From IMG/VR virus record IMGVR_UViG_3300025647_003907: a stretch of DNA of 64,000 bases. One strand, 5' to 3'. Shown here piece after piece: positions 1-64,000 of the stretch (its first letter is position 1; every line of letters begins with the position of its first letter). The DNA comes from an uncultured virus (IMG/VR IMGVR_UViG_3300025647_003907). Its lineage: Duplodnaviria; Heunggongvirae; Uroviricota; Caudoviricetes. The position numbers and the translations under genes were made by a program. The notes beneath the pieces were generated by a model. It was not told where the DNA came from. It ran no database searches and saw nothing but the letters and a program-made list of their open reading frames with translations.

Positions 1-1
1 T

Positions 2-1684
2 TATAATGCTTTAGAAGAAGCCATTGGCGAAGCCGAAAGTTATGAGGCCAATTTATATTCAACTATAATTCAATATAACAATGGTCCAGAAATTGAAAGA
101 CAGGTTTCCGGGCAGTTCGGTAATGCTGGATCAAATTTCCAAGCCGGTGCTGTTCCAGCACAAGTCCCTTCATATCTTGACACAGCAGCGTCTGCTACCA
201 CTGCACAACAAAATTTATCTACGCCGCCGCCGGATCTTCCTGATTCGGCATTTGATGTTTTTGACGTTCCAGGAACATACAATTATTACACACAACCTGA
301 TGAAACGGATCAGTATATTCAACAAAGATATGAAGATGATCTGGCTGAACTTACCGCGGATGATTATGCTGCGAATCAACAAGCACGTATCGATGAATTA
401 TTAGCACAGCGTCAAGGAACTACACTTTATGATGACGAGTTTAGTCCTGCTAATGACCCTAATTTATGGTATGATGACAGTTTAGGTGAGTACGTACCGC
501 GAGATGACAGACCAGAAGATTGGCAAGCTCGCGACCAGAATGCGTTTGTATATAATGACGATTTGGGCGAATGGGTGCCGCGCGAAGATATGCCAGATAA
601 TTGGCAATACGGTGCTGACCCACAAGGCGGACCAGAATACGACGAATACGGATGTAGAGTTGGATTAGAAGTATATGATGATACAGATGGTGTTTGTGTA
701 CCAGTTGGACAACAATCAAATTATTTAGGCAACCCGTTGCCAGTCGACGAACGCGACGAAAATGGTTGCCTAATTGGATCAGAATATTACGATGACGAAA
801 CAATGGAATGTGTTCCAATTGGGACTACACCTAACTTGTACGACCCAGTAACAGTTGCAGCAGAACAAGCATATGCACAGCAGCGCAGTATCAAAGATGC
901 ACGCAAAACCATTAACCGAGGTGATTGGCGATTTAGAGTTAGACTCAGCCCGTTTGCAGACTATCTATATAATAGTTCTAGTCCAGGAATACTTTCACCA
1001 TTGCGTGACACCGATGGTGTTATTTTCCCGTACATGCCGTCGATTACGGTATCCAGTAACGCACGATATGCAAGTTATGATTTAACACACAGCAATTATC
1101 GCGGATACTTTTATTCTGGTAGTCATGTTGAAAACATTATTGTAAATGCAGAATTTACTGCGCAAGATACAGCAGAGGCAAATTATTTGCTTGCTACAAT
1201 GCACTTTTTTAAATCAGCAACTAAAATGTTTTATGGACAAGACCGAGAACGTGGAACACCGCCTCCGTTGTTATACATGACCGGACTTGGAGAGTATCAA
1301 TTTAACGAGCATCCTTGTGCGCTAACAGTATTCCAATACACGTTACCGGATAATGTCGATTATATTAAAACCACAAACTCAACTACTACCGGTGATCAAT
1401 ATCTAGGTAGAAATACATCGGGTGGTTATCAAGGATGGAGCAGTGCATTAAGTAGATTAATTACATCTGGGTTAGATAGCATATTTGGTAGTCCACAGGT
1501 ACTAAGTCCTATAAGCTCATCTATTAGCGGGCTAACTAAAGTTACCGGTGGTGACACATACGTTCCAACAAGAATTAATTTTAGCTTAACATTCTTGCCA
1601 ATTAATACACGTAACCAAATTAGCAAAGATTTTAGTTTACGTGATTTTGCAAATGGTAGTTTAATTAAGAAAGGTATTTGGTAA
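2..1684 (+). CDS. Baseplate/tail-tube cap or initiator-like structural protein (T4 gp48/gp54-like C-terminal domain); 5' end truncated by the window
   Basis: The frame is open from base 2 with no stop before the tracked start at 563. The N-terminal part is acidic and repetitive. The C-terminal domain (GVIFPYMPSI...YDLTHSNY...AEFTAQD...FFKSATKMFYGQD...PPPLL...VPTRINFSLT) resembles tube-fold baseplate proteins. It lies directly upstream of the gp53-like, hub and gp5-like genes. Confidence 0.6.
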   Translation, partial: YNALEEAIGEAESYEANLYSTIIQYNNGPEIERQVSGQFGNAGSNFQAGAVPAQVPSYLDTAASATTAQQNLSTPPPDLPDSAFDVFDVPGTYNYYTQPDETDQYIQQRYEDDLAELTADDYAANQQARIDELLAQRQGTTLYDDEFSPANDPNLWYDDSLGEYVPRDDRPEDWQARDQNAFVYNDDLGEWVPREDMPDNWQYGADPQGGPEYDEYGCRVGLEVYDDTDGVCVPVGQQSNYLGNPLPVDERDENGCLIGSEYYDDETMECVPIGTTPNLYDPVTVAAEQAYAQQRSIKDARKTINRGDWRFRVRLSPFADYLYNSSSPGILSPLRDTDGVIFPYMPSITVSSNARYASYDLTHSNYRGYFYSGSHVENIIVNAEFTAQDTAEANYLLATMHFFKSATKMFYGQDRERGTPPPLLYMTGLGEYQFNEHPCALTVFQYTLPDNVDYIKTTNSTTTGDQYLGRNTSGGYQGWSSALSRLITSGLDSIFGSPQVLSPISSSISGLTKVTGGDTYVPTRINFSLTFLPINTRNQISKDFSLRDFANGSLIKKGIW

Positions 1685-1983
1685 TGACAACATACACAGC
1701 AACAAGTCCTTATTACGAAACACGCAATAACGAGTTTTATCTGGATCTAATGGTAAACAGAAAAATACCTAAGAAAAGTGATGATAAATTGTTTATTGTT
1801 AATCAAGTATACAATTTGCGTCCGGATTTATTAGCACATGACTTGTATGGCAATAGTGAATTATGGTGGGTATTTGCACAACGTAACCCAAATACCTTGG
1901 TTGATCCTCTTTACGATTTTAGAGTTGGCACACAGATTTATTTGCCCTCGTTGGAAACACTTAGAGAAACGCTAGGATTCTAA
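1684..1983 (+). CDS. Baseplate wedge protein, T4 gp53-like / LysM-like
   Basis: Motif RPDLLAHDLYGNSELWWVFAQRN...GTQIYLP is typical of gp53/LysM wedge subunits. ATG at 1684 overlaps the upstream TAA (TAATG), which is a more likely start than 1678. Confidence 0.75.
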   Translation: MTTYTATSPYYETRNNEFYLDLMVNRKIPKKSDDKLFIVNQVYNLRPDLLAHDLYGNSELWWVFAQRNPNTLVDPLYDFRVGTQIYLPSLETLRETLGF

Positions 1984-1984
1984 C

Positions 1985-4900
1985 GTGGCAAATATTACCA
2001 TAACAGGTGCCGGTAACGTTGATAGTAAAAACTTTTACGTTGATCCAAACGGTGACTTATATTACAATGTTTTATTTGAAAATCTTCCAACTAAGGCTGG
2101 AGATTTTACCACCGCTGGACGCCCCCTTGAAGCAAAGCGTTGGCCATCTGGTGAAACTGTTGTAAATTTAAACGGATTTAATTTTTCAAGATCGAATTAT
2201 AATCCGTTAACCGGTGCTACACCAGCATCGTCAAATGCAGTTGGCAATGTAAATACGCCTGCAACAGTAACAACTCGCCCAACTGGTGTATTGCCTCCGC
2301 CAGCAAATACCGCAGTTCCAGGGTTACCAGAAAATGCAAATACGTATAATTTTACTGGTGAAACTGTAGATGCAATTTCACCAGAACCGGCGCCTAGCTA
2401 TAATGCTAATGCAGCACTATCTAGTTTTAGTACGGGTCCGGCACCAGTGTCTGTTGCAATGCCCGGAAGTACAATCAATGCAAATTATGATTCTAATCCT
2501 GCGCTAGGCAATGTTAATGTACAACCAGACGCAGCAAAACCAGTGTTTGCACCAACACGTGCCGTAGAGTTTAATCCTACTACTGGCGGCATTGAAGTTA
2601 GCCCTGCATCTCAGGTTAGATTAGCTGCAGACGGAACATTACGAATTACTCCAGATACTGCAACGGAAGTACATCTAGGCACAGGTGTTCAACAAGCAGC
2701 AAACGGTGATTACATCGTAGGACCTAGCGGCATTGCAGTGTTGCCACCAAACACAGAAGTTGTTATGGAACCGGGCACAAGTGCTGCACTGATGCCATTT
2801 ACCGCAGGAAATACAGAAACGATTGTGCTGGAAGCAGAAGATCCTGCGTTTGATGTTTTTAATGTGCCTCCTGCTGTAAGTACAGGTGAAATGTTATCAG
2901 ACGGGTCTGCAGAATATTTAGGCAACCCTACAAATGCAACAGTTGACACCGATGGTTTAATCACAGATGGCAGAATTCAAGGTGGAGCAACAAATGCGCA
3001 ACCCGCAGACATTGACCAACTTGCACTAGCTGAAGATGCAGCATTGCCTGGTAATGGACTTGGCACAGGATCAGGAAATTTACAAACTGGTATTGGAGCA
3101 GAAGTATATGCTCCTAATAAAGAAGAACCGGTTGCTCCTGAAGCAGCTACAATATCAGATCCAAACATAGCACGTGGGTCTGATGGTGCGAGTCCAATAC
3201 CAAAAGAATTTTTAGAAAAAATTGTAGCAAAACCAAATCCGTTTAAAGGATTTGCTACAATGACATATGCAGTTAGTCTTTATATGCTAGATAAGCCAGC
3301 AACGGAACGTATTTTTAATCAAGGTATTAAAAGTGTAGCTGGATTACCTTTATTAATACAAAGTGGTGGTGCAGCAGCATCCGGAACACCAGGAACATTC
3401 GGAGCAGTTAGAGATGAAAACTTTCATTTAGATTTTTACCTTGACGATATTGAAATTAAAGGATTAATTTCTGGCACATCAACACAATCTGTAAGTAACT
3501 CTTTTGAAATAAGTTTTACTGTTAAAGAACCAAACGGATTGACATTCTTGGATAGTTTACATAAAGCCGTAAAGGATTATCATATTAGAAAAGGTTACCC
3601 TTCTGATAAAATTAATTATGCAGCACAAAATTATTTAATGGTTATTCGTTTTTATGGTTATGACGAATACGGTAATATAGTTGATGGATCAAAAGTAGAA
3701 CCAACATCTGATGCACGTGCTTTTAGTGAAAAATTTATTCCGTTTATTTTTACTGGCATTACATTTTCAATGACGGCAGAAATGATCAAATACCGTTGTG
3801 CATGCGCAGCTATTCAGAGTTTTTATTCTCAAGCCGGTACACACGGTGCATTACCATTTAATATTGAATTGCAAGGTGGTACTGTTGCAAGTATTTTAGG
3901 GATTGGCGGCGCAGGCGAAGGATATGCAGATGACGAATTTAATCCTCGATTAGAAAATAATACTATAGACACTAAAAATAACGTAACCATTTATACTGGA
4001 TTAGCAAATGCATTAAATGTTGAGAGTGAGCGTGCATACGGAAAAGAATTTGCAAACCGTTACATTATTGAAGTTGAAGAAGGCTCAGAAATCGATACTA
4101 AAAAAGTTGTAGTAGATCTAAATGTTGATAAAAATCAATCTGCTATGCCTTCAGATAAGGCCAATCCAACTGCACCAAACACCGATAGAGTTGACAAGAC
4201 ACAAGGACGTAAGAGTTTACCAGCCGGTACAAGTATTATTCAAGCAATTGAACTAGTTGTTCGAGAAAGTGAATTTGTAAAAGCACAACAGAATATTATT
4301 GTTGATAAACGCACAGGCAAACCTGTTGTTAAAGAAGGTGCAAGCAAAGTATTCCAGTGGTTTAAAGTTGTAAGTACAGTAACACCGCGTTCTGATAAAA
4401 TTAATCCACAAACAATGGATTATGCTTATACAATTAAGTACACAATTAAGCGATATGGTGTTAGTGATGTTAAAAGTCCGTATTTTCCGGGTGCATACTA
4501 TAGAGGAGTACATAAACGTTATCCTTATTGGTTTACTGGAGAAAATACGGAAATCATTGACTTTAGACAAGACTTCAATTACTTGTATTATCAACAGTTT
4601 GGTCCCGAAGGGTTAACAAATCCTACTGAAATTAACACCATTCATGTAACTAGAAATTTTTATATGCCTCGTTCCAACGAAGCAAATTTAGGTGGCGTTA
4701 ATCGGTCAAGCGAAGCAACTTCTAGTGTGGCAAGTGTTTTGTATAGCCCTGCAGATATGGCAATGGCAGAACTTACTGTTGTTGGTGATCCAGACTGGAT
4801 CGCTCAAAGTGAGATATTTTATTCTCCAAAAGTAAGCAAACAAAAAGTCGGAAATGCACCGTTTTTACCAGACGGTAGTGTGAACTATGATGCGTCAGAA

Positions 4901-5956
4901 GTGTACTTTTCTGTAGAATACAACACACCGGCAGATTATCAAGACACTGGGTTGCAAAACATTGGATATAATAATCCTAATAAAGGTGTAGTTGACATCT
5001 CAGGAGCAACAGATACAGTTGTTCTAGCATATCGTGCAAACGAAATCACAACGATGTTACAAAACGGGTTATTCACACAAAATCTTAAAGGCACACTAAT
5101 GACCTGGCGAGATGATAAAGATGCCGAACGATTAGCAGATGGATCTATTGCATTAACTGTTGATTCTAACAATAGAACACCACAAAATACGCAGACATTG
5201 GACGAAGTTGATATTGACTTATTAGACCAAACTGCTGAAACATATGGTATCACAGTAGGCGGCGATCAAGCAGCAGAATTAGCTAGACAGGAACGTGAGT
5301 TCTATGAAGAAGATTCAGATGCTAGTGTGGTTAATACACAACCGATAACATCAGCAAGTGGTGACATTACAGATGTCGAATTTGAACAAGCATTTGACGA
5401 ACAAGAATTAATGTTAATGCCAACTAATAGCTTAGAGGTTCCGTTAACGCCAACTGCAACATCAAATCCGCCTACACCGCAACCTACTGCACCGGCTGAT
5501 CCTGCACGAGATGTTGTAGTAAACGGAACAACACAACCACAAGCAGAGCCTGAGTTTGAAAATCCAGTGCCACCACCACCACCAGCCGCTCCAGAACCTG
5601 TTAACAATACCGCAGGAGCACAGTCTGATGGACAAGGAAACTTTGTTTATAACGGTGTAGAATTTAGTGCAAACACCCAGACAGCATACGATAATTACAT
5701 TAAATCAATTGACAGTAATCGCCCAAGTATTGTTGAAGATTATGATCCGTTCTATGGTACCAAGGTGCAACGTAGAGTATCGGTTGCACGTAGCGGAGCA
5801 GTGGTAGATAAGATATTGGGTGCTTATGATATTAATGGAGATTTTCTTTCATTCCCGCCGGGCAATCAACCAGAAAATAATAAACGATTGCTTGATGCTC
5901 AAAATCGTAAAATTGAAATGGATAGAAACACAGACCCATTTTTTAGAGGATTATAA
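1985..5956 (+). CDS. Baseplate hub-like structural protein (1323 aa) with long Pro/Ala/Thr-rich low-complexity termini
   Basis: Sits between the gp53-like and gp5-like genes. The globular core contains ISFTVKEPNG and ELTVVGDPDWI, and the late GDP motif resembles gp27/gpD-type hubs. GTG start. Confidence 0.55.
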   Translation: MANITITGAGNVDSKNFYVDPNGDLYYNVLFENLPTKAGDFTTAGRPLEAKRWPSGETVVNLNGFNFSRSNYNPLTGATPASSNAVGNVNTPATVTTRPTGVLPPPANTAVPGLPENANTYNFTGETVDAISPEPAPSYNANAALSSFSTGPAPVSVAMPGSTINANYDSNPALGNVNVQPDAAKPVFAPTRAVEFNPTTGGIEVSPASQVRLAADGTLRITPDTATEVHLGTGVQQAANGDYIVGPSGIAVLPPNTEVVMEPGTSAALMPFTAGNTETIVLEAEDPAFDVFNVPPAVSTGEMLSDGSAEYLGNPTNATVDTDGLITDGRIQGGATNAQPADIDQLALAEDAALPGNGLGTGSGNLQTGIGAEVYAPNKEEPVAPEAATISDPNIARGSDGASPIPKEFLEKIVAKPNPFKGFATMTYAVSLYMLDKPATERIFNQGIKSVAGLPLLIQSGGAAASGTPGTFGAVRDENFHLDFYLDDIEIKGLISGTSTQSVSNSFEISFTVKEPNGLTFLDSLHKAVKDYHIRKGYPSDKINYAAQNYLMVIRFYGYDEYGNIVDGSKVEPTSDARAFSEKFIPFIFTGITFSMTAEMIKYRCACAAIQSFYSQAGTHGALPFNIELQGGTVASILGIGGAGEGYADDEFNPRLENNTIDTKNNVTIYTGLANALNVESERAYGKEFANRYIIEVEEGSEIDTKKVVVDLNVDKNQSAMPSDKANPTAPNTDRVDKTQGRKSLPAGTSIIQAIELVVRESEFVKAQQNIIVDKRTGKPVVKEGASKVFQWFKVVSTVTPRSDKINPQTMDYAYTIKYTIKRYGVSDVKSPYFPGAYYRGVHKRYPYWFTGENTEIIDFRQDFNYLYYQQFGPEGLTNPTEINTIHVTRNFYMPRSNEANLGGVNRSSEATSSVASVLYSPADMAMAELTVVGDPDWIAQSEIFYSPKVSKQKVGNAPFLPDGSVNYDASEVYFSVEYNTPADYQDTGLQNIGYNNPNKGVVDISGATDTVVLAYRANEITTMLQNGLFTQNLKGTLMTWRDDKDAERLADGSIALTVDSNNRTPQNTQTLDEVDIDLLDQTAETYGITVGGDQAAELARQEREFYEEDSDASVVNTQPITSASGDITDVEFEQAFDEQELMLMPTNSLEVPLTPTATSNPPTPQPTAPADPARDVVVNGTTQPQAEPEFENPVPPPPPAAPEPVNNTAGAQSDGQGNFVYNGVEFSANTQTAYDNYIKSIDSNRPSIVEDYDPFYGTKVQRRVSVARSGAVVDKILGAYDINGDFLSFPPGNQPENNKRLLDAQNRKIEMDRNTDPFFRGL

Positions 5957-5966
5957 TAGGTAAGAC

Positions 5967-7493
5967 ATGGCAGAGAACATACAACGTACAAGAGGACGCC
6001 CTAGTAACTACAAAGTAGAACGTGGTGGATTCCCTAGTGATCCAGGTCCGTTTATTGGCGAAGTAATGAACAATAGAGATCCGGCACGTATCGGACGTAT
6101 ACAAGTATACATTCCAGAGTTAGGCGGGCAGGATAAAGAAGATTCGTCAAGTTGGCGCACAGTGCGTTATATGAGTCCATTTTTTGGCAATACTCCGCAT
6201 GCTGGATCAACAGATGGGTTCGGAAAAGGCAATGGCGATGGAAACCCAAACTCCTACGGTATGTGGTTTACTGTTCCTGACATGGGTGTAAAAGTAATGT
6301 GTATGTTTGTGCAAGGCGATCCTAACCAAGGGTATTACTTTGGTTGTATTCCTGATCCAGATCTAATGCACATGGTTCCTGCTGTTGGCGCAAGCTCTAC
6401 GTTTGTAACTGATAACGACGAACAAGCACAGCGTTTTGCTGGCGCTACTCGATTACCGGTTGCGGAAATGAATGTAGAAAACCCACAGGTTAGAGAAAAC
6501 TCTCAAGCATTTGCTGCACCAAGACCGGTTCATGCTGTAACCGCAGCGACTATGTATCAGCAAGGTGTAATTAATGATCGTGTTCGAGGTCCGATTGGTT
6601 CTACGGCATATAGAGAATCTCCTAGTAATGTGTTTGGTATATTAACACCCGGTCGCCCAATTTATAAGTCTGGTATTACCGAATATAATATTAAACAAAG
6701 TTTTGCAAGTGGTGGTGTTACACAAGACGACTTAGAAGTTGTTGGACGCAAAGGCGGGCATTCATTTATTATGGATGACGGTGATATTACCGGCAACGAT
6801 AATTTAGTGCGTATTCGCACAGCTAAAGGACATCAAATTACACTAAGCGATGATGGTAATTGCTTGCACATCATGCATGCCAATGGACAGTCCTGGGTTG
6901 AACTAGGCAAAGAAGGTACAGTTGATATGTATGCCGCTAACTCAATTAATTTACGTTCACAAGGCGACGTAAACATTCACGCAGATCAAAGTTTGAATTT
7001 ATACGGTGGTGTAACAGCAAGTTTACACGGAAAGAAAGCAGCGTTTGTTGAAGGTGAGGAAATACTAAGTTTAATTGGTGAAAAAGCAGTTAACATGTAC
7101 AGCACTAAATCTATTAGTGTTAAAAGCGATGGCATGTTAGCACTCAAAGGCGAAACCGCTGCAAGTATCAGTGCCACAGGACCAACTAGTGTTAAGGGTG
7201 CATTGGTATTATTAAATACTGGTCCTGCACTTCCAGCTTCGCCCGGTATTTACGGTACAAGAACACAATTGCCAGATGTAACACACGGAAGCACAGGTTG
7301 GGCAAGTGCCGAAGGCACACTAGAAAGTATTGTAACACGTGCCCCAACACATGAACCATACGTTCATCATAATAAAGGCGTTGCAACAAACGTTACATTT
7401 GATGCTGGCGACGGTGCAAGTATTGCAGCTAGTGAAGAAGTTGTTGCTAAGATGAATTCGCTTAGTGAAGATATTCCTGTGAGAAATGAATAA
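5967..7493 (+). CDS. Baseplate central spike, gp5/VgrG-like (OB fold plus beta-helix, no T4-type lysozyme domain)
   Basis: DPARIGRIQVYIPELG...YGMWFTVPDMGVKVMCMFVQGDPNQGYYFGC matches the gp5/Vgr OB fold. RTAKGHQITLSD is followed by short beta-strand repeats. Confidence 0.85.
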   Translation: MAENIQRTRGRPSNYKVERGGFPSDPGPFIGEVMNNRDPARIGRIQVYIPELGGQDKEDSSSWRTVRYMSPFFGNTPHAGSTDGFGKGNGDGNPNSYGMWFTVPDMGVKVMCMFVQGDPNQGYYFGCIPDPDLMHMVPAVGASSTFVTDNDEQAQRFAGATRLPVAEMNVENPQVRENSQAFAAPRPVHAVTAATMYQQGVINDRVRGPIGSTAYRESPSNVFGILTPGRPIYKSGITEYNIKQSFASGGVTQDDLEVVGRKGGHSFIMDDGDITGNDNLVRIRTAKGHQITLSDDGNCLHIMHANGQSWVELGKEGTVDMYAANSINLRSQGDVNIHADQSLNLYGGVTASLHGKKAAFVEGEEILSLIGEKAVNMYSTKSISVKSDGMLALKGETAASISATGPTSVKGALVLLNTGPALPASPGIYGTRTQLPDVTHGSTGWASAEGTLESIVTRAPTHEPYVHHNKGVATNVTFDAGDGASIAASEEVVAKMNSLSEDIPVRNE

Positions 7494-8974
7494 TGGCAAT
7501 TCTTGGTGTAGATATCAGTGATCTAGCATCGCAAACCAGGGTTACAGAAACACTTGGGTCTATTGACCCAACACAATTTGGAACAGTACTAGCACAGCAA
7601 TCAAAAACAGTTGCAAGTGCTAACAGTCTTTCCGTTGATGAAATGACTAATAGGATTGTTTCGCAAACTGGATCTACTGCTGAGAGTATTTTAGGTGCAG
7701 GTGTAGGCAAGTATGGCATCACAGCGCAAGCACTTGAAACAAACAATTATATTAAACCCGGTACAGTTGAACGCTTTTTAGACGATCCTGCACAACTAGA
7801 AACAGTATTAAGCAGTCCAACAGTATGGACTGGTAAGGAAGGCATTACTGCGGCTGAGTCACTGTTAGGCAATGGACCATTACAAAGTGTAGTACAAACA
7901 GATATAATGAGTAACGCACTATCTGGACTTAAATCTACCGGAACCATTACTGGATTTGAAGATGCGGATATTGTAGCAGGTGTAACAAATGTAGCATCAA
8001 AATTTGGTGTAGGTGCTACTAATGATTGGATTGGTGGAAACATACCAGGTCCTCTAGAAGGTGCAGCAATGGATTTAACAGGGCGCGGCGGTCAATATGC
8101 TATTGATTTTGTAGATAATAAACTTTTACCCGAGCTAGGTGGAAGTTCAGTAATCAGTAATGGCATTAATGGAATTGTTGGTGGTGCTGGAGACATTTTG
8201 GGAAATGTTACCAGCGGCATTGGTGAATTTGCAGGCGGCATTGGTGATACACTAGGACTAGGTGATATAAGTTTTGGTGATGTTGGGTTTGGAGATTTAA
8301 CTGGCAGTCTTGGAGACTTTGCCGGAGGCTTTGGTAGCGCACTAGGGCAGTTTGGTACAGACCTAGGAAGTTTTATCAATGGTGGCGCTGGAGAATTGTT
8401 AGGACAAATTACCGGAGGATTCGCTGACTTGGGCGGAGAAATTTTTGGTGATATAACCGGAAGTATATCGGGCAGTCTAGGAGACTTAGCAGGCAGCATT
8501 GGCGGCATTAGTGCTATCAGTGATGTTGCTGGAAATTTAATTGGTGGAGTTAGTGGAGCACTTGGTGGTGCATTAAGCGGAGTATTAAGTGGTTTTGCTG
8601 GCAACTTACTTGGCGGATTATTTGGCGGCGGTGGCGGTAGTGGACCAGTAACAATCACTCCGCCGGCAGTAACACAAACTGTTAATCGTGCAGGTATTGA
8701 TGCTACAGTTACAAGATTAATTGGGAATTCTAAAATTGCTCCTCCAAATTACACAGGCATTGTGCAGGCAAGTAATTTTCAATTACCATCGCTCAGCGGT
8801 TTAACAGATACATTTAATAATGTAGTTTCTGGCGATCAATCTGTTGAAGTGTGTTCGTGTTCAGACCCAACATTAATTGGACCAACACAAGCCGAATGCG
8901 AGGCTGCTGGTGGCAAATGGGTTTGTTATACAGTAAATAATAAAGGAACCGGAGCAACCGGTACATGGGTTTAA
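7493..8974 (+). CDS. Virion protein with a possible degenerate lysozyme-like N-domain, Gly-rich amphipathic repeats and a Cys-rich C-terminus
   Basis: Coupled to the gp5-like gene by TAATG. Contains GKYG...NYIKPG...WTGKEGI, about 170 aa of G-x-x-G repeats, and a terminal CSC...TQAECEAAGGKWVC. Confidence 0.45.
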   Translation: MAILGVDISDLASQTRVTETLGSIDPTQFGTVLAQQSKTVASANSLSVDEMTNRIVSQTGSTAESILGAGVGKYGITAQALETNNYIKPGTVERFLDDPAQLETVLSSPTVWTGKEGITAAESLLGNGPLQSVVQTDIMSNALSGLKSTGTITGFEDADIVAGVTNVASKFGVGATNDWIGGNIPGPLEGAAMDLTGRGGQYAIDFVDNKLLPELGGSSVISNGINGIVGGAGDILGNVTSGIGEFAGGIGDTLGLGDISFGDVGFGDLTGSLGDFAGGFGSALGQFGTDLGSFINGGAGELLGQITGGFADLGGEIFGDITGSISGSLGDLAGSIGGISAISDVAGNLIGGVSGALGGALSGVLSGFAGNLLGGLFGGGGGSGPVTITPPAVTQTVNRAGIDATVTRLIGNSKIAPPNYTGIVQASNFQLPSLSGLTDTFNNVVSGDQSVEVCSCSDPTLIGPTQAECEAAGGKWVCYTVNNKGTGATGTWV

Positions 8975-8978
8975 ACAT

Positions 8979-9353
8979 ATGGCACGTTTTAAAGGTTTTA
9001 GTACAATAAATCAATATAAAAAGTTTACATTAACCGATAATGAGTTAATCAAACGCGATTTATTAAATGCACTTACAATTCGAGAAGGAGAGCTACCCGG
9101 ACGCCCGTCGTTTGGAACACGTCTCTGGAATTTTATTTTTGAACCAAACACGCCCGATATTGTGCGGCAGATTACCGCAGAACTAGAACGTACAACAACC
9201 TACGACCCAAGAATTCGTATCAATGATGTAATTGTTACAACCGACCCAAACGGAGTCATTCTAGAACTTGTGGTAACTTTTGTTCCGGGATTAAATCCAG
9301 AGGTACTTCAAATTAAATTTGACGAAGAATCTCAAACAGCATCATTTGTATAA
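8979..9353 (+). CDS. Baseplate wedge / sheath initiator, T4 gp25-like (GPW/gp25 family)
   Basis: LIKRDLLNALTIREGELPGRPSFGTRLWNFIFEP...YDPRI; the 124-aa size and gene position are canonical. Confidence 0.9.
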   Translation: MARFKGFSTINQYKKFTLTDNELIKRDLLNALTIREGELPGRPSFGTRLWNFIFEPNTPDIVRQITAELERTTTYDPRIRINDVIVTTDPNGVILELVVTFVPGLNPEVLQIKFDEESQTASFV

Positions 9354-9373
9354 ACTACGCCGTTTATAACTTC

Positions 9374-9381
9374 CATAAATA
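9374..9381 (+). promoter_or_regulatory. Putative T4-like late promoter (CATAAATA)
   Basis: One mismatch to TATAAATA, in the intergenic gap about 30 nt upstream of the gp6-like ATG. Confidence 0.55.
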
Positions 9382-9410
9382 ATACGATTATAAAGTAAGA
9401 GTATTATAAC

Positions 9411-12400
9411 ATGGCAACAACTTCACGTCAAACTACTATTTTTGGTATCGAAGACTGGAAAAGAATCTATCAAACATATAGAGAAGCAGACTTTCAAAGC
9501 TATAACTTTGAAACACTTCGTAAATCCTTTGTAGATTATCTTCGTCAGTACTACCCAGAATCGTTTAACGACTTTGTAGAATCTTCAGAATTTGTTGCTA
9601 TGCTTGACTTAATGGCATTTATGGGCCAGAGTCTTTCTTTTCGTGTTGATTTAAACAGTCGTGAAAATTTCTTAGATACAGCAGAGCGCCGCGATAGTGT
9701 TGTTAATCTAGCAAAATTAGTTGGATACACACCTAAGCGCAATCAAGCAGCTCGCGGATATCTAAAAGTTACAGCAGTTTCAACAACAGAAACTGTGTTA
9801 GATTATAACCGTAACAGTTTAGCAAACGTAACAGTTAAATGGAACGATCGCACAAACCCAGACTGGCAGGAACAGTTTAAAACAATCGTTAATGCTATTT
9901 TAATTGATAGCCAAACTGTTGGTAATCCAGGAAACTCACAAAACATTTTAGGAGTTAATACAAGCGAATACACTATTAACTTAGCACCTAATTTATTACC
10001 GGTAGTTCCATTTACTGCACAAGTCGATGGCGTTAATATGTCATTTGAAGTAGTTAGTGGCACCAGCGTTAACAAAACTTATATCTATGAAAATACACCT
10101 CAACCAGGCGGAGATTTTAATTTACTTTACCGTAATGATGGTTTAGGGTTTGGCAGTACCGAAACTGGTTATTTCTTTTATTTCAAACAAGGTGCATTAG
10201 AAACACGCGATTTTAACCTACCTGAACGTATTGCTAACCGTACAGTTGATATTAATATTGAAGGTACTAATAATAATGATGTATGGTTATATAAAATTAA
10301 TAGTTCAACTGGTGCAATTGTTGAATCTTGGACACAAGTTGAAAACATCTATGGAAACACCTTGCAAGAAGAAGGCGTTAATAGAAAATTATTCTCAATA
10401 ACTAGCCGAGCAAATGACCAAATTACCGTAAATTTTGGTGATGGTGTATTTTCAGAAATTCCAGTAGGAACATTCCGCAGTTACACACGTAGTTCAAACG
10501 GACTTGAATATGTAATTAATCCTAACGAAATGCAAAACATTGACGTTAGCGTAACATATGTAAGCCGTAAAGGTCGTTTAGAAACAGCGACATTTACACT
10601 AGGACTGCAAAACAACGTTAGTAACAGTCGTGCAAGAGAAACAATTGCAGACATTAAACGCCGTGCTCCGGCACGTTATTACACACAGAATAGAATGGTT
10701 AATGGTGAAGATTATAATAACTTCCCGTATACTCAGTTTAGTTCTATTATTAAATCAAAAGCAGTTAATCGTAGCAACATTGGTACTAGTAGATACTTGG
10801 ATCTAGTTGATCCGACTGGAAAATACTCTAGTATTAATACTTTTGGCGGCGATGGCTTATTCTACGAAGAATTTTCAGAATCAGCGTTTGGATTTACATT
10901 TGTTGACAAAAACGACATTGAAAATGTAATTCGAAATCAAGTTGAACCTGTGCTTTCTGACAGACCGATGTTGCATTTTTACTACGATCAATTTGCACGT
11001 AAAGATTTAGAAATCTTTGATATGAACTGGAATCGTAGCACAAGTTTAGTAAACGAAACCACTGGTTACTTTTATGACAGCGATGATGCTACTGTTGCAG
11101 TTGGCAGCACAATTGGTGATGATAGACAGTTTGTAGATCAAAATTGCTTGGTTAAGTTTGTTGCACCTAGCGGACAATACTTTGATCGCAATAACAGACT
11201 ACAAACAGGAACACCAACTGGCCCAGGACAAAGAACAGAGATATGGGCTAGCGTTAAAACATTGGTAGGCAACGGAACAAACAGCGGTGCAGGCAACGAT
11301 ACCGACGGAGTAGGTCCTGTAACACTAAACAACTATGTTCCAACCGGCGCCATTGCTGATTCTGTAATTCCAGTATTCAATACAGACCTACCAACAGCAT
11401 TAGAACAAAGTATGCTAGCACAAATTGAGTTATACAGAGACTTTGGTCTAGGGTATAATAACGAAACTAGTGAATGGTATATTATTAGTGCCAACAACTT
11501 AAACGAAGACGGTGCGTTTGATTTAACTAATGCCGGTGATACTTCTAACTTAGGGTTAGATGCTAGTTGGTTAGTTAAATTTATTAGTTCAGGAACCAAT
11601 TACACAGTTACTAGCCGCACATTAAATTATTATTTCTCGAGTGTAGCAGAAACACGCTTCTTCTATGAAAACAATCAAAAGATTTATGATCCTAAAACTG
11701 GTAAAACAGTTAACGATTATATTATGGTATTAAAGACCAATAGTCAACCAGACAGCAATAGTCCATTAATAGGTGAAGTACGTCTTGACATTATTGGACA
11801 GACAGTAGAATCTGATGGATTTGTTAATGACTTTAATGTAGAAGTTAGCTTTGCTGATACAGATGAAGATGGTGTTCCTGATGATCCTGATTTTTTCAAT
11901 ACATTAGTTGCGCCAGGTGTAAATGCCAATAGTAAATTGGTATTCTTTGAACAAACAGTTGATTTTGATAACCTAGAACGTTATTTGCCGCTATCTACAA
12001 CTACTATTAATACTATATACGGGACGCAAGACGAAATCGAATTAGTTAAATCTGAATACAGTGATGGACAGGTGTTTTATGCATATGAAGAATCAAAATT
12101 CTTTGTTTTAACTGTTAGCAATAATGTACGCACTATTGCAGAAGATACAGGCTATATTGGCAAAACAGGTCGAGGAGATATTCAATTCCAGTACAAACAT
12201 AATAGCCCAGAAACACGCCGTATTAATCCCGGATCAACGAACATTATTGACTTGTTTCTTGTTACTGCTAATTATTACACTGAATATCAGCGTTATGTTC
12301 AAGACACAACAGGAACAGTTACTAAACCATTACAACCAACTACAGACGAATTAACTACATTATATGAATCATTAAACAATTACAAGATGGTTAGTGACAA

Positions 12401-12812
12401 CATGATTTTTAACAGTGTTGAATTTAAACCTTTATTTGGTAGTAAAGCAGAGTCTGCTTTGCAAGCATATATCAAAGTAGTTAAACTTGAAAACACAGTT
12501 GTAAGTAACTCAGAAATTAAAAGTCGTGTTATTGAAACAATTAATACATATTTTAATATTGACAATTGGGATTTTGGTGAAACTTTCTATTTCTCAGAAT
12601 TAGCATCATTTATACACGAAGAACTTGGTGGCATTGTTGGTAGTGTAATTTTATTACCAAAAGATCCAAACAAGAGCTTTGGCGACTTATATGAAATTGG
12701 TTGTGATGCAAACGAAATTTTTGTTAGCGCCGCAACAGTAAGCGATGTTCAAATTGTCGATAGTTTAACAGCAAGCCAACTAAGACTAACAAACACAAGC
12801 GGAGTGGTATAA
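9411..12812 (+). CDS. Baseplate wedge protein, T4 gp6-like
   Basis: FETLRKSFVDYL...FNDFVESS...ENFLDTAERRDSVVNLAKLVGYTP; NFGDGVFSEIP; ETIADIKRRAP...TQNRMVNGEDY. Follows the gp25-like gene. Confidence 0.9.
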   Translation: MATTSRQTTIFGIEDWKRIYQTYREADFQSYNFETLRKSFVDYLRQYYPESFNDFVESSEFVAMLDLMAFMGQSLSFRVDLNSRENFLDTAERRDSVVNLAKLVGYTPKRNQAARGYLKVTAVSTTETVLDYNRNSLANVTVKWNDRTNPDWQEQFKTIVNAILIDSQTVGNPGNSQNILGVNTSEYTINLAPNLLPVVPFTAQVDGVNMSFEVVSGTSVNKTYIYENTPQPGGDFNLLYRNDGLGFGSTETGYFFYFKQGALETRDFNLPERIANRTVDINIEGTNNNDVWLYKINSSTGAIVESWTQVENIYGNTLQEEGVNRKLFSITSRANDQITVNFGDGVFSEIPVGTFRSYTRSSNGLEYVINPNEMQNIDVSVTYVSRKGRLETATFTLGLQNNVSNSRARETIADIKRRAPARYYTQNRMVNGEDYNNFPYTQFSSIIKSKAVNRSNIGTSRYLDLVDPTGKYSSINTFGGDGLFYEEFSESAFGFTFVDKNDIENVIRNQVEPVLSDRPMLHFYYDQFARKDLEIFDMNWNRSTSLVNETTGYFYDSDDATVAVGSTIGDDRQFVDQNCLVKFVAPSGQYFDRNNRLQTGTPTGPGQRTEIWASVKTLVGNGTNSGAGNDTDGVGPVTLNNYVPTGAIADSVIPVFNTDLPTALEQSMLAQIELYRDFGLGYNNETSEWYIISANNLNEDGAFDLTNAGDTSNLGLDASWLVKFISSGTNYTVTSRTLNYYFSSVAETRFFYENNQKIYDPKTGKTVNDYIMVLKTNSQPDSNSPLIGEVRLDIIGQTVESDGFVNDFNVEVSFADTDEDGVPDDPDFFNTLVAPGVNANSKLVFFEQTVDFDNLERYLPLSTTTINTIYGTQDEIELVKSEYSDGQVFYAYEESKFFVLTVSNNVRTIAEDTGYIGKTGRGDIQFQYKHNSPETRRINPGSTNIIDLFLVTANYYTEYQRYVQDTTGTVTKPLQPTTDELTTLYESLNNYKMVSDNMIFNSVEFKPLFGSKAESALQAYIKVVKLENTVVSNSEIKSRVIETINTYFNIDNWDFGETFYFSELASFIHEELGGIVGSVILLPKDPNKSFGDLYEIGCDANEIFVSAATVSDVQIVDSLTASQLRLTNTSGVV

Positions 12813-12815
12813 TAA

Positions 12816-15800
12816 ATGGCACGTATACGTTCAGTTGATTTTTTACCTGAAATTTTTAGAACCGACGTTAATCGCGAGTTCTTAAATGCTACACTAGACC
12901 AATTAACACAGCAACCTAAATTAAAAAGAACTCAAGGGTATATTGGTCGTCGTTTTGGACCTGGTGTGTCGTTAGGTGACAGTTATTTGCTGGAATCGTC
13001 TGCATTACGAACCAATTATCAACTTGAACCAGGCGTTGTTTTTACTAATAATGATAATGATGTTGAAGATGTAATCACTTACCCAGGGATCATTGATGCA
13101 CTTGCAGTTAAAGGTGCAAACGTAACACGTCATGATAGATTGTTTGCTAGCGAAACGTATTCGTGGAATCCGTTAATTGATTTTGATAAGTTTATTAATT
13201 ACGGACAATATTATTGGTTGCCAGAAGGCCCGGATGCGGTTGATGTGCGTGCAACTACTGTTGCTGTTGTTGATGATTTTGATGTTACTACTGTTAATGG
13301 ATCTTACAACTTATCAACAGTTGCAGGTAGTAACCCAACGCTAACACTAGTTAGAGGTGGAACCTATACTTTTAATGTTAATCAAGAAAGCGGGTTTTGG
13401 ATTCAATCCGAAGCCGGGGTAGATGGTACATTAAATTATTCGCCTAATATTAATAGTCGCAACGTTCTCGGTGTTGTTAATAACGGTGACAATGTTGGAA
13501 CCGTAACATTTAATGTTCCAACCGCAGATGCACAGCAGTTTTATTATGATTTAACGGATATCGGACAAGTTGATCTTGCTACATTGGCAAGATTTGATAG
13601 CGTTAACCATCAACAGGTTAGTGAGTTTACAGGGATTGACGGTATCACCGATCTAGAAGGGCGCACCATTGTTTTTATTAATCCGCAAGAAGGCGATAGT
13701 GAAGACTTAGGTTGGCAGCGTGTTGGGTTATACGACAACGACAATAATCCTTACGACGAATCAACCTTTGAAGAAACAGTTTATTTAGATACACGTGAAG
13801 AACGTTATAGTATTTTTAGAGTTACATATGTACGTCCTAACGGCAGTACTGACGACGGAGCATATATTGAGTTAATCGCAGTCGATACAATCAGCACAGA
13901 TGAAAAGTTTATCATTGGGTATGGTGCGGAATATAGCAACCGTAGCTTTTACAAAAATGCATCAGGCTTTATTGAAGAAATCCCATTATTAACTGCGGCT
14001 AATGATGTATTATATTACCAGGATGGGAATACAGCGAATCAGTTTGGTGTAATTAAACTAGTTGATCAAGAAGGGTCTGAATCGTTAGATATAGCTGATA
14101 TTTTAGATAAGCAAACATACACAAGCCCAAATGGCGTCACTCTTACCAACGGCTTAAAAATTAAATTTCAAGGAACAACTAACCCTGAAACATATAGCGG
14201 AAACGAATACTATGTTGAAGGAGTGGGCGAATCTATTAAGTTAGTAATGGTTACTGATTTAGTAACCCCGGATACATATGTAAACAATGTTTCTGGTACA
14301 AACAATGCACCACAGGATCTAGATTACTTAACAATTAAACGTTCTAGCTTAGATTTAAACCCATGGACACGTAGTAATCGTTGGTTCCATATAGATGTTG
14401 TTAATGCAACTGCTGAGTATAACAATACTATTGTTGATTTAGACAATGCGTATAGAGCAAAACGTCCTATTATTGAATTTGACGCTGGTACTCGATTATA
14501 TAATTTTGGTACAGAAGCAACGAACCCGATTGATGTAATTGATTTTAATGCAACAGATGCATTATCAAATATTCATGGTAGTGCAGGTTATTCTATTGAC
14601 GGATATTCATTAACCGATGGATCACGAGTTGTATTTGCCGCAGATACAGATCCAGAAGTACGCAACAAAATTTATACGGTACAAATTGTTGATCCTGATG
14701 ATGATTCAACAGCGTATGGAGAAATTATTAATCTTTATCCTGCTGAAGATGATGTAATACTTGCCGATCAAGTTGTTTTCTGCACAAGTGGACTCACACA
14801 GACAGGTAAACATTATGTGTTTAATGGAATCAGTTGGACAGTGGCACAGGAAAAAACCGCGGTAAATCAAGCACCATTATTTGATATTTTTGACGCCGAT
14901 GGATATAGTTATAGCAATACATATGTATACCCAAGTACCACATTTACAGGGTCAAAGTTATTTTCATACAAAACAGGAACCAGCTCAACAGTTGATCCTG
15001 TGTTAGGGTTCAGCCTAACTTATCTAAATATTGATAATATTGGCGATATTGTTTTTGATAATAATCAATACACTGACACATTTGTTTATGTTGTTGACTC
15101 TGCAAGTGTTAACGGTGCAACTAAAAATGGGTTTGCGAGAAAATATACATCACACACTGAATATTCTACTGAAATTGGTTGGACAACCAGTGCTGATCGC
15201 AATTGGTCTAGGCAGGTGTTTACGTATGAATATGCAGGAGCTCCTTTATCGTTAGACGTTACACCGAGAACAGATTTATCAATCCCTGCTATTAAAGTTT
15301 ATATAAACAATAAATTTGTAAACCCAAGTACATATTCAACAAATGTCTTTGACGGGCAAACTTTTGTAGTATTTGATCAAGGAATTGCTAGTATAGGCGA
15401 TCTAGTACAAGTTAAAGTTATTAGTAAAACATCAAGCACAGTAGCATACTATGAAGTTCCTAGCAATTTAGAAAGTAATATTTTTAGTGAAAATTCTTCA
15501 ACATTTACACTAGGCACGATCAGAAATCATTACAACCGCTTGGTTGAGAATGTTAACGGCTTCTCTGGCGAAATTAACGGTGCAAATAACCTACGCGACC
15601 AAGGATATGTTCCTTCGTACGGCGACGTTATTGTACAACATTCAGCTCCGGTTGCACCAGCAGCGTTTTTCTTGAGAAACGCAGAATATGACTTCTTTAA
15701 TTCACTTGATTACAATGCAAAACAGTATGAAAAGTTTAAAAATCAAATTTTAAACTGGGTTGAAAATAACGAAACTTATGGACTAACCGCAGCAGAAATT

Positions 15801-18800
15801 CTTGATACTGCTCTAGCAGATATTAATAACGGAAAATCAAGTAATAGCACTTATTATTGGAGCGACATGATTCCGTTTGGCGGTGATTATGCAGAAACCA
15901 CTTATACAGTATCGGTTATTAGCACAAGAAACTATAATACAATTAATGTATACGATTTTACAACGGCAAATAGTTTTGGTTTATTAGTATATCGCAACAA
16001 TGTTTTATTACGTAAAGATAGTCATTACGTTGTAGCAACCGACGGGCCGCGAATTACATTAACGTTTGATGCAGACATCGGTGATGAAATTGTTATCCGC
16101 GAGTACGCATCAACTTATGGAAGTTATGTTCCCGAGACTCCGACAAAACTAGGGCTATTTCCTCGTTTTGACCCAGCAATTTATGAAGATGACACATATG
16201 TAACACCGCGTAATGTAATACAAGGTCACGATGGATCTATTACGATTGCATTTAATGACGTGCGTGACGATGTATTATTAGAATTTGAAAATAGAATTTA
16301 CAGTAATCTAAAGAGTTTAGACAGCGGCGACGTTCCACTTACTACATGTGATGTAATTCCTGGTAAATTTAGAGAAACAGATTATACAGATCAAGAAGTA
16401 TCCGAAATACTTGCCGAAGGTTTATTAAATTGGGTAGGTTGGCACAAGTTAGATTACAAAACACAAAGTTATGATGCAGCTAACGAATTTACATGGAATT
16501 ATAGTGCAGCATCTAGCAGGCTTGATGGTAGTTTATTAAAAGGCGGATGGAGAGGAATCTACAAATATTATTACGACACAGATCGTCCGCACACCCACCC
16601 ATGGGAAATGTTAGGTATTACAGACGAACCTAGCTGGTGGGAAGATCGTTATGGTCCTGCACCATGGACTTCTGGTAACTTGGTAATGTGGGAAGACCTT
16701 GAAGTTGGGTACATTAATGAGCCAGGCAACGAACGTTATGATTCTCGTTTTGTGCGTCCTGGTTTAACTAGCATTATTCCAGTTGACAGCGAAGGCAATC
16801 TACAAGATCCAATGGCGACACTTGTAGCAGACTTCAACCAAACTGATCTTAAAAAGAGTTGGGTAGCAGGAGACATTGGTCCTGTTGAAGCAGCCTGGAG
16901 ACGCTCAAGCAACTGGCCGTTTGCTGTACAAAAGTTATTTGCATTAACTAAACCGGCAGAATATTTCTCATTAATGGTCGATTGCGACAGATACAAATAC
17001 AGTAATTCAATAGGTCAGTATGTATATGATGGCCGTCAGAGACTTGATATCCGAGATGTGGAAATTTTTGATGTAGCAAATCCAAAACACAGTTATATTA
17101 ACTGGATTGTAGAATATAACAGAAGTATTGGCATCGAATCGTCAGAAGAGTTAGATAACGATATGTCAAACGTTGATGTTCGACTATGTTATCGTATTGC
17201 AGGATTCACAGATAAGAAATACCTAAAGATTTTTACAGACAAATCCAGTCCTGATAGTTCCAATACTAGTCTTTTAATTCCGGACGAAAGTTACAGTGTA
17301 TTGCTTTACAAAAATCAACCGTTTGGAGATCTACAGTATTCGAGCGTAATGGTTCAAAAGACCGATAGAGGATATGCAGTTTATGGAAATAGTCAAACAG
17401 AAGCGTACTTTAGAATCTTACAAAGTAGTATTGGTGGCGACTACGAAACTATTAATTTTGGATCTAATAGATATAGACTTCCGCGTAGTTTCACTAACCG
17501 TGTAGTGCGTGTGCCTTATGGTTACACATTTACTAACATTAATAGCGTTATTGATTTCTTAGCAAGCTACGGAGAATTCTTAAAGAGTTCTGGTTTAATA
17601 TTTGAAGACATTGAAAATAATTATACGCTTAATTGGGCTCAAATGTCTAATGAATTTTTATATTGGGCTAACCAAGGATGGAGCACTGGTAGTTTAATTA
17701 ATTTAAATCCAGCAGCAAACCAACTTCAATATCAGCGTGCTCGTGCAGTTGTAGATGATTTAGGTAACCTAGCAATTAACGAACAACCACTTGACCAAAA
17801 TCGCCAGCCGTTGTTAAAAAGAGATTATGCAGTAACACGTTTAGATAATAATTTCAAACTTACATCACTTGCAGCAGATAAAAGCATTAGTTACCTGCGT
17901 TTACGTGCAACTGCATACGAACACGTGTTAGTATTTGATAATGTTAGCATTTTCAATGATTTGATGTACCAACCGGTTACTGGGTTGCGTCAGCAACGTT
18001 TGCGTATCGATGGATATAAAACGTTTGAATGGAACGGTCAACTTGATGCACAAGGGTTTATTCTTAATCAAGATAATGTTGCAACGTGGAATGCAAACCA
18101 AAGTTATAACAAAGGCGATATTGTTAAGTATAAGAACGCATACTGGACCGCGGCTATTAAAATTCAGCCAAGTGAAGAATTTGATTTTGATCAATGGTCA
18201 AAAGTAGATTATGATAACTTTAGTAAAGGATTGTTGCCAAACATCAATAATAAAGCGGACCAAATGCGCAACTATTATAATAATGCAGTTGCTAATCTAG
18301 AATCTGATGCTGATTTGCTCGGCCTTGGATTAACTGGTTTCCGTACTAGAGATTACTTAGAAGCATTGAACCTAGATGACATTAGTCAGGTTCAAATATA
18401 TGGAAACTTAATTAGACAAAAAGGCACGCCAGCAAATGCTAAATTATTCCAAGGTGTTGAATTTGACAAAGAACAAGCAGAATATGACATTTATGAAAAC
18501 TGGGCAATTAAACGTGCAACATATGGTGCTAACGATAACAAGCGTTTTGTAGAATTTGCACTCAACAAAGAATCATTACGAGCTAATCCAAGCACAATTG
18601 AAATTGGATTTATCGGAGACGATTCTGATGCAGATCAATTTATTGCAGTTGATGCCATTTATAAACAAAGTATTAAAAATACAACACGAAACATTCTACC
18701 AGAATTAACAGAAAGTTTAACTGATACTAATTTACCAACTGCTGGTTTTGTTAACACCGACGATGTCAATATTGTATTATTTGACTTGTCTGATCTATCG

Positions 18801-21800
18801 GCTATTAACAATCGACTTAATGAAGTACGTGATGGAACACACATTTGGGTAGCACGTTCTAATGTTTACGATTGGAACGTATATCGTTGTGATAGCATTT
18901 CACCTGATTTAGTAACAGTAATTGATAATTTAAACGGAACGTTGTCTTTAATTTTTAATGAGCCAACCGGATTATCTGTAAATGATATTATTGTTATTAA
19001 ACAATTTAGTACCAATGTTAACGGAGCGCATCGAGTTAAAAAAATCAATGATGCAACATCAATTATTATTGATGGAGTTATTTCCGGCAATGAATCAACC
19101 TTATCTGGACTTGGCATTGCATTCAAACTAGTGACGGCTAGATTAGATCAAGCTAGTGATGCTGTAAACAGCGAATTCAACACACGTTTATTTGAAGGCG
19201 ATAAGATTTGGGTTAACAGTGATATTAATGGTAAATGGAAAGTTTACGAAAAACGTGTGCCATTTTCGCTGAGTCAAAGTCAAATCCCACCTGGTGCTGC
19301 ATCAAATATTGGTTTTGGTACTAGTGCAACGCAAGGTTTAAATGGGTCTGGATGTATTGTTGGCGCACCAGAATATTTTAGTGGCATTGGCGGATTATTT
19401 TGCTACAATAAAGATAACAATGAATACTCGTTTAATCGAGTAGTAGCAGATATCAACGGAGTTGAATCCTTAGGCAATTCAATTGCAATGGCAACTAACT
19501 ATGCAGTTGCTGGTGCAAAAGAAACTGAAAACAGCGAAGGTGCAGCAGTTGTAATATATAGAAATCCAGCACAAAATTTATTCTTAGAGTATCAAGTTTT
19601 AATTTTGCCTGATGCAGATCGTGATGCTGCCGGAGCAGAGTTTGGTTATGACGTTACTATTAGCGAAGATGAACGCTGGATCTATGCATCGGCTATAGGT
19701 ATTGGGAAAGTTTATGCATTTAACCGTGTTGATTATCAAGATCAGTCTGCACGGTTTACTACAGATGGTAATACAGCATCATATGACCTTACAGATTATA
19801 TCGAAGTTGATAACAAAACACAAATAACCGTTACTGTCAACGGCGTTGCATTAGCCGATAGCGAATATAATTTAATTTCGAATATATTATCTATTAATGA
19901 TGTACCAGACCCAGGTGCAACTGTTGAAGTTGCACGTAAGAGTTCAGTTGGTGCAACCGGCGACGGAAGCACAACAACATTTACAGAAGTTACTCAGTTA
20001 TATACAGCAATCGACGAAGAATCAGTACAAGTATATGTTAATAATGTATTACAACGTCCATACTATGATTACAGTTTTAATATTGATAGTACCGTTGCTA
20101 TTGATTTTGCGGTTGCTCCTCCTGAAGATTCTGCTATTATTTTTAGAGCAGAACATTATTATAGATATGTAGATACAATTACTGGATCTACCAGCGAAGG
20201 GTTCGGTGAAAGTATTGTTACTACCAGCGATGGTCAACAATTAGTAATTGGAGCGCCAACTGCAACAAACGGTAGCTTGCAAAATTCAGGCAAATCTTAT
20301 GTTTATGAAAGAACAGTCGAACGCTTTATTGTAACAAATAGTGCTACTAAAGTATACTCGCCATACAGAACAATATCAGACACTAATTCTGTACACATTA
20401 ATAATGTACATCAATTAAATTCGATCAACAATGTCGGCAATGAAACTTATACTATTAATGAAACAACAAACAAAGTAACATTCTCTGCAGGTATTAGTCT
20501 ATATGTTGGCGATAAGATTGACATTGACATTAACACATTCCAGCTTGTGCAAACACTTACACTTGACAATAATAATCAAGGAGCGTACTTTGGAGAAGCA
20601 CAAAGCATTTGCAGAACTGATTGCTCGCTGTATATCAGCGCACCAAAGGATAACTGGGTATTGCCAGAAGCAGGATCAGTAACACGTTTCTTAAATCGCA
20701 GTCGTGTATTTGGTACAATTACCGGAACTGAATCTAACCCAACGATTACCGTAGGACATTCAATTCGTATTGATAACCAAGATGTATTTTTTACAAATAC
20801 AACAGTAGAGCAAGTAGCGCAGGATATTAATGATGCTATCATTCCAAATGTGCAAGCAAGTGTAAACAGTGCTGGACAACTTGTTATTGGAGTTATTAAT
20901 ACAGACGAAGCTCCAATTTTAAGTAAAGTTACTGTTATGCCAGGAATTGGCACAGCGTTTGATGACTTAGGGTTAGACCCATTTGAGAATGTACAAGTTA
21001 TTACTAGCCCTGCTCCAAATGAATATGATCATTTTGGTAGCAGTGTGCATGTTGATTATTCGTCTACTAATCTTGTCGTTGGCGCAAATCGCGCAATTTC
21101 TCGTATTCCAACAACATTTAATAAGAATTTAACAGAAACAGTATTCGATTCGGACACAACACGTTTTATTGATACTGTTGATGAAAGCGGTGCGGTGTAT
21201 ACATTTGATTTACTGCCAAGTTCTAGTTACACTGTTCCGGGTAAATTTGTTTTTGGTCAACAAGTTTACGATGCACAAATTAGCGAGCACGATCAATTTG
21301 GTACTGCTGTAAACTTTACTGACAACTTATTAATAGTCACAAGCCCAGGCTATGACACTGCGGTTGAAAATATTGGACGTTTAGTTGTGTTTGAAAACCC
21401 AACAAGATCCCAAGCGTGGCAAGTAATCCAAACACAACCGACGGTTGTTGATAGTCGATTGACAAATTATTTGTACATTTATAGTAAAGACACTGAACTA
21501 GTAAACGTGTACTTAGATTTTATTGACCCTATTAACGGCAAATTACTAGGACCAATTAAACAGAATTTAGATTATATTGGTGCTGTTAACCCTGCTGTTT
21601 ATAATGCAGGAAGTGCAGGATCAGGAATTTATTGGGCAAAAGATCATGTAGGTAAACTGTGGTGGGATACCGCACAAATACGTTATCTAAATTATAATCA
21701 AGAAGATATTGTTTATAGTTCAAAAAATTGGGGACAATTATTCCCAGGCAGTTCAGTTGATGTATACGAGTGGGTCGAAAGCGCAGTGCCACCAAACCAA

Positions 21801-24800
21801 TACACGGGTCCAGGAACAGTGCGCAGCAATACAGAATTTTCGGCAGTTAGTGGGCTTGACGCAACAAGAACAGTAGCTACACGTTATTATTTCTGGGTTA
21901 AGAATAGAACATCAACTAATAGGGCTGCAAATAAAACTCTAAGCGCACGTGCTATTGCTTCATATATCGAAAACCCGCAAGCATCGGGAATACCGTATGC
22001 TGCACTAATTCGCAAGAATGTTGTTGCATTATATAATGTAGATGATTATATTTCTGACAACTATGATAGCGTACTGCATATTGAGTATAACCGTACGCTA
22101 ACCGATAACAATGTTTTTGTTGAATATGATTTAATACGCGAAAATTACGCCAACGATTTCTTACCAGACTTATTGTATCGTAAACTACAAGATAGTTTGT
22201 GTGGGGTAGATGTAATTGGCAATAAAGTTCCTGACTTTTTATTAAGTCCAACAGACAAATACGGAGTCGAGTTCCGTCCACGTAAGAGTCTATTCCAGAA
22301 TAAATTTGCAGCACTTAAAACATACATTGATAAAGCAAATTTATTGATTATTGATCATCCGTTTAGTGAACTAAGAACATTTAACCTATTAACGGCACAA
22401 GAACCAATTCCGACTAGTTCATCTAATGCATGGGACGCAATAGTTGCAGACATGACAGAGCTTGGATATCAGAATCTAGCAGTTGCAGGTGTGGGGTATC
22501 GCTATCTTGTTGAAGTGGATGATACAAATAATGGATTGTGGACAATTTATGAAGTTAATTCATCCTTGGGATTGGATTTAGTTAGAGTACAAAGCTATGA
22601 TACAAATAGATATTGGGATTATACAAACTGGTATGCAACCGGATATAACGCTTTAGTAAAGCCATCGAGAATTGTTGATACCTATAGCGAATTGTTAACA
22701 CTTTTCCCTAGTGAAGGAACTGTTATCAAAGTCAAAACTAATAGCGACGGCAAATGGGAATTATATGCATACCTTAGTAATGTTTGGGAACGTGTTGGGC
22801 TAGAAGACGGAACTGTACAATTTAAAAAATCTCTATATGATTATACTATTGATCGTTACGGGTTTGATAGCGAAGTATTTGATACACAATATTTTGATCA
22901 AGAACCAACACTAGAATTACGTCAAATTATTCGTTCGATTAATGAAGAATTTTTAATTGGCGAGTTCTTAGATCATCGTAATCAATTATTAATTAGTATG
23001 TTTAACTATATCCTTGCCGAACAAGGACGTGTTGAATGGCTATACAAAACATCATTAATCGATGTAAATCACAAAATTAGAAATCTTGAAGAATATGCTA
23101 TCTATAGGAAAGATAATCAAGATTTTGTATTAGATTACATTAACGAATCAAAACCATACCATGTTAAGATCAAAGAATTCTTATTGCGATACGAAGGTAT
23201 TGATACTATTGATGGTATGGTTATGGACTTCGATGTTCCGGCAGCGTATGACAGCACATATAGTAAATTTGTAAGTCCAATATTAGATGATGATATTGCG
23301 GTATTAGAAACTGATGTTAGCAATAGAAAAACAGCAGATGCAGTATGGGATACAATTCCCTGGACCCACTGGTACGATAATAGATTACTAACCATTGATA
23401 GAATTGTTGTAACTAACGGTGGCTCAGGATATACAGTAGTACCACAAGTTACTATTTCTGGCGATGCAATTACATCTGCTACTGCAACTGCTACAATTAA
23501 CGAAGCCGGGGAAGTAAGTGCAATTACTCTTGTTACATATGGTAGCGGCTATAGATCAACACCAACTATTACTATTTCTGGTGGTAATGGATCCGGCGCT
23601 GTTGCTACACCATATATGAAGCAGGAATTAGTTAGAAATTTAAATACCACAATCAAATATGACAGATACGAATATGAATCTCAGATTGTTGATTGGGAAG
23701 CAAGTACAGTTTATGATGAAAATCAACTAGTCCGGTACAACGATCGCGTATATCGTGCAATTAATGCCGATGGATCAACGGCTAGCGATACTTCATTTGA
23801 TCCTGCAGAATATCAAATTGTTGCTGCTAGTACACTATCGGGTGTCGATCGTACTACAGGATTTTACGTTGCTGATGTTAATGAGCCAGGATTAGACTTA
23901 GCATTATTAATTGATGGGTTAGATTATCCAGGTGTACAATTACGAGGACCAGAATTTGGTGCTAATACCGGGTTTGATATTGGTAATTTTGACATTAATT
24001 TATTTGATAACTTAGACTACGGTCCTGAAGGATTACCAACATACTCAGAATCTATATTAGATAATGAAATTTTTACATCGTTTACTGGATCATATGTCGG
24101 TGTCGACTTGTCTGGTATCGAAGCAGTACAAGCATTAGCTACTGCAACAGTTAATACTGGAACAACAGAAATTTCTGAAATTACTGTTACCGAACTAGGC
24201 AAAGGATACTCAGCTGATGTTCCACCAACTGTAACTATTTCTGCACCAAGAGATAATATTACTGCCGCTGCATTAGCAACAATTGATTTTGCTACGTTAA
24301 CAGTAGATGATATTGCGGTTACTAGCAGCGGTTTTGGTTATATTTCAGTTCCAAGTGTATCTATTGTAGCACAACCAAATACACCAGGCGAAACAGCAAC
24401 TGGGTTTGCGTTAATATCCAGCGGCAGTGTAACCGGAGTTACATTATCAAATAATGGTAGCGGATATACAAGTCCTCCTACTGTAACATTTGCAGATCCG
24501 CCAAGTGTAGCTATTGCTCGTGCAACTGCAACAGCTAACGCATTAAACAGCACCGGTGGAGTTACAGCAACTACGATTACAAACGGTGGAAACAGTTACA
24601 CAAGTGCTCCAGCAGTAACAGTTACAGATCCGCCCGCAAGTGTCACTGCAACAGCAACGGCAGCAATTGCTGGATATGAGTTAGATACTGTTACATTAGA
24701 TTTGGCTGGTAATTATTATAGTGTCGCTCCAACCGTAACTGTAGCAGCACCAACTGCAATAGTTGCACAAGCAACTGCAACTGCAACAATCGGTGGCGAT

Positions 24801-27800
24801 CAAGTACAAAGTATCAGTGTTGACCAACCAGGATATATGTACCAAACTGTGCCAGCAGTTACTATTACTCCGGCATCGCCTACTGCAGGAAACAATGCAG
24901 CAGCAACAGTTGCACTAGATACAACTACAGTGGGATTTGATGGTGTTGACGGCGATGGCGATGGATTCGATGCCGTTGCATTTGATACCGAAGGTGGTAT
25001 TGGTACATTTACTATCCTTGTAGAAGGCGATGGTTATACTTCGGCTCCGGTTGTTACTATTAGTGCACCAGACATTAGCGGTGGCACACAAGCAACCGCA
25101 TCTGCTACAGTTAGTGGAGAATCAGCACCGTTGTATGCTAACCAAGGACGTGTAACTTCTATTACAGTCACTGAACCAGGATCGGGATATACTACTGCGC
25201 CTACTGTAAGTATTGCTGCACCGGATTCGAGTATTAATCACGGCACTGGTGCAACTGCTACAGCAACACTAGACGACACGGCAGTTATTAGTATTACTGT
25301 TAGTAACGGCGGCAGTTATTATGATATTGCTCCAACTATTTCTATTGATCCTCCAACAACTGTTACTACAGCGACAGTAGATGCCATTGTAAGTGGCGGT
25401 GTTGTTACAGGATTTACTATTACTGACAACGGATGGGGTTACTTAGAAACACCAAGCATTACAATTAGTGCACCTGATGTTACACCAGTAACCGCAGCGT
25501 TTACAGCAAATTTAACTGGCGATGTAGTATCTTCGTTAACAATTGACACAGCAGGTGCAGGTTACTTAACAGCACCGACATTAAGTATTGCAGCAGATCC
25601 AAGCGTAGCAAATGACATTGCCACTGGTACTGCGGTAATGACAGACGGTAATGTTTTCAGCGTAACTATTGATAACCCGGGTGCAAACTATACGTCTGCG
25701 CCTCAGGTAACATTCAGTGCTTCAACTGGCACAGCCAGCCACGGTACAGGTGCTACTGCTACCGCTGTTGTAGTTAATGAGCAAGTTGTTGGAATTACAA
25801 TTACTAATGCTGGAACTGGATATGACCTAGCACCGGATGTGATTATTCAAGCACCAACACGTACTACAAGACAAGCAACAGGCACACCGGCTATCGTTGG
25901 TGGATCGGTTACTGGTATCACTATTACTGATCCAGGGTTTGGATATTTACGCACACCAACTGTTACAATTGGTAATCCGAGTGATATCGATCCAGATGCT
26001 GACATTGTTGGTGGCGAATTCATTGATGTATACAACTCGCATGCTCCAGAAGAATTAGTGCCGGGTGCTATTTTTGATACACTTGATCTTAAAGTATACA
26101 CACGTCCTGGATATGATTATTCCGGAAACGGACATGGTTTTGAATGTAAGAGTATTATATATACGAACCCAGGTACTGGAAACACCGTGTCATGGAGTGG
26201 GCTAGTTACCCATCCTTTGGAACTAATAGTTTATAATTCAACAACCGGAGTAAGATTGTATGAAGGAGCTCATTATTTAGTTAATTGGGTTGATAACACA
26301 ATACAGATTAACGACGGCTTAGGAACACTAGACGAAGTTAAGATTTTTGTGTATGGCATCGGTGGTGGTAATCAATTATTCCGCAACTCATATTATGGTG
26401 ATCAAATTTCTAATAAGATATTAACTGTAAGTGTTAATTATTCTGATATTGATAGCATGTTAATCCTAGTTAATGGTGAAGAAATTTCTTACACAGACGG
26501 TTCAAGTGCTGAAACATTTGGATACCAAGAAGGTAATTATGCTAGCGAAACTGTAATTACATTTAGCAATACATATACCAGTAGCGATTATATTAGCATT
26601 ACTATTTTTGGTACTAATCCAACAGAAGATGGATCAACATTGGTAGATTTAGGGTACAGCTACCCAGAAACACAGGTGTTTACATGTGACGGATCAACAA
26701 CATCATTTACATTAACTGGCAATATTAATGGTAAGAGCCAAGAAAATTTAATTGTTGAACACAATGGGTTAAGATTACAGCCAGCAACTGCTAAACGCCA
26801 TATCGGCGACGGATCAAGTATTACAACATATGAATTACCCGATGGTATGATAACTGGTATTGATATGGGCGAAGTTGATGCAGATGAAGTTGTTGTATAC
26901 GTTAACCAAATACGACAAGTTAGTGGTGTTAATTATCAACTTGACGCAGCAGATGGTAGCAGCACACGCACTATCAGTTTCTTAACTGAAGTACCGGGCC
27001 CATATGATATTATTGACATTTATGTTACTAAAGTTGACGGAGAAATAATCGAAGGTGTTCAACAAGGTAACCATGCAGGATACTCCATTGGTACTGACGA
27101 TAGTTCTGAAACATTAACTATTGCTACTGGATATGGAACCACACTAAATGCAGGGGACACCATCGCCGTAACAACATGGCATGACGTAAGAGAACAGGAT
27201 GTATTCACCCAAGTGTTTAAGGGCCCGGTTATTGTAACTGAGCCTACACGCGAATTGTTTGACGCTTATGGTTTTGATATGGACTTATTTGATAGAACAA
27301 CTGTTACTGGTGTTAGTGTTAACTTATATAATCTAGATACTATTATAGAAAATACTGATCGTGCTTGGGTTACATTAAACGGTCGCAGATTGTTACCGGG
27401 CCAAGATTATAGCGTATCTAGTAGCGGCACTACATTATTAATTGCCGGTGGCACATTAAATGTAAACGATGTTGTGGCAGTTACGTCATTTACAAATAGT
27501 GTTGTTCCGGATGCATTAGGATTCCGTGTCTTTAAAGACATGCGTGATAATGTTGCTGTATATAGAAATAATACCGGCAGTCAAACATTCCTGACACGCA
27601 CACTGAAATGGACAGACGATGCTATCTATGTTAACGATGCCAGTAAGTTAGGTACACCAAACTTAAATGCTGCAATTTTTGGTATTTTAGAAATTAACGG
27701 CGAACGTATTACATATCGAGATGTTGATTTAGTTAACAATACAGTGAGCGGATTACGTAGAGGAACAGCAGGCACAGGCATGCACCGTGAACATGCAGTA

Positions 27801-28121
27801 AATTCGTTGGTTACGGATTTAGGTCGAGGTCAAGCATATAATCCAACATTTAGTACATTAAATTGGCAGAAAAATACAGAATACACTGCTGGTACAATTG
27901 TAAAAAATGGATTAAGATATTATCGAGCAAAAATTAATGTTCCTGCATCTGCTGGAGATATTACCGACAATGATTACAAATATCCAACAATAACTGTATT
28001 TGATGATGCTTATTGGGAAGTATACGACGAGAGTTGGTATGCACAAGGAACAACAACTGCAAGCAATGGTGTTGCATTACAACAACAAACAACTACTGCT
28101 GCTAGTTTCCTAAAAGGGTGA
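12816..28121 (+). CDS. Giant (5101 aa) baseplate/receptor-binding structural protein in the gp7-like position, with FG-GAP propeller-like repeats, CBM5/12-like modules and GxGY-TxAP beta repeats
   Basis: Single uninterrupted ORF after the gp6-like gene. FG...GAP repeats at about 19.3-21.4 kb. Three W-x5-Y-x4-[IL]V-x-[YN]-x3-Y modules at about 18087, 23694 and 27864. Sixteen ITxxxxGxGYxxAPxVTI units. Confidence 0.75.
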   Translation: MARIRSVDFLPEIFRTDVNREFLNATLDQLTQQPKLKRTQGYIGRRFGPGVSLGDSYLLESSALRTNYQLEPGVVFTNNDNDVEDVITYPGIIDALAVKGANVTRHDRLFASETYSWNPLIDFDKFINYGQYYWLPEGPDAVDVRATTVAVVDDFDVTTVNGSYNLSTVAGSNPTLTLVRGGTYTFNVNQESGFWIQSEAGVDGTLNYSPNINSRNVLGVVNNGDNVGTVTFNVPTADAQQFYYDLTDIGQVDLATLARFDSVNHQQVSEFTGIDGITDLEGRTIVFINPQEGDSEDLGWQRVGLYDNDNNPYDESTFEETVYLDTREERYSIFRVTYVRPNGSTDDGAYIELIAVDTISTDEKFIIGYGAEYSNRSFYKNASGFIEEIPLLTAANDVLYYQDGNTANQFGVIKLVDQEGSESLDIADILDKQTYTSPNGVTLTNGLKIKFQGTTNPETYSGNEYYVEGVGESIKLVMVTDLVTPDTYVNNVSGTNNAPQDLDYLTIKRSSLDLNPWTRSNRWFHIDVVNATAEYNNTIVDLDNAYRAKRPIIEFDAGTRLYNFGTEATNPIDVIDFNATDALSNIHGSAGYSIDGYSLTDGSRVVFAADTDPEVRNKIYTVQIVDPDDDSTAYGEIINLYPAEDDVILADQVVFCTSGLTQTGKHYVFNGISWTVAQEKTAVNQAPLFDIFDADGYSYSNTYVYPSTTFTGSKLFSYKTGTSSTVDPVLGFSLTYLNIDNIGDIVFDNNQYTDTFVYVVDSASVNGATKNGFARKYTSHTEYSTEIGWTTSADRNWSRQVFTYEYAGAPLSLDVTPRTDLSIPAIKVYINNKFVNPSTYSTNVFDGQTFVVFDQGIASIGDLVQVKVISKTSSTVAYYEVPSNLESNIFSENSSTFTLGTIRNHYNRLVENVNGFSGEINGANNLRDQGYVPSYGDVIVQHSAPVAPAAFFLRNAEYDFFNSLDYNAKQYEKFKNQILNWVENNETYGLTAAEILDTALADINNGKSSNSTYYWSDMIPFGGDYAETTYTVSVISTRNYNTINVYDFTTANSFGLLVYRNNVLLRKDSHYVVATDGPRITLTFDADIGDEIVIREYASTYGSYVPETPTKLGLFPRFDPAIYEDDTYVTPRNVIQGHDGSITIAFNDVRDDVLLEFENRIYSNLKSLDSGDVPLTTCDVIPGKFRETDYTDQEVSEILAEGLLNWVGWHKLDYKTQSYDAANEFTWNYSAASSRLDGSLLKGGWRGIYKYYYDTDRPHTHPWEMLGITDEPSWWEDRYGPAPWTSGNLVMWEDLEVGYINEPGNERYDSRFVRPGLTSIIPVDSEGNLQDPMATLVADFNQTDLKKSWVAGDIGPVEAAWRRSSNWPFAVQKLFALTKPAEYFSLMVDCDRYKYSNSIGQYVYDGRQRLDIRDVEIFDVANPKHSYINWIVEYNRSIGIESSEELDNDMSNVDVRLCYRIAGFTDKKYLKIFTDKSSPDSSNTSLLIPDESYSVLLYKNQPFGDLQYSSVMVQKTDRGYAVYGNSQTEAYFRILQSSIGGDYETINFGSNRYRLPRSFTNRVVRVPYGYTFTNINSVIDFLASYGEFLKSSGLIFEDIENNYTLNWAQMSNEFLYWANQGWSTGSLINLNPAANQLQYQRARAVVDDLGNLAINEQPLDQNRQPLLKRDYAVTRLDNNFKLTSLAADKSISYLRLRATAYEHVLVFDNVSIFNDLMYQPVTGLRQQRLRIDGYKTFEWNGQLDAQGFILNQDNVATWNANQSYNKGDIVKYKNAYWTAAIKIQPSEEFDFDQWSKVDYDNFSKGLLPNINNKADQMRNYYNNAVANLESDADLLGLGLTGFRTRDYLEALNLDDISQVQIYGNLIRQKGTPANAKLFQGVEFDKEQAEYDIYENWAIKRATYGANDNKRFVEFALNKESLRANPSTIEIGFIGDDSDADQFIAVDAIYKQSIKNTTRNILPELTESLTDTNLPTAGFVNTDDVNIVLFDLSDLSAINNRLNEVRDGTHIWVARSNVYDWNVYRCDSISPDLVTVIDNLNGTLSLIFNEPTGLSVNDIIVIKQFSTNVNGAHRVKKINDATSIIIDGVISGNESTLSGLGIAFKLVTARLDQASDAVNSEFNTRLFEGDKIWVNSDINGKWKVYEKRVPFSLSQSQIPPGAASNIGFGTSATQGLNGSGCIVGAPEYFSGIGGLFCYNKDNNEYSFNRVVADINGVESLGNSIAMATNYAVAGAKETENSEGAAVVIYRNPAQNLFLEYQVLILPDADRDAAGAEFGYDVTISEDERWIYASAIGIGKVYAFNRVDYQDQSARFTTDGNTASYDLTDYIEVDNKTQITVTVNGVALADSEYNLISNILSINDVPDPGATVEVARKSSVGATGDGSTTTFTEVTQLYTAIDEESVQVYVNNVLQRPYYDYSFNIDSTVAIDFAVAPPEDSAIIFRAEHYYRYVDTITGSTSEGFGESIVTTSDGQQLVIGAPTATNGSLQNSGKSYVYERTVERFIVTNSATKVYSPYRTISDTNSVHINNVHQLNSINNVGNETYTINETTNKVTFSAGISLYVGDKIDIDINTFQLVQTLTLDNNNQGAYFGEAQSICRTDCSLYISAPKDNWVLPEAGSVTRFLNRSRVFGTITGTESNPTITVGHSIRIDNQDVFFTNTTVEQVAQDINDAIIPNVQASVNSAGQLVIGVINTDEAPILSKVTVMPGIGTAFDDLGLDPFENVQVITSPAPNEYDHFGSSVHVDYSSTNLVVGANRAISRIPTTFNKNLTETVFDSDTTRFIDTVDESGAVYTFDLLPSSSYTVPGKFVFGQQVYDAQISEHDQFGTAVNFTDNLLIVTSPGYDTAVENIGRLVVFENPTRSQAWQVIQTQPTVVDSRLTNYLYIYSKDTELVNVYLDFIDPINGKLLGPIKQNLDYIGAVNPAVYNAGSAGSGIYWAKDHVGKLWWDTAQIRYLNYNQEDIVYSSKNWGQLFPGSSVDVYEWVESAVPPNQYTGPGTVRSNTEFSAVSGLDATRTVATRYYFWVKNRTSTNRAANKTLSARAIASYIENPQASGIPYAALIRKNVVALYNVDDYISDNYDSVLHIEYNRTLTDNNVFVEYDLIRENYANDFLPDLLYRKLQDSLCGVDVIGNKVPDFLLSPTDKYGVEFRPRKSLFQNKFAALKTYIDKANLLIIDHPFSELRTFNLLTAQEPIPTSSSNAWDAIVADMTELGYQNLAVAGVGYRYLVEVDDTNNGLWTIYEVNSSLGLDLVRVQSYDTNRYWDYTNWYATGYNALVKPSRIVDTYSELLTLFPSEGTVIKVKTNSDGKWELYAYLSNVWERVGLEDGTVQFKKSLYDYTIDRYGFDSEVFDTQYFDQEPTLELRQIIRSINEEFLIGEFLDHRNQLLISMFNYILAEQGRVEWLYKTSLIDVNHKIRNLEEYAIYRKDNQDFVLDYINESKPYHVKIKEFLLRYEGIDTIDGMVMDFDVPAAYDSTYSKFVSPILDDDIAVLETDVSNRKTADAVWDTIPWTHWYDNRLLTIDRIVVTNGGSGYTVVPQVTISGDAITSATATATINEAGEVSAITLVTYGSGYRSTPTITISGGNGSGAVATPYMKQELVRNLNTTIKYDRYEYESQIVDWEASTVYDENQLVRYNDRVYRAINADGSTASDTSFDPAEYQIVAASTLSGVDRTTGFYVADVNEPGLDLALLIDGLDYPGVQLRGPEFGANTGFDIGNFDINLFDNLDYGPEGLPTYSESILDNEIFTSFTGSYVGVDLSGIEAVQALATATVNTGTTEISEITVTELGKGYSADVPPTVTISAPRDNITAAALATIDFATLTVDDIAVTSSGFGYISVPSVSIVAQPNTPGETATGFALISSGSVTGVTLSNNGSGYTSPPTVTFADPPSVAIARATATANALNSTGGVTATTITNGGNSYTSAPAVTVTDPPASVTATATAAIAGYELDTVTLDLAGNYYSVAPTVTVAAPTAIVAQATATATIGGDQVQSISVDQPGYMYQTVPAVTITPASPTAGNNAAATVALDTTTVGFDGVDGDGDGFDAVAFDTEGGIGTFTILVEGDGYTSAPVVTISAPDISGGTQATASATVSGESAPLYANQGRVTSITVTEPGSGYTTAPTVSIAAPDSSINHGTGATATATLDDTAVISITVSNGGSYYDIAPTISIDPPTTVTTATVDAIVSGGVVTGFTITDNGWGYLETPSITISAPDVTPVTAAFTANLTGDVVSSLTIDTAGAGYLTAPTLSIAADPSVANDIATGTAVMTDGNVFSVTIDNPGANYTSAPQVTFSASTGTASHGTGATATAVVVNEQVVGITITNAGTGYDLAPDVIIQAPTRTTRQATGTPAIVGGSVTGITITDPGFGYLRTPTVTIGNPSDIDPDADIVGGEFIDVYNSHAPEELVPGAIFDTLDLKVYTRPGYDYSGNGHGFECKSIIYTNPGTGNTVSWSGLVTHPLELIVYNSTTGVRLYEGAHYLVNWVDNTIQINDGLGTLDEVKIFVYGIGGGNQLFRNSYYGDQISNKILTVSVNYSDIDSMLILVNGEEISYTDGSSAETFGYQEGNYASETVITFSNTYTSSDYISITIFGTNPTEDGSTLVDLGYSYPETQVFTCDGSTTSFTLTGNINGKSQENLIVEHNGLRLQPATAKRHIGDGSSITTYELPDGMITGIDMGEVDADEVVVYVNQIRQVSGVNYQLDAADGSSTRTISFLTEVPGPYDIIDIYVTKVDGEIIEGVQQGNHAGYSIGTDDSSETLTIATGYGTTLNAGDTIAVTTWHDVREQDVFTQVFKGPVIVTEPTRELFDAYGFDMDLFDRTTVTGVSVNLYNLDTIIENTDRAWVTLNGRRLLPGQDYSVSSSGTTLLIAGGTLNVNDVVAVTSFTNSVVPDALGFRVFKDMRDNVAVYRNNTGSQTFLTRTLKWTDDAIYVNDASKLGTPNLNAAIFGILEINGERITYRDVDLVNNTVSGLRRGTAGTGMHREHAVNSLVTDLGRGQAYNPTFSTLNWQKNTEYTAGTIVKNGLRYYRAKINVPASAGDITDNDYKYPTITVFDDAYWEVYDESWYAQGTTTASNGVALQQQTTTAASFLKG
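24120..25980 (+). repeat. Block of 14 tandem coding repeats of about 40-45 aa (ATATA...V..IT....G.GY...P.VTI..P)
   Basis: Cores counted in the translation: ELGKGY, SSGFGY, NNGSGY, NGGNSY, LAGNYY, QPGYMY, VEGDGY, EPGSGY, NGGSYY, DNGWGY, TAGAGY, NPGANY, NAGTGY, DPGFGY. Confidence 0.9.
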
Positions 28122-28133
28122 TGGTACAGGTTG

Positions 28134-28141
28134 TATAAATA
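28134..28141 (+). promoter_or_regulatory. T4-like late promoter TATAAATA
   Basis: Exact match to the T4 late consensus in the short gap upstream of the 28148 ORF. Confidence 0.65.
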
Positions 28142-28147
28142 ATAAAA

Positions 28148-28807
28148 ATGCAAAACACAAACGCACAGCAAGAAACAAAAATGGATAGCAAAGAAACAAA
28201 ACCTAACGAGTCAAGTACAGTAAATATTCAAGGTCATATTAAGATCTTTGATCCTAATACCAAAGAAGTGTTTATTGACAAACGTAATGCTATTCATTAC
28301 GAAAATATGAGCGAGGCCCTGGCACAAAGCCTTGCTAACAAAAACTTAGGTTACATTTATCAAATGAGTTTTGGAAATGGCGGAACTAGTGTTGATCCAA
28401 CTGGTGTAATTACATATTTGCCACCAAACAGCACTGGTCAAAATGCTGATCTTTATAACGAAACTTACAGTAAAGTAGTTGACGACAATAGCTCGACAAA
28501 CACCGACACAAGTCGTAATAATTTAACAGTGTTACATACTTCGGGTCGTGTATATACAGATATTCTTGTTAGTTGTTTGCTTGATTACGGCGAACCGCTA
28601 GGTCAACAAGCATTTGATAACAGCACGAACCTCAATGGCGAATATGTGTTTGATGAATTAGGATTAAAATCGTGGAACGGTTCAGCAAGTGATTTAAAAT
28701 TAATCACACATGTAATCTTCCACCCGGTTCAAAAATCATTGAACAGACAGATACAAATTGATTACACAATCCGTATCCAAACATTGACGAATTTAAGCGC
28801 AGCATAA
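28148..28807 (+). CDS. Baseplate / tail-fibre attachment structural protein
   Basis: GHIKIFD...KRNAI...MSFGNGG...LDYGEP...FDELGL...LITHVIFHPVQKS resembles tail-collar/fibre-base domains. Alternative start at 28181. Confidence 0.6.
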   Translation: MQNTNAQQETKMDSKETKPNESSTVNIQGHIKIFDPNTKEVFIDKRNAIHYENMSEALAQSLANKNLGYIYQMSFGNGGTSVDPTGVITYLPPNSTGQNADLYNETYSKVVDDNSSTNTDTSRNNLTVLHTSGRVYTDILVSCLLDYGEPLGQQAFDNSTNLNGEYVFDELGLKSWNGSASDLKLITHVIFHPVQKSLNRQIQIDYTIRIQTLTNLSAA

Positions 28808-28827
28808 TATGCGTAGATTAAAAGATT

Positions 28828-28835
28828 GATAAATA
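28828..28835 (+). promoter_or_regulatory. Putative late promoter (GATAAATA)
   Basis: Intergenic, about 28 nt upstream of the ATG at 28863, with GGAG in between. Confidence 0.5.
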
Positions 28836-28862
28836 AGTTTAAAGAATTGGAGTTAGTCACAA

Positions 28863-30347
28863 ATGGCTTATACTATTAACAAAACAGACGGTACAGTTTT
28901 TGCTTCAGTAGCAGACGGTACAGTGAACACATCATCAAGCATTACTATTATTGGTAAGAACTATGCTGGTTATGGTGAGTTTTTAGGCGAAAACTTTATT
29001 AAACTATTAGAAAATAGTGCAAATAGTACAGCGCCAAGTGCACCGCTACGTGGTCAAATGTGGTTTGACACAGGTAACGGGTTGTTAAAAGTTTATAACG
29101 GCACAACCTGGAAAAATCTAGGTGCTGCAACTTCGAGCTCAAGTCAACCAACTAGCAACGTTGCTGGTGATTTATGGTTTGACTCGACTAACAGTCAGTT
29201 AAAAGTATATGATGGATCAGCATTTATTTTGGTAGGACCAGCGTTTACAGCTGGTACTGGTACTTCTGGTGCGATTGTTGACACAATTACAGACACTGGC
29301 GCCACTGATCACGTTGTTGTTAAACTATTTGTTGAAGACACAATTGTTGCGATGGTTAGCAAAGATGCTACATTTACACCAGGCAGTTCAGTTGACGGAA
29401 GTTGGGGTTTGCAGTCAATTAAACCAGGTATTCAACTAAGCACAGCAGTTTCAAATTCTTATTTCCAAGGTACTGCAACTAATGCAGATACACTTGACAA
29501 CTTAAATAGCACTGATTTCTTAAGTGCAATTGGAAACGATAGCACAACTGGATCACTTTATGTGTTAAACGACACAGGTTTCCGTGTTGGTGCTGACCAA
29601 GATTATCGCATTAGTGTCAGCGGTTCGGATGTAACTGTACAAAATGCTAATGTCGACGGCGATATTATTTTCCGTGTAAATGATAATAGTGTGGTAACCA
29701 CTGTTATGACATTAGATGGTGCAACAAGCCGCGTAATTTTAGCAGGCGATCCAACCGCAGCATTAGGTGCTGCAACCAAACAATATGTTGATTCGGCTGT
29801 AAGTGTAAGTGGCGATCTGCTTAAAAGAGACGGTACCAATACAATCGCTGGAAATATTTTACCAGATGGCAATAATACACGTAATTTTGGCGCATCAGGT
29901 ACACGTTTTAATACAATTTATGCAACTACATTTAATGGTACATCAACAACAGCACAATACGCTGACTTAGCAGAACGCTTTGAATCAGATTATGCATATG
30001 AATCGGGTACTGTTGTAGAATTAGGTGGTGTTGCTGAAATCACTAAAGCTGTTGACGAATTAAGCGAAAACGTTTTTGGTGTTATCTCGGACCGCGCTGC
30101 ATATTTAATGAATGCAAACGCAGGCAATGATGCTACACACCCTCCCGTTGCAATGAACGGACGTGTGCCAGTTAAAGTTATTGGACCGGTTAACAAAGGC
30201 GATCGCCTAGTTAGCGCAGGTAACGGCTTTGCTAGAGCAGCACAAGACGGTGAAGCAACAGCACGCAATATCATTGGACGTGCGCTAAATACTAAAGAGA
30301 CAACAGGCGAAGGCACCGTAGAAGCAGTCGTTAAAATTAATTTTTAA
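28863..30347 (+). CDS. Tail fibre/spike protein with a C-terminal intramolecular chaperone (peptidase G2/IMC-like) domain
   Basis: N-terminal GKNYAGYGE...ENFIKLLEN with GQMWFD/GDLWFD repeats; fibre motif AATKQYVD; C-terminal YADLAERF...GTVV...GVIS...GRVPVKV.G...KGDRLVS. Confidence 0.75.
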   Translation: MAYTINKTDGTVFASVADGTVNTSSSITIIGKNYAGYGEFLGENFIKLLENSANSTAPSAPLRGQMWFDTGNGLLKVYNGTTWKNLGAATSSSSQPTSNVAGDLWFDSTNSQLKVYDGSAFILVGPAFTAGTGTSGAIVDTITDTGATDHVVVKLFVEDTIVAMVSKDATFTPGSSVDGSWGLQSIKPGIQLSTAVSNSYFQGTATNADTLDNLNSTDFLSAIGNDSTTGSLYVLNDTGFRVGADQDYRISVSGSDVTVQNANVDGDIIFRVNDNSVVTTVMTLDGATSRVILAGDPTAALGAATKQYVDSAVSVSGDLLKRDGTNTIAGNILPDGNNTRNFGASGTRFNTIYATTFNGTSTTAQYADLAERFESDYAYESGTVVELGGVAEITKAVDELSENVFGVISDRAAYLMNANAGNDATHPPVAMNGRVPVKVIGPVNKGDRLVSAGNGFARAAQDGEATARNIIGRALNTKETTGEGTVEAVVKINF

Positions 30348-30428
30348 AATAAGAAGACTACAATCAATCCCAGCCATAACACATGTATGGCGTTGATAAC
30401 AGTCAACTAATACAAAGGGAAACTAAAA

Positions 30429-31427
30429 ATGGCATACGCATCAGGCGATACTATTCTAGACGACCACTATAACATTTTTGTTCAAGGTGGTGCATCAGCA
30501 GTAGATCATAATACCTCAAACGTTAATACAGTTTGGGGTACAGCAGCAACCGGTGACAAAGGTTACGGACAAAGCGGCAATCTTTCAACAGTAAGTGCTG
30601 GCACAACAATTACAGCCACACAGTGGGTAAATCTGTTAAACCGTGTTAGCACACTCGCTAATCACCAAGGTACTTCAATTACAGCAATTACAAATCCAAC
30701 TACAGGTAATACAATTAGTGCGTATACAGCATTAAGTGGAAATATTTCAAGCGTTTTTGCAAATAGAGGTAATGCTGCTGCAAATGGTTCAGATATTACT
30801 ACTAACGGAACACGCACTAGTACAACAACCTGGGATGTTAGTGCTACAATTACACGCACAGTGACATTTGGCAGTGCAGCACAAGCACGTTACTTCTTCA
30901 ACGCAGGTGGCATGATTCGTATTTCAAATTCACTAACAGGTACTTCAGGTGATGCTAAATCACTGGAATGGGCAGACTTGCTATCACAGTGCGGAACAAT
31001 TGTTACCACAGGCGGTACAGCAACACAATCAATTGCTGGTACTAGCTACACAGGTACTACAAAAGTTGGCGGTTCTGGTACAGTAAATACCCTGACCACT
31101 ACTACTGGTTATTATGATTTAACACCAGGTGGCGCAGCAACTACCATTTTCCGCCAATACGCTGACTCAGCGCCATATACAGCAAACTATGTTACAATTA
31201 CCATGGCACTAAATGCTGCATCAGACACATTAACATATGTTATCACACTAACTGATGCTGCGGCCGATACTGTTGCTCCAGATGGGTCAGGGTCAGGCGA
31301 CGCACTTGACGTTGTAGATGGCACACTATCTAACATTATGGTAGTACGTCCGCCTAGCACAACATATTTGACAAACACCTGGGGCACACCAGCAATGAAC
31401 GCTGCTTCATGGTCGATGTCTAGCTAA
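30429..31427 (+). CDS. Thr/Gly/Ser-rich virion structural protein (putative fibre)
   Basis: MAY start as in the upstream fibre; GYGQ...ITATQW and ARYFFNAGG motifs; last gene before the terminator. Confidence 0.55.
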   Translation: MAYASGDTILDDHYNIFVQGGASAVDHNTSNVNTVWGTAATGDKGYGQSGNLSTVSAGTTITATQWVNLLNRVSTLANHQGTSITAITNPTTGNTISAYTALSGNISSVFANRGNAAANGSDITTNGTRTSTTTWDVSATITRTVTFGSAAQARYFFNAGGMIRISNSLTGTSGDAKSLEWADLLSQCGTIVTTGGTATQSIAGTSYTGTTKVGGSGTVNTLTTTTGYYDLTPGGAATTIFRQYADSAPYTANYVTITMALNAASDTLTYVITLTDAAADTVAPDGSGSGDALDVVDGTLSNIMVVRPPSTTYLTNTWGTPAMNAASWSMSS

Positions 31428-31450
31428 TAAGCTAACACTTATTACACCAA

Positions 31451-31476
31451 AAAGCCCCGCAAGGGGCTTTATTTTT
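31451..31476 (+). terminator. Rho-independent terminator
   Basis: AAAGCCCC-GCAA-GGGGCTTT perfect 8-bp stem with a GNRA tetraloop, followed by ATTTTT, directly after the structural module. Confidence 0.9.
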
Positions 31477-31503
31477 GATATATAATCGTGTATAATACCC
31501 CTT

Positions 31504-31809
31504 ATGGATACTGAAAATATTATCAAACAATCACGAGCTAGATTTGATCATAATCAAGCCAGGCAAATTCTACGTGAAAAATACGAAGCCAAGATGTTGT
31601 TTGCGTACAACGGTGGTATGTGGCGTGCTGGCCCAGAATTACTAATGACTATTGCAGTGTGTCCGGATGAAGACGCTGTGTTAATTGACGAATATGGAAA
31701 TCCTGTGCAAATTAACACACTGGAACTTGAACTACTAGCACAGCAGCGTTGGCAAGAGCAAATGAATGGGTGGTTAAATGAATTTCAAGAACTCAGCCGT
31801 AAAAGGTAA
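31504..31809 (+). CDS. Hypothetical protein (possible fibre-assembly chaperone)
   Basis: 101-aa ORF filling the gap after the terminator; the function is suggested by position only. Confidence 0.5.
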   Translation: MDTENIIKQSRARFDHNQARQILREKYEAKMLFAYNGGMWRAGPELLMTIAVCPDEDAVLIDEYGNPVQINTLELELLAQQRWQEQMNGWLNEFQELSRKR

Positions 31810-32167
31810 ATTTACTCCAGTTAATCAGAGTAAATTTTTAGGAAAGAAAGATCCGATTTATCGTAGTCTGTGGGAACGCAGGTTTATGATTTATTGCGAT
31901 CGATCTGGCGCTATTAAATTTTGGGATTCCGAGAGTTTTCATATTCCATATCTGAGTCCCATGGATAATCGTTGGCATAACTATTATCCAGATTTTTACG
32001 TCGATTACTTTGACAAATATGGTAACCCACGCAAGAAGCTAATTGAAATTAAACCACGATATCAAATGAAGTATCGCATAAACAAAGCTAAATGGGCAGC
32101 AGCTCAAAAATATTGTGTTGAACACGGTATGGAATTTCAAGTGCTAACAGAAAGAGAATTGTTTTGA
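31778..32167 (+). CDS. Head completion nuclease, T4 gp4-like / TnsA N-terminal-like PD-(D/E)xK endonuclease
   Basis: YRSLWERRFM...W.SE...IPY...YYPDF...LIEIKP...NKAKWAAA...FQVLTERELF. Confidence 0.85.
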   Translation: MNFKNSAVKGKFTPVNQSKFLGKKDPIYRSLWERRFMIYCDRSGAIKFWDSESFHIPYLSPMDNRWHNYYPDFYVDYFDKYGNPRKKLIEIKPRYQMKYRINKAKWAAAQKYCVEHGMEFQVLTERELF

Positions 32168-32337
32168 AACGTAAACTATTTAGAAAACTAGTAGACATTG
32201 CAGATCGTGTTAATATTTGGTTTACTAGCAGTTTTAATCTAAACCCAAAACGTCGTGTGCTAGAAATTCAGCAAGATTTGCAGATTACAATGCAGGATCT
32301 AGACAACACAATCGGTAAAGCATTAGAAATCAAATAG
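32164..32337 (+). CDS. Small hypothetical protein (57 aa), not in the ORF track
   Basis: TTG start overlaps the upstream TGA (TTGA). Translation: MKRKLFRKLVDIADRVNIWFTSSFNLNPKRRVLEIQQDLQITMQDLDNTIGKALEIK. Fills the gap up to the promoter region. Confidence 0.5.
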   Translation: MKRKLFRKLVDIADRVNIWFTSSFNLNPKRRVLEIQQDLQITMQDLDNTIGKALEIK

Positions 32338-32387
32338 ATAGTGTACTATTAAAAATGTGTAAAGTTAAATTAATAGAACTTTCTACG

Positions 32388-32416
32388 TTGACAAACCAAC
32401 AGTACATTACTATACT
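32388..32416 (+). promoter_or_regulatory. Sigma70-type (early) promoter TTGACA-N17-TATACT
   Basis: -35 at 32388-32393, 17-nt spacer, -10 at 32411-32416; AGGAG at 32437-32441 before the ATG at 32447. Confidence 0.8.
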
Positions 32417-32446
32417 ATGCACTCATTCAATAAACAAGGAGCTTTT

Positions 32447-32842
32447 ATGAAGATTGATAATGCAGACCAATTCTTGAGACTATTGAATCTGTATGATTGG
32501 ACCACAGCTGATTATAATGATCGACGTTTTGCTACAAACTTTTTTAACGATTTGCAAAAACGTACTAATGCTCGAGCAGAATTAGATGCAATATCTTTGG
32601 AAGTTACAGAGCTAACTTCCGCGCTGGCTGATAAGCATTATAAAAAATGTCGTCGACCCTACGGGACCACTATTCGTGGGTGGGGCACAGAATATGTTTA
32701 CGCTAACACAAATAGCCAGCGTGAATATGCCGAAGAGCTTATTTCATATATTATACATGACGATGAGCTAGTTGATCTAATCAACAAAGCTCGAGCTCGA
32801 GAACAAGCAAAGAAACACAAAGACGAGATCTATGGCAACTAA
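32447..32842 (+). CDS. Hypothetical protein (about 131 aa)
   Basis: Start moved from 32417 to 32447 on the basis of promoter position and Shine-Dalgarno spacing. Confidence 0.65.
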   Translation: MKIDNADQFLRLLNLYDWTTADYNDRRFATNFFNDLQKRTNARAELDAISLEVTELTSALADKHYKKCRRPYGTTIRGWGTEYVYANTNSQREYAEELISYIIHDDELVDLINKARAREQAKKHKDEIYGN

Positions 32843-33572
32843 AGGCTGCGTAATATTTGCACATAACAACGGCGATATTGATTATGTCAAACTTGCTGAA
32901 CGTAGTGCTGAAAATATTAAGCAGTATCTAAATCTGCCCACTACAATTATCACAGATGTCGATTCAAAAACCACAAGCGCACGCTGGTTTGCTGACTACG
33001 ATAAAAGTGTGAAATGGCTTAATAGTGGACGCAGCCGCGCATATGAATTATCGCCGTATGATCAAACTGTGTTGTTAGATGCAGATTATGTGGTAAACAG
33101 CGATCAGTTATTGCGTTTGTTTAACAGTACACAAGTCTTCCTAGCACATCAAAATGCTAATAGCATTACTGGAACAGGGTGGAGTAAGACACTCGATACA
33201 TTTGGTGAATATCGTTTTCCAATGTGGTGGGCAACAGTTGTATATTTTACAAAATCTGATATAGCACGTGCTATATTTGACAGTATGCAGATGGTAGAAG
33301 AAAATTACGAACATTATGCTAATTTGTATAATTTCAAAAAACGCCCGTATCGTAACGATTATGCACTAAGTATTGCACTAAACATCGCCGATGGACATTT
33401 TGATGCAACACAGTTTAATATTCCATGGACACTACAAAGCGTTGTTCCTGAACACACATTAACACACGTTGACGATGTGTTTCGTATACATTATGATAAG
33501 AAATACTTAGAATTAAAAGACATGGACTTTCATGCCATGGGTAAACGACACCTCGAGGCATTATATGATTGA
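32832..33572 (+). CDS. Putative glycosyltransferase (GT-A fold, GT8-like)
   Basis: AYELSPYDQTVLLDADYVV contains a DxD motif; WATVVYF...RND. Paralogous to the next gene. Confidence 0.65.
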   Translation: MATKGCVIFAHNNGDIDYVKLAERSAENIKQYLNLPTTIITDVDSKTTSARWFADYDKSVKWLNSGRSRAYELSPYDQTVLLDADYVVNSDQLLRLFNSTQVFLAHQNANSITGTGWSKTLDTFGEYRFPMWWATVVYFTKSDIARAIFDSMQMVEENYEHYANLYNFKKRPYRNDYALSIALNIADGHFDATQFNIPWTLQSVVPEHTLTHVDDVFRIHYDKKYLELKDMDFHAMGKRHLEALYD

Positions 33573-34374
33573 AGCAGAGCGTGGGTATTTAATTGTTGCC
33601 TCTAATACAACAGATGTAGATTACATTGCTTGCGCACGTGTACTGGCAAAAAGTTTGCGTTATTGGCACCCAACAGTAAAAATATGTCTGCTAACAGATA
33701 CAGAATACACAGATCCTGTGTTTGATTATGTTAAACAGTTTCCCTATCCTACTGTAGGCGGATGGGCAGATGATTGGCAAGTATTTTCTGCTAGTCCATT
33801 CAGACAAACCATTAAACTAGAAGCAGATATGATCATAACAGCGCCAATTAATCATTGGTGGACTATGTTTGAACACAGAGACGTGGTTCTCACACAAGGT
33901 AGTAAAAATTTTTTACAACATACTGCTACATCAAGACACTATCGAAAAATATTTGATTTAAATGGTTTACCAGATATCTATAATGCTATTACATATTGGA
34001 GAGTAAGTCGCACTGCTAAAGATTTCTTTTTTAGAGTAAGACATATTTTTGAAAATTGGGATGTATATAAACAAAGCCTGCGTGGCGGGCATGATGAATT
34101 AGCGAACACCGATTTAGTATATGCTATGGCAGCAAGTTATATTGGTGTTGAACGTGTTACCTTGCCCGATACTTCGTATCCCAGTTTAGTACACATGAAA
34201 AAACATATCAATAATATTGCTGCCGAGGACTGGCGCAAACAACTTGTGTGGGAATTGGTTGATGGAGAATTTAGAATTAACACCATAAGCCAGCGTTACC
34301 CAGTACATTATCACCAAAAAGACTTCGCACAAGAATTGGAACCCTTATATGACAAACTTTTGGCAAGCCCTTGA
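33565..34374 (+). CDS. Putative glycosyltransferase (GT-A fold, ExD variant)
   Basis: DYIACARVLAKSL...ASPFRQTIKLEADM...VHMK...PVHYH. The likely start is the ATG at 33565. Confidence 0.6.
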   Translation: MIEAERGYLIVASNTTDVDYIACARVLAKSLRYWHPTVKICLLTDTEYTDPVFDYVKQFPYPTVGGWADDWQVFSASPFRQTIKLEADMIITAPINHWWTMFEHRDVVLTQGSKNFLQHTATSRHYRKIFDLNGLPDIYNAITYWRVSRTAKDFFFRVRHIFENWDVYKQSLRGGHDELANTDLVYAMAASYIGVERVTLPDTSYPSLVHMKKHINNIAAEDWRKQLVWELVDGEFRINTISQRYPVHYHQKDFAQELEPLYDKLLASP

Positions 34375-34654
34375 TAGCGTAGATCAAACACCCAAACAAG
34401 TTAACGTAGAATATCGTTTGTATTATAATGATTTAGGAGAGCCTCTTTTCTATTCAACCGAGCAAGAAATGGGTAATTACATTATAATAGACAAAGAAAC
34501 CTATACAGTCGGTCGTTATGATGTACGCATTGTAGATGGAAAGTTAATTAAACCCGCAGAATATGTTTATCAAAAACTTGTTCCTGTTACTATGGGCAAC
34601 GATGTTTCGATTGTTACCTCTGACCAAGAATGGAAGTTAAAACATTTTGAATAG
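34349..34654 (+). CDS. Hypothetical protein
   Basis: 101-aa ORF overlapping both neighbours in the operon. Confidence 0.6.
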   Translation: MTNFWQALDSVDQTPKQVNVEYRLYYNDLGEPLFYSTEQEMGNYIIIDKETYTVGRYDVRIVDGKLIKPAEYVYQKLVPVTMGNDVSIVTSDQEWKLKHFE

Positions 34655-35558
34655 TTGTAATTACCCAACACGCACTGTTACCATTGATTCAGATGGCAAT
34701 TGTTATATGTGTATATGTGATGGTTGGTTACCAATTCCAGTTGGAAACGTATTAGATTTTGAATCCATTGAAGATGTTTTTAACAGTAAAATTGCAAAAG
34801 TGTTGCAACAAGATGTAAGTATGCAACAGTTTACTTGGTGTAAGACTACTGATTGTGGAATAACCCAAAAATCTAATGTTAGCTCTACGTATTATATAAG
34901 TTTAAACATCGATGAAAGTTGTAATTTATACTGTCCTAGTTGTAGAAAAAATAAAATAATGTATACCGAAGGAGAAATGTTTGATTACAAAGTTCAACTG
35001 TTAGATCGTATATTAAAATGGTTAGATAGGTTCGAAGAACCAATACTTGTCGCATTGCTTGGAAACGGAGATCCTTTTGCCAGTAACATTATCAGACCAT
35101 TAATAAAAGATTTTCCTATAAAACACAATCAGTCTTTCGAAATTAAAACTAATGGATTGTTAATTAAAAAACAACTAGAAACAAATACTAGATTTTTAGA
35201 TCGCATTAAACAGTTTATGATTAGTGTCGATGCTGGTTCAAAAGAAGTGTATGAAGTTGTGAGAAAACCAGGAAAATGGGAAGTACTAATTGAAAATTTA
35301 GATTTTGTAAAGAATAGAAATAAACAAGCAGGTTTGCAATTTGTAATACAAAAAGAAAATTTTAGGGATTTAACAAACTTTATTAGCTTGTGTGAGAAGT
35401 ATCAATTTCCCGGATATGTTCAACGATTATGGAATTGGAATACCTGGGATAATTTTTCAGAGAATAATGTACTAGATCCTGCAAATGAAAATTACAATGA
35501 ATGTCAAGACTTGATTAATCAGCACAGAAATAATAAACTAATTACATTTTTATTATGA
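34647..35558 (+). CDS. Radical SAM protein with an N-terminal Twitch/SPASM-like domain (short form)
   Basis: CNYP...DGNCYMCIC...WCKTTDC precedes CNLYCPSC (CX3CX2C); GNGDPF, KTNG, ISVDAG. Confidence 0.85.
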   Translation: MNSCNYPTRTVTIDSDGNCYMCICDGWLPIPVGNVLDFESIEDVFNSKIAKVLQQDVSMQQFTWCKTTDCGITQKSNVSSTYYISLNIDESCNLYCPSCRKNKIMYTEGEMFDYKVQLLDRILKWLDRFEEPILVALLGNGDPFASNIIRPLIKDFPIKHNQSFEIKTNGLLIKKQLETNTRFLDRIKQFMISVDAGSKEVYEVVRKPGKWEVLIENLDFVKNRNKQAGLQFVIQKENFRDLTNFISLCEKYQFPGYVQRLWNWNTWDNFSENNVLDPANENYNECQDLINQHRNNKLITFLL

Positions 35559-36478
35559 ATAAATTAATAGATATAGCAGATCTAGACGTAGTGTACCTGA
35601 GTTACGATGAACCTCAAAAAGAAGAGTTCTGGGTAAAAATTAAAAACATGGTACCCTGGGCAGTTCGTGTTGACGGTGTTAAAGGATCTGATGCAGCACA
35701 CAAAGCCGCAGCAGATGCAAGCACTACAGAACGTTTTGTTCTAATCGATGGTGACAACTTGCCAGATCCAGAGTTCTTTAACATGCAACTGGAAATGAAA
35801 ACACCTGAATATGAACGTGCTGTTTTTCGTTGGAGAGCTCGCAATCATGTTAATGGACTAATGTACGGCAACGGTGGATTAAGTTGTTGGACACGAGAGT
35901 TTATTTATAATATGCGCACACATGAAGCAAGCGATGGTTCAGATGATACGTGTGTGGAATTTTGTTTTGATCCACTGTATTGGCCAATGCATGATTGCTA
36001 TTCAGTAACCTACCCAACTGGTAGTGCATTCCAAGCATGGCGTGCTGGTTTCCGCGAAGGCGTTAAGATGTGTTTAGATCGAGGACGCAAGCCCAGCGAA
36101 CTAGAATTTAAAGAAAGTGTACACAGTCGCAATTTAGATCACTTAACCATCTGGCACAATGTTGGCATGGATGTTGAAAATGGAGTGTGGGCTATATTAG
36201 GCGCACGACAGGGTACATATATGACTATGTTGGGCGACTGGGATTATCGTGCAGTACAATGGTTTGACAATTTGTCAGACATTTGGACAGACACACAACA
36301 TGAAGATCCCGCAAGAATGATTGATGTTTACGGTAAGCACCTAGAAACACAATTAGATTTACCAATGAATGCACTGGATGCAAAAGCAAGTGCTTTCTTC
36401 AAACATCATTATCGCAGCAACTGGCATAATATAGGTGCTACTGTAAGAGAAACAGATGTATTACAGTCTTCTTATTAA
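35555..36478 (+). CDS. Putative glycosyltransferase-like protein
   Basis: DVVYLSYDEP...VDGVKGSDAAHKAAA...FVLIDGDN (DxD)...NGLMYGNGG...AWRAGFREGVK. Homologous to the C-terminus of 53171..55204. Confidence 0.55.
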   Translation: MNKLIDIADLDVVYLSYDEPQKEEFWVKIKNMVPWAVRVDGVKGSDAAHKAAADASTTERFVLIDGDNLPDPEFFNMQLEMKTPEYERAVFRWRARNHVNGLMYGNGGLSCWTREFIYNMRTHEASDGSDDTCVEFCFDPLYWPMHDCYSVTYPTGSAFQAWRAGFREGVKMCLDRGRKPSELEFKESVHSRNLDHLTIWHNVGMDVENGVWAILGARQGTYMTMLGDWDYRAVQWFDNLSDIWTDTQHEDPARMIDVYGKHLETQLDLPMNALDAKASAFFKHHYRSNWHNIGATVRETDVLQSSY

Positions 36479-36490
36479 GGATTAATATTA

Positions 36491-37654
36491 ATGGCATATT
36501 CAGTATATCAACATTGGGATCCATTGCAGGTATGTATAGTTGGACGAACATATCCTCCAGAGTTTTATTCCTGGATTAAAAATGCACAAACTCGTTCAAT
36601 ATTTGAAAAGCTAGCCGAGGAAACAGAAGAAGATTACCAAAAGTTAATCCATCTGTTAGAGAATAAATTTGGTGTGCGCACTTTGCGTCCGGCATTTCCG
36701 GATGATATAAACGAACTGTTCGTTGACGGTAAATGGGTACAGCCCCCGACTGCTCCTAGAGATTATTTTATCATGATAGGCGAGACACTCTGGGTTCCGG
36801 AAATTCCAAACGGAAGTCATGCATGGTCAGTTTTTTATAGACAAAATAAAGAGCCGTATTGGCCTGATTATGTTAGACCAACAGACTTTTATAACGATTG
36901 GCCGCAGTTTGCAAAAGATATTGAAGAAAAATTCAAAAAGTTTCAAGAGTTTGATCAAAATCATCTAAACGCAAAATTAAATTTTTATCGTGATGCTTTT
37001 TTTGATGTAAAATTAAATGGCAATAATATTAATTATACGAATTTAGATTTTATCAATGGATGCTTTGTTAGTCGGATAGGTCAGGATCTATACTTTGCAA
37101 CTCAAACGTTTCATGATGACAAGAAAGCATTATTAGATCGAGTTAATGAATATTTTCCAAACACTAACAACAGAATTGTTAACGCAGGCGGACACGGTGA
37201 TGCTGTTTATTGCCCGGTAACCCCTGGGTTGATTATTAGTTTGCATGATATTCCAACATATAAAGACACATTTCCGGATTGGGAAGTAGTCTATCTTCCG
37301 GATTCAAATTATGCACATATGAGAGAATTTGAATTTTCGATGAAACGTAATAAAGGACGTTGGTTTTTTCCAGGATTTGAAAAAGATCCTAACATGGTTA
37401 ATATGGTTGACCATTACTTTGACGAATGGGTCGGTGAAGTACACGAAACTGTGTTTGATGTTAATATGCTTGTGGTTGACGAGAAAAATGTCATTGTTTC
37501 TGCGCACAACGATCAAGTTGAAAAAGCCTGTGCTAGACACGGAGTCGAAGTACATGTTTCACCGTTTAGGCACAAGTATTTCTGGGATGCTGGAATACAT
37601 TGTATTACCAACGACCTTAGTCGATTAAGCAACGGTCCGGGTTCATTTGTATAA
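36491..37654 (+). CDS. Amidinotransferase (glycine/inosamine-phosphate amidinotransferase family, pentein fold)
   Basis: WDPLQVCIVG, PRD, GHGD, ETVFDVNMLVVD, and C-terminal WDAGIHCIT carrying the catalytic Cys. Confidence 0.85.
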   Translation: MAYSVYQHWDPLQVCIVGRTYPPEFYSWIKNAQTRSIFEKLAEETEEDYQKLIHLLENKFGVRTLRPAFPDDINELFVDGKWVQPPTAPRDYFIMIGETLWVPEIPNGSHAWSVFYRQNKEPYWPDYVRPTDFYNDWPQFAKDIEEKFKKFQEFDQNHLNAKLNFYRDAFFDVKLNGNNINYTNLDFINGCFVSRIGQDLYFATQTFHDDKKALLDRVNEYFPNTNNRIVNAGGHGDAVYCPVTPGLIISLHDIPTYKDTFPDWEVVYLPDSNYAHMREFEFSMKRNKGRWFFPGFEKDPNMVNMVDHYFDEWVGEVHETVFDVNMLVVDEKNVIVSAHNDQVEKACARHGVEVHVSPFRHKYFWDAGIHCITNDLSRLSNGPGSFV

Positions 37655-39069
37655 TGGGTATCAATAAAGGTGACGAAGTAGATAAAGACTTTAAGTCAAA
37701 GTTTTTAAGCGATGCAGAAATTGCACAACAAAAGTTGGATACAGTAAGCCCAAGTTTCTGTTTGGCTAAATGGAAACAAGTATCGTTGCATTTAACAAAT
37801 GGCATGAATAACTCATGCTATCACCCCCCTCTGCATAAAATTCCTGTAGAAGAACTTGCTGTAAATCCTAGTAAGTTGCATAACACAGATTATAAAAAAC
37901 AGCAACGTGAGAAAATGATTCGGGGCGAACGCCCGGAAGAATGTTTTTATTGCTGGGCAATGGAGGATAATGGTAAACTTAGTGATCGTCATTATCGATC
38001 TGGTGAACCATGGGCTATTGAACGGTTTAACGAAGTAGTTGCAGATCCAATGGCAGATACTAATCCTGCATATGTTGAAGTAAACTTTAACAGTGCATGT
38101 AATTTAGAGTGTAGTTATTGTTCGCCGCAGTTTAGCAGTTCGTGGATGCGACAAGCAAAGGAATATGGAGCATATCCTACTAGTCAACCACACAATGATC
38201 CTGCATATTTTCAAAGTGATAGACGCCCAATTCCGCATTCAGAATACAATCCATATGTAGAAGCATTTTGGAACTGGTGGCCAGATTTGTATAAAGATCT
38301 AAAACACTTTCGCATGACTGGCGGAGAACCTCTAATGGATAAGAATACATTTCGTGTATTTGATTATGTATTAGAGAATCCAAAACCAGATTTACATTTA
38401 AACGTAACCAGTAACCTAAGTGTCGAACAGAAGTTATGGGACAAGTACTTGGATTATGTTAAGCGTATTTGCAACGAAGGTGAAAATGTAGAGCACTTTA
38501 TGCAGTATGTTAGTCTTGATGGATTTGGAAAACAAGCAGAATACATGCGTGCAGGATTAGATTTTAATTTACTGTGGGATCGTGTAAATGAGTTTTTAAC
38601 AGCAGTACCTTATAGAAGCAGTTTAACATTTATTGTTACAATGAACAATTTGTCAGTAACCAGTTTAGAACATTTGTTTACTGGAATTTATGGATTAAGA
38701 CAACTTTATAGCAATACCTACCAGCGTGTGTGGTTTGATACCCCTGTATTACACACACCTAAATGGCAAAGCATGCGGTTACTTCCAGATATGTACGCAG
38801 ATAAACTAGAAGATTTGATGATGTGGATGATGGAACATGTAGAAACACCTAATACACGATTTAAAGGATTCAAGGATTATGAAATTAAAAGATTAGATCG
38901 TGATATTGCGTGGATGAGAGAACCCGCAGAGAACCGTGAACAACACATGGCAGATTTCTATCGTTTTTTTAATGAATACGATCGTCGACATGGCTATGAT
39001 TTCTTAAAAACATTCCCTGAGATGAGCTCGTGGTGGAATGAGTGCAAATACTTTGCACAGCAACAATAA
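37654..39069 (+). CDS. N-terminal Twitch-domain radical SAM protein
   Basis: FCLAKW...NSCYH...ECFYCW, then CNLECSYC and TGGEP. Confidence 0.9.
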   Translation: MGINKGDEVDKDFKSKFLSDAEIAQQKLDTVSPSFCLAKWKQVSLHLTNGMNNSCYHPPLHKIPVEELAVNPSKLHNTDYKKQQREKMIRGERPEECFYCWAMEDNGKLSDRHYRSGEPWAIERFNEVVADPMADTNPAYVEVNFNSACNLECSYCSPQFSSSWMRQAKEYGAYPTSQPHNDPAYFQSDRRPIPHSEYNPYVEAFWNWWPDLYKDLKHFRMTGGEPLMDKNTFRVFDYVLENPKPDLHLNVTSNLSVEQKLWDKYLDYVKRICNEGENVEHFMQYVSLDGFGKQAEYMRAGLDFNLLWDRVNEFLTAVPYRSSLTFIVTMNNLSVTSLEHLFTGIYGLRQLYSNTYQRVWFDTPVLHTPKWQSMRLLPDMYADKLEDLMMWMMEHVETPNTRFKGFKDYEIKRLDRDIAWMREPAENREQHMADFYRFFNEYDRRHGYDFLKTFPEMSSWWNECKYFAQQQ

Positions 39070-39087
39070 TTCAGTTAAGTAAACAAT

Positions 39088-40449
39088 ATGAGTAAATTAC
39101 GTAAGCCTGGTCGCAACACTGATCTAGAAGTTAAAAATTTTCTAAATGAATATTTTAGCCCTAGTTTTTGCGGTGCCAAGTGGTATAATGCTACTATATG
39201 GTTAGGATCAGGCATGACTACAAGTTGTCACCACCCTCCTGCGCATCAAGTGAGTGTTGAGGATGTTATTGCCAATCCAAAAGCATTGCATAACACACCA
39301 CAAAAGAAAAAAGATCGTGCTGAAATGCAAACGGGCAAACGTCCGCCTGGCTGCGAATACTGCTGGAAGATTGAGGACATGGGTAGAGATGCAATCTCGG
39401 ATCGTGTCTACAAAAGCGTAATTTACTCTCAAGAAGAATTAGTTGATGCGTACATGCTTTATCCCGAGGATGATGTAGATCTAAAGACACTAGAAATTGC
39501 ATTTGATAGAACCTGCCAATTTGCATGTTCTTATTGTAATCCTGCATTTAGCACACAGTGGGTAACTGATATAAAGAAAAACGGGCCTTACCAGAACTTA
39601 GTAAGCGACGGCAGAGGACATTTCACGCACACACACGATGCAGCACAATTATATAAACCTAAAGAAACAAATCCTTATATTGAGGCATTCTTTAAGTGGT
39701 GGGAATCAGATTTACACAGAACGTTACAAGAATTAAGACTAACCGGTGGTGAGCCAATGATGAGCCCGCATACTATGCGTCTTATCGAATGGTTCATTGA
39801 CAACGAAAGTCCTGTGCAGTTTGCGTTAAACAGCAATCTTGGAATTGAAGAGGATAAGCTCGACAAACTAATCGAAGCAAGTCATAAAATTAAAAATTTC
39901 CAGTTATATACATCTAACGAAAGTGTTGGCGCACATGCCGAATATATTCGTGATGGTCTAAATTGGGAACAATGGCAACAAAATGTAGAACGAGTATTAA
40001 CAGAAGGAAAAGTTGATGGATTCCATGTAATGTGTACTATTAATGCATTATGCTTAGAGAGTTTAATTGACTTCTTTGAATGGATGCTAAAGTTAAAACG
40101 CAAGTATGGAAAAGATTATCCGTCGTTTACATTAAACATTCTACGTTTTCCAAGTTTCCAGTCGCCATTAGTATTACCGGATGATTTGCGCATGGATTTC
40201 GCTGAAGAACTGGATATTTGGTTAGAAAATAATGCTTGGCAAAACGGGCTTCTGCACGAACATGAAGTTAATCATATTCAACGATTAATAGATTACTTGG
40301 ACGTAGTCAAAACTCCGCATTCGGATACGTTTGACATGCCAAGTTTGCATAATGACTTTAAGAATTTTTATTCGCAATACGACAAACGTCGCGGAAAAAG
40401 TTTAACTAATGCATTTGAACACATTGGAGCGTGGTATCGTGGTTTATAA
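39088..40449 (+). CDS. N-terminal Twitch-domain radical SAM protein
   Basis: FCGAKW...TSCHH...GCEYCW, then CQFACSYC and TGGEP. Close paralogue of the preceding gene. Confidence 0.9.
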   Translation: MSKLRKPGRNTDLEVKNFLNEYFSPSFCGAKWYNATIWLGSGMTTSCHHPPAHQVSVEDVIANPKALHNTPQKKKDRAEMQTGKRPPGCEYCWKIEDMGRDAISDRVYKSVIYSQEELVDAYMLYPEDDVDLKTLEIAFDRTCQFACSYCNPAFSTQWVTDIKKNGPYQNLVSDGRGHFTHTHDAAQLYKPKETNPYIEAFFKWWESDLHRTLQELRLTGGEPMMSPHTMRLIEWFIDNESPVQFALNSNLGIEEDKLDKLIEASHKIKNFQLYTSNESVGAHAEYIRDGLNWEQWQQNVERVLTEGKVDGFHVMCTINALCLESLIDFFEWMLKLKRKYGKDYPSFTLNILRFPSFQSPLVLPDDLRMDFAEELDIWLENNAWQNGLLHEHEVNHIQRLIDYLDVVKTPHSDTFDMPSLHNDFKNFYSQYDKRRGKSLTNAFEHIGAWYRGL

Positions 40450-42229
40450 TATTGATTTGAGTTACTGGAAAAATATTCCGTATGAAGAAGCTCAGCAGAA
40501 GTTGGAACAACAGTTAACGGAAATCTATAAAGAAGTATTTGACGCAGATGAGCAAATTGTGTTTTATCACACCCTAGATTTTTATGTTAAACAATCAAAC
40601 TTAGGATTAGTTCTAAGAAATATACAAACAATCTTAAATGAAGTTGATATTAGCAACGCATTTGCACTCATTAAAAGTACTAACCCAAATATTGAACGGG
40701 AAATGGAGTTATTAAAACAAATTAGCAACGATCTTGTTCCTATTAAATTTGAAATAGTAACAGGAGAATATACAGCAACGCAGCTTGAATTGCACCCATC
40801 AAGCAAAAAAGAAGAATATGCATATGGCTCAGTTAACCCGTTAAAAATCTCTCTAGAAAACATTTCAGATAGAGAACGCTATCTATTAACCGATAGTAAG
40901 GTTTTCTGTATGTACCCATGGATACACATGCACGCCTGGCCCACCGGCGAAGCTTTTCCGTGTTGTATGTCTGAACATACTGGGTCCATTGGAAATTGTA
41001 AAAAAAGCACACTAAAAGAAATCTGGAATTCGGACCAAATGAAAGAAATACGGTCAAATATGCTCAACGATAAAGAGAGTGTTGCATGTGCTCGGTGCTA
41101 TGAAGAAGAATCATACGGGTTCTTTTCTGGACGTCAGAGTTCTAATAAACATCATGGTCACCTTATTGATCGAGTGTTAGAAACAAAGAGCGATGGGCAT
41201 TATAATCGGTTTGAATTACTATATTGGGATATTAGATTTAGTAATCTCTGCAATTTAAAATGCCGCAGTTGCGGACATATTTTTAGTAGTCAATGGCATA
41301 AAGATCAAATTAAATTATCTCAACTTAGTTATTGGGATAATGTACGCGACCAATCTTGGCCCGATGACCCTCCGTCGACAATGGAAGAATTTGAAAAATT
41401 GCCGGAAAATATAAAAACAGAATTACTTACAGACTTTAACGGCGAGATGATTAAACATATTGAAAACGGCAAAAAGTTGCCGGTACTAAACATTGCCGGA
41501 AGATTTGAAACAGATATGTTAGAACAATTGCTTGAACATATTGACTATGTAGAGCAAATATATTTTGCCGGAGGCGAACCATTGGTGATGGACGAACACT
41601 ATATTATCCTTGACGAGCTAATTAAGCGCGGCAAAACAGATGTTCGTTTAATTTATAATACAAACTTTACTCAGGTAAAACTAAAAGATAAAAATGCTTT
41701 TGAACAGTGGAGACATTTTCCGAGAGTTGCAGTTGGTGCAAGTTTGGATGCAATGGGAAAGTATGCAGAATATATACGTTCAGGAACAAAATGGGCCGAC
41801 GTTGAAAATAATCGAATGAAAATGATGGAAACCTGCCCGCATGTTGACTTTTATGTCAGTCCAACATTAAGTATTATGAATGCTTTACATCTGCCAGATT
41901 TTCACAGAGACTGGGTTGAGAAAGGACTTATATCCCCGCAAGATTTTAATATTAATATTTTACAAGATCCTGTGTTTTATAGAATTGATATTGCCACTGA
42001 CGAATATAAAGAACAGATTCGAGAAAAGTTTATAAAACATCTAGAATGGCTAGAGCCGCTTGATAAATTAAACAGAGCGACCAATGGGTATCAATCTGCG
42101 TTAAGGATGTTAGAAAACAACAATACAAAATTACTAGAAAAGTTTTGGCTAAAAACAAAACAGCTAGATAGAATTCGTAATGAAAATGTGTTAGAATATA
42201 TACCAGAATTAAAAGCATTACAATTATGA
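40439..42229 (+). CDS. N-terminal Twitch-domain radical SAM protein with an extra N-terminal region of about 150 aa
   Basis: FCMYPW...FPCC...CARCY, then CNLKCRSC and AGGEP. GTG at 40439 is preceded by GGAG (track start 40409). Confidence 0.85.
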   Translation: MVYNIDLSYWKNIPYEEAQQKLEQQLTEIYKEVFDADEQIVFYHTLDFYVKQSNLGLVLRNIQTILNEVDISNAFALIKSTNPNIEREMELLKQISNDLVPIKFEIVTGEYTATQLELHPSSKKEEYAYGSVNPLKISLENISDRERYLLTDSKVFCMYPWIHMHAWPTGEAFPCCMSEHTGSIGNCKKSTLKEIWNSDQMKEIRSNMLNDKESVACARCYEEESYGFFSGRQSSNKHHGHLIDRVLETKSDGHYNRFELLYWDIRFSNLCNLKCRSCGHIFSSQWHKDQIKLSQLSYWDNVRDQSWPDDPPSTMEEFEKLPENIKTELLTDFNGEMIKHIENGKKLPVLNIAGRFETDMLEQLLEHIDYVEQIYFAGGEPLVMDEHYIILDELIKRGKTDVRLIYNTNFTQVKLKDKNAFEQWRHFPRVAVGASLDAMGKYAEYIRSGTKWADVENNRMKMMETCPHVDFYVSPTLSIMNALHLPDFHRDWVEKGLISPQDFNINILQDPVFYRIDIATDEYKEQIREKFIKHLEWLEPLDKLNRATNGYQSALRMLENNNTKLLEKFWLKTKQLDRIRNENVLEYIPELKALQL

Positions 42230-43431
42230 ATCTGCCACACAATAAATTCTGTGTTCTCCCTTGGATTAGTCTAGAAACTAGTCCTATTGGTACTGTGCGC
42301 CCTTGTTGTTTGTACGACGGCGAAATACAAAATAGCCAGAGTGTAAAGTTTGATTTAAACAAAGATAACTTAAAAGATATTCAAAATTCGGACTATATGT
42401 ATCGACTTCGAGAAGCATTTTTACAAGGCGAACAACCTGCTGAGTGTAGACGTTGTTGGGCGGAAGAAGACGCTAACCGCACAAGCAAGCGCATGCACAC
42501 ACTAGCTCGCCTTAAGGATATGCTCAACGAAGAAACAGAATGGTCTTTAGATGCAAAGCCATTAATGTTTTTGGACTTAAAACTAGGAAACATTTGTAAT
42601 ATCGCATGTCGTATTTGCGGTTCGTGGTCTAGTTCTACTTACGCCGGGGAAGAAATTAAAGAATTACCTTTTGAAAAACGTAAAGAAAGTTTTGCGTATC
42701 AGATGAATCGACGAGGTAATTGGCCGCGTAAGAGTTTAACATTTTGGGACGATCTACACGAATACGCTTCTGGTATACGCTATATTGAATTTACTGGTGG
42801 CGAACCGTTTATGATCCAAGAGCATTTTGATTTCCTGCAATACCTAATCAATAATGATTATGCTAAGGATATTGAAATACACTATAACACTAACACAACA
42901 TTATACCCAGACGACGATACTATCTGGAAACCATTTAAACACGTTGAAGTAGCATTTAGTATTGATGATTTGCGCGAACGGTTTGAATATCAACGCTATG
43001 GTGCAGACTGGAAAACACTTAATAAAAATTTAGAACGCTTTAAAAAATTACGCGAACGTAGCAATAACATTTCACTACAAGTTTGTTCTACGGTAAATGT
43101 GTTTAACGTAATGTATTTAGAAGAACTTGCTAATTGGATAGACGAACAGGGGTTTAACTTTGTGTATTGGAATATGTTGCACGACGCTCCGCAGCATTGT
43201 GTAACTAGTTTACCTAAGTCGGCTAAACTGCGTGCAACAGAAAGATTGTTAAGTGCAGATGTTTCGTCTGCCCATAAAAAAGAATTTAAGAATATTGCAT
43301 TCTTTATGAACAGCCGAGATACAGAACCAGAGATACTGCGCGAAGATAGTTCACGCATGGACAAGCGCCGTAATCAATCTATGCGTGATTATTTGCCTGA
43401 GTTGGCAGAGTGTTTGTATGGAAAAACCTGA
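42226..43431 (+). CDS. N-terminal Twitch-domain radical SAM protein
   Basis: FCVLPW...RPCC...CRRCW, then CNIACRIC and TGGEP. Confidence 0.9.
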   Translation: MNLPHNKFCVLPWISLETSPIGTVRPCCLYDGEIQNSQSVKFDLNKDNLKDIQNSDYMYRLREAFLQGEQPAECRRCWAEEDANRTSKRMHTLARLKDMLNEETEWSLDAKPLMFLDLKLGNICNIACRICGSWSSSTYAGEEIKELPFEKRKESFAYQMNRRGNWPRKSLTFWDDLHEYASGIRYIEFTGGEPFMIQEHFDFLQYLINNDYAKDIEIHYNTNTTLYPDDDTIWKPFKHVEVAFSIDDLRERFEYQRYGADWKTLNKNLERFKKLRERSNNISLQVCSTVNVFNVMYLEELANWIDEQGFNFVYWNMLHDAPQHCVTSLPKSAKLRATERLLSADVSSAHKKEFKNIAFFMNSRDTEPEILREDSSRMDKRRNQSMRDYLPELAECLYGKT

Positions 43432-44746
43432 TTGCAAACCCGAATTTCTATGTCTCGCGCCTTGGACCCATACTTATTTGAGCCCGCAAAGCGAACGTAG
43501 ACTTTGTTGTGCAAGTCGCGAACCCGCACAAAATTTTACACAGTATATCGATACTGCTTCTGGCACTGGTAACTATAACCCTCTTACATTAGAAGAATGG
43601 TGGAACTCTGAGCATGTACGTGCGGTACGTGTTAAAATGATGCAGGGAGATATTCCAGATGAATGCCAAGTATGTAACCATAAACTATTAAACACAGACG
43701 TATACCGTAGTTATTTTTGGCACTTGTTCAAACACAAGTATGATCAGATATGGGAATCGACCGACGAAACTGGTCATACATCAATGAAACCAGTTAGCTG
43801 GGATTATCGTTTTTCAAATTTGTGTAATTTTAAATGTCGCATGTGTGGTGATATGCTGTCAAGTTCCTGGGAATCTGAGGAGAAGAAACATGAAATGTGG
43901 AACAAACAAGATCCTAAAAACAATTGGATGCTTCCTGAAATTCGTGAAAAAATTAATAACTTTCAACTTACCACCGTTAACAAAGAATTCTCAGATGCAG
44001 TAGAAGAAAATCGTGTTGAAGAAGTTTATTGGGTAGGCGGCGAACCATTAATGTTTGAAGAACACTGGAAGTTTATGAGTCGCATTGTTGAACTTGGGCA
44101 AGGACATCGAGTATATGCACGTTATAATACCAACTTATCACAAGTAAACTACAAGGGTTTAAGTTTATACAGAGATATTCTCGCACATCTAAGAGATTGG
44201 CAAATCTGCGCGAGTATAGACGGTACTGGTGCTGTTGGTGAATATATACGCACAGGATTAAAATGGGAACAGTTTTTACAAAACTACGAAGATGCACAGA
44301 AGATACAAACAAATGATCGCCAGATGCGACTAGATTTTACACTTACATTGCCGGGGTTGTTTGAAATAGAAAATATGTTCTGGTTAAGTAAGGAATTAAA
44401 TACACAGTTACTTGCAAAAGTTACATTTGCATTTAGCCCAGACATTGTAATGAGTCCTCTTGCGTTGCCTAGAAACATACTTGATCGTTATGTTTCATCT
44501 GTATTAGAAAAACTTAAACCACATGCTGACAGACACCAACAACCATTGATTGATGTCTTAGAACAACTACTGAATAGGCCTACGCTAGAACAGCAGTGGC
44601 CGGACGAATATGCAGCAGGCATGCGTAAAGGCAAAGCAAGAATTTTAAAATTAGAAAGTATTAGAACGCAACCTATTACAATGGCGGAAATATTAACGCA
44701 GGATCCAGAGATTTATGAGTGGTGGGAAAATATTAGACAAGATTGA
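43418..44746 (+). CDS. N-terminal Twitch-domain radical SAM protein
   Basis: LCLAPW...RLCC...CQVC, then CNFKCRMC and VGGEP. ATG at 43418 preferred over 43385. Confidence 0.9.
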   Translation: MEKPDCKPEFLCLAPWTHTYLSPQSERRLCCASREPAQNFTQYIDTASGTGNYNPLTLEEWWNSEHVRAVRVKMMQGDIPDECQVCNHKLLNTDVYRSYFWHLFKHKYDQIWESTDETGHTSMKPVSWDYRFSNLCNFKCRMCGDMLSSSWESEEKKHEMWNKQDPKNNWMLPEIREKINNFQLTTVNKEFSDAVEENRVEEVYWVGGEPLMFEEHWKFMSRIVELGQGHRVYARYNTNLSQVNYKGLSLYRDILAHLRDWQICASIDGTGAVGEYIRTGLKWEQFLQNYEDAQKIQTNDRQMRLDFTLTLPGLFEIENMFWLSKELNTQLLAKVTFAFSPDIVMSPLALPRNILDRYVSSVLEKLKPHADRHQQPLIDVLEQLLNRPTLEQQWPDEYAAGMRKGKARILKLESIRTQPITMAEILTQDPEIYEWWENIRQD

Positions 44747-45800
44747 AATGAATCTACGTAATAAAGCAGGAGATTTGTTTCCTGTTTATATCGATGTATA
44801 TGATTCTAGCCTTGCTCGCAAATGGTTAACCGCATTACATGATTTATTATCAAATAATTATCATTTAGAAAAGAACTATTGTTTTGTTGGATTTGCCGAT
44901 AGCGAACGCAATGGCGAACTAATAATTAGTGAAATTAACAATACAATTGATTATATCAACAATAGTAAGTTAGGATATAAGATAAATGATGTCTTTACTT
45001 TAGATAATTCTTTAACAACGGTAAAATCAGAATATAACGGTGAAGATCGTTTTGTTGTTAACCACAATCATTTCAATATACTTCATCGATACTTTGAAGA
45101 ATTACAAGGAACCGCACAAAAATTATCGCCGTATTTTTTAAAAGCAAATGACGAAGAACGCTGGCATATTAGGCAGGTTAATTTATTGTGCCATGAATTT
45201 GAAACTTGGGCATTAAGTTATGGTAAAAAATTTCATTTACCTGAATGGCAACGTCCAAGCCAGTTAATGTGTTGGATTAATAGTCCTCGATTTGAGTTGG
45301 ACGAGCACGATTTTGAATTATTTGGGATTGACACAATCGCCAGACCAATGGGAGCAGTTTATGTCGGAGTTAATAAGGCAGTAGGAAAACATCACTGGGA
45401 AGTATTCCAAGATGAAGGAAGAGATTCTAAAATTAACGAATTGATTACTACTTCTATGCGTGGACAAACGCTTGCTGCCGGCGATTTTGATATCGAATGG
45501 GGGCATAGTACCGAGGGCCATCCGTGGATGGACAAACAACTTAATGAATTTCGAGACTGGTTAATTCTAAATGGGTTTAATCCGGACGATAAAAGTTTAA
45601 CCATTGGGCACCCTCAAGTTGGGCAAGTAGATTTAGAACGTTCATTTGGAACCACACATTATCAAGACATATGGAATATGCTTTATAAGTACTTAGATGT
45701 TTATAGTATTCGCACATCAGATGCGTATGCTGAATATGATTACCACTGGAGTGATCCAGATTTTGTTCAGAGACAAATACAAGCAATAGGAAAACATTAA
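44715..45800 (+). CDS. Hypothetical protein (361 aa)
   Basis: Long ORF overlapping both neighbours; no family recognised. Confidence 0.7.
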   Translation: MSGGKILDKIEMNLRNKAGDLFPVYIDVYDSSLARKWLTALHDLLSNNYHLEKNYCFVGFADSERNGELIISEINNTIDYINNSKLGYKINDVFTLDNSLTTVKSEYNGEDRFVVNHNHFNILHRYFEELQGTAQKLSPYFLKANDEERWHIRQVNLLCHEFETWALSYGKKFHLPEWQRPSQLMCWINSPRFELDEHDFELFGIDTIARPMGAVYVGVNKAVGKHHWEVFQDEGRDSKINELITTSMRGQTLAAGDFDIEWGHSTEGHPWMDKQLNEFRDWLILNGFNPDDKSLTIGHPQVGQVDLERSFGTTHYQDIWNMLYKYLDVYSIRTSDAYAEYDYHWSDPDFVQRQIQAIGKH

Positions 45801-45901
45801 TGAGTATTTTTAAAAGATTATGGAACAAGATTAAACTTGAAATCCGTTATAGAAAGAAACTAAAAGAATTACGTAAGCGCGACCCATTTATCTATAAATG
45901 A
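45800..45901 (+). CDS. 33-aa basic peptide, not in the ORF track
   Basis: MSIFKRLWNKIKLEIRYRKKLKELRKRDPFIYK. Its start overlaps the upstream stop (TAATG) and its stop overlaps the downstream start (ATGA). Confidence 0.8.
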   Translation: MSIFKRLWNKIKLEIRYRKKLKELRKRDPFIYK

Positions 45902-46653
45902 GCATTGTAATCGCAGGATACGGTTTTGTCGGGCATGCTGTTGCTGCTAAGTTTAGCAAACATATGGATGTTATTGTCGTTGACCCGAAACTTGGACCAG
46001 AAACAGCAGCAGATTATACTAGTGTCGATGGTGTAGTTGTTTGTGTTAACACACCTAGCGCAACAGATGGATCGTGCGATTATTCTAGAGTAGCACACGT
46101 ATTAGAAACTGTAGACAGCGCCATTCCTGTAGTAGTCAAATCAGCAGTAGATATTAACGGTGTATTTGCGTTAAAGAAACAATTCCCCAATCATCAGATT
46201 ACATATAGTCCGGAGTTTTTGCGTGCAGACACAGCAGACAGAGATTTTGCCACACAAGATTACGTAATACTAGGCGGCGGAGATCAGGACTTTTGGTTAA
46301 ATGTATGGACGCGGGCATTTCCTTATATCGAAGCACATTTAATCACAGATATCGAAGCAAGTTTAGTTAAGTATGCTGAAAATAGTTTTTTAGCAACTAA
46401 GGTAAGTTTCTTTAATCAACTCTATGACCTATGTGAAAATGTAGGAGCAGACTTTGAAAGTGTGCGTTATAGTTTGTGTAGAGATGAACGAATCAATCCT
46501 GACCATTCGTATGTTACAGCAGAACGTGGCTGGGGCGGACACTGCTTTCCTAAAGACACAACTGCAATGATTAAACAAGCACGTGAAGCTGGCGCGCCAT
46601 TTACAGTACTAGAACAAGCGTGCATATACAACAACAAGGTAAGAAATGGGTAA
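45898..46653 (+). CDS. ugd: UDP-glucose/GDP-mannose dehydrogenase family protein (short, 251 aa)
   Basis: GYGFVG Rossmann motif, CVNTP, YSPEFLR, KYAENSFLATKVSFFN, and GWGGHCFPKD with the catalytic Cys. Confidence 0.85.
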   Translation: MSIVIAGYGFVGHAVAAKFSKHMDVIVVDPKLGPETAADYTSVDGVVVCVNTPSATDGSCDYSRVAHVLETVDSAIPVVVKSAVDINGVFALKKQFPNHQITYSPEFLRADTADRDFATQDYVILGGGDQDFWLNVWTRAFPYIEAHLITDIEASLVKYAENSFLATKVSFFNQLYDLCENVGADFESVRYSLCRDERINPDHSYVTAERGWGGHCFPKDTTAMIKQAREAGAPFTVLEQACIYNNKVRNG

Positions 46654-48139
46654 CATACTAGGCATAAGTGCCGGATTTCACGATGCTGGAGTAAGCGTAG
46701 TTGATCCAGCAGGGAAAATTTTGTTTGCTGCCCATAGTGAACGATATAGTAAACAAAAACATGACGCAAACCTATGTTATGATATACTAGAAGAAGCAGC
46801 CAGTTATGGCGATATTGATACTGTAGCGTACTATGAAAACCATTGGCTAAAGAAACTGCGTCAATTCCGTTCCGGCGAACGTATTACGCAATGGGATTTC
46901 AGTTTACGTGACGTACTGTCAAGGCAATTTGTCGGGCACGAAAACTTATTATACAATAAAAAATTAAAGCAGTACACGCACCACAAGTCACATGCCGCAG
47001 CAGGATTTCAAACAAGTCCATATAGTGATGCTACAGTAGTTGTCATTGATGCCATCGGCGAGTTAGATACTGTTAGTATTTGGCATGCTAATTATAACGC
47101 TCACGGTAAAGCACAGTACAAAAAATTATGGACTATGCGTTATCCGCAGAGCATCGGTCTTTTTTATTCTGCGTTTACTCAGCGATGTGGATTACGTCCG
47201 CTAGATGAAGAATATATTTTAATGGGTATGGCCGGGTGGGGCAAGCCTTATTATACAAATGAAATATTAGATGAGTTTGTTGAAACATTAAACCCACCAA
47301 AGTTTAAGCATAATCTACATATTGGTACAGGTAAGTTTCTAGATGATGATGCTAACTTAGAAAATATTGCTGCGTCAACACAAGAAATTGCCGAAGCAAT
47401 GATTTATCATATTATGAGCAAGGCACGACAAATTGGATTCTCAGATAATCTTGTGTACATGGGAGGCGTAGCACTTAATTGTTTAGCAAATCGTAACCTA
47501 GGTAATTTTTATGAGAACATTTGGATTATGCCTAACCCAGGTGACGCTGGAAGTTCACTTGGCGCTGCTGCGTTAGCATATGGGGGTACTCTTGATTGGC
47601 ACGATGCTTTTCTTGGTACTGATATTCCAGGAGAATATCCAGTTAAGCCGTTATTAGACGAGCTATTATCTCGTAAGATCGTAGGTGTAGCTAGTGGCCG
47701 TGCTGAGTTTGGACCGCGTGCGTTAGGTAATAGAAGTTTATTAGCAGATCCAAGAGGTCCTGATATTAAAGATCGTGTAAACGACATTAAACGTAGGCAA
47801 CGTTTTCGCCCTTTTGCTCCTGTAATACTAGAAGAACACGCACATGAATATTTTGAAATGCCACCTGGATTTCAAACAAGTCCGTATATGCAAGTTATCG
47901 CACGCTGTACACGTCCAAAAGAATTCCCGGCTATTATTCATGTAGATGGAACTTCGCGTGTACAAACAGTCCCACAAGATGATTCAGGTATACGTAAATT
48001 GTTAGAAGCATGGTATCATTTAACAGGTTGTCCTATGTTGTTAAACACAAGTCTAAACATTCGCGGAGAACCAATGGTAAACAATCGTCGAGATGCTGAT
48101 CGTTTTGAACGCAAGTATAATGTTAAAGTTTGCTCGTGA
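46646..48139 (+). CDS. Carbamoyltransferase, NodU/CmcH/TobZ family
   Basis: LGISAGFHDA, HHKSHAA, VIDAIGE, GGVALNC, PGDAG, EFGPRALGNRS, RPFAP, HVDGTSRVQT, LNTSLN. Confidence 0.95.
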   Translation: MGNILGISAGFHDAGVSVVDPAGKILFAAHSERYSKQKHDANLCYDILEEAASYGDIDTVAYYENHWLKKLRQFRSGERITQWDFSLRDVLSRQFVGHENLLYNKKLKQYTHHKSHAAAGFQTSPYSDATVVVIDAIGELDTVSIWHANYNAHGKAQYKKLWTMRYPQSIGLFYSAFTQRCGLRPLDEEYILMGMAGWGKPYYTNEILDEFVETLNPPKFKHNLHIGTGKFLDDDANLENIAASTQEIAEAMIYHIMSKARQIGFSDNLVYMGGVALNCLANRNLGNFYENIWIMPNPGDAGSSLGAAALAYGGTLDWHDAFLGTDIPGEYPVKPLLDELLSRKIVGVASGRAEFGPRALGNRSLLADPRGPDIKDRVNDIKRRQRFRPFAPVILEEHAHEYFEMPPGFQTSPYMQVIARCTRPKEFPAIIHVDGTSRVQTVPQDDSGIRKLLEAWYHLTGCPMLLNTSLNIRGEPMVNNRRDADRFERKYNVKVCS

Positions 48140-48768
48140 AAGATTTAATTATAACCGGTGATAGTTTTTGTGCCAGCAACACAGGTTGGCCAGGAATGCT
48201 TGCTAAACAGTTAAATTTAAATTTGGTATCACAGGGGTTCCCAGGACATCATTGGTGGAAAGCAAAGCGTTATTTAGATAGCGTGGATACAAACAACGCA
48301 ACAGCAATCATTATTGTACACACAAACGCAACACGTATTCCAACAGAAGATTCAGCATTAGTAACGTTTGATCATTCACAAGAACCTACTAGCGAATTAG
48401 AACTAAGTGTTAAACTATATAACAAATATATTTTAAATTCGGAGTTCTTAGAATGGGCTCAACAACAATGGTTTATCGAACTAGAAACACGGTATGAGAA
48501 TGTAATTCATTTACATAGTTTTCCATGGAGTGTTGAATACGGAAAAAACGCACATAAAAACATAGAACAAAATTTGTGTGCGTTAAGTTTAAACGAACTA
48601 GGTGCTAAAGAATTTTCTTTATTCAACGATACAAGACTAAATCATTTAAATGAGTTTAACAATTTAACCTTAGCCAATCAATTAGCAGAAGTTATTCAGA
48701 ACGATAGACAACAGTTAGATACGCAGGAATTTGAAGCGTTAACTGATAAATGGTTCAAATGGCATTAA
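48136..48768 (+). CDS. SGNH/GDSL hydrolase-like protein
   Basis: N-terminal IITGDSF and C-terminal NH motif. GTG start overlaps the carbamoyltransferase TGA. Confidence 0.6.
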   Translation: MKDLIITGDSFCASNTGWPGMLAKQLNLNLVSQGFPGHHWWKAKRYLDSVDTNNATAIIIVHTNATRIPTEDSALVTFDHSQEPTSELELSVKLYNKYILNSEFLEWAQQQWFIELETRYENVIHLHSFPWSVEYGKNAHKNIEQNLCALSLNELGAKEFSLFNDTRLNHLNEFNNLTLANQLAEVIQNDRQQLDTQEFEALTDKWFKWH

Positions 48769-49810
48769 CACCATTGACTTCCCAGGTGCGTTTTCTGCCA
48801 CCGCAAGTTTGATTACATTGTAGTAGTCTTCCCTCTTCGTAAGTTGGAATACTCCAACTATCTACGATGCTTTTAAACCATTGGATACAATGATTTAGAT
48901 CATATTCAAGCGCATTATTTTCAAGCATTATGTTAGAAATTTGATTGTTAACCGCTTGCATAAATGTGCCTTTGCCAAATGTCCTGGGTTCATTGCCTAA
49001 GTAACAGCAAGGATATACGTCTCCTAGTGAACTAACATATATTGATTGATCGCGCATAACTTCGCAATCAACTGTATCGGCGATAGTATACTCAACGCTT
49101 CTAAAATCTATGTTGTTATTATAACTTTGAATAATTTCGTTAACAGTAGTAGTCGTTGACAGCCAATGATTTCTTTCATCACCTAAAAAATAAATTTGAT
49201 CGCCGTGTCTATTAAACACAGGTCCTGTGTCTCTTCCGTCCCAGACTGTAATAAAATCTTTAAATCCTAAATCATTTGCTAATTGTCTAGCTTCATTGAT
49301 CTGGTGTTCGTTGTGTTTAAACTTTACCCATTTCCATATTGCAGTTCCTCCTGCACCAATGAAATCATTTACATTGCGCATAATATGTGCAAAGTCTGTG
49401 TTTTGTCTATACAAATGATTTGTATCATCTAACCCATCGATACTGAAATAAACTTCAACACTTAGCTTTGCTAACGAAGTCCAAAAATCTGTATTTTGCG
49501 CACCTCCATTGGTGCTAATACTGATATTTAAATTGGGATTGTTTTCTCTAAAATATCGAACAATAGGAACAGTATTAGGATTAGCAACAGCATCACCAAA
49601 GTTACCATTAATAAGTAATTCATTAAGTTGTTTAATGAAAGATATTGAAAATATCTTTTGTGCTTCATCAACAGTCATATTGTGTTCAATATAACCATTG
49701 TTATAAGGGTATCCAAATGCCGTTCTTGGACATAACGAACAAGAAGCATTACATTTACTAGATATTTCTAGATGTACTTTGCGTATCTCAGAAAACTTAT
49801 AAGCAGCCAT
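48755..49810 (-). CDS. Radical SAM protein with a C-terminal SPASM/Twitch domain
   Basis: CNASCSLC, GNFGD, STNG, FSIDG; C-terminal C...GDVYPCC...CNQTC. The likely start MAAYKF at 49810 overlaps the upstream stop. Confidence 0.9.
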   Translation of the reverse strand: MAAYKFSEIRKVHLEISSKCNASCSLCPRTAFGYPYNNGYIEHNMTVDEAQKIFSISFIKQLNELLINGNFGDAVANPNTVPIVRYFRENNPNLNISISTNGGAQNTDFWTSLAKLSVEVYFSIDGLDDTNHLYRQNTDFAHIMRNVNDFIGAGGTAIWKWVKFKHNEHQINEARQLANDLGFKDFITVWDGRDTGPVFNRHGDQIYFLGDERNHWLSTTTTVNEIIQSYNNNIDFRSVEYTIADTVDCEVMRDQSIYVSSLGDVYPCCYLGNEPRTFGKGTFMQAVNNQISNIMLENNALEYDLNHCIQWFKSIVDSWSIPTYEEGRLLQCNQTCGGRKRTWEVNGVNAI

Positions 49811-50853
49811 TATAGATACGTTTCTAATCCGCCTCGCCGCCTGATATCTTGAGTACAACAGCTAACCCCGCCATCCCAAAAATATTGATGACGTAGTGAG
49901 CTAACAATAGGATTAATGCCGTGTTTTTCACAAAAATCAAATACAGTTTTATTTTCTGCACTAAACACAACATTCTGCTCATCTAACACCAAACAGTTAA
50001 CATCAAATACGGTTTCGTTAATATAACCTAACCAATGTGTTAGATAGTTGTTAACATAATCGCGGAATTGATCTGTTGGTCGATCGCCTTGCAAGTACCA
50101 GGATTCGTCTAGACGATTCTCTTCTTTAACACGACCAATCATTTGTGCAGCAATAATAGAACTGTCATTTAAGCGCAAGAAGTCCCAACCCGGAAACTCT
50201 GCTTCCAAGTTTAAATCATCTGCATGATAGGTGCTAAGAATAACACCGGGCTTTAGAATAGCAAACACAGCATCGCCATGCCCTTCGGTACGTGCTTCGT
50301 GAAAGCGATAGTCTTGATTATTTAATACATTTTCTTTAATCCAACCGCTTTGTGCTTCTGTTAAAAACTCAGAATTGTCAAAAAAGATATCACGTCCCAC
50401 ACGCACGATGCAGCTTGCTGAACCACCATTTAGAACGCAATTTTCATCATAGTGATCGCCGTGTGGGTTAATTATAATCCCTCCTTGTGCTTCGTAATCG
50501 TCACAAACATGATCCAGTTCATGCATGCGCAACACACGCAACAATTTATCGCCCAGTGTAATTTGCCAGTCTCTTGGAGTTAGCGGCGGCAGTGGCGCAC
50601 CACCGTGCTGCGTTTGCCAGGTGTAAAATTCATCTTGTGTGATCTTAAGTTCTGGACGACGAACTGTTGCTCCATAAGTTTCACAAACTTTTTGTAAGTT
50701 ATCTAAATCTTCTTCTGTTTCTGTGAGCACACGTTGCAATTGATTGCGCACAGCATCATCTTGAATAAACTCAAAATATTCCGGTGGATAACACCGACCT
50801 ACAATAACTTCTTCCAGTGGATCCCAGGACGTATAGGCATTAATTGGATTCAT
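49810..50853 (-). CDS. Second amidinotransferase (pentein fold)
   Basis: WDPLEEVIVG, PRD, GHGD, ETVFDVNCLVLD, WDGGVSCCT. Confidence 0.85.
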   Translation of the reverse strand: MNPINAYTSWDPLEEVIVGRCYPPEYFEFIQDDAVRNQLQRVLTETEEDLDNLQKVCETYGATVRRPELKITQDEFYTWQTQHGGAPLPPLTPRDWQITLGDKLLRVLRMHELDHVCDDYEAQGGIIINPHGDHYDENCVLNGGSASCIVRVGRDIFFDNSEFLTEAQSGWIKENVLNNQDYRFHEARTEGHGDAVFAILKPGVILSTYHADDLNLEAEFPGWDFLRLNDSSIIAAQMIGRVKEENRLDESWYLQGDRPTDQFRDYVNNYLTHWLGYINETVFDVNCLVLDEQNVVFSAENKTVFDFCEKHGINPIVSSLRHQYFWDGGVSCCTQDIRRRGGLETYL

Positions 50854-52048
50854 ATATATCTCTTAAAAGTGTTAGTATTCTATCTTTTTTATTTGACAAA
50901 AATAATTTTTGATTGTGAAGTAAATCATTCTTACAAGAAGTATAAACTTCACGTAACTGTTTGTTATTTAAGTTGATTAATGACAACGTTAAATTAATTG
51001 CAGCTTCCCAACGATCGGTAGTATCGGTAATATCATCATAACTGTTATTAATTATGCCTTCAAATGTACGATAACCCATGCGTCTTAATAAACGCAAACT
51101 CGATGGTCCACCAAAAATAACAAATGGTTGAGCATTTTTAATTGGCTTGAATGTTTTTTCAGTTAAAAATGCGCCGTGGCTTTGATCCACGTCCATGTGT
51201 GATTCTAATACAATGTTTAAATAGCTGCATCTAAAATGATCAGGATATGATAATGTATGATTGTTGTGCTGTACTACGCTTTGGTCATCGGCAACAAAAG
51301 GAACTTCCTTTAAAAATAGTCTTGTTAGTTCACGCAGATTTCCAAATTGATCTACTTCGATTGGATTGTCGTCTTCGGTTTCGTTGGCGGTTACTTCGCT
51401 GCTGTACCCAAAAAACCCTTGTTGATTGTTTCCGTGTTTCCAAATACGTGCCATGGTATTAGCACGCCAATATTTGTGCATGCGGACCAGTGCTGTAAAC
51501 TTTTTAGCACGATTACCTTCGTGATATTGTACAGGTTCAATTTTTCTATTACGAAAGTTATATAATAATTCATCATCAACCGCATGGAAGAAATAAGGAA
51601 TATCTCTGCAAGCACTGTTAGCACTAACAAAATATACTTGTTCTCGAGGTACATTCCAGTACTCGCATAATTCTGTTATTCTATCGTTAATGCGTTCTGG
51701 ATTATCACCTTCGCTATAATAAAATAACACACGCAATTTTTGATGACGTACTTGGTGTAAAACCAAATCGGGCATTAAATAAAACCAATCTACATCAAAA
51801 TCAAAGAAGCTAAGTGCAATAGGATAAAAAGTATTATTATCTGTTTTTTCTAAATCAACTAACTTATATGGAACATCCCAATAATCCATGTATTCAAATA
51901 ACATTACCGGCTCGGAATATGGCCATTTAGTGCTGAACTGCCTCCACTCAGTGGTAAATGGTTGAGCTTGGTGTTTGGCTAGATTAGGGTAGGGTTTTGT
52001 GAAACCTACTGCATTTTTGCCAATACGATCTACATAGAATTTATACAT
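50840..52048 (-). CDS. Putative GT-B glycosyltransferase-like protein (TEK motif)
   Basis: LNIVLES...FLTEKTFKPI...PFVIFG...GYRTF...SYD, similar to the GT10-like donor-binding motif. Confidence 0.5.
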   Translation of the reverse strand: MYKFYVDRIGKNAVGFTKPYPNLAKHQAQPFTTEWRQFSTKWPYSEPVMLFEYMDYWDVPYKLVDLEKTDNNTFYPIALSFFDFDVDWFYLMPDLVLHQVRHQKLRVLFYYSEGDNPERINDRITELCEYWNVPREQVYFVSANSACRDIPYFFHAVDDELLYNFRNRKIEPVQYHEGNRAKKFTALVRMHKYWRANTMARIWKHGNNQQGFFGYSSEVTANETEDDNPIEVDQFGNLRELTRLFLKEVPFVADDQSVVQHNNHTLSYPDHFRCSYLNIVLESHMDVDQSHGAFLTEKTFKPIKNAQPFVIFGGPSSLRLLRRMGYRTFEGIINNSYDDITDTTDRWEAAINLTLSLINLNNKQLREVYTSCKNDLLHNQKLFLSNKKDRILTLLRDIYESN

Positions 52049-53162
52049 AATCTTGTTTAATTTGTGCTAGCATGACTTTTAGTTCTTGCCATAATATCTG
52101 TTCGAAAGACCCATAGTAGAAATGGTTATAATTATATGTTGCAGCAGGAACACAATGTCGATAAATTTGTTGTTTTTCTCTAGCAGATAACCCTTCAATA
52201 TCCGTTAATAGTTTAGCAACTTTTTCTAATCTTGCAAAGTCATCTTCTTCGTCATCATAACTTTCATCGACGACATTGCCAAAAGTTTTAAATCCATATG
52301 AACGTAAGTATTCTAGACTATGTGCTGGTGCTACTAGTATAAACGGCATTTCTAGTGCAATTGGTTTAAATGTTTTTTCGGTTAGGTGTAGTCTTTTGCC
52401 CCAGTAGATAGTTTCGGTTGGTACATAAAACATACTATCTGCCGCTAGATCAAAGTTGTCCAACCAACAACTAGACATTTTTTGTGTATCCTCGCCTGCA
52501 AATGTAATTGGCAATTCTTCTGTTGCTAGCACAGGGGTAATATCTGGATACCTGTCTGTATATTTGGATGCAATGTGCGTAATATCTGTGTGTTCAACCG
52601 GACATGTTCTAGGAGCACTGATATGATTATGTTGCAAGTTATTTTTAAAGACATGATATAAGAATAATACTCTATGATCGCGATGCCCGCCAATGATACG
52701 ATTAGGACTTAAAAATGTTTTTTGTGGTTCGCGTTCCGCTGCACGATTTATTAAAAAGGTTCTATTATATCCACGATACCAATCCAATGCAGCCCAGCCG
52801 TGCCAAAAATAGTAATAGGACCTCCATCTATACTTTCCACAAAGATTTCTAACAAAATCTCCTTTTTCGGATACAACGATACCTCCTTGTGCTTTAATAT
52901 CGTAATTATTCGGCACAGGTTGAATATCGTCATTTCTTCTGACAACATCATCAAAAAGATCTTGATAGATATCAAAATGAACAGGTTCCTGATCGTGAAG
53001 GAAAATATAATCACTTTCTACGATGAAGTCTTCTCCGTGGTTAAATAAATTATTGATTCCGGTGTGTCCTGGTGGATCACAATAAAACATTCTTATACCA
53101 GGCAAATGCTCTTGCATCCAAGGCCAAAATGTGTTATTGTATAACTCATCAATTCTAATCAT
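52041..53162 (-). CDS. Putative GT-B glycosyltransferase-like protein (TEK motif), paralogue of the neighbouring gene
   Basis: VPTET...HLTEKTFKPI...PFIL...GFKTF...DESYD. Confidence 0.5.
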   Translation of the reverse strand: MIRIDELYNNTFWPWMQEHLPGIRMFYCDPPGHTGINNLFNHGEDFIVESDYIFLHDQEPVHFDIYQDLFDDVVRRNDDIQPVPNNYDIKAQGGIVVSEKGDFVRNLCGKYRWRSYYYFWHGWAALDWYRGYNRTFLINRAAEREPQKTFLSPNRIIGGHRDHRVLFLYHVFKNNLQHNHISAPRTCPVEHTDITHIASKYTDRYPDITPVLATEELPITFAGEDTQKMSSCWLDNFDLAADSMFYVPTETIYWGKRLHLTEKTFKPIALEMPFILVAPAHSLEYLRSYGFKTFGNVVDESYDDEEDDFARLEKVAKLLTDIEGLSAREKQQIYRHCVPAATYNYNHFYYGSFEQILWQELKVMLAQIKQDYV

Positions 53163-53170
53163 AATTTATA

Positions 53171-55204
53171 ATGTTTGACGTATTTTATATAGGTAAAAAA
53201 CCAAATCAGTTTGCTCACGAACGTGAAGTAAAAACCATTGATGAAGCACGAGCGTTAAGTCGCACTAGATACTTTTGGATTATACATTACTTATGTGATT
53301 ACACGGGCTTTGATTTTCTTTGGGAACCTAAGCCTTGGGAATCACACCAACGACATGTGTATGCAAGTCAGTGGAACAAAGATTCTGGTACTTGCTTGTG
53401 TCCTAAGGAAGGTTATACTGACACCCAATATCATGCTGGAATGATTGCTGTCCGCAAGACATCTACAGAACACTGGGATCACACAGACGTAGAAGGATTT
53501 GACTATAGTTGGCACCCAGATGATACAGAAGGCCCGCACATATACCAGTTTGGCACACAGTGGCAAAAGACCGGAGGCCCACGTTATGTAATTCCCGGTG
53601 CAACAGTAGTGAAGTATGTTCGTGAAAATCGTATTACAAAAACAACAGTAGATGATAATTGGGTTATTCCCAATAATGTTGAGATTGACGGCTTTGACTA
53701 TACTTGGCATCCAGATGCAACAGAACCAGCATATGATTATCAATTTGGCACACAGTGGCAAAAAACCGGCGGACCTTTATATAAAATTGAAGGCGCAACT
53801 GCAACAAAGTATGTAACTCAAGAACGTGTTAAAAGTATTAGTGTAACCAAAGATGTTTATCTAATAGATCACGGAAACCCAGAAACAGAAACAGTTAAAA
53901 AGCAGCTAGAATCTAAAGGGCTGGTAGTTAAAAAAATTGCTCGTTTTATTAGTTCGTATAAAGGAACATTACAACGTATACTATCTCGTGAAGAACGCGA
54001 CTATGTTTGGATATGCTCAAGTGTATGCGACTACTCTAACTTTGATTTTTCTTGGCATCCTGAATTATGGCAAGGCACGATGCTACACGTTTTTCCAAGC
54101 AATAACGAGAAGTTTGGTGACACCTTTCTAGTAAACACATCGACATTTAATGCCCGCATTACCCAAGTCGAGTTACTTGAATGGTACGATACCATTCATT
54201 TTGTAGACAACATATCTGTACCTCGCTGGCCAGTCGAAACTGTGCAATATAATGATGACACAATGGTTAGTGCAGTTTGGAATCATGAGTTTTCTAGTCC
54301 AATTGCATATTTTTATAAAAATACAGTACCTGATAATTTGCCAACTGTTAATTTGTGGAGAGAAAAAACAAAAACTGTTATTTCGCTTAAAAAAGATAAT
54401 TCAGCAGCAGTTATACCAAGAGAGTGTAAAAACCACCTAAAAACGCAGGTTTATGATTACCCGTTTTTAGATAAAACATATAGTGGTACACTAGAATCTC
54501 AACTACAAGATATTGTGTATATTTCATACGATGAGCCAGAATCAGAAAAGAATTACGAAAAACTGCTCTCTAGGTTTCCTAATGTAAAACGTGTACACGG
54601 CGTAAAAGGAATGGAAAATGCATTAATTGCTGCCGCTAACGAAAGTAGCACGCCGTGGTATTTTGCAGTGTTTGCTAAAACCGAATTAGAAGAAACATTT
54701 AAATTTGACTTCGTTCCAGACTATTTCCAAACTCCAAAACATTATATTTTTAATTGTCGCAACCGCGTAAATGGATTAGAGTACGGACATATGGGAGTTA
54801 TTCTTTATAACTGTAATATGGTTAAAAATGGTCCGGGCTATTACAACAACAATAATGCTATGAGCCTAGACTATACAATTTCTTTTCCTACGGAATCAAT
54901 ACCGTTGTTAAGTTGCCATGGGAATTTTGACACAAGTCCATACCATACTTGGCGCACAAGTTTTAGAGAAGTAGCAAAACTTAGTTATTTTGAATCTGTG
55001 GATCCAACAATGGATAACCAATATAGATTGAAAATATGGACGACTCGGGCTAATGGTCCATACGCCCAGTGGGCATTAAATGGTGCAAACGACGGCATTG
55101 AGTTCTTTAACGAAAGTGGCGGCGATCTAAGTTATATGAAGCAAAGCTTCAGTTGGGATTGGCTACGAGATCGATTCGTTACGAAATACGGGAAAATTGA
55201 ATAG
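53171..55204 (+). CDS. Multidomain glycosyltransferase-like protein with internal repeats
   Basis: The C-terminal DIVYISYDEP...VHGVKG...NGLEYG...TWRTSFREVAK domain is homologous to 35555..36478. FD[FY]xWxP motifs are repeated upstream. Confidence 0.6.
   Translation: MFDVFYIGKKPNQFAHEREVKTIDEARALSRTRYFWIIHYLCDYTGFDFLWEPKPWESHQRHVYASQWNKDSGTCLCPKEGYTDTQYHAGMIAVRKTSTEHWDHTDVEGFDYSWHPDDTEGPHIYQFGTQWQKTGGPRYVIPGATVVKYVRENRITKTTVDDNWVIPNNVEIDGFDYTWHPDATEPAYDYQFGTQWQKTGGPLYKIEGATATKYVTQERVKSISVTKDVYLIDHGNPETETVKKQLESKGLVVKKIARFISSYKGTLQRILSREERDYVWICSSVCDYSNFDFSWHPELWQGTMLHVFPSNNEKFGDTFLVNTSTFNARITQVELLEWYDTIHFVDNISVPRWPVETVQYNDDTMVSAVWNHEFSSPIAYFYKNTVPDNLPTVNLWREKTKTVISLKKDNSAAVIPRECKNHLKTQVYDYPFLDKTYSGTLESQLQDIVYISYDEPESEKNYEKLLSRFPNVKRVHGVKGMENALIAAANESSTPWYFAVFAKTELEETFKFDFVPDYFQTPKHYIFNCRNRVNGLEYGHMGVILYNCNMVKNGPGYYNNNNAMSLDYTISFPTESIPLLSCHGNFDTSPYHTWRTSFREVAKLSYFESVDPTMDNQYRLKIWTTRANGPYAQWALNGANDGIEFFNESGGDLSYMKQSFSWDWLRDRFVTKYGKIE
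53490..53830 (+). repeat. Tandem 195-nt (65-aa) intragenic duplication
   Basis: GFDY[ST]WHPD.TE....YQFGTQWQKTGGP occurs twice. The 20-mer tttggcacacagtggcaaaa is identical at 53549 and 53744. Confidence 0.9.
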
Positions 55205-56582
55205 GCCCGTCGTTAATGCCAACCCCATAGGAGATATTGTCTCGATACTGATTAATCATAATACTAGCTGTGTGATCAAATGCATCCAGATAGCCAGTAT
55301 CGCCGGGACGCGGTGTAATAGTATTTCCAGACTCTACCCAATTACGACAAACTTCATCTAAACTTTTATCTTTTATATTGCCAATGATATAACGTTCTGC
55401 GCCCGATCGACCAACAAATCCGGATTCGTGGTACAGATAAACATCGGACTTAACGTCAACGCAGACGTTTACCTGCGGGAATCCAGTACGGACCATGTCA
55501 TGGAAGTTAACCATTTGTAGAGGACCGCTAACATGATTGTAACGCAAACTATCTAACGCATACCCATAGTCAAAGTGTACATCTTTTAGTAAAGAATCTG
55601 CACTACAAATTTTATCTACTTCTTTTAATATGCCAATTAACTTTTCACGTTCTTCATTAGTTATCGACACCAGAGACTGTGAGTGGTCTTCGCGTATAGT
55701 ACAGAACGCAATACGCTTGTCGGTTTGACGGTGAATGCTTCTAATATAATCCAAGAAACCATAAATCTCATTCGTCTTACCGGGCAATAGAATATAATTT
55801 AAGCCTATATTGGTTTTGTTTAACTCGGGACGGTTTAAGAAGTTAGCGATGTTATCTCGGACAGTTGTGTATGCCTTATCGTTTTGTGTAACAGCAAATG
55901 TACTCTTTTGATCTACACCGTAGATACTAAAGCGTAGCGCACCTAGGTCAAATATGCCTGGGTTGTCGTTACAATAACGATCGCTTAACAAGTAGCCGTT
56001 TGTGTACAACTGTACATTGTAGCCCTGTTCTGCACCGTGGGTGATAATATTATTAGTAAGTGGGTTAGTGAGAGGTTCGACACCGCCTGAAATACGCAAT
56101 CGATTGCGCCAGTTCCAATCTGTTTTTGGATCCTCGTCGATCATACGTTTAAACATTGTAAACGATTCGTCTGCTAGTTTGCGATCATACTTTTCATTAT
56201 AGTTGCGTCCGCAAAAGTTACAGTAGAACATACAAGAGAAGCCTGTGTATAATCCAATGCGTTCTGGATACGAGTATTCGTTTAGTATGCTTGCTTGTAT
56301 TTTGCCTGTAGCAAACAATGGAAGCACAGTATTTTTATAATACTTTTTACCAATACCTGAGTTCTGTATGTAATCTTGTAATACTTCGTCGTTGCGGATA
56401 ACAGTGTTTAAGTCTAACAAATCCTGCTTGCTAATACCAAGCCATTCTGCTGCTTCGCGCTGCTTAACAAAAGGATTGTGCGATAACATAGTTGCATACT
56501 CTCGCAGAGTTGTGTTATCGTAACCGTCAAGTGTGCCACGATGCTCTTCTAATGTATTATGGTATGAATATCCAAAGTTCAT
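55179..56582 (-). CDS. desII: DesII-like radical SAM NDP-4-amino-4,6-dideoxyhexose ammonia-lyase
   Basis: Co-linear motifs recalled from Streptomyces DesII: Y.KNT.LPL, GLY.G..CMF.C.FC.R, SGG.EPLTNP, YTN, S.YG, IRED.S, DYGYAL.SLR, PQV...VD...DVYLY.E.GF...RYI.G, D.FD. Confidence 0.85.
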   Translation of the reverse strand: MNFGYSYHNTLEEHRGTLDGYDNTTLREYATMLSHNPFVKQREAAEWLGISKQDLLDLNTVIRNDEVLQDYIQNSGIGKKYYKNTVLPLFATGKIQASILNEYSYPERIGLYTGFSCMFYCNFCGRNYNEKYDRKLADESFTMFKRMIDEDPKTDWNWRNRLRISGGVEPLTNPLTNNIITHGAEQGYNVQLYTNGYLLSDRYCNDNPGIFDLGALRFSIYGVDQKSTFAVTQNDKAYTTVRDNIANFLNRPELNKTNIGLNYILLPGKTNEIYGFLDYIRSIHRQTDKRIAFCTIREDHSQSLVSITNEEREKLIGILKEVDKICSADSLLKDVHFDYGYALDSLRYNHVSGPLQMVNFHDMVRTGFPQVNVCVDVKSDVYLYHESGFVGRSGAERYIIGNIKDKSLDEVCRNWVESGNTITPRPGDTGYLDAFDHTASIMINQYRDNISYGVGINDGPIQFSRIS

Positions 56583-57694
56583 TTAAATGAGTTTATGCTA
56601 TCTACGATATATTGAACTTGATCATCTGTTAATGAATACCAGCTTGGAATACTTAATATTTCTTTAACAGCAAGCTCTGCATTAGGGCATTCCTGGTACC
56701 ATTCTTTATATGCTGGTTGTGTATTAGTAGTAGTTGCATACTGAATATTTGTTTCAATGTCTAACTCTGCTAGGTGTTGTTTAAGTTCATCGCGACGATT
56801 GCTGCGAATAACATACCCATAATATGTATGATCATTGCCTGGTTCTAGTACAGGAACATCAACAGTGACCAATTGCTCAGTATAATAGTTACAAATTTTT
56901 CGTTTACGTTTGAGCCAAGTATTTAAGTAAGGAAGTTTTGTACGAACAATATTTGCTTGCATATTGTCAATGCGAGCATTATAACCTATGCGTTCATATG
57001 AATAACGATTACTGCGTCCGTGATCTCTGTACATGCGCACAAGTTCTATGTTTGACTCAGACCCTAATACACATCCTGCATCTCCCATTGCGCCTAAATT
57101 TTTAACTGGGTTAAAACTAACACAGGTATAATCTGCCGGCAAAGATCCAACCGTGCGACCTTTATAACGATTACCAAAGGACTGTGCTGCGTCCTCAATT
57201 AATACAAGATTATATTCATTGCATATATTGCGTAAACGATCAACATCTGGACATTGACCGTATAAGTCAACAAACAGAATCGCACGAGTGCGCTTTGTGA
57301 TATATTGTTCAATTTTATCTATATTGATTAGATATGTTTTAGGGTCAATATCGACAAATATTGGAACCGCGCCCACAGATGCTATTGATTCTGTGGTAGC
57401 AACAAATGTCATTGGTGTAGTAATAACTTCGTCTTTATAGCCAATTCCTGCTGCCTGCAAAGAACACGCCAATGCAGTAGTGCCAGATCCTGTAGACGCA
57501 CATGCTTCTGCCCCTGTGTATTCGCATAGTGCTGATTCAAATGAGGTAACGTACGGTCCGGTGATAAATTGAGATGTAGCAATAGTCTCTTCGATTGCCC
57601 GATCGATCTCCCATTTACAATCAATATATTGTTGATATAAATTAGTGTAGGGAATTTTGAATCCACTCATAATACAGTGGGAATCCTTGTTCAA
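56579..57694 (-). CDS. DegT/DnrJ/EryC1/StrS family PLP-dependent sugar aminotransferase
   Basis: SGTTAL, TFVAT, IEDAAQ, SFNPVKNLGAMGDAG (PLP lysine), GYNARID. The real start may be the internal MSGFKIP. Confidence 0.95.
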   Translation of the reverse strand: MNKDSHCIMSGFKIPYTNLYQQYIDCKWEIDRAIEETIATSQFITGPYVTSFESALCEYTGAEACASTGSGTTALACSLQAAGIGYKDEVITTPMTFVATTESIASVGAVPIFVDIDPKTYLINIDKIEQYITKRTRAILFVDLYGQCPDVDRLRNICNEYNLVLIEDAAQSFGNRYKGRTVGSLPADYTCVSFNPVKNLGAMGDAGCVLGSESNIELVRMYRDHGRSNRYSYERIGYNARIDNMQANIVRTKLPYLNTWLKRKRKICNYYTEQLVTVDVPVLEPGNDHTYYGYVIRSNRRDELKQHLAELDIETNIQYATTTNTQPAYKEWYQECPNAELAVKEILSIPSWYSLTDDQVQYIVDSINSFK

Positions 57695-58592
57695 TGTTGG
57701 TGTGTGGTTCGTAATTTAACAAGCGATATGCTTTTTCGGTACTTAGATATCCACGACTGGGCATGCTCATGTCGCGCTCGCATACATTAATCTCGCCCTT
57801 ACCTACAATATCGCGCACAAGTTTAGCAGCACGCAGAATAGTATCTTCTTCGCCGCGTGTAATATTAAATGTTTCGTCAGCAGCAAGAACATGAGTAGCA
57901 GCAAGCACAATACCGTGTGCTACATCTTCTACAAACGAAAAGTCTAGTTTTTCATCTACTCCGTTTACGTTAAGCGGCTTGTCCTGTAGTGCATTCATAA
58001 AAAACTTACTAACAACACGATCTTCTACGTCACGTGGTCCATATACAGCACTTGGGCGTACAATTGAATATTCCATGTTGTGCTTTGCTGCAACGTGTTT
58101 GGTTAATAATTCACCTGCGTGCTTGTATGCAGCATAAATGCTGCCAGGTTTGCACGTGGCGTCTTCTGTAACACCGCCTGTAAAGTCACCGTATACCATG
58201 CTGCTGCTAATATACACAAACCGCTTAACACCTACATCGACACTGGATGTTAATAGATTTTCAAGTCCGTCAATCATGGTATGACGAGCGGTTAGTGGAT
58301 CTGTGTTTACAATTTTAGCACGCGGGAAACTTGCTAAGTGAATAACCACTTCTGGTTGATGTCGTTCAAATGATGTTTTAATATGTGCGGCACTAGCAAT
58401 ATCCCAAGGACATAAAGTAGGATGCCCCATATAATTAATACGCTCATCAATAAGCGTCATGTGCTGCTTGGGGTCTAGAATTCCATAGGTAGTCCAGTTA
58501 TCTAAAACAACACATGTATGTCCTTGATCTTGTAATTCTTTTACTACGTGATGCCCAATAAATCCAGCACCGCCGACTACCATTATTCGCAT
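57642..58592 (-). CDS. NAD-dependent NDP-sugar epimerase/dehydratase (extended SDR)
   Basis: GGAGFIG, HLAS, SSSMVYG, YAAYK (YxxxK), RPSAVYGP, DFSFVEDVA. Confidence 0.9.
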   Translation of the reverse strand: MRIMVVGGAGFIGHHVVKELQDQGHTCVVLDNWTTYGILDPKQHMTLIDERINYMGHPTLCPWDIASAAHIKTSFERHQPEVVIHLASFPRAKIVNTDPLTARHTMIDGLENLLTSSVDVGVKRFVYISSSMVYGDFTGGVTEDATCKPGSIYAAYKHAGELLTKHVAAKHNMEYSIVRPSAVYGPRDVEDRVVSKFFMNALQDKPLNVNGVDEKLDFSFVEDVAHGIVLAATHVLAADETFNITRGEEDTILRAAKLVRDIVGKGEINVCERDMSMPSRGYLSTEKAYRLLNYEPHTNIEQGFPLYYEWIQNSLH

Positions 58593-58594
58593 TT

Positions 58595-58831
58595 TTATCC
58601 CCAGCGTAATTGAAAATAAGTCGCAGCAGCATCGTCGACTTCTGCTTCAACTATTATATGATACCCCCAGGTGGTACCGTCATTTTGTATACTATAACGT
58701 AAATTTTGACTATTGTCAAGAACCCATTTTCCTTGCTCGCACCCTTTAAGTTTTGAGTCTATGATCATAGGCATTACTAAATGTGGTTCTTCAACATCGC
58801 CTACGTCAAAGTCAAAGACTCGTATACGCAT
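58595..58831 (-). CDS. Small hypothetical phage protein
   Basis: 78 aa ending AATYFQLRWG; coupled to the thyA stop. Confidence 0.65.
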   Translation of the reverse strand: MRIRVFDFDVGDVEEPHLVMPMIIDSKLKGCEQGKWVLDNSQNLRYSIQNDGTTWGYHIIVEAEVDDAAATYFQLRWG

Positions 58832-59715
58832 TATACTGCCATTGGAGCTTTAATAGGTGGGTAAGATTCGTAGTTTTCCAAAAAGATATCGTCCATGGTA
58901 AATTTGTCAATATCACCGATAGTAGGATCTAGACGTAGCACGGGCTGAGTCAGTGGTACCCTGCTGAGTTGTTCACGTACTGCGTCTAGATGATTGAGAT
59001 AGATATGAGCATCACCAATTGTGTGTACAAACGTACCTGGTGTCAAGTTACATACTTGTGCAATCATGTATGTTAGCAAACTATAACTGGCAATATTAAA
59101 TGGAACACCCAGGAACATGTCTGCACTACGCTGATATAACTGACAACTTAGTTCGCCATCGTCACTGACATAAAACTGGCTTAATACATGACACGGCGGC
59201 AATGCCATTTGATCAAGCTCGCCCGGATTCCACGCAGTTAATATATGTCTGCGTCCAAATGGATCTCGCTTAATGCCATCAATTAAGTTTTGAAGTTGAT
59301 CAACGGTTTCGTAATGCCCAACTTGTAGATCATCTTCCCAGGACATGTTGTTAAATTTGCGCCATGTGCGCCATTGTACACCATACACACGTCCTAAGTC
59401 GCCAGGATATTGTGCTTTTGACGCCCAGTAATCTGCCTCTGCGTTAGCAGTCCAAATAGTTTTCTTTTCTGGATCGCGTGTGCCGTGTAGAATTTCTGCT
59501 AGTCTACGTTCGTCACCGGACCCTTCAATAAACCATAACAGTTCAGAAACAACGGCTTTCCACGCTAAACGTTTAGTAGTGACAGCAGGGAAATGCCCAC
59601 GGATATTATAACGAGTTTGAAGACCAAATAGGCTGCGAGTCCCGACACCAGTGCGGTCAGTGCGGTCTTGCCCGCGATCGAGAACTTCTCTAAGAGCGTC
59701 ATGATATTCCCTCAT
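58831..59715 (-). CDS. thyA: Thymidylate synthase
   Basis: DRTGVGT, ELLWF, GRVYGVQWR, MALPPCH, LYQRSADMFLGVPFNIASY, GDAHIY. Confidence 0.97.
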   Translation of the reverse strand: MREYHDALREVLDRGQDRTDRTGVGTRSLFGLQTRYNIRGHFPAVTTKRLAWKAVVSELLWFIEGSGDERRLAEILHGTRDPEKKTIWTANAEADYWASKAQYPGDLGRVYGVQWRTWRKFNNMSWEDDLQVGHYETVDQLQNLIDGIKRDPFGRRHILTAWNPGELDQMALPPCHVLSQFYVSDDGELSCQLYQRSADMFLGVPFNIASYSLLTYMIAQVCNLTPGTFVHTIGDAHIYLNHLDAVREQLSRVPLTQPVLRLDPTIGDIDKFTMDDIFLENYESYPPIKAPMAV

Positions 59716-60176
59716 TGTTTTCTATTTAATACCTGAAATATGTGATCATCAAACTGTTCTTCATGTACAACTTTGAATTCATCTTCGATTCTTTTTAAAT
59801 CAACGTGTGTATCGCAATCGTAATCACCAGGCACACGTGTTAAAAAGATATAATCTAAATCATCAAACACGCTGTTAATTAATACAGCACCGCCGATTAC
59901 CCAGGCAGTTGGAGTAGCATGCAGCATTGAAGTGTCGTACATATGAATTACATCATTAGGAAGGTCTAAATCGTCTCTGCTACTAATTACAACATTACGA
60001 CGCTTAGGCAACGGAGTAGGCATATCTGTGCTTTCCCATGTACCGCGGCCCATAACAACTATACCATTTTCGGTAAGTTGTTTGAATCGTTTTAAGTCAT
60101 CGGAAATCTTTGGCCAAGGCATATGTCCGTTTTTGCCTAAGCCGCCTTTTTCGTCAACTGCAAAAATTGCTTTCAT
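59712..60176 (-). CDS. folA: Dihydrofolate reductase
   Basis: MPWP...DLKRFK.LT...VMGRGTWES...PLPKRRNVVIS...VIGG...CDT; adjacent to thyA. Confidence 0.95.
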   Translation of the reverse strand: MKAIFAVDEKGGLGKNGHMPWPKISDDLKRFKQLTENGIVVMGRGTWESTDMPTPLPKRRNVVISSRDDLDLPNDVIHMYDTSMLHATPTAWVIGGAVLINSVFDDLDYIFLTRVPGDYDCDTHVDLKRIEDEFKVVHEEQFDDHIFQVLNRKQ

Positions 60177-60484
60177 AAATTTTTAAGAAAGTGTTCGGTT
60201 TCCGGTTGTATAATATCAGCAACAGCTTCTAGATCCAAAAAGAAATCTACTTTACGAATATCATCCTGAAAATCAGTTAAAGTTCTAGAGATAATAATTT
60301 CAATTTCTTCAGGATCTAGTCCATTTTCTCTAAGCATTCTAACATTTACTGTTTTTTGCTTAGGACCAATATCACCATAAAGTTTAATTACTAGACGTTC
60401 AATACATTCAACTGGAACATTGGTTTTATCAATGTTGTCAATTATGTGTTGCCATCTATCGTAAAAGTCCTCGCTCAAATACAT
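60173..60484 (-). CDS. Hypothetical protein
   Basis: 103-aa ORF in the operon. Confidence 0.65.
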   Translation of the reverse strand: MYLSEDFYDRWQHIIDNIDKTNVPVECIERLVIKLYGDIGPKQKTVNVRMLRENGLDPEEIEIIISRTLTDFQDDIRKVDFFLDLEAVADIIQPETEHFLKNL

Positions 60485-60518
60485 TAATTGTTATTCTCAT
60501 GGTAAGTGAGGACTGTTT

Positions 60519-61178
60519 TTATGCTTTCGCTTTAACAGCAACACGCTTCTTAGGTGCTGCCTTTTTAGTAGCGGCACGCTTAGGCTTTAGTGCAGGATTA
60601 AGGTTATATGCTTCTGCTTCTAAACGCTTGCTTTCGGCTAGCATACTTTCTGCTTCTGCTGTCATGCGCTGACTTTGTTGCAGCAAATCATTTGCTAAAC
60701 TTTCGTCAGTGATTACACCTGCATCTGCCGCTGCTTCTTGTACCGTTTCTGCTTTTTTCTTAGCAGTTGGGTCTACTAAACCGGCATTGCGATCCATCTC
60801 GGCAAGTTTCTCTGCCGCTTCACCACCAGTAGCCAAATCATCCAGTACAGTGTTTAACTCGTCTAGGCGAATGTGGCTTTTAGCATTGGGAGTAACAACT
60901 ACTTGGTTTGTAGGAACCTTTTTGATATAACCTTCTTTGTGCAGTGCATGCAAAGTATTTCTACCATCTGGTAAAATTTCTCTATCCAATGCATCAGCAA
61001 GATTTTCTGCTTCTTGACCAACTTTGCTTTCGATACAGTTAATTACTGAATCATGAAAGTGGCTTGGAATCACTTCTGTGTAAGTTACTAAACACATGTG
61101 ATCTTCGCCCGGAACTTTGCGATAAACTACAGCAACCTTGCGATCGCCGTGCTTGCCAATATGTTTTACGAATGCCAT
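60519..61178 (-). CDS. Hypothetical protein with a coiled coil and a Lys/Ala-rich C-terminal tail
   Basis: Ends KPKRAATKKAAPKKRVAVKAKA. Confidence 0.75.
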   Translation of the reverse strand: MAFVKHIGKHGDRKVAVVYRKVPGEDHMCLVTYTEVIPSHFHDSVINCIESKVGQEAENLADALDREILPDGRNTLHALHKEGYIKKVPTNQVVVTPNAKSHIRLDELNTVLDDLATGGEAAEKLAEMDRNAGLVDPTAKKKAETVQEAAADAGVITDESLANDLLQQSQRMTAEAESMLAESKRLEAEAYNLNPALKPKRAATKKAAPKKRVAVKAKA

Positions 61179-61181
61179 AAA

Positions 61182-61442
61182 TTAACCCTCTGAGGCTTCT
61201 GTTTCCTCTGTTGTTTCTTCTGCTGCTTCTTCTTGTGCTGGTGCAAGGCTGTTAAGGAACGCATTTAGCTTATTGTAAACACGACCAATTACTTCCATTT
61301 CTTCTGCACGGAAAGCACCACGTTGTGCAGCAACATTAATAATTTGGCGCAATCCAGCTAAATCACCAATGTTTAACCCAACAGCATTAGCAGCTTCTGT
61401 TTGTGCAGCATTTTCTGCTACTTCGTTATTCTCTTCGCTCAT
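61182..61442 (-). CDS. Small acidic hypothetical protein
   Basis: 86 aa with a strong AAGGAG ribosome-binding site and a TAAATA box upstream. Confidence 0.75.
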   Translation of the reverse strand: MSEENNEVAENAAQTEAANAVGLNIGDLAGLRQIINVAAQRGAFRAEEMEVIGRVYNKLNAFLNSLAPAQEEAAEETTEETEASEG

Positions 61443-61474
61443 TATAATCTCCTTGTTTATTAATAGCGTGTGTA

Positions 61475-61482
61475 TATTTAAC
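61475..61482 (-). promoter_or_regulatory. Putative late promoter core (GTTAAATA)
   Basis: On the - strand the intergenic sequence reads tatacgcagttaaatatacac, about 33 nt upstream of the ATG at 61442. Confidence 0.4.
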
Positions 61483-61507
61483 TGCGTATATAATGAGCTA
61501 AATTTTT

Positions 61508-61798
61508 TTAAAAGAAATTGTTGCGATCTTTATTTCTAGACAAAAACGAAAGTGTGAAATATGTTGCTTCTGCTGGATCTTCAAAACCTGCATAAACTTT
61601 GGATAACAGTTTATTCTTTTCTTGAACAGCACAAGTAACTACAGCATAACGCCCTTGTGTATTTTCTGCAATCCATGCTTCTGCTTCGCCATGAATAAAA
61701 ATATCAATGCTATCGATACTTACACGTGCAAAGTGTGCAGGCATCCACGCTAGTCTGCGTGTTTCAAACCAATCTCTAGGATCAATTTTTAACGGCAT
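61508..61798 (-). CDS. Small hypothetical phage protein
   Basis: Ends GFEDPAEATYFTLSF, similar to 58595..58831. The start is uncertain (61798-61804). Confidence 0.65.
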   Translation of the reverse strand: MPLKIDPRDWFETRRLAWMPAHFARVSIDSIDIFIHGEAEAWIAENTQGRYAVVTCAVQEKNKLLSKVYAGFEDPAEATYFTLSFLSRNKDRNNFF

Positions 61799-63047
61799 CA
61801 TCATAATATACAGTAATACCAAACGGTGCTTCTACTTCGCGAGTGCCATGAATAATCCACAGCGTATCGCAGTAGTCTGGATCTCCCCACGAACCCCATG
61901 GATAACCATCGGTAAACACAACCAAGCGTTGCGGTTCCATTGCTTCATTCTTTAAATAGTTAAAGATAGCAGTAAAGTCAGTGCCGCCAAAGCCATTTAC
62001 TTCATAGTCTTCAATATTGTCTAATGTTTCTGAAGTATAAGTTACCGGATTGTAAACATCAGTATCAAATGTAAACAAGTGAATGCGGAACTGTTCAAAC
62101 TCCTCCATAATGCCTTTGATTTCGGAAAGGAAGTCGCGCAGCATTGTTTCGGAAATTGAACCTGAAGTATCAATAGCAACTACAACATCAGTGGTTTCGC
62201 CATTAGTCATGCCCGGCATTACTGAATCCATGTGCCAACCACGACGCGACGGACGCATCCACGAAAAGTCAGTTTTAATAGTAGATTCAATGTGTTGACG
62301 CAGTAGTTCACGCCAATTCATTTTAGGTTCAGTAAATGCTTTAATAAGACGCTTTACACCAGCAGGGGTATTTCCTGCACCTGCTTGTTCAGCAGCACCA
62401 AGCATTGCTTCTTTGAGTTCTTCGCGAATTTTGTCGCGTTCTTCTTTGCTAAGTTTTGGCTTGCCTTTGCCGTTACCGTCTTCGTCATCCTCACTGTCTC
62501 CGTCAATATGCTCGTCGATCATTTGTTCGATGAGTTTGTTCATGTCAATCTTTTCTGCGTTCTCGTACAAGTGATCGTAGATCTCTTCGGAGCACATACC
62601 ATCAAACTTTGGATCATACAAGCAAGGCACAGTAGTAATACGTGTGCCTACTTTAGATTTAATCAAGTCAGAGTTTACAGCATAGTCATCTGCGATATTC
62701 CACAGCATAGGATGACGATCACCGCGGCGACCAAAATGGTCGTAGCAGCAATGAAGAACTTCGTGACCAAATAGGAATTCAAGTTCTTTGCCTTTGAGCA
62801 TTTCAACAAACCGACTATTGTAGTAAAAGTTGCGGCCGTCTGTAGCAGCAGTAGAGCACCAATCGTCGGCATTGGTTAGCTGTAAACGAGTTGCCATGTT
62901 ACCAAAGAATGGACTATTAAGCAGCAAACCTACACGAGCACCAATTAGTTTTTCGCGACTAGCACGATCGACAGCAGGATCAGTTGGGCCAATTAAATTA
63001 GCAAACTTTTCGTTTTCTTTGTTTTGTGTGGTACTATTAGCAGACAT
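61782..63047 (-). CDS. Metallopeptidase plus VWA domain protein (DUF2201-like)
   Basis: TAATDG, HEVLH (HExxH), and the VWA MIDAS motifs AIDTSGSI, GGTDF and FTDG. Confidence 0.9.
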   Translation of the reverse strand: MSANSTTQNKENEKFANLIGPTDPAVDRASREKLIGARVGLLLNSPFFGNMATRLQLTNADDWCSTAATDGRNFYYNSRFVEMLKGKELEFLFGHEVLHCCYDHFGRRGDRHPMLWNIADDYAVNSDLIKSKVGTRITTVPCLYDPKFDGMCSEEIYDHLYENAEKIDMNKLIEQMIDEHIDGDSEDDEDGNGKGKPKLSKEERDKIREELKEAMLGAAEQAGAGNTPAGVKRLIKAFTEPKMNWRELLRQHIESTIKTDFSWMRPSRRGWHMDSVMPGMTNGETTDVVVAIDTSGSISETMLRDFLSEIKGIMEEFEQFRIHLFTFDTDVYNPVTYTSETLDNIEDYEVNGFGGTDFTAIFNYLKNEAMEPQRLVVFTDGYPWGSWGDPDYCDTLWIIHGTREVEAPFGITVYYDDAVKN

Positions 63048-63080
63048 TTTGCACCTTTTTTTGTGTTGCTTAATTTATAT

Positions 63081-63108
63081 ATTATAGCAGATCTTGTTCA
63101 GAAGTCAA
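63081..63108 (-). promoter_or_regulatory. Sigma70-type promoter TTGACT-N16-TATAAT with extended -10 (TGC TATAAT)
   Basis: On the - strand: ttgact tctgaacaagatctgc tataat, upstream of the VWA gene and overlapping the 3' end of the SGNH ORF. Confidence 0.65.
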
Positions 63109-63855
63109 GACTTTTTTAAAGTCACTGTCCTGCACAATAAAATCAAATAGTGTTTTTAAAGCAGTTCTATTTGGGTGAATACCGTCTGGATAGAATAATT
63201 CAGGAGCATCTTTAAATTGTTTTATCCGGTTATTACCTAAATCAATATCAACGAGCAATTCGGAAATATCGCCGGGATTTTTTGAGTATTTTTTAATAAT
63301 TTCAACAAACTCATTATTCGCAACAAATTCACATAAAATAGGATTATTGATTCTATGATCACTATTTAGAAGAAGATTTGTTGCGCTTTGACAAATAACA
63401 TTTACTCCTGGATATTCGTTCTTGTTATCAAACCAAAGAGCATCGCTGCACCCTCCGATGACGTAAAATGGAATATGATAGAAATTATATAGTTCGTTTA
63501 ATCTTATATAGAATCGTTCAACCCATCTACTTTTAAGAGAGGAATATCCATATTTGAGTTCCTCGTGAAGTACTGCTAAACTATTAAAAAGATTTATATT
63601 GTAAGCTCGGTAATCACGCCACCACTCGGTTTTCCATACTATAATGCCTTTAATTTTTTTTCGATAGTGATAATTAATCATTAGAAAGTTTTTTAAACTT
63701 TCGTAGGTATCAAAATTTGAGCCGCCTGGTTTGCTAATGTTTAGAGCATTAACCCCGATGTCGTCAAAATATTCCAGGAAGCCCGGATGGGAAATGCCAT
63801 CACCAACTTCCTGGAATTCGCCTGCACCCCAGCTGTCACCAGCAATAAGTATCAT
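63082..63855 (-). CDS. SGNH/GDSL hydrolase-like protein
   Basis: IAGDSWG, NISKPGGSN, C-terminal DGIHPN (DxxH). Confidence 0.75.
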   Translation of the reverse strand: MILIAGDSWGAGEFQEVGDGISHPGFLEYFDDIGVNALNISKPGGSNFDTYESLKNFLMINYHYRKKIKGIIVWKTEWWRDYRAYNINLFNSLAVLHEELKYGYSSLKSRWVERFYIRLNELYNFYHIPFYVIGGCSDALWFDNKNEYPGVNVICQSATNLLLNSDHRINNPILCEFVANNEFVEIIKKYSKNPGDISELLVDIDLGNNRIKQFKDAPELFYPDGIHPNRTALKTLFDFIVQDSDFKKVLTSEQDLL

Positions 63856-63856
63856 G

Positions 63857-64000
63857 TTAGCTATTGTTGGCGTTTAAGATGTACTTGCCATATTTTTCGT
63901 GGAACTTGTCAAAGTTCTTGAGTTTGGTTGGCTTAAATGGTAGATCGTAAGTGGTAAGAGCAACTCGTGCGCCCATTACTACAAGCTCAACTTCGAAATT
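63857..64000 (-). CDS. C-terminal 47 aa of a probable MoxR-like AAA+ ATPase (partial)
   Basis: Open frame NFEVELVVMGARVALTTYDLPFKPTKLKNFDKFHEKYGKYILNANNS* from the window edge. Identity is inferred from recalled similarity and the nearby VWA partner; no Walker motifs fall inside the window. Confidence 0.5.
   Translation of the reverse strand, partial: NFEVELVVMGARVALTTYDLPFKPTKLKNFDKFHEKYGKYILNANNS

Follow-up and report, generated by a model that had tools for sequence, protein, structure and literature searches.

A DesII-family radical SAM gene appears to occupy the slot of a sugar dehydrogenase in an amino-sugar cassette of a large phage

Introduction

What use might a phage have for a relative of DesII, encoded beside a sugar aminotransferase and an SDR? 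DesII is the model enzyme for asking what steers a radical reaction towards elimination or oxidation; to our knowledge, the only characterised member of its family is the actinobacterial deaminase. Our literature and database searches found no characterised viral DesII, in agreement with the initial annotation of this locus. That annotation interpreted the cassette along the lines of desosamine synthesis, with the aminotransferase as the source of a 4-amino sugar. Here we analyse the 64-kb stretch of DNA, from a large freshwater phage, that holds the cassette (the window) together with related loci in phages and cells. On our best reading a DesII relative sits in a dehydrogenase slot, and the cassette is therefore probably a radical route to the aminotransferase's keto-sugar and not a copy of the desosamine pathway.

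Results

The SDR, aminotransferase and radical SAM genes are three overlapping reading frames, all on the minus strand and just where the initial annotation had placed them; the five DesII motifs and the SSSMVYG string that it quoted are all in the translations. The genes discussed here are the following.

45898-46653, plus strand: short UDP-glucose/GDP-mannose 6-dehydrogenase, 251 aa (PF00984, PF03721)
46646-48139, plus strand: carbamoyltransferase of the NodU/CmcH type (PF02543, PF16861)
50840-52048, minus strand: conserved 402-aa protein, paralogue of the 373-aa protein (common C-terminal region)
52041-53162, minus strand: conserved 373-aa protein, weak GT-B-like fold as a lead only (model pLDDT 86)
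53171-55204, plus strand: 677-aa protein, degenerate repeats at the N-terminus and a GT-A-like domain at the C-terminus (about 54434-55204)
55179-56582, minus strand: DesII-family radical SAM enzyme, 467 aa, proposed 3-keto NDP-sugar generator (TIGR04426, 8HZV)
56579-57670, minus strand: DegT/DnrJ/EryC1/StrS aminotransferase, predicted C3 type, 363 aa from the ATG at 57670 (PF01041, 341 bits)
57642-58592, minus strand: extended SDR, 316 aa, with GxxGxxG, SSSMVYG and YxxxK (PF01370, 151 bits)

In an ATGA, the start codon of the radical SAM gene overlaps the stop codon of the aminotransferase gene. At its other end the aminotransferase frame has an alternative start, a TTG at 57694 (56579-57694, 371 aa), the 363-aa start being the more likely. 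A six-frame profile search of the 64-kb window found a single DegT gene and a single extended SDR of the kinds listed, in line with the initial remark that the product may be something other than desosamine, and no Gfo/Idh/MocA gene; a profile search and tree placed no C4 or DesI-type aminotransferase in the window. PHROG matches to baseplate and head-closure proteins identify the phage as a large myophage, with a baseplate wedge 31-35% identical to those of GAP32/Atu_ph07-type jumbo phages. Contigs from public freshwater runs, which may include the source sample, span the cassette junctions with no differences (X4, 55306-57873; X1, 55350-57431; X6, 56349-57882).

The radical SAM protein is a full-length DesII homologue, with a likeness far above chance. 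The DesII equivalog model TIGR04426 matches residues 24-455 at 328.6 bits (E 6e-98), below its curated cut-off of 450 bits (the S. narbonensis control L089 reaches 823 bits), and PDB 8HZV matches residues 29-448 (E 1.4e-67), which bears out the whole-length likeness initially claimed. The protein thus lies inside the wider DesII family and outside its actinobacterial clade: that clade (45 rows, support 100, FastTree) leaves it out, and placing it inside was rejected (AU p 5e-76; 44 rows, LG+G4, quick search). By the measure that the initial annotation set for itself, its place relative to the DesII clade, this counts half against that annotation. Comparison with two close relatives gives dN/dS of about 0.04 and 0.09, and the gene is under purifying selection. 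The CxxxCxxC, GGE, ribose (R238/S240/Y242) and beta-6 (D323/Y324) motifs of DesII are kept, the sole change being Y324 to H300, as are these active-site features.

56211-56234, minus strand: CxxxCxxC cluster motif, C117/C121/C124, equivalent to DesII C141/C145/C148
55425-55427, minus strand: E386, equivalent to DesII E408, the proposed general base (E in 21 of 21 phage-group rows)
55284-55286, minus strand: D433, equivalent to DesII D456 (D456A is inactive; D in 110 of 110 rows)

Known reactions of DesII are oxidation of TDP-quinovose at C3, which uses E408, and at least partial dehydration of TDP-D-fucose (PMC11434129). Conservation of E408 and D456 is compatible with a dehydrogenase and a lyase outcome alike. 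Two DesII positions near the active site have changed in a phage-specific, invariant manner, Y184 to R and R407 to H (21 of 21 phage-group rows). Together with the many other uncharacterised radical SAM genes in the cluster, these changes could be taken to mean that the enzyme acts on a sugar that is not free, for example one already on DNA or protein, or independently of the aminotransferase. This seems very unlikely to us, as 24 of 25 phage groups have an aminotransferase directly beside the radical SAM gene (the remaining one is a 1.9-kb contig) and 44 alignment columns are common to all four groups of the DesII family.

The cassette's single aminotransferase is predicted, from its closest relatives, to be of the C3 type (QdtB/WbpE/DesV-like). 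Among solved structures it scores 254.5 bits with QdtB, which we take to be a C3 aminotransferase, 232.6 with WbpE and 209.8 with DesV, against 150.1, 111.6 and 94.1 bits with the C4-like PerA, ArnB and 2PO3. By published classes it reaches 200-233 bits with three C3-class enzymes and 77-150 with five C4-class ones, two classes that share one fold and are hard to distinguish (PMC7725333). Its PLP lysine (codon 57101-57103, minus strand) is invariant. The DesI model TIGR04427 gives it 141.5 bits against a cut-off of 650, and it falls outside the 35-row DesI clade, so that the supply of a 4-amino sugar by this enzyme, as initially supposed, found no backing.

In full, that initial order would have the SDR or a host dehydratase make a 4-keto sugar, the aminotransferase act at C4 and the radical SAM enzyme deaminate, the 3-keto-4-deoxy product being reduced, used directly or re-aminated by the same aminotransferase. 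The order SDR-aminotransferase-radical SAM does match desI-desII (a DesI-motif gene lies near 35 of the 45 actinobacterial loci), the blurred line between C3 and C4 enzymes leaves room for it, and the top NCBIfam score of the aminotransferase is for PseC (210 against a cut-off of 423.5), with no C3 model among the matches. We nonetheless judge it distinctly unlikely: the best solved relatives and the DesI tree speak against it, as do orthologues of the aminotransferase partnered with a Gfo dehydrogenase and an SDR that lacks the dehydratase Asp/Glu.

RmlB-type 4,6-dehydratases carry a catalytic Thr-Asp-Glu motif. In the SDR, SSS stands at that place and is invariant in 10 of 10 orthologues; the protein also scores far under every NCBIfam SDR cut-off (RmlB, TIGR01181, 108 against 365 bits; GalE, 96 against 262). 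An RmlB-type identity was thus rejected, as the initial annotation had suspected. Its best solved matches are 4-epimerases (E 1e-27 to 1e-24), followed by UDP-glucuronate decarboxylase, and it has epimerase-type Ser/Thr and YxxxK catalytic residues. The SDR is most likely a 4-epimerase-type enzyme on these comparisons, and probably a self-contained epimerase rather than the supplier of a 4-keto-6-deoxy sugar. Since no cassette enzyme removes the C6 oxygen, the '4,6-dideoxy' hexose named initially is unsupported, and removal of the C4 oxygen is just one possible outcome.

The SDR is a common gene of this phage clade and not DesII-specific. At least 574 viral contigs carry it; of the 80 best, 1 has a DesII-like gene next to it, so the three genes are not one unit. 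It is equally present in Gfo cassettes, and 32 of the best 80 SDR loci have no aminotransferase; therefore it is not tied to the radical enzyme.

The evidence that carries our proposal comes from the position of the radical SAM gene. Among 52 viral loci with a window-type aminotransferase, the next gene is Gfo/Idh/MocA in 37 and a DesII-like gene lies beside the aminotransferase in 3; no locus has both, and 12 have neither (6 of which stop at a contig edge); the 37 closest matches of an independent Gfo scan (47 loci) were the same 37 contigs. Conversely, Gfo was found in 0 of the 25 groups of DesII-like phage loci, PF01408 in 0 of 4 DesII-phage records (55-99% complete) and the DesII profile in 0 of 8 Gfo-phage records (35-91% complete), the positive control working in both searches. 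The two genes are thus mutually exclusive in these phage loci. The window aminotransferase is 57-62% identical to the Gfo-partnered ones and sister to seven of them (SH-aLRT 98-100), and a single clade for all DesII-partnered aminotransferases was rejected (AU p 1.6e-5). The nearest outside relatives of the radical SAM gene (L290-L293, 61-66%) lie upstream of a different aminotransferase. The best NCBIfam model for the phage Gfo is UDP-GlcNAc 3-dehydrogenase (89.8 bits, cut-off 450). The best reading is that the radical SAM gene displaced the Gfo gene in the same slot; the same slot is not proof of the same product.

A true DesII-type deaminase would turn a 4-amino sugar from outside the cassette into a 3-keto-4-deoxy sugar, which the aminotransferase, acting as DesV, would convert to a desosamine-like 3-amino-3,4-dideoxy product; the 4-amino sugar could come from the host, from mini-DegT or from a C4 aminotransferase elsewhere in the phage genome. 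Every DesII catalytic feature is kept, and 11 of 25 groups carry two aminotransferases around the radical SAM gene. None of the 37 Gfo loci has the additional one, AT1, as would be expected of a 4-amino donor for a deaminase. In G022, a relative with a single aminotransferase in the cassette, a DesI/VioA-like one is encoded about 20 kb away, L018 and L309 have an ArnB-like one next door, and GDP-mannose 4,6-dehydratase is found elsewhere in G002 and G003. Mini-DegT (196-267 aa) carries the PLP lysine motif and is present at other places in both DesII and Gfo phages. On the other side, the window holds no C4 aminotransferase, and it and its two closest relatives are among the 7 of 25 groups with no second full-length aminotransferase beside the gene. 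In the near-complete G002 and G003 the aminotransferases are AT1, AT2 and mini-DegT alone, and the best solved relatives of AT1 are also C3-type. Moreover, a single-gene swap into the Gfo slot would need a new substrate supply. We regard deamination as rather unlikely.

Alternatively, the SDR might make a C4 galacto sugar (axial OH) from which the radical SAM enzyme removes water, giving a 4-deoxy-3-keto sugar for amination at C3; no amino intermediate would be needed, and the swap would turn a 3-amino glycan into a 3-amino-4-deoxy one. The epimerase-like SDR and the partial dehydration of TDP-D-fucose by DesII agree with this, and so do cellular homologues. Outside the actinobacteria these have an oxidoreductase partner (Gfo in 19 of 25 loci examined) and an aminotransferase nearby in 1 of 35, a layout like that of AprD4 with its partner AprD3; this pairing fits a lyase with a 3-ketoreductase better than a dehydrogenase. 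The spread of the SDR over Gfo cassettes and aminotransferase-free loci weighs against radical dehydration, as does the DesII barrier computed for a gluco substrate, much higher for dehydration than for oxidation. It is, in our view, unlikely.

The flanking genes suggest a use for the sugar. The gene for the 677-aa GT-A-like protein and the radical SAM gene are convergent, overlapping by 26 nt, and the two are adjacent or within two genes of each other in every related phage locus long enough to show it. The model of the 677-aa protein (pLDDT 82) has GT-A enzymes as top Foldseek matches (E 4e-5, probability 1.0, TM just 0.44); the protein had no sequence-profile match in PDB or Pfam, and the Atlas gave PF00535 as a fairly confident lead. 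This protein probably consumes the cassette sugar. For the 373-aa protein Foldseek returned nothing at E<=0.001, its best rows being GT-B enzymes (E 1e-3 to 1e-2, TM about 0.35); the 402-aa paralogue (34% over 98 aa, E 1e-11) matched nothing in Pfam, NCBIfam or PHROG. The 6-dehydrogenase (TIGR03026, 139.5 against 189.8) is possibly a WbpA-like step upstream, linked to the cassette by inference only, and the carbamoyltransferase, whose gene recurs near the cassette in relatives, a possible sugar tailoring step.

Discussion

From the observed homologies, active-site conservation, gene orders, Gfo exclusion, aminotransferase nesting and purifying selection we infer a pathway whose regiochemistry, substrate, step order, dehydrogenase outcome and acceptor are proposals. 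We propose that the radical SAM gene took the slot of a Gfo/Idh/MocA NAD-dependent 3-dehydrogenase that is paired with the same aminotransferase in sister phages, and that its product precedes the aminotransferase in the pathway. In a DesII-like step, SAM would be cleaved and the C3 hydrogen of a nucleotide sugar abstracted, releasing a 3-keto sugar; the PLP aminotransferase would next place an amine on C3, and the adjacent GT-A enzyme(s) could transfer the 3-amino sugar to a virion protein, DNA or the host surface. That the radical enzyme first makes a 3-keto sugar, which is then aminated, is quite likely across the dehydrogenase reading and the two lyase rivals. If the radical SAM gene did displace a 3-dehydrogenase in place, dehydrogenation is the simplest chemistry: oxidation at C3 of a sugar whose 4-OH is equatorial, the second activity of DesII, would give the product of the lost dehydrogenase. 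We favour this outcome tentatively.

The matched natural cassettes, with the same SDR, aminotransferase and glycosyltransferase and either Gfo or a DesII-family enzyme, make the choice between elimination and oxidation testable side by side. If dehydrogenation is correct, a DesII side reaction would be a native function; if a lyase reading is, these phages would make 4-deoxy amino sugars. In the unlikely case that this jumbo-phage clade varies its glycans between 3-amino (NAD dehydrogenase) and 3-amino-4-deoxy (a DesII-family enzyme, captured more than once, dehydrating an SDR-epimerised hexose), this would be the first natural DesII-family dehydratase and a viral route to C4-deoxy amino sugars without DesI, and would account for the homologues fused to an oxidoreductase in SAR11 and other bacteria. 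Under either reading, the database name 'ammonia-lyase' for the phage proteins is putative, and a widespread aquatic phage clade would appear to tailor rare amino sugars.

The phage enzyme resembles DesII of Streptomyces venezuelae (TIGR04426; 8HZV/8HZY) in its full length, single cluster, GGE, ribose and beta-6 motifs, E408 and D456, and differs from it in its identity (about 34%), score under the family cut-off, separate clade, R at Y184, H at R407 and viral host. Like the desosamine system it has a DesV-like C3 aminotransferase beside the radical SAM gene; unlike that system, with its DesI and DesV, the cassette has no DesI, 4,6-dehydratase or DesVI-like methyltransferase. WbpA/WbpB/WbpE and GnnA/GnnB combine an NAD-dependent C3 dehydrogenase with a PLP C3 aminotransferase (PMC10622841, PMC5644692). 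The phages share with the former a WbpE-like aminotransferase, a Gfo gene beside it in sister phages and a 6-dehydrogenase gene 9 kb away, whereas the window has a radical SAM enzyme in the dehydrogenase slot and no WbpD-like acetyltransferase was seen. The product of BtrN passes to a DegT-family aminotransferase, and other pathways carry out the BtrN oxidation with an NAD enzyme. BtrN, the radical SAM dehydrogenase of butirosin synthesis (PMC9012708), performs a two-electron alcohol oxidation like that predicted here; it has a twitch domain, an auxiliary cluster and a cyclitol substrate, whereas the phage protein belongs to the DesII family and lacks an auxiliary cluster motif. The uncharacterised Gfo/Idh/MocA-DesII fusions and pairs of Pelagibacteraceae and other environmental bacteria share the radical SAM family, a surface-glycan context and the lack of an adjacent DesI; there the oxidoreductase occurs together with the radical enzyme, whereas in the phages the two are mutually exclusive and the partner is an aminotransferase. 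Finally, known viral glycosylation, including mycobacteriophage virion glycans, phage DNA glycosylation and the core glycosyltransferases of moraphages (PMC12619734, whose main text mentions neither radical SAM nor aminotransferase), offers a fitting context for a large phage with several conserved glycosyltransferases and sugar-tailoring genes of its own.

Results

The three overlapping minus-strand ORFs of the cassette, with the sequence motifs quoted for them in the initial annotation, were all found in the window, which is part of a large myophage. Its first portion (1-33.5 kb) is full of structural genes, and its baseplate wedge is 31-35% identical to those of GAP32/Atu_ph07-type jumbo phages. 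Five twitch radical SAM genes lie in a tailoring cluster at 34.6-58.6 kb, together with genes for a 6-dehydrogenase and a carbamoyltransferase. The metagenome runs that contain most of the window are from freshwater, with one estuarine, and their contigs cross the cassette junctions without change. Features outside the cassette are as follows:

12816-28121, + strand, 5101-aa ORF in the virion module
34647-35558 and 48755-49858, further radical SAM genes, identified by family profile search
36491-37654, + strand, match to phrog_25854
37654-44746, + strand, five tandem twitch radical SAM genes (NF033640, 297-396 bits against a cut-off of 170)
49810-50853, - strand, second match to phrog_25854

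By eye, from its motifs and without a family match, the product of the 49810-50853 gene resembles an amidinotransferase-fold protein, and amidino tailoring beside the carbamoyltransferase is possible. In some relatives (L187, L207, L225 and L227) twitch genes interrupt the SDR-AT1 pair, AT1 being an extra divergent aminotransferase; there they could be a source of keto-sugar for AT1. An ORF of fewer than 80 codons (58597-58831, - strand) apparently lies between thyA and the SDR gene and includes a near-consensus sigma-70 site (58691-58719). We do not claim this site (TTGACA-17-TATAGT, 58719-58691) as a promoter, since 22 such sites were found against 22.4 expected by chance. Summed contig depth was higher over thyA, the SDR and the glycosyltransferase gene than over the aminotransferase-radical SAM pair, as would be expected of strains lacking this module; since genes cannot be ranked by contig depth, this reading was not used.

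The radical SAM protein matched the DesII model TIGR04426 at 328.6 bits, below its cut-off of 450, and the DesII structure 8HZV over residues 29-448 (E 1.4e-67). It retains DesII residues C141/145/148, G187/G188/E190, R238/S240/Y242, D323, E408 and D456, with Y324 replaced by His. Once seven distant rows had been removed, the D456 equivalent was invariant in 110/110 grouped rows, all 21 phage-group rows carried Arg for Y184 and His for R407, and sequence comparison of the grouped rows found no residue separating lyase from dehydrogenase. The phage proteins fall outside the actinobacterial DesII clade (153 rows, FastTree), and a single clade made up of the window's group plus six rows from actinobacteria was rejected (AU p 5e-76; 44 rows, quick tree). 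Taken together, the retained residues, the sub-cut-off score and the trees describe a protein that, judged by sequence, is DesII-like in its cluster, SAM site and catalytic acids but falls outside the curated family. Its dN/dS is ~0.04 and ~0.09 against two close relatives, with dS near saturation. The fusion ('FUS') labels on GC-rich actinobacterial tree rows were mostly upstream-start artefacts.

Among phages, a shortened DesII-like form (~400 aa, without the N-terminal helical part) makes up its own clade, loci L012-L017; the aminotransferase adjoining the short gene of L017 has an internal stop. Loci L018 (1326-5787), L327 and L309 each hold two DesII-like genes. Those of L018 (497 and 412 aa) flank an ArnB-like aminotransferase and a sulfotransferase, and the two pieces in L309 may be one split gene.

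The desosamine logic, in which the cassette aminotransferase would act as DesI, was not supported: the protein scored 141.5 bits against a DesI cut-off of 650, and in a quick tree it lies outside the 35-row DesI clade, whose support is 100. The top named solved-structure matches were QdtB (254.5 bits), which we take to be a C3 aminotransferase, WbpE (232.6), 2OGA (209.8) and 5U1Z (199.9); lower scores went to PerA (150.1), 4ZTC (113.2), ArnB (111.6), 2PO3, presumably DesI (94.1), 2FNI (92.8) and WecE (77.2). According to one study, 2OGA/DesV, WbpE and 5U1Z/WlaRG act at C3, and ArnB, PseC, PerA and WecE, along with PglE, at C4 (PMC7725333). In actinobacteria, a gene with the DesI motif lies within 8 kb of desII at 35 of 45 loci.

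That the SDR is not of the RmlB type was borne out, the dehydratase Asp/Glu being absent; the Ser and YxxxK of extended SDRs are present, and the best solved matches are 4-epimerases. The SDR is encoded on at least 574 viral contigs. At the best 80 of these loci, some of them short, AT1 was found 45 times, no aminotransferase 32 times, the window-type aminotransferase twice and a DesII-like gene once. Given these counts, the SDR is a fixture of the clade and can do without an aminotransferase, in keeping with an epimerase.

The two SDR loci with a window-type aminotransferase have the order SDR-aminotransferase-Gfo/Idh/MocA oxidoreductase (Gfo)-glycosyltransferase. A viral scan with a single aminotransferase sequence gave no match; an alignment-based scan used instead yielded 52 viral loci, with Gfo next door at 37 (~25 distinct at 90% identity), a DesII-like gene at 3, both at 0 and neither at 12, 6 of which were at a contig edge. 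An independent Gfo scan returned 47 loci, the 37 closest being the same contigs, matched by name. Conversely, none of the 25 groups of DesII-like phage loci (95% identity) had a Gfo gene. With positive controls, PF01408 was found in 0/4 DesII-phage records (55-99% complete) and the DesII profile in 0/8 Gfo-phage records (35-91% complete). Phage counts omit L019-L029, which are filed as viral, have 28-33% GC, do not share the synteny of these phages and group mostly with Pelagibacteraceae. In SAR11 surface-glycan islands (these loci and L032-L077, Pelagibacteraceae), DesII-like genes travel with a short Gfo protein, often also with a DAO-family FAD oxidoreductase, and some of these genes are fused to one another.

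The aminotransferases of the window and its close relatives L288 and L289 are sister to seven Gfo-partnered ones (57-62% identity). A single clade of DesII-partnered aminotransferases was rejected (AU p 1.6e-5), and the tree implies three changes. The next relatives of the radical SAM gene, in L290-L293 (61-66%), precede a different aminotransferase. An economical history, as read from the sequences, would have the radical SAM gene alone move into the Gfo slot, a move that may have happened a second time in L013-L015; its direction is taken from the nesting seen in quick trees with DesV as the root. By gene position, the phage DesII branch paired with a C3 aminotransferase is interchangeable with an NAD-dependent oxidoreductase.

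A GT-A-like fold is predicted (structure model and Foldseek) for the C-terminal domain of the 677-aa protein, whose gene converges on the cassette, and two paralogous neighbour genes gave weak GT-B leads. The N-terminal part of the 677-aa protein (53171-54430, + strand) shows degenerate repetition (41% over 53 aa) with faint matches to the profile of the C-terminal domain, and protein length among relatives varies from 428 to ~1200 aa. A separate locus in relatives holds a GalE-like SDR gene and genes that we read, from N-terminal sequences, as deazaguanine genes like queE/queD/folE; DNA modification may therefore be encoded elsewhere than in the cassette. In related phages this region also contains mini-DegT, a short DegT-like protein of 196-234 aa with a PLP lysine motif (L147:6443-7144, L149:7159-7767, L151:5791-6378, L416:6046-7158); in virus record G022 a full-length DesI/VioA-like aminotransferase takes its position.

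Discussion

The known DesII reactions (4-amino sugar deamination, TDP-quinovose oxidation and partial TDP-fucose dehydration) all begin at C3-H and yield a 3-keto sugar (PMC11434129). Since all three would feed a C3 aminotransferase, the radical SAM enzyme probably acts first. For the chemistry itself we tentatively favour C3 oxidation, at slightly short of an even chance for the window's cassette, because a 4-amino donor is missing next to it and the genes downstream would keep their substrate. Radical SAM alcohol oxidation has a precedent in BtrN (PMC9012708).

Several observations speak against oxidation. If AT1 is a C4 enzyme, the groups carrying it would have full desosamine-like paths, and AT1 is present in 11/25 DesII-like groups against 0/37 Gfo loci. 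Its 12 solved matches at E<=1e-20 take in QdtB, DesV, WbpE and WlaRG, and the five C4 enzymes named above are all missing from them, but AT1 is divergent. Further candidate donors are the DesI/VioA-like aminotransferase ~20 kb off in G022, whose DesII-like locus has no AT1, the ArnB-like neighbour in L018 (276.9 bits), a close relative of it in L309, and mini-DegT, found in both DesII and Gfo phages. Cellular homologues favour a lyase as the general role of the family: outside DesI clusters they accompany an oxidoreductase, with Gfo fusions in 15 of the best 30 cellular representatives scanned and Gfo fused or adjacent in 19/25 cellular loci examined, and an aminotransferase is nearby in just 1/35 non-actinobacterial genomes.

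The earlier interpretation is supported in part: its DesII-like kinship stands, and its desosamine logic is unsupported. DesII-like genes recur in many uncultured phages, where we infer their function, and number 0 among 50,697 GenBank phage records. Among the publications listed on DesII and radical SAM enzymes, none was viral by title and abstract opening, in a search that left out most subscription journals, and those pairing DesII with phage were unrelated. A study of large aquatic phages describes core glycosyltransferases, in a main text without radical SAM or aminotransferase genes (PMC12619734).

The natural exchange of Gfo and DesII-like genes makes the lyase-versus-dehydrogenase question of DesII directly testable. 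For the phage Gfo, the best NCBIfam model is UDP-GlcNAc 3-dehydrogenase, under its cut-off. A PDB profile search assigned it to no characterised dehydrogenase or reductase; matches spanned many families (E 1e-19 to 1e-6), including a sugar 3-ketoreductase and 7BVJ, which we take to be GnnA, itself presumably of the Gfo family like WbpB. In WbpB/WbpE and GnnA/GnnB units, according to two papers, NAD-dependent C3 oxidation precedes transamination (PMC10622841, PMC5644692), and the Gfo and C3 aminotransferase genes of the sister phages share the layout of such a unit.
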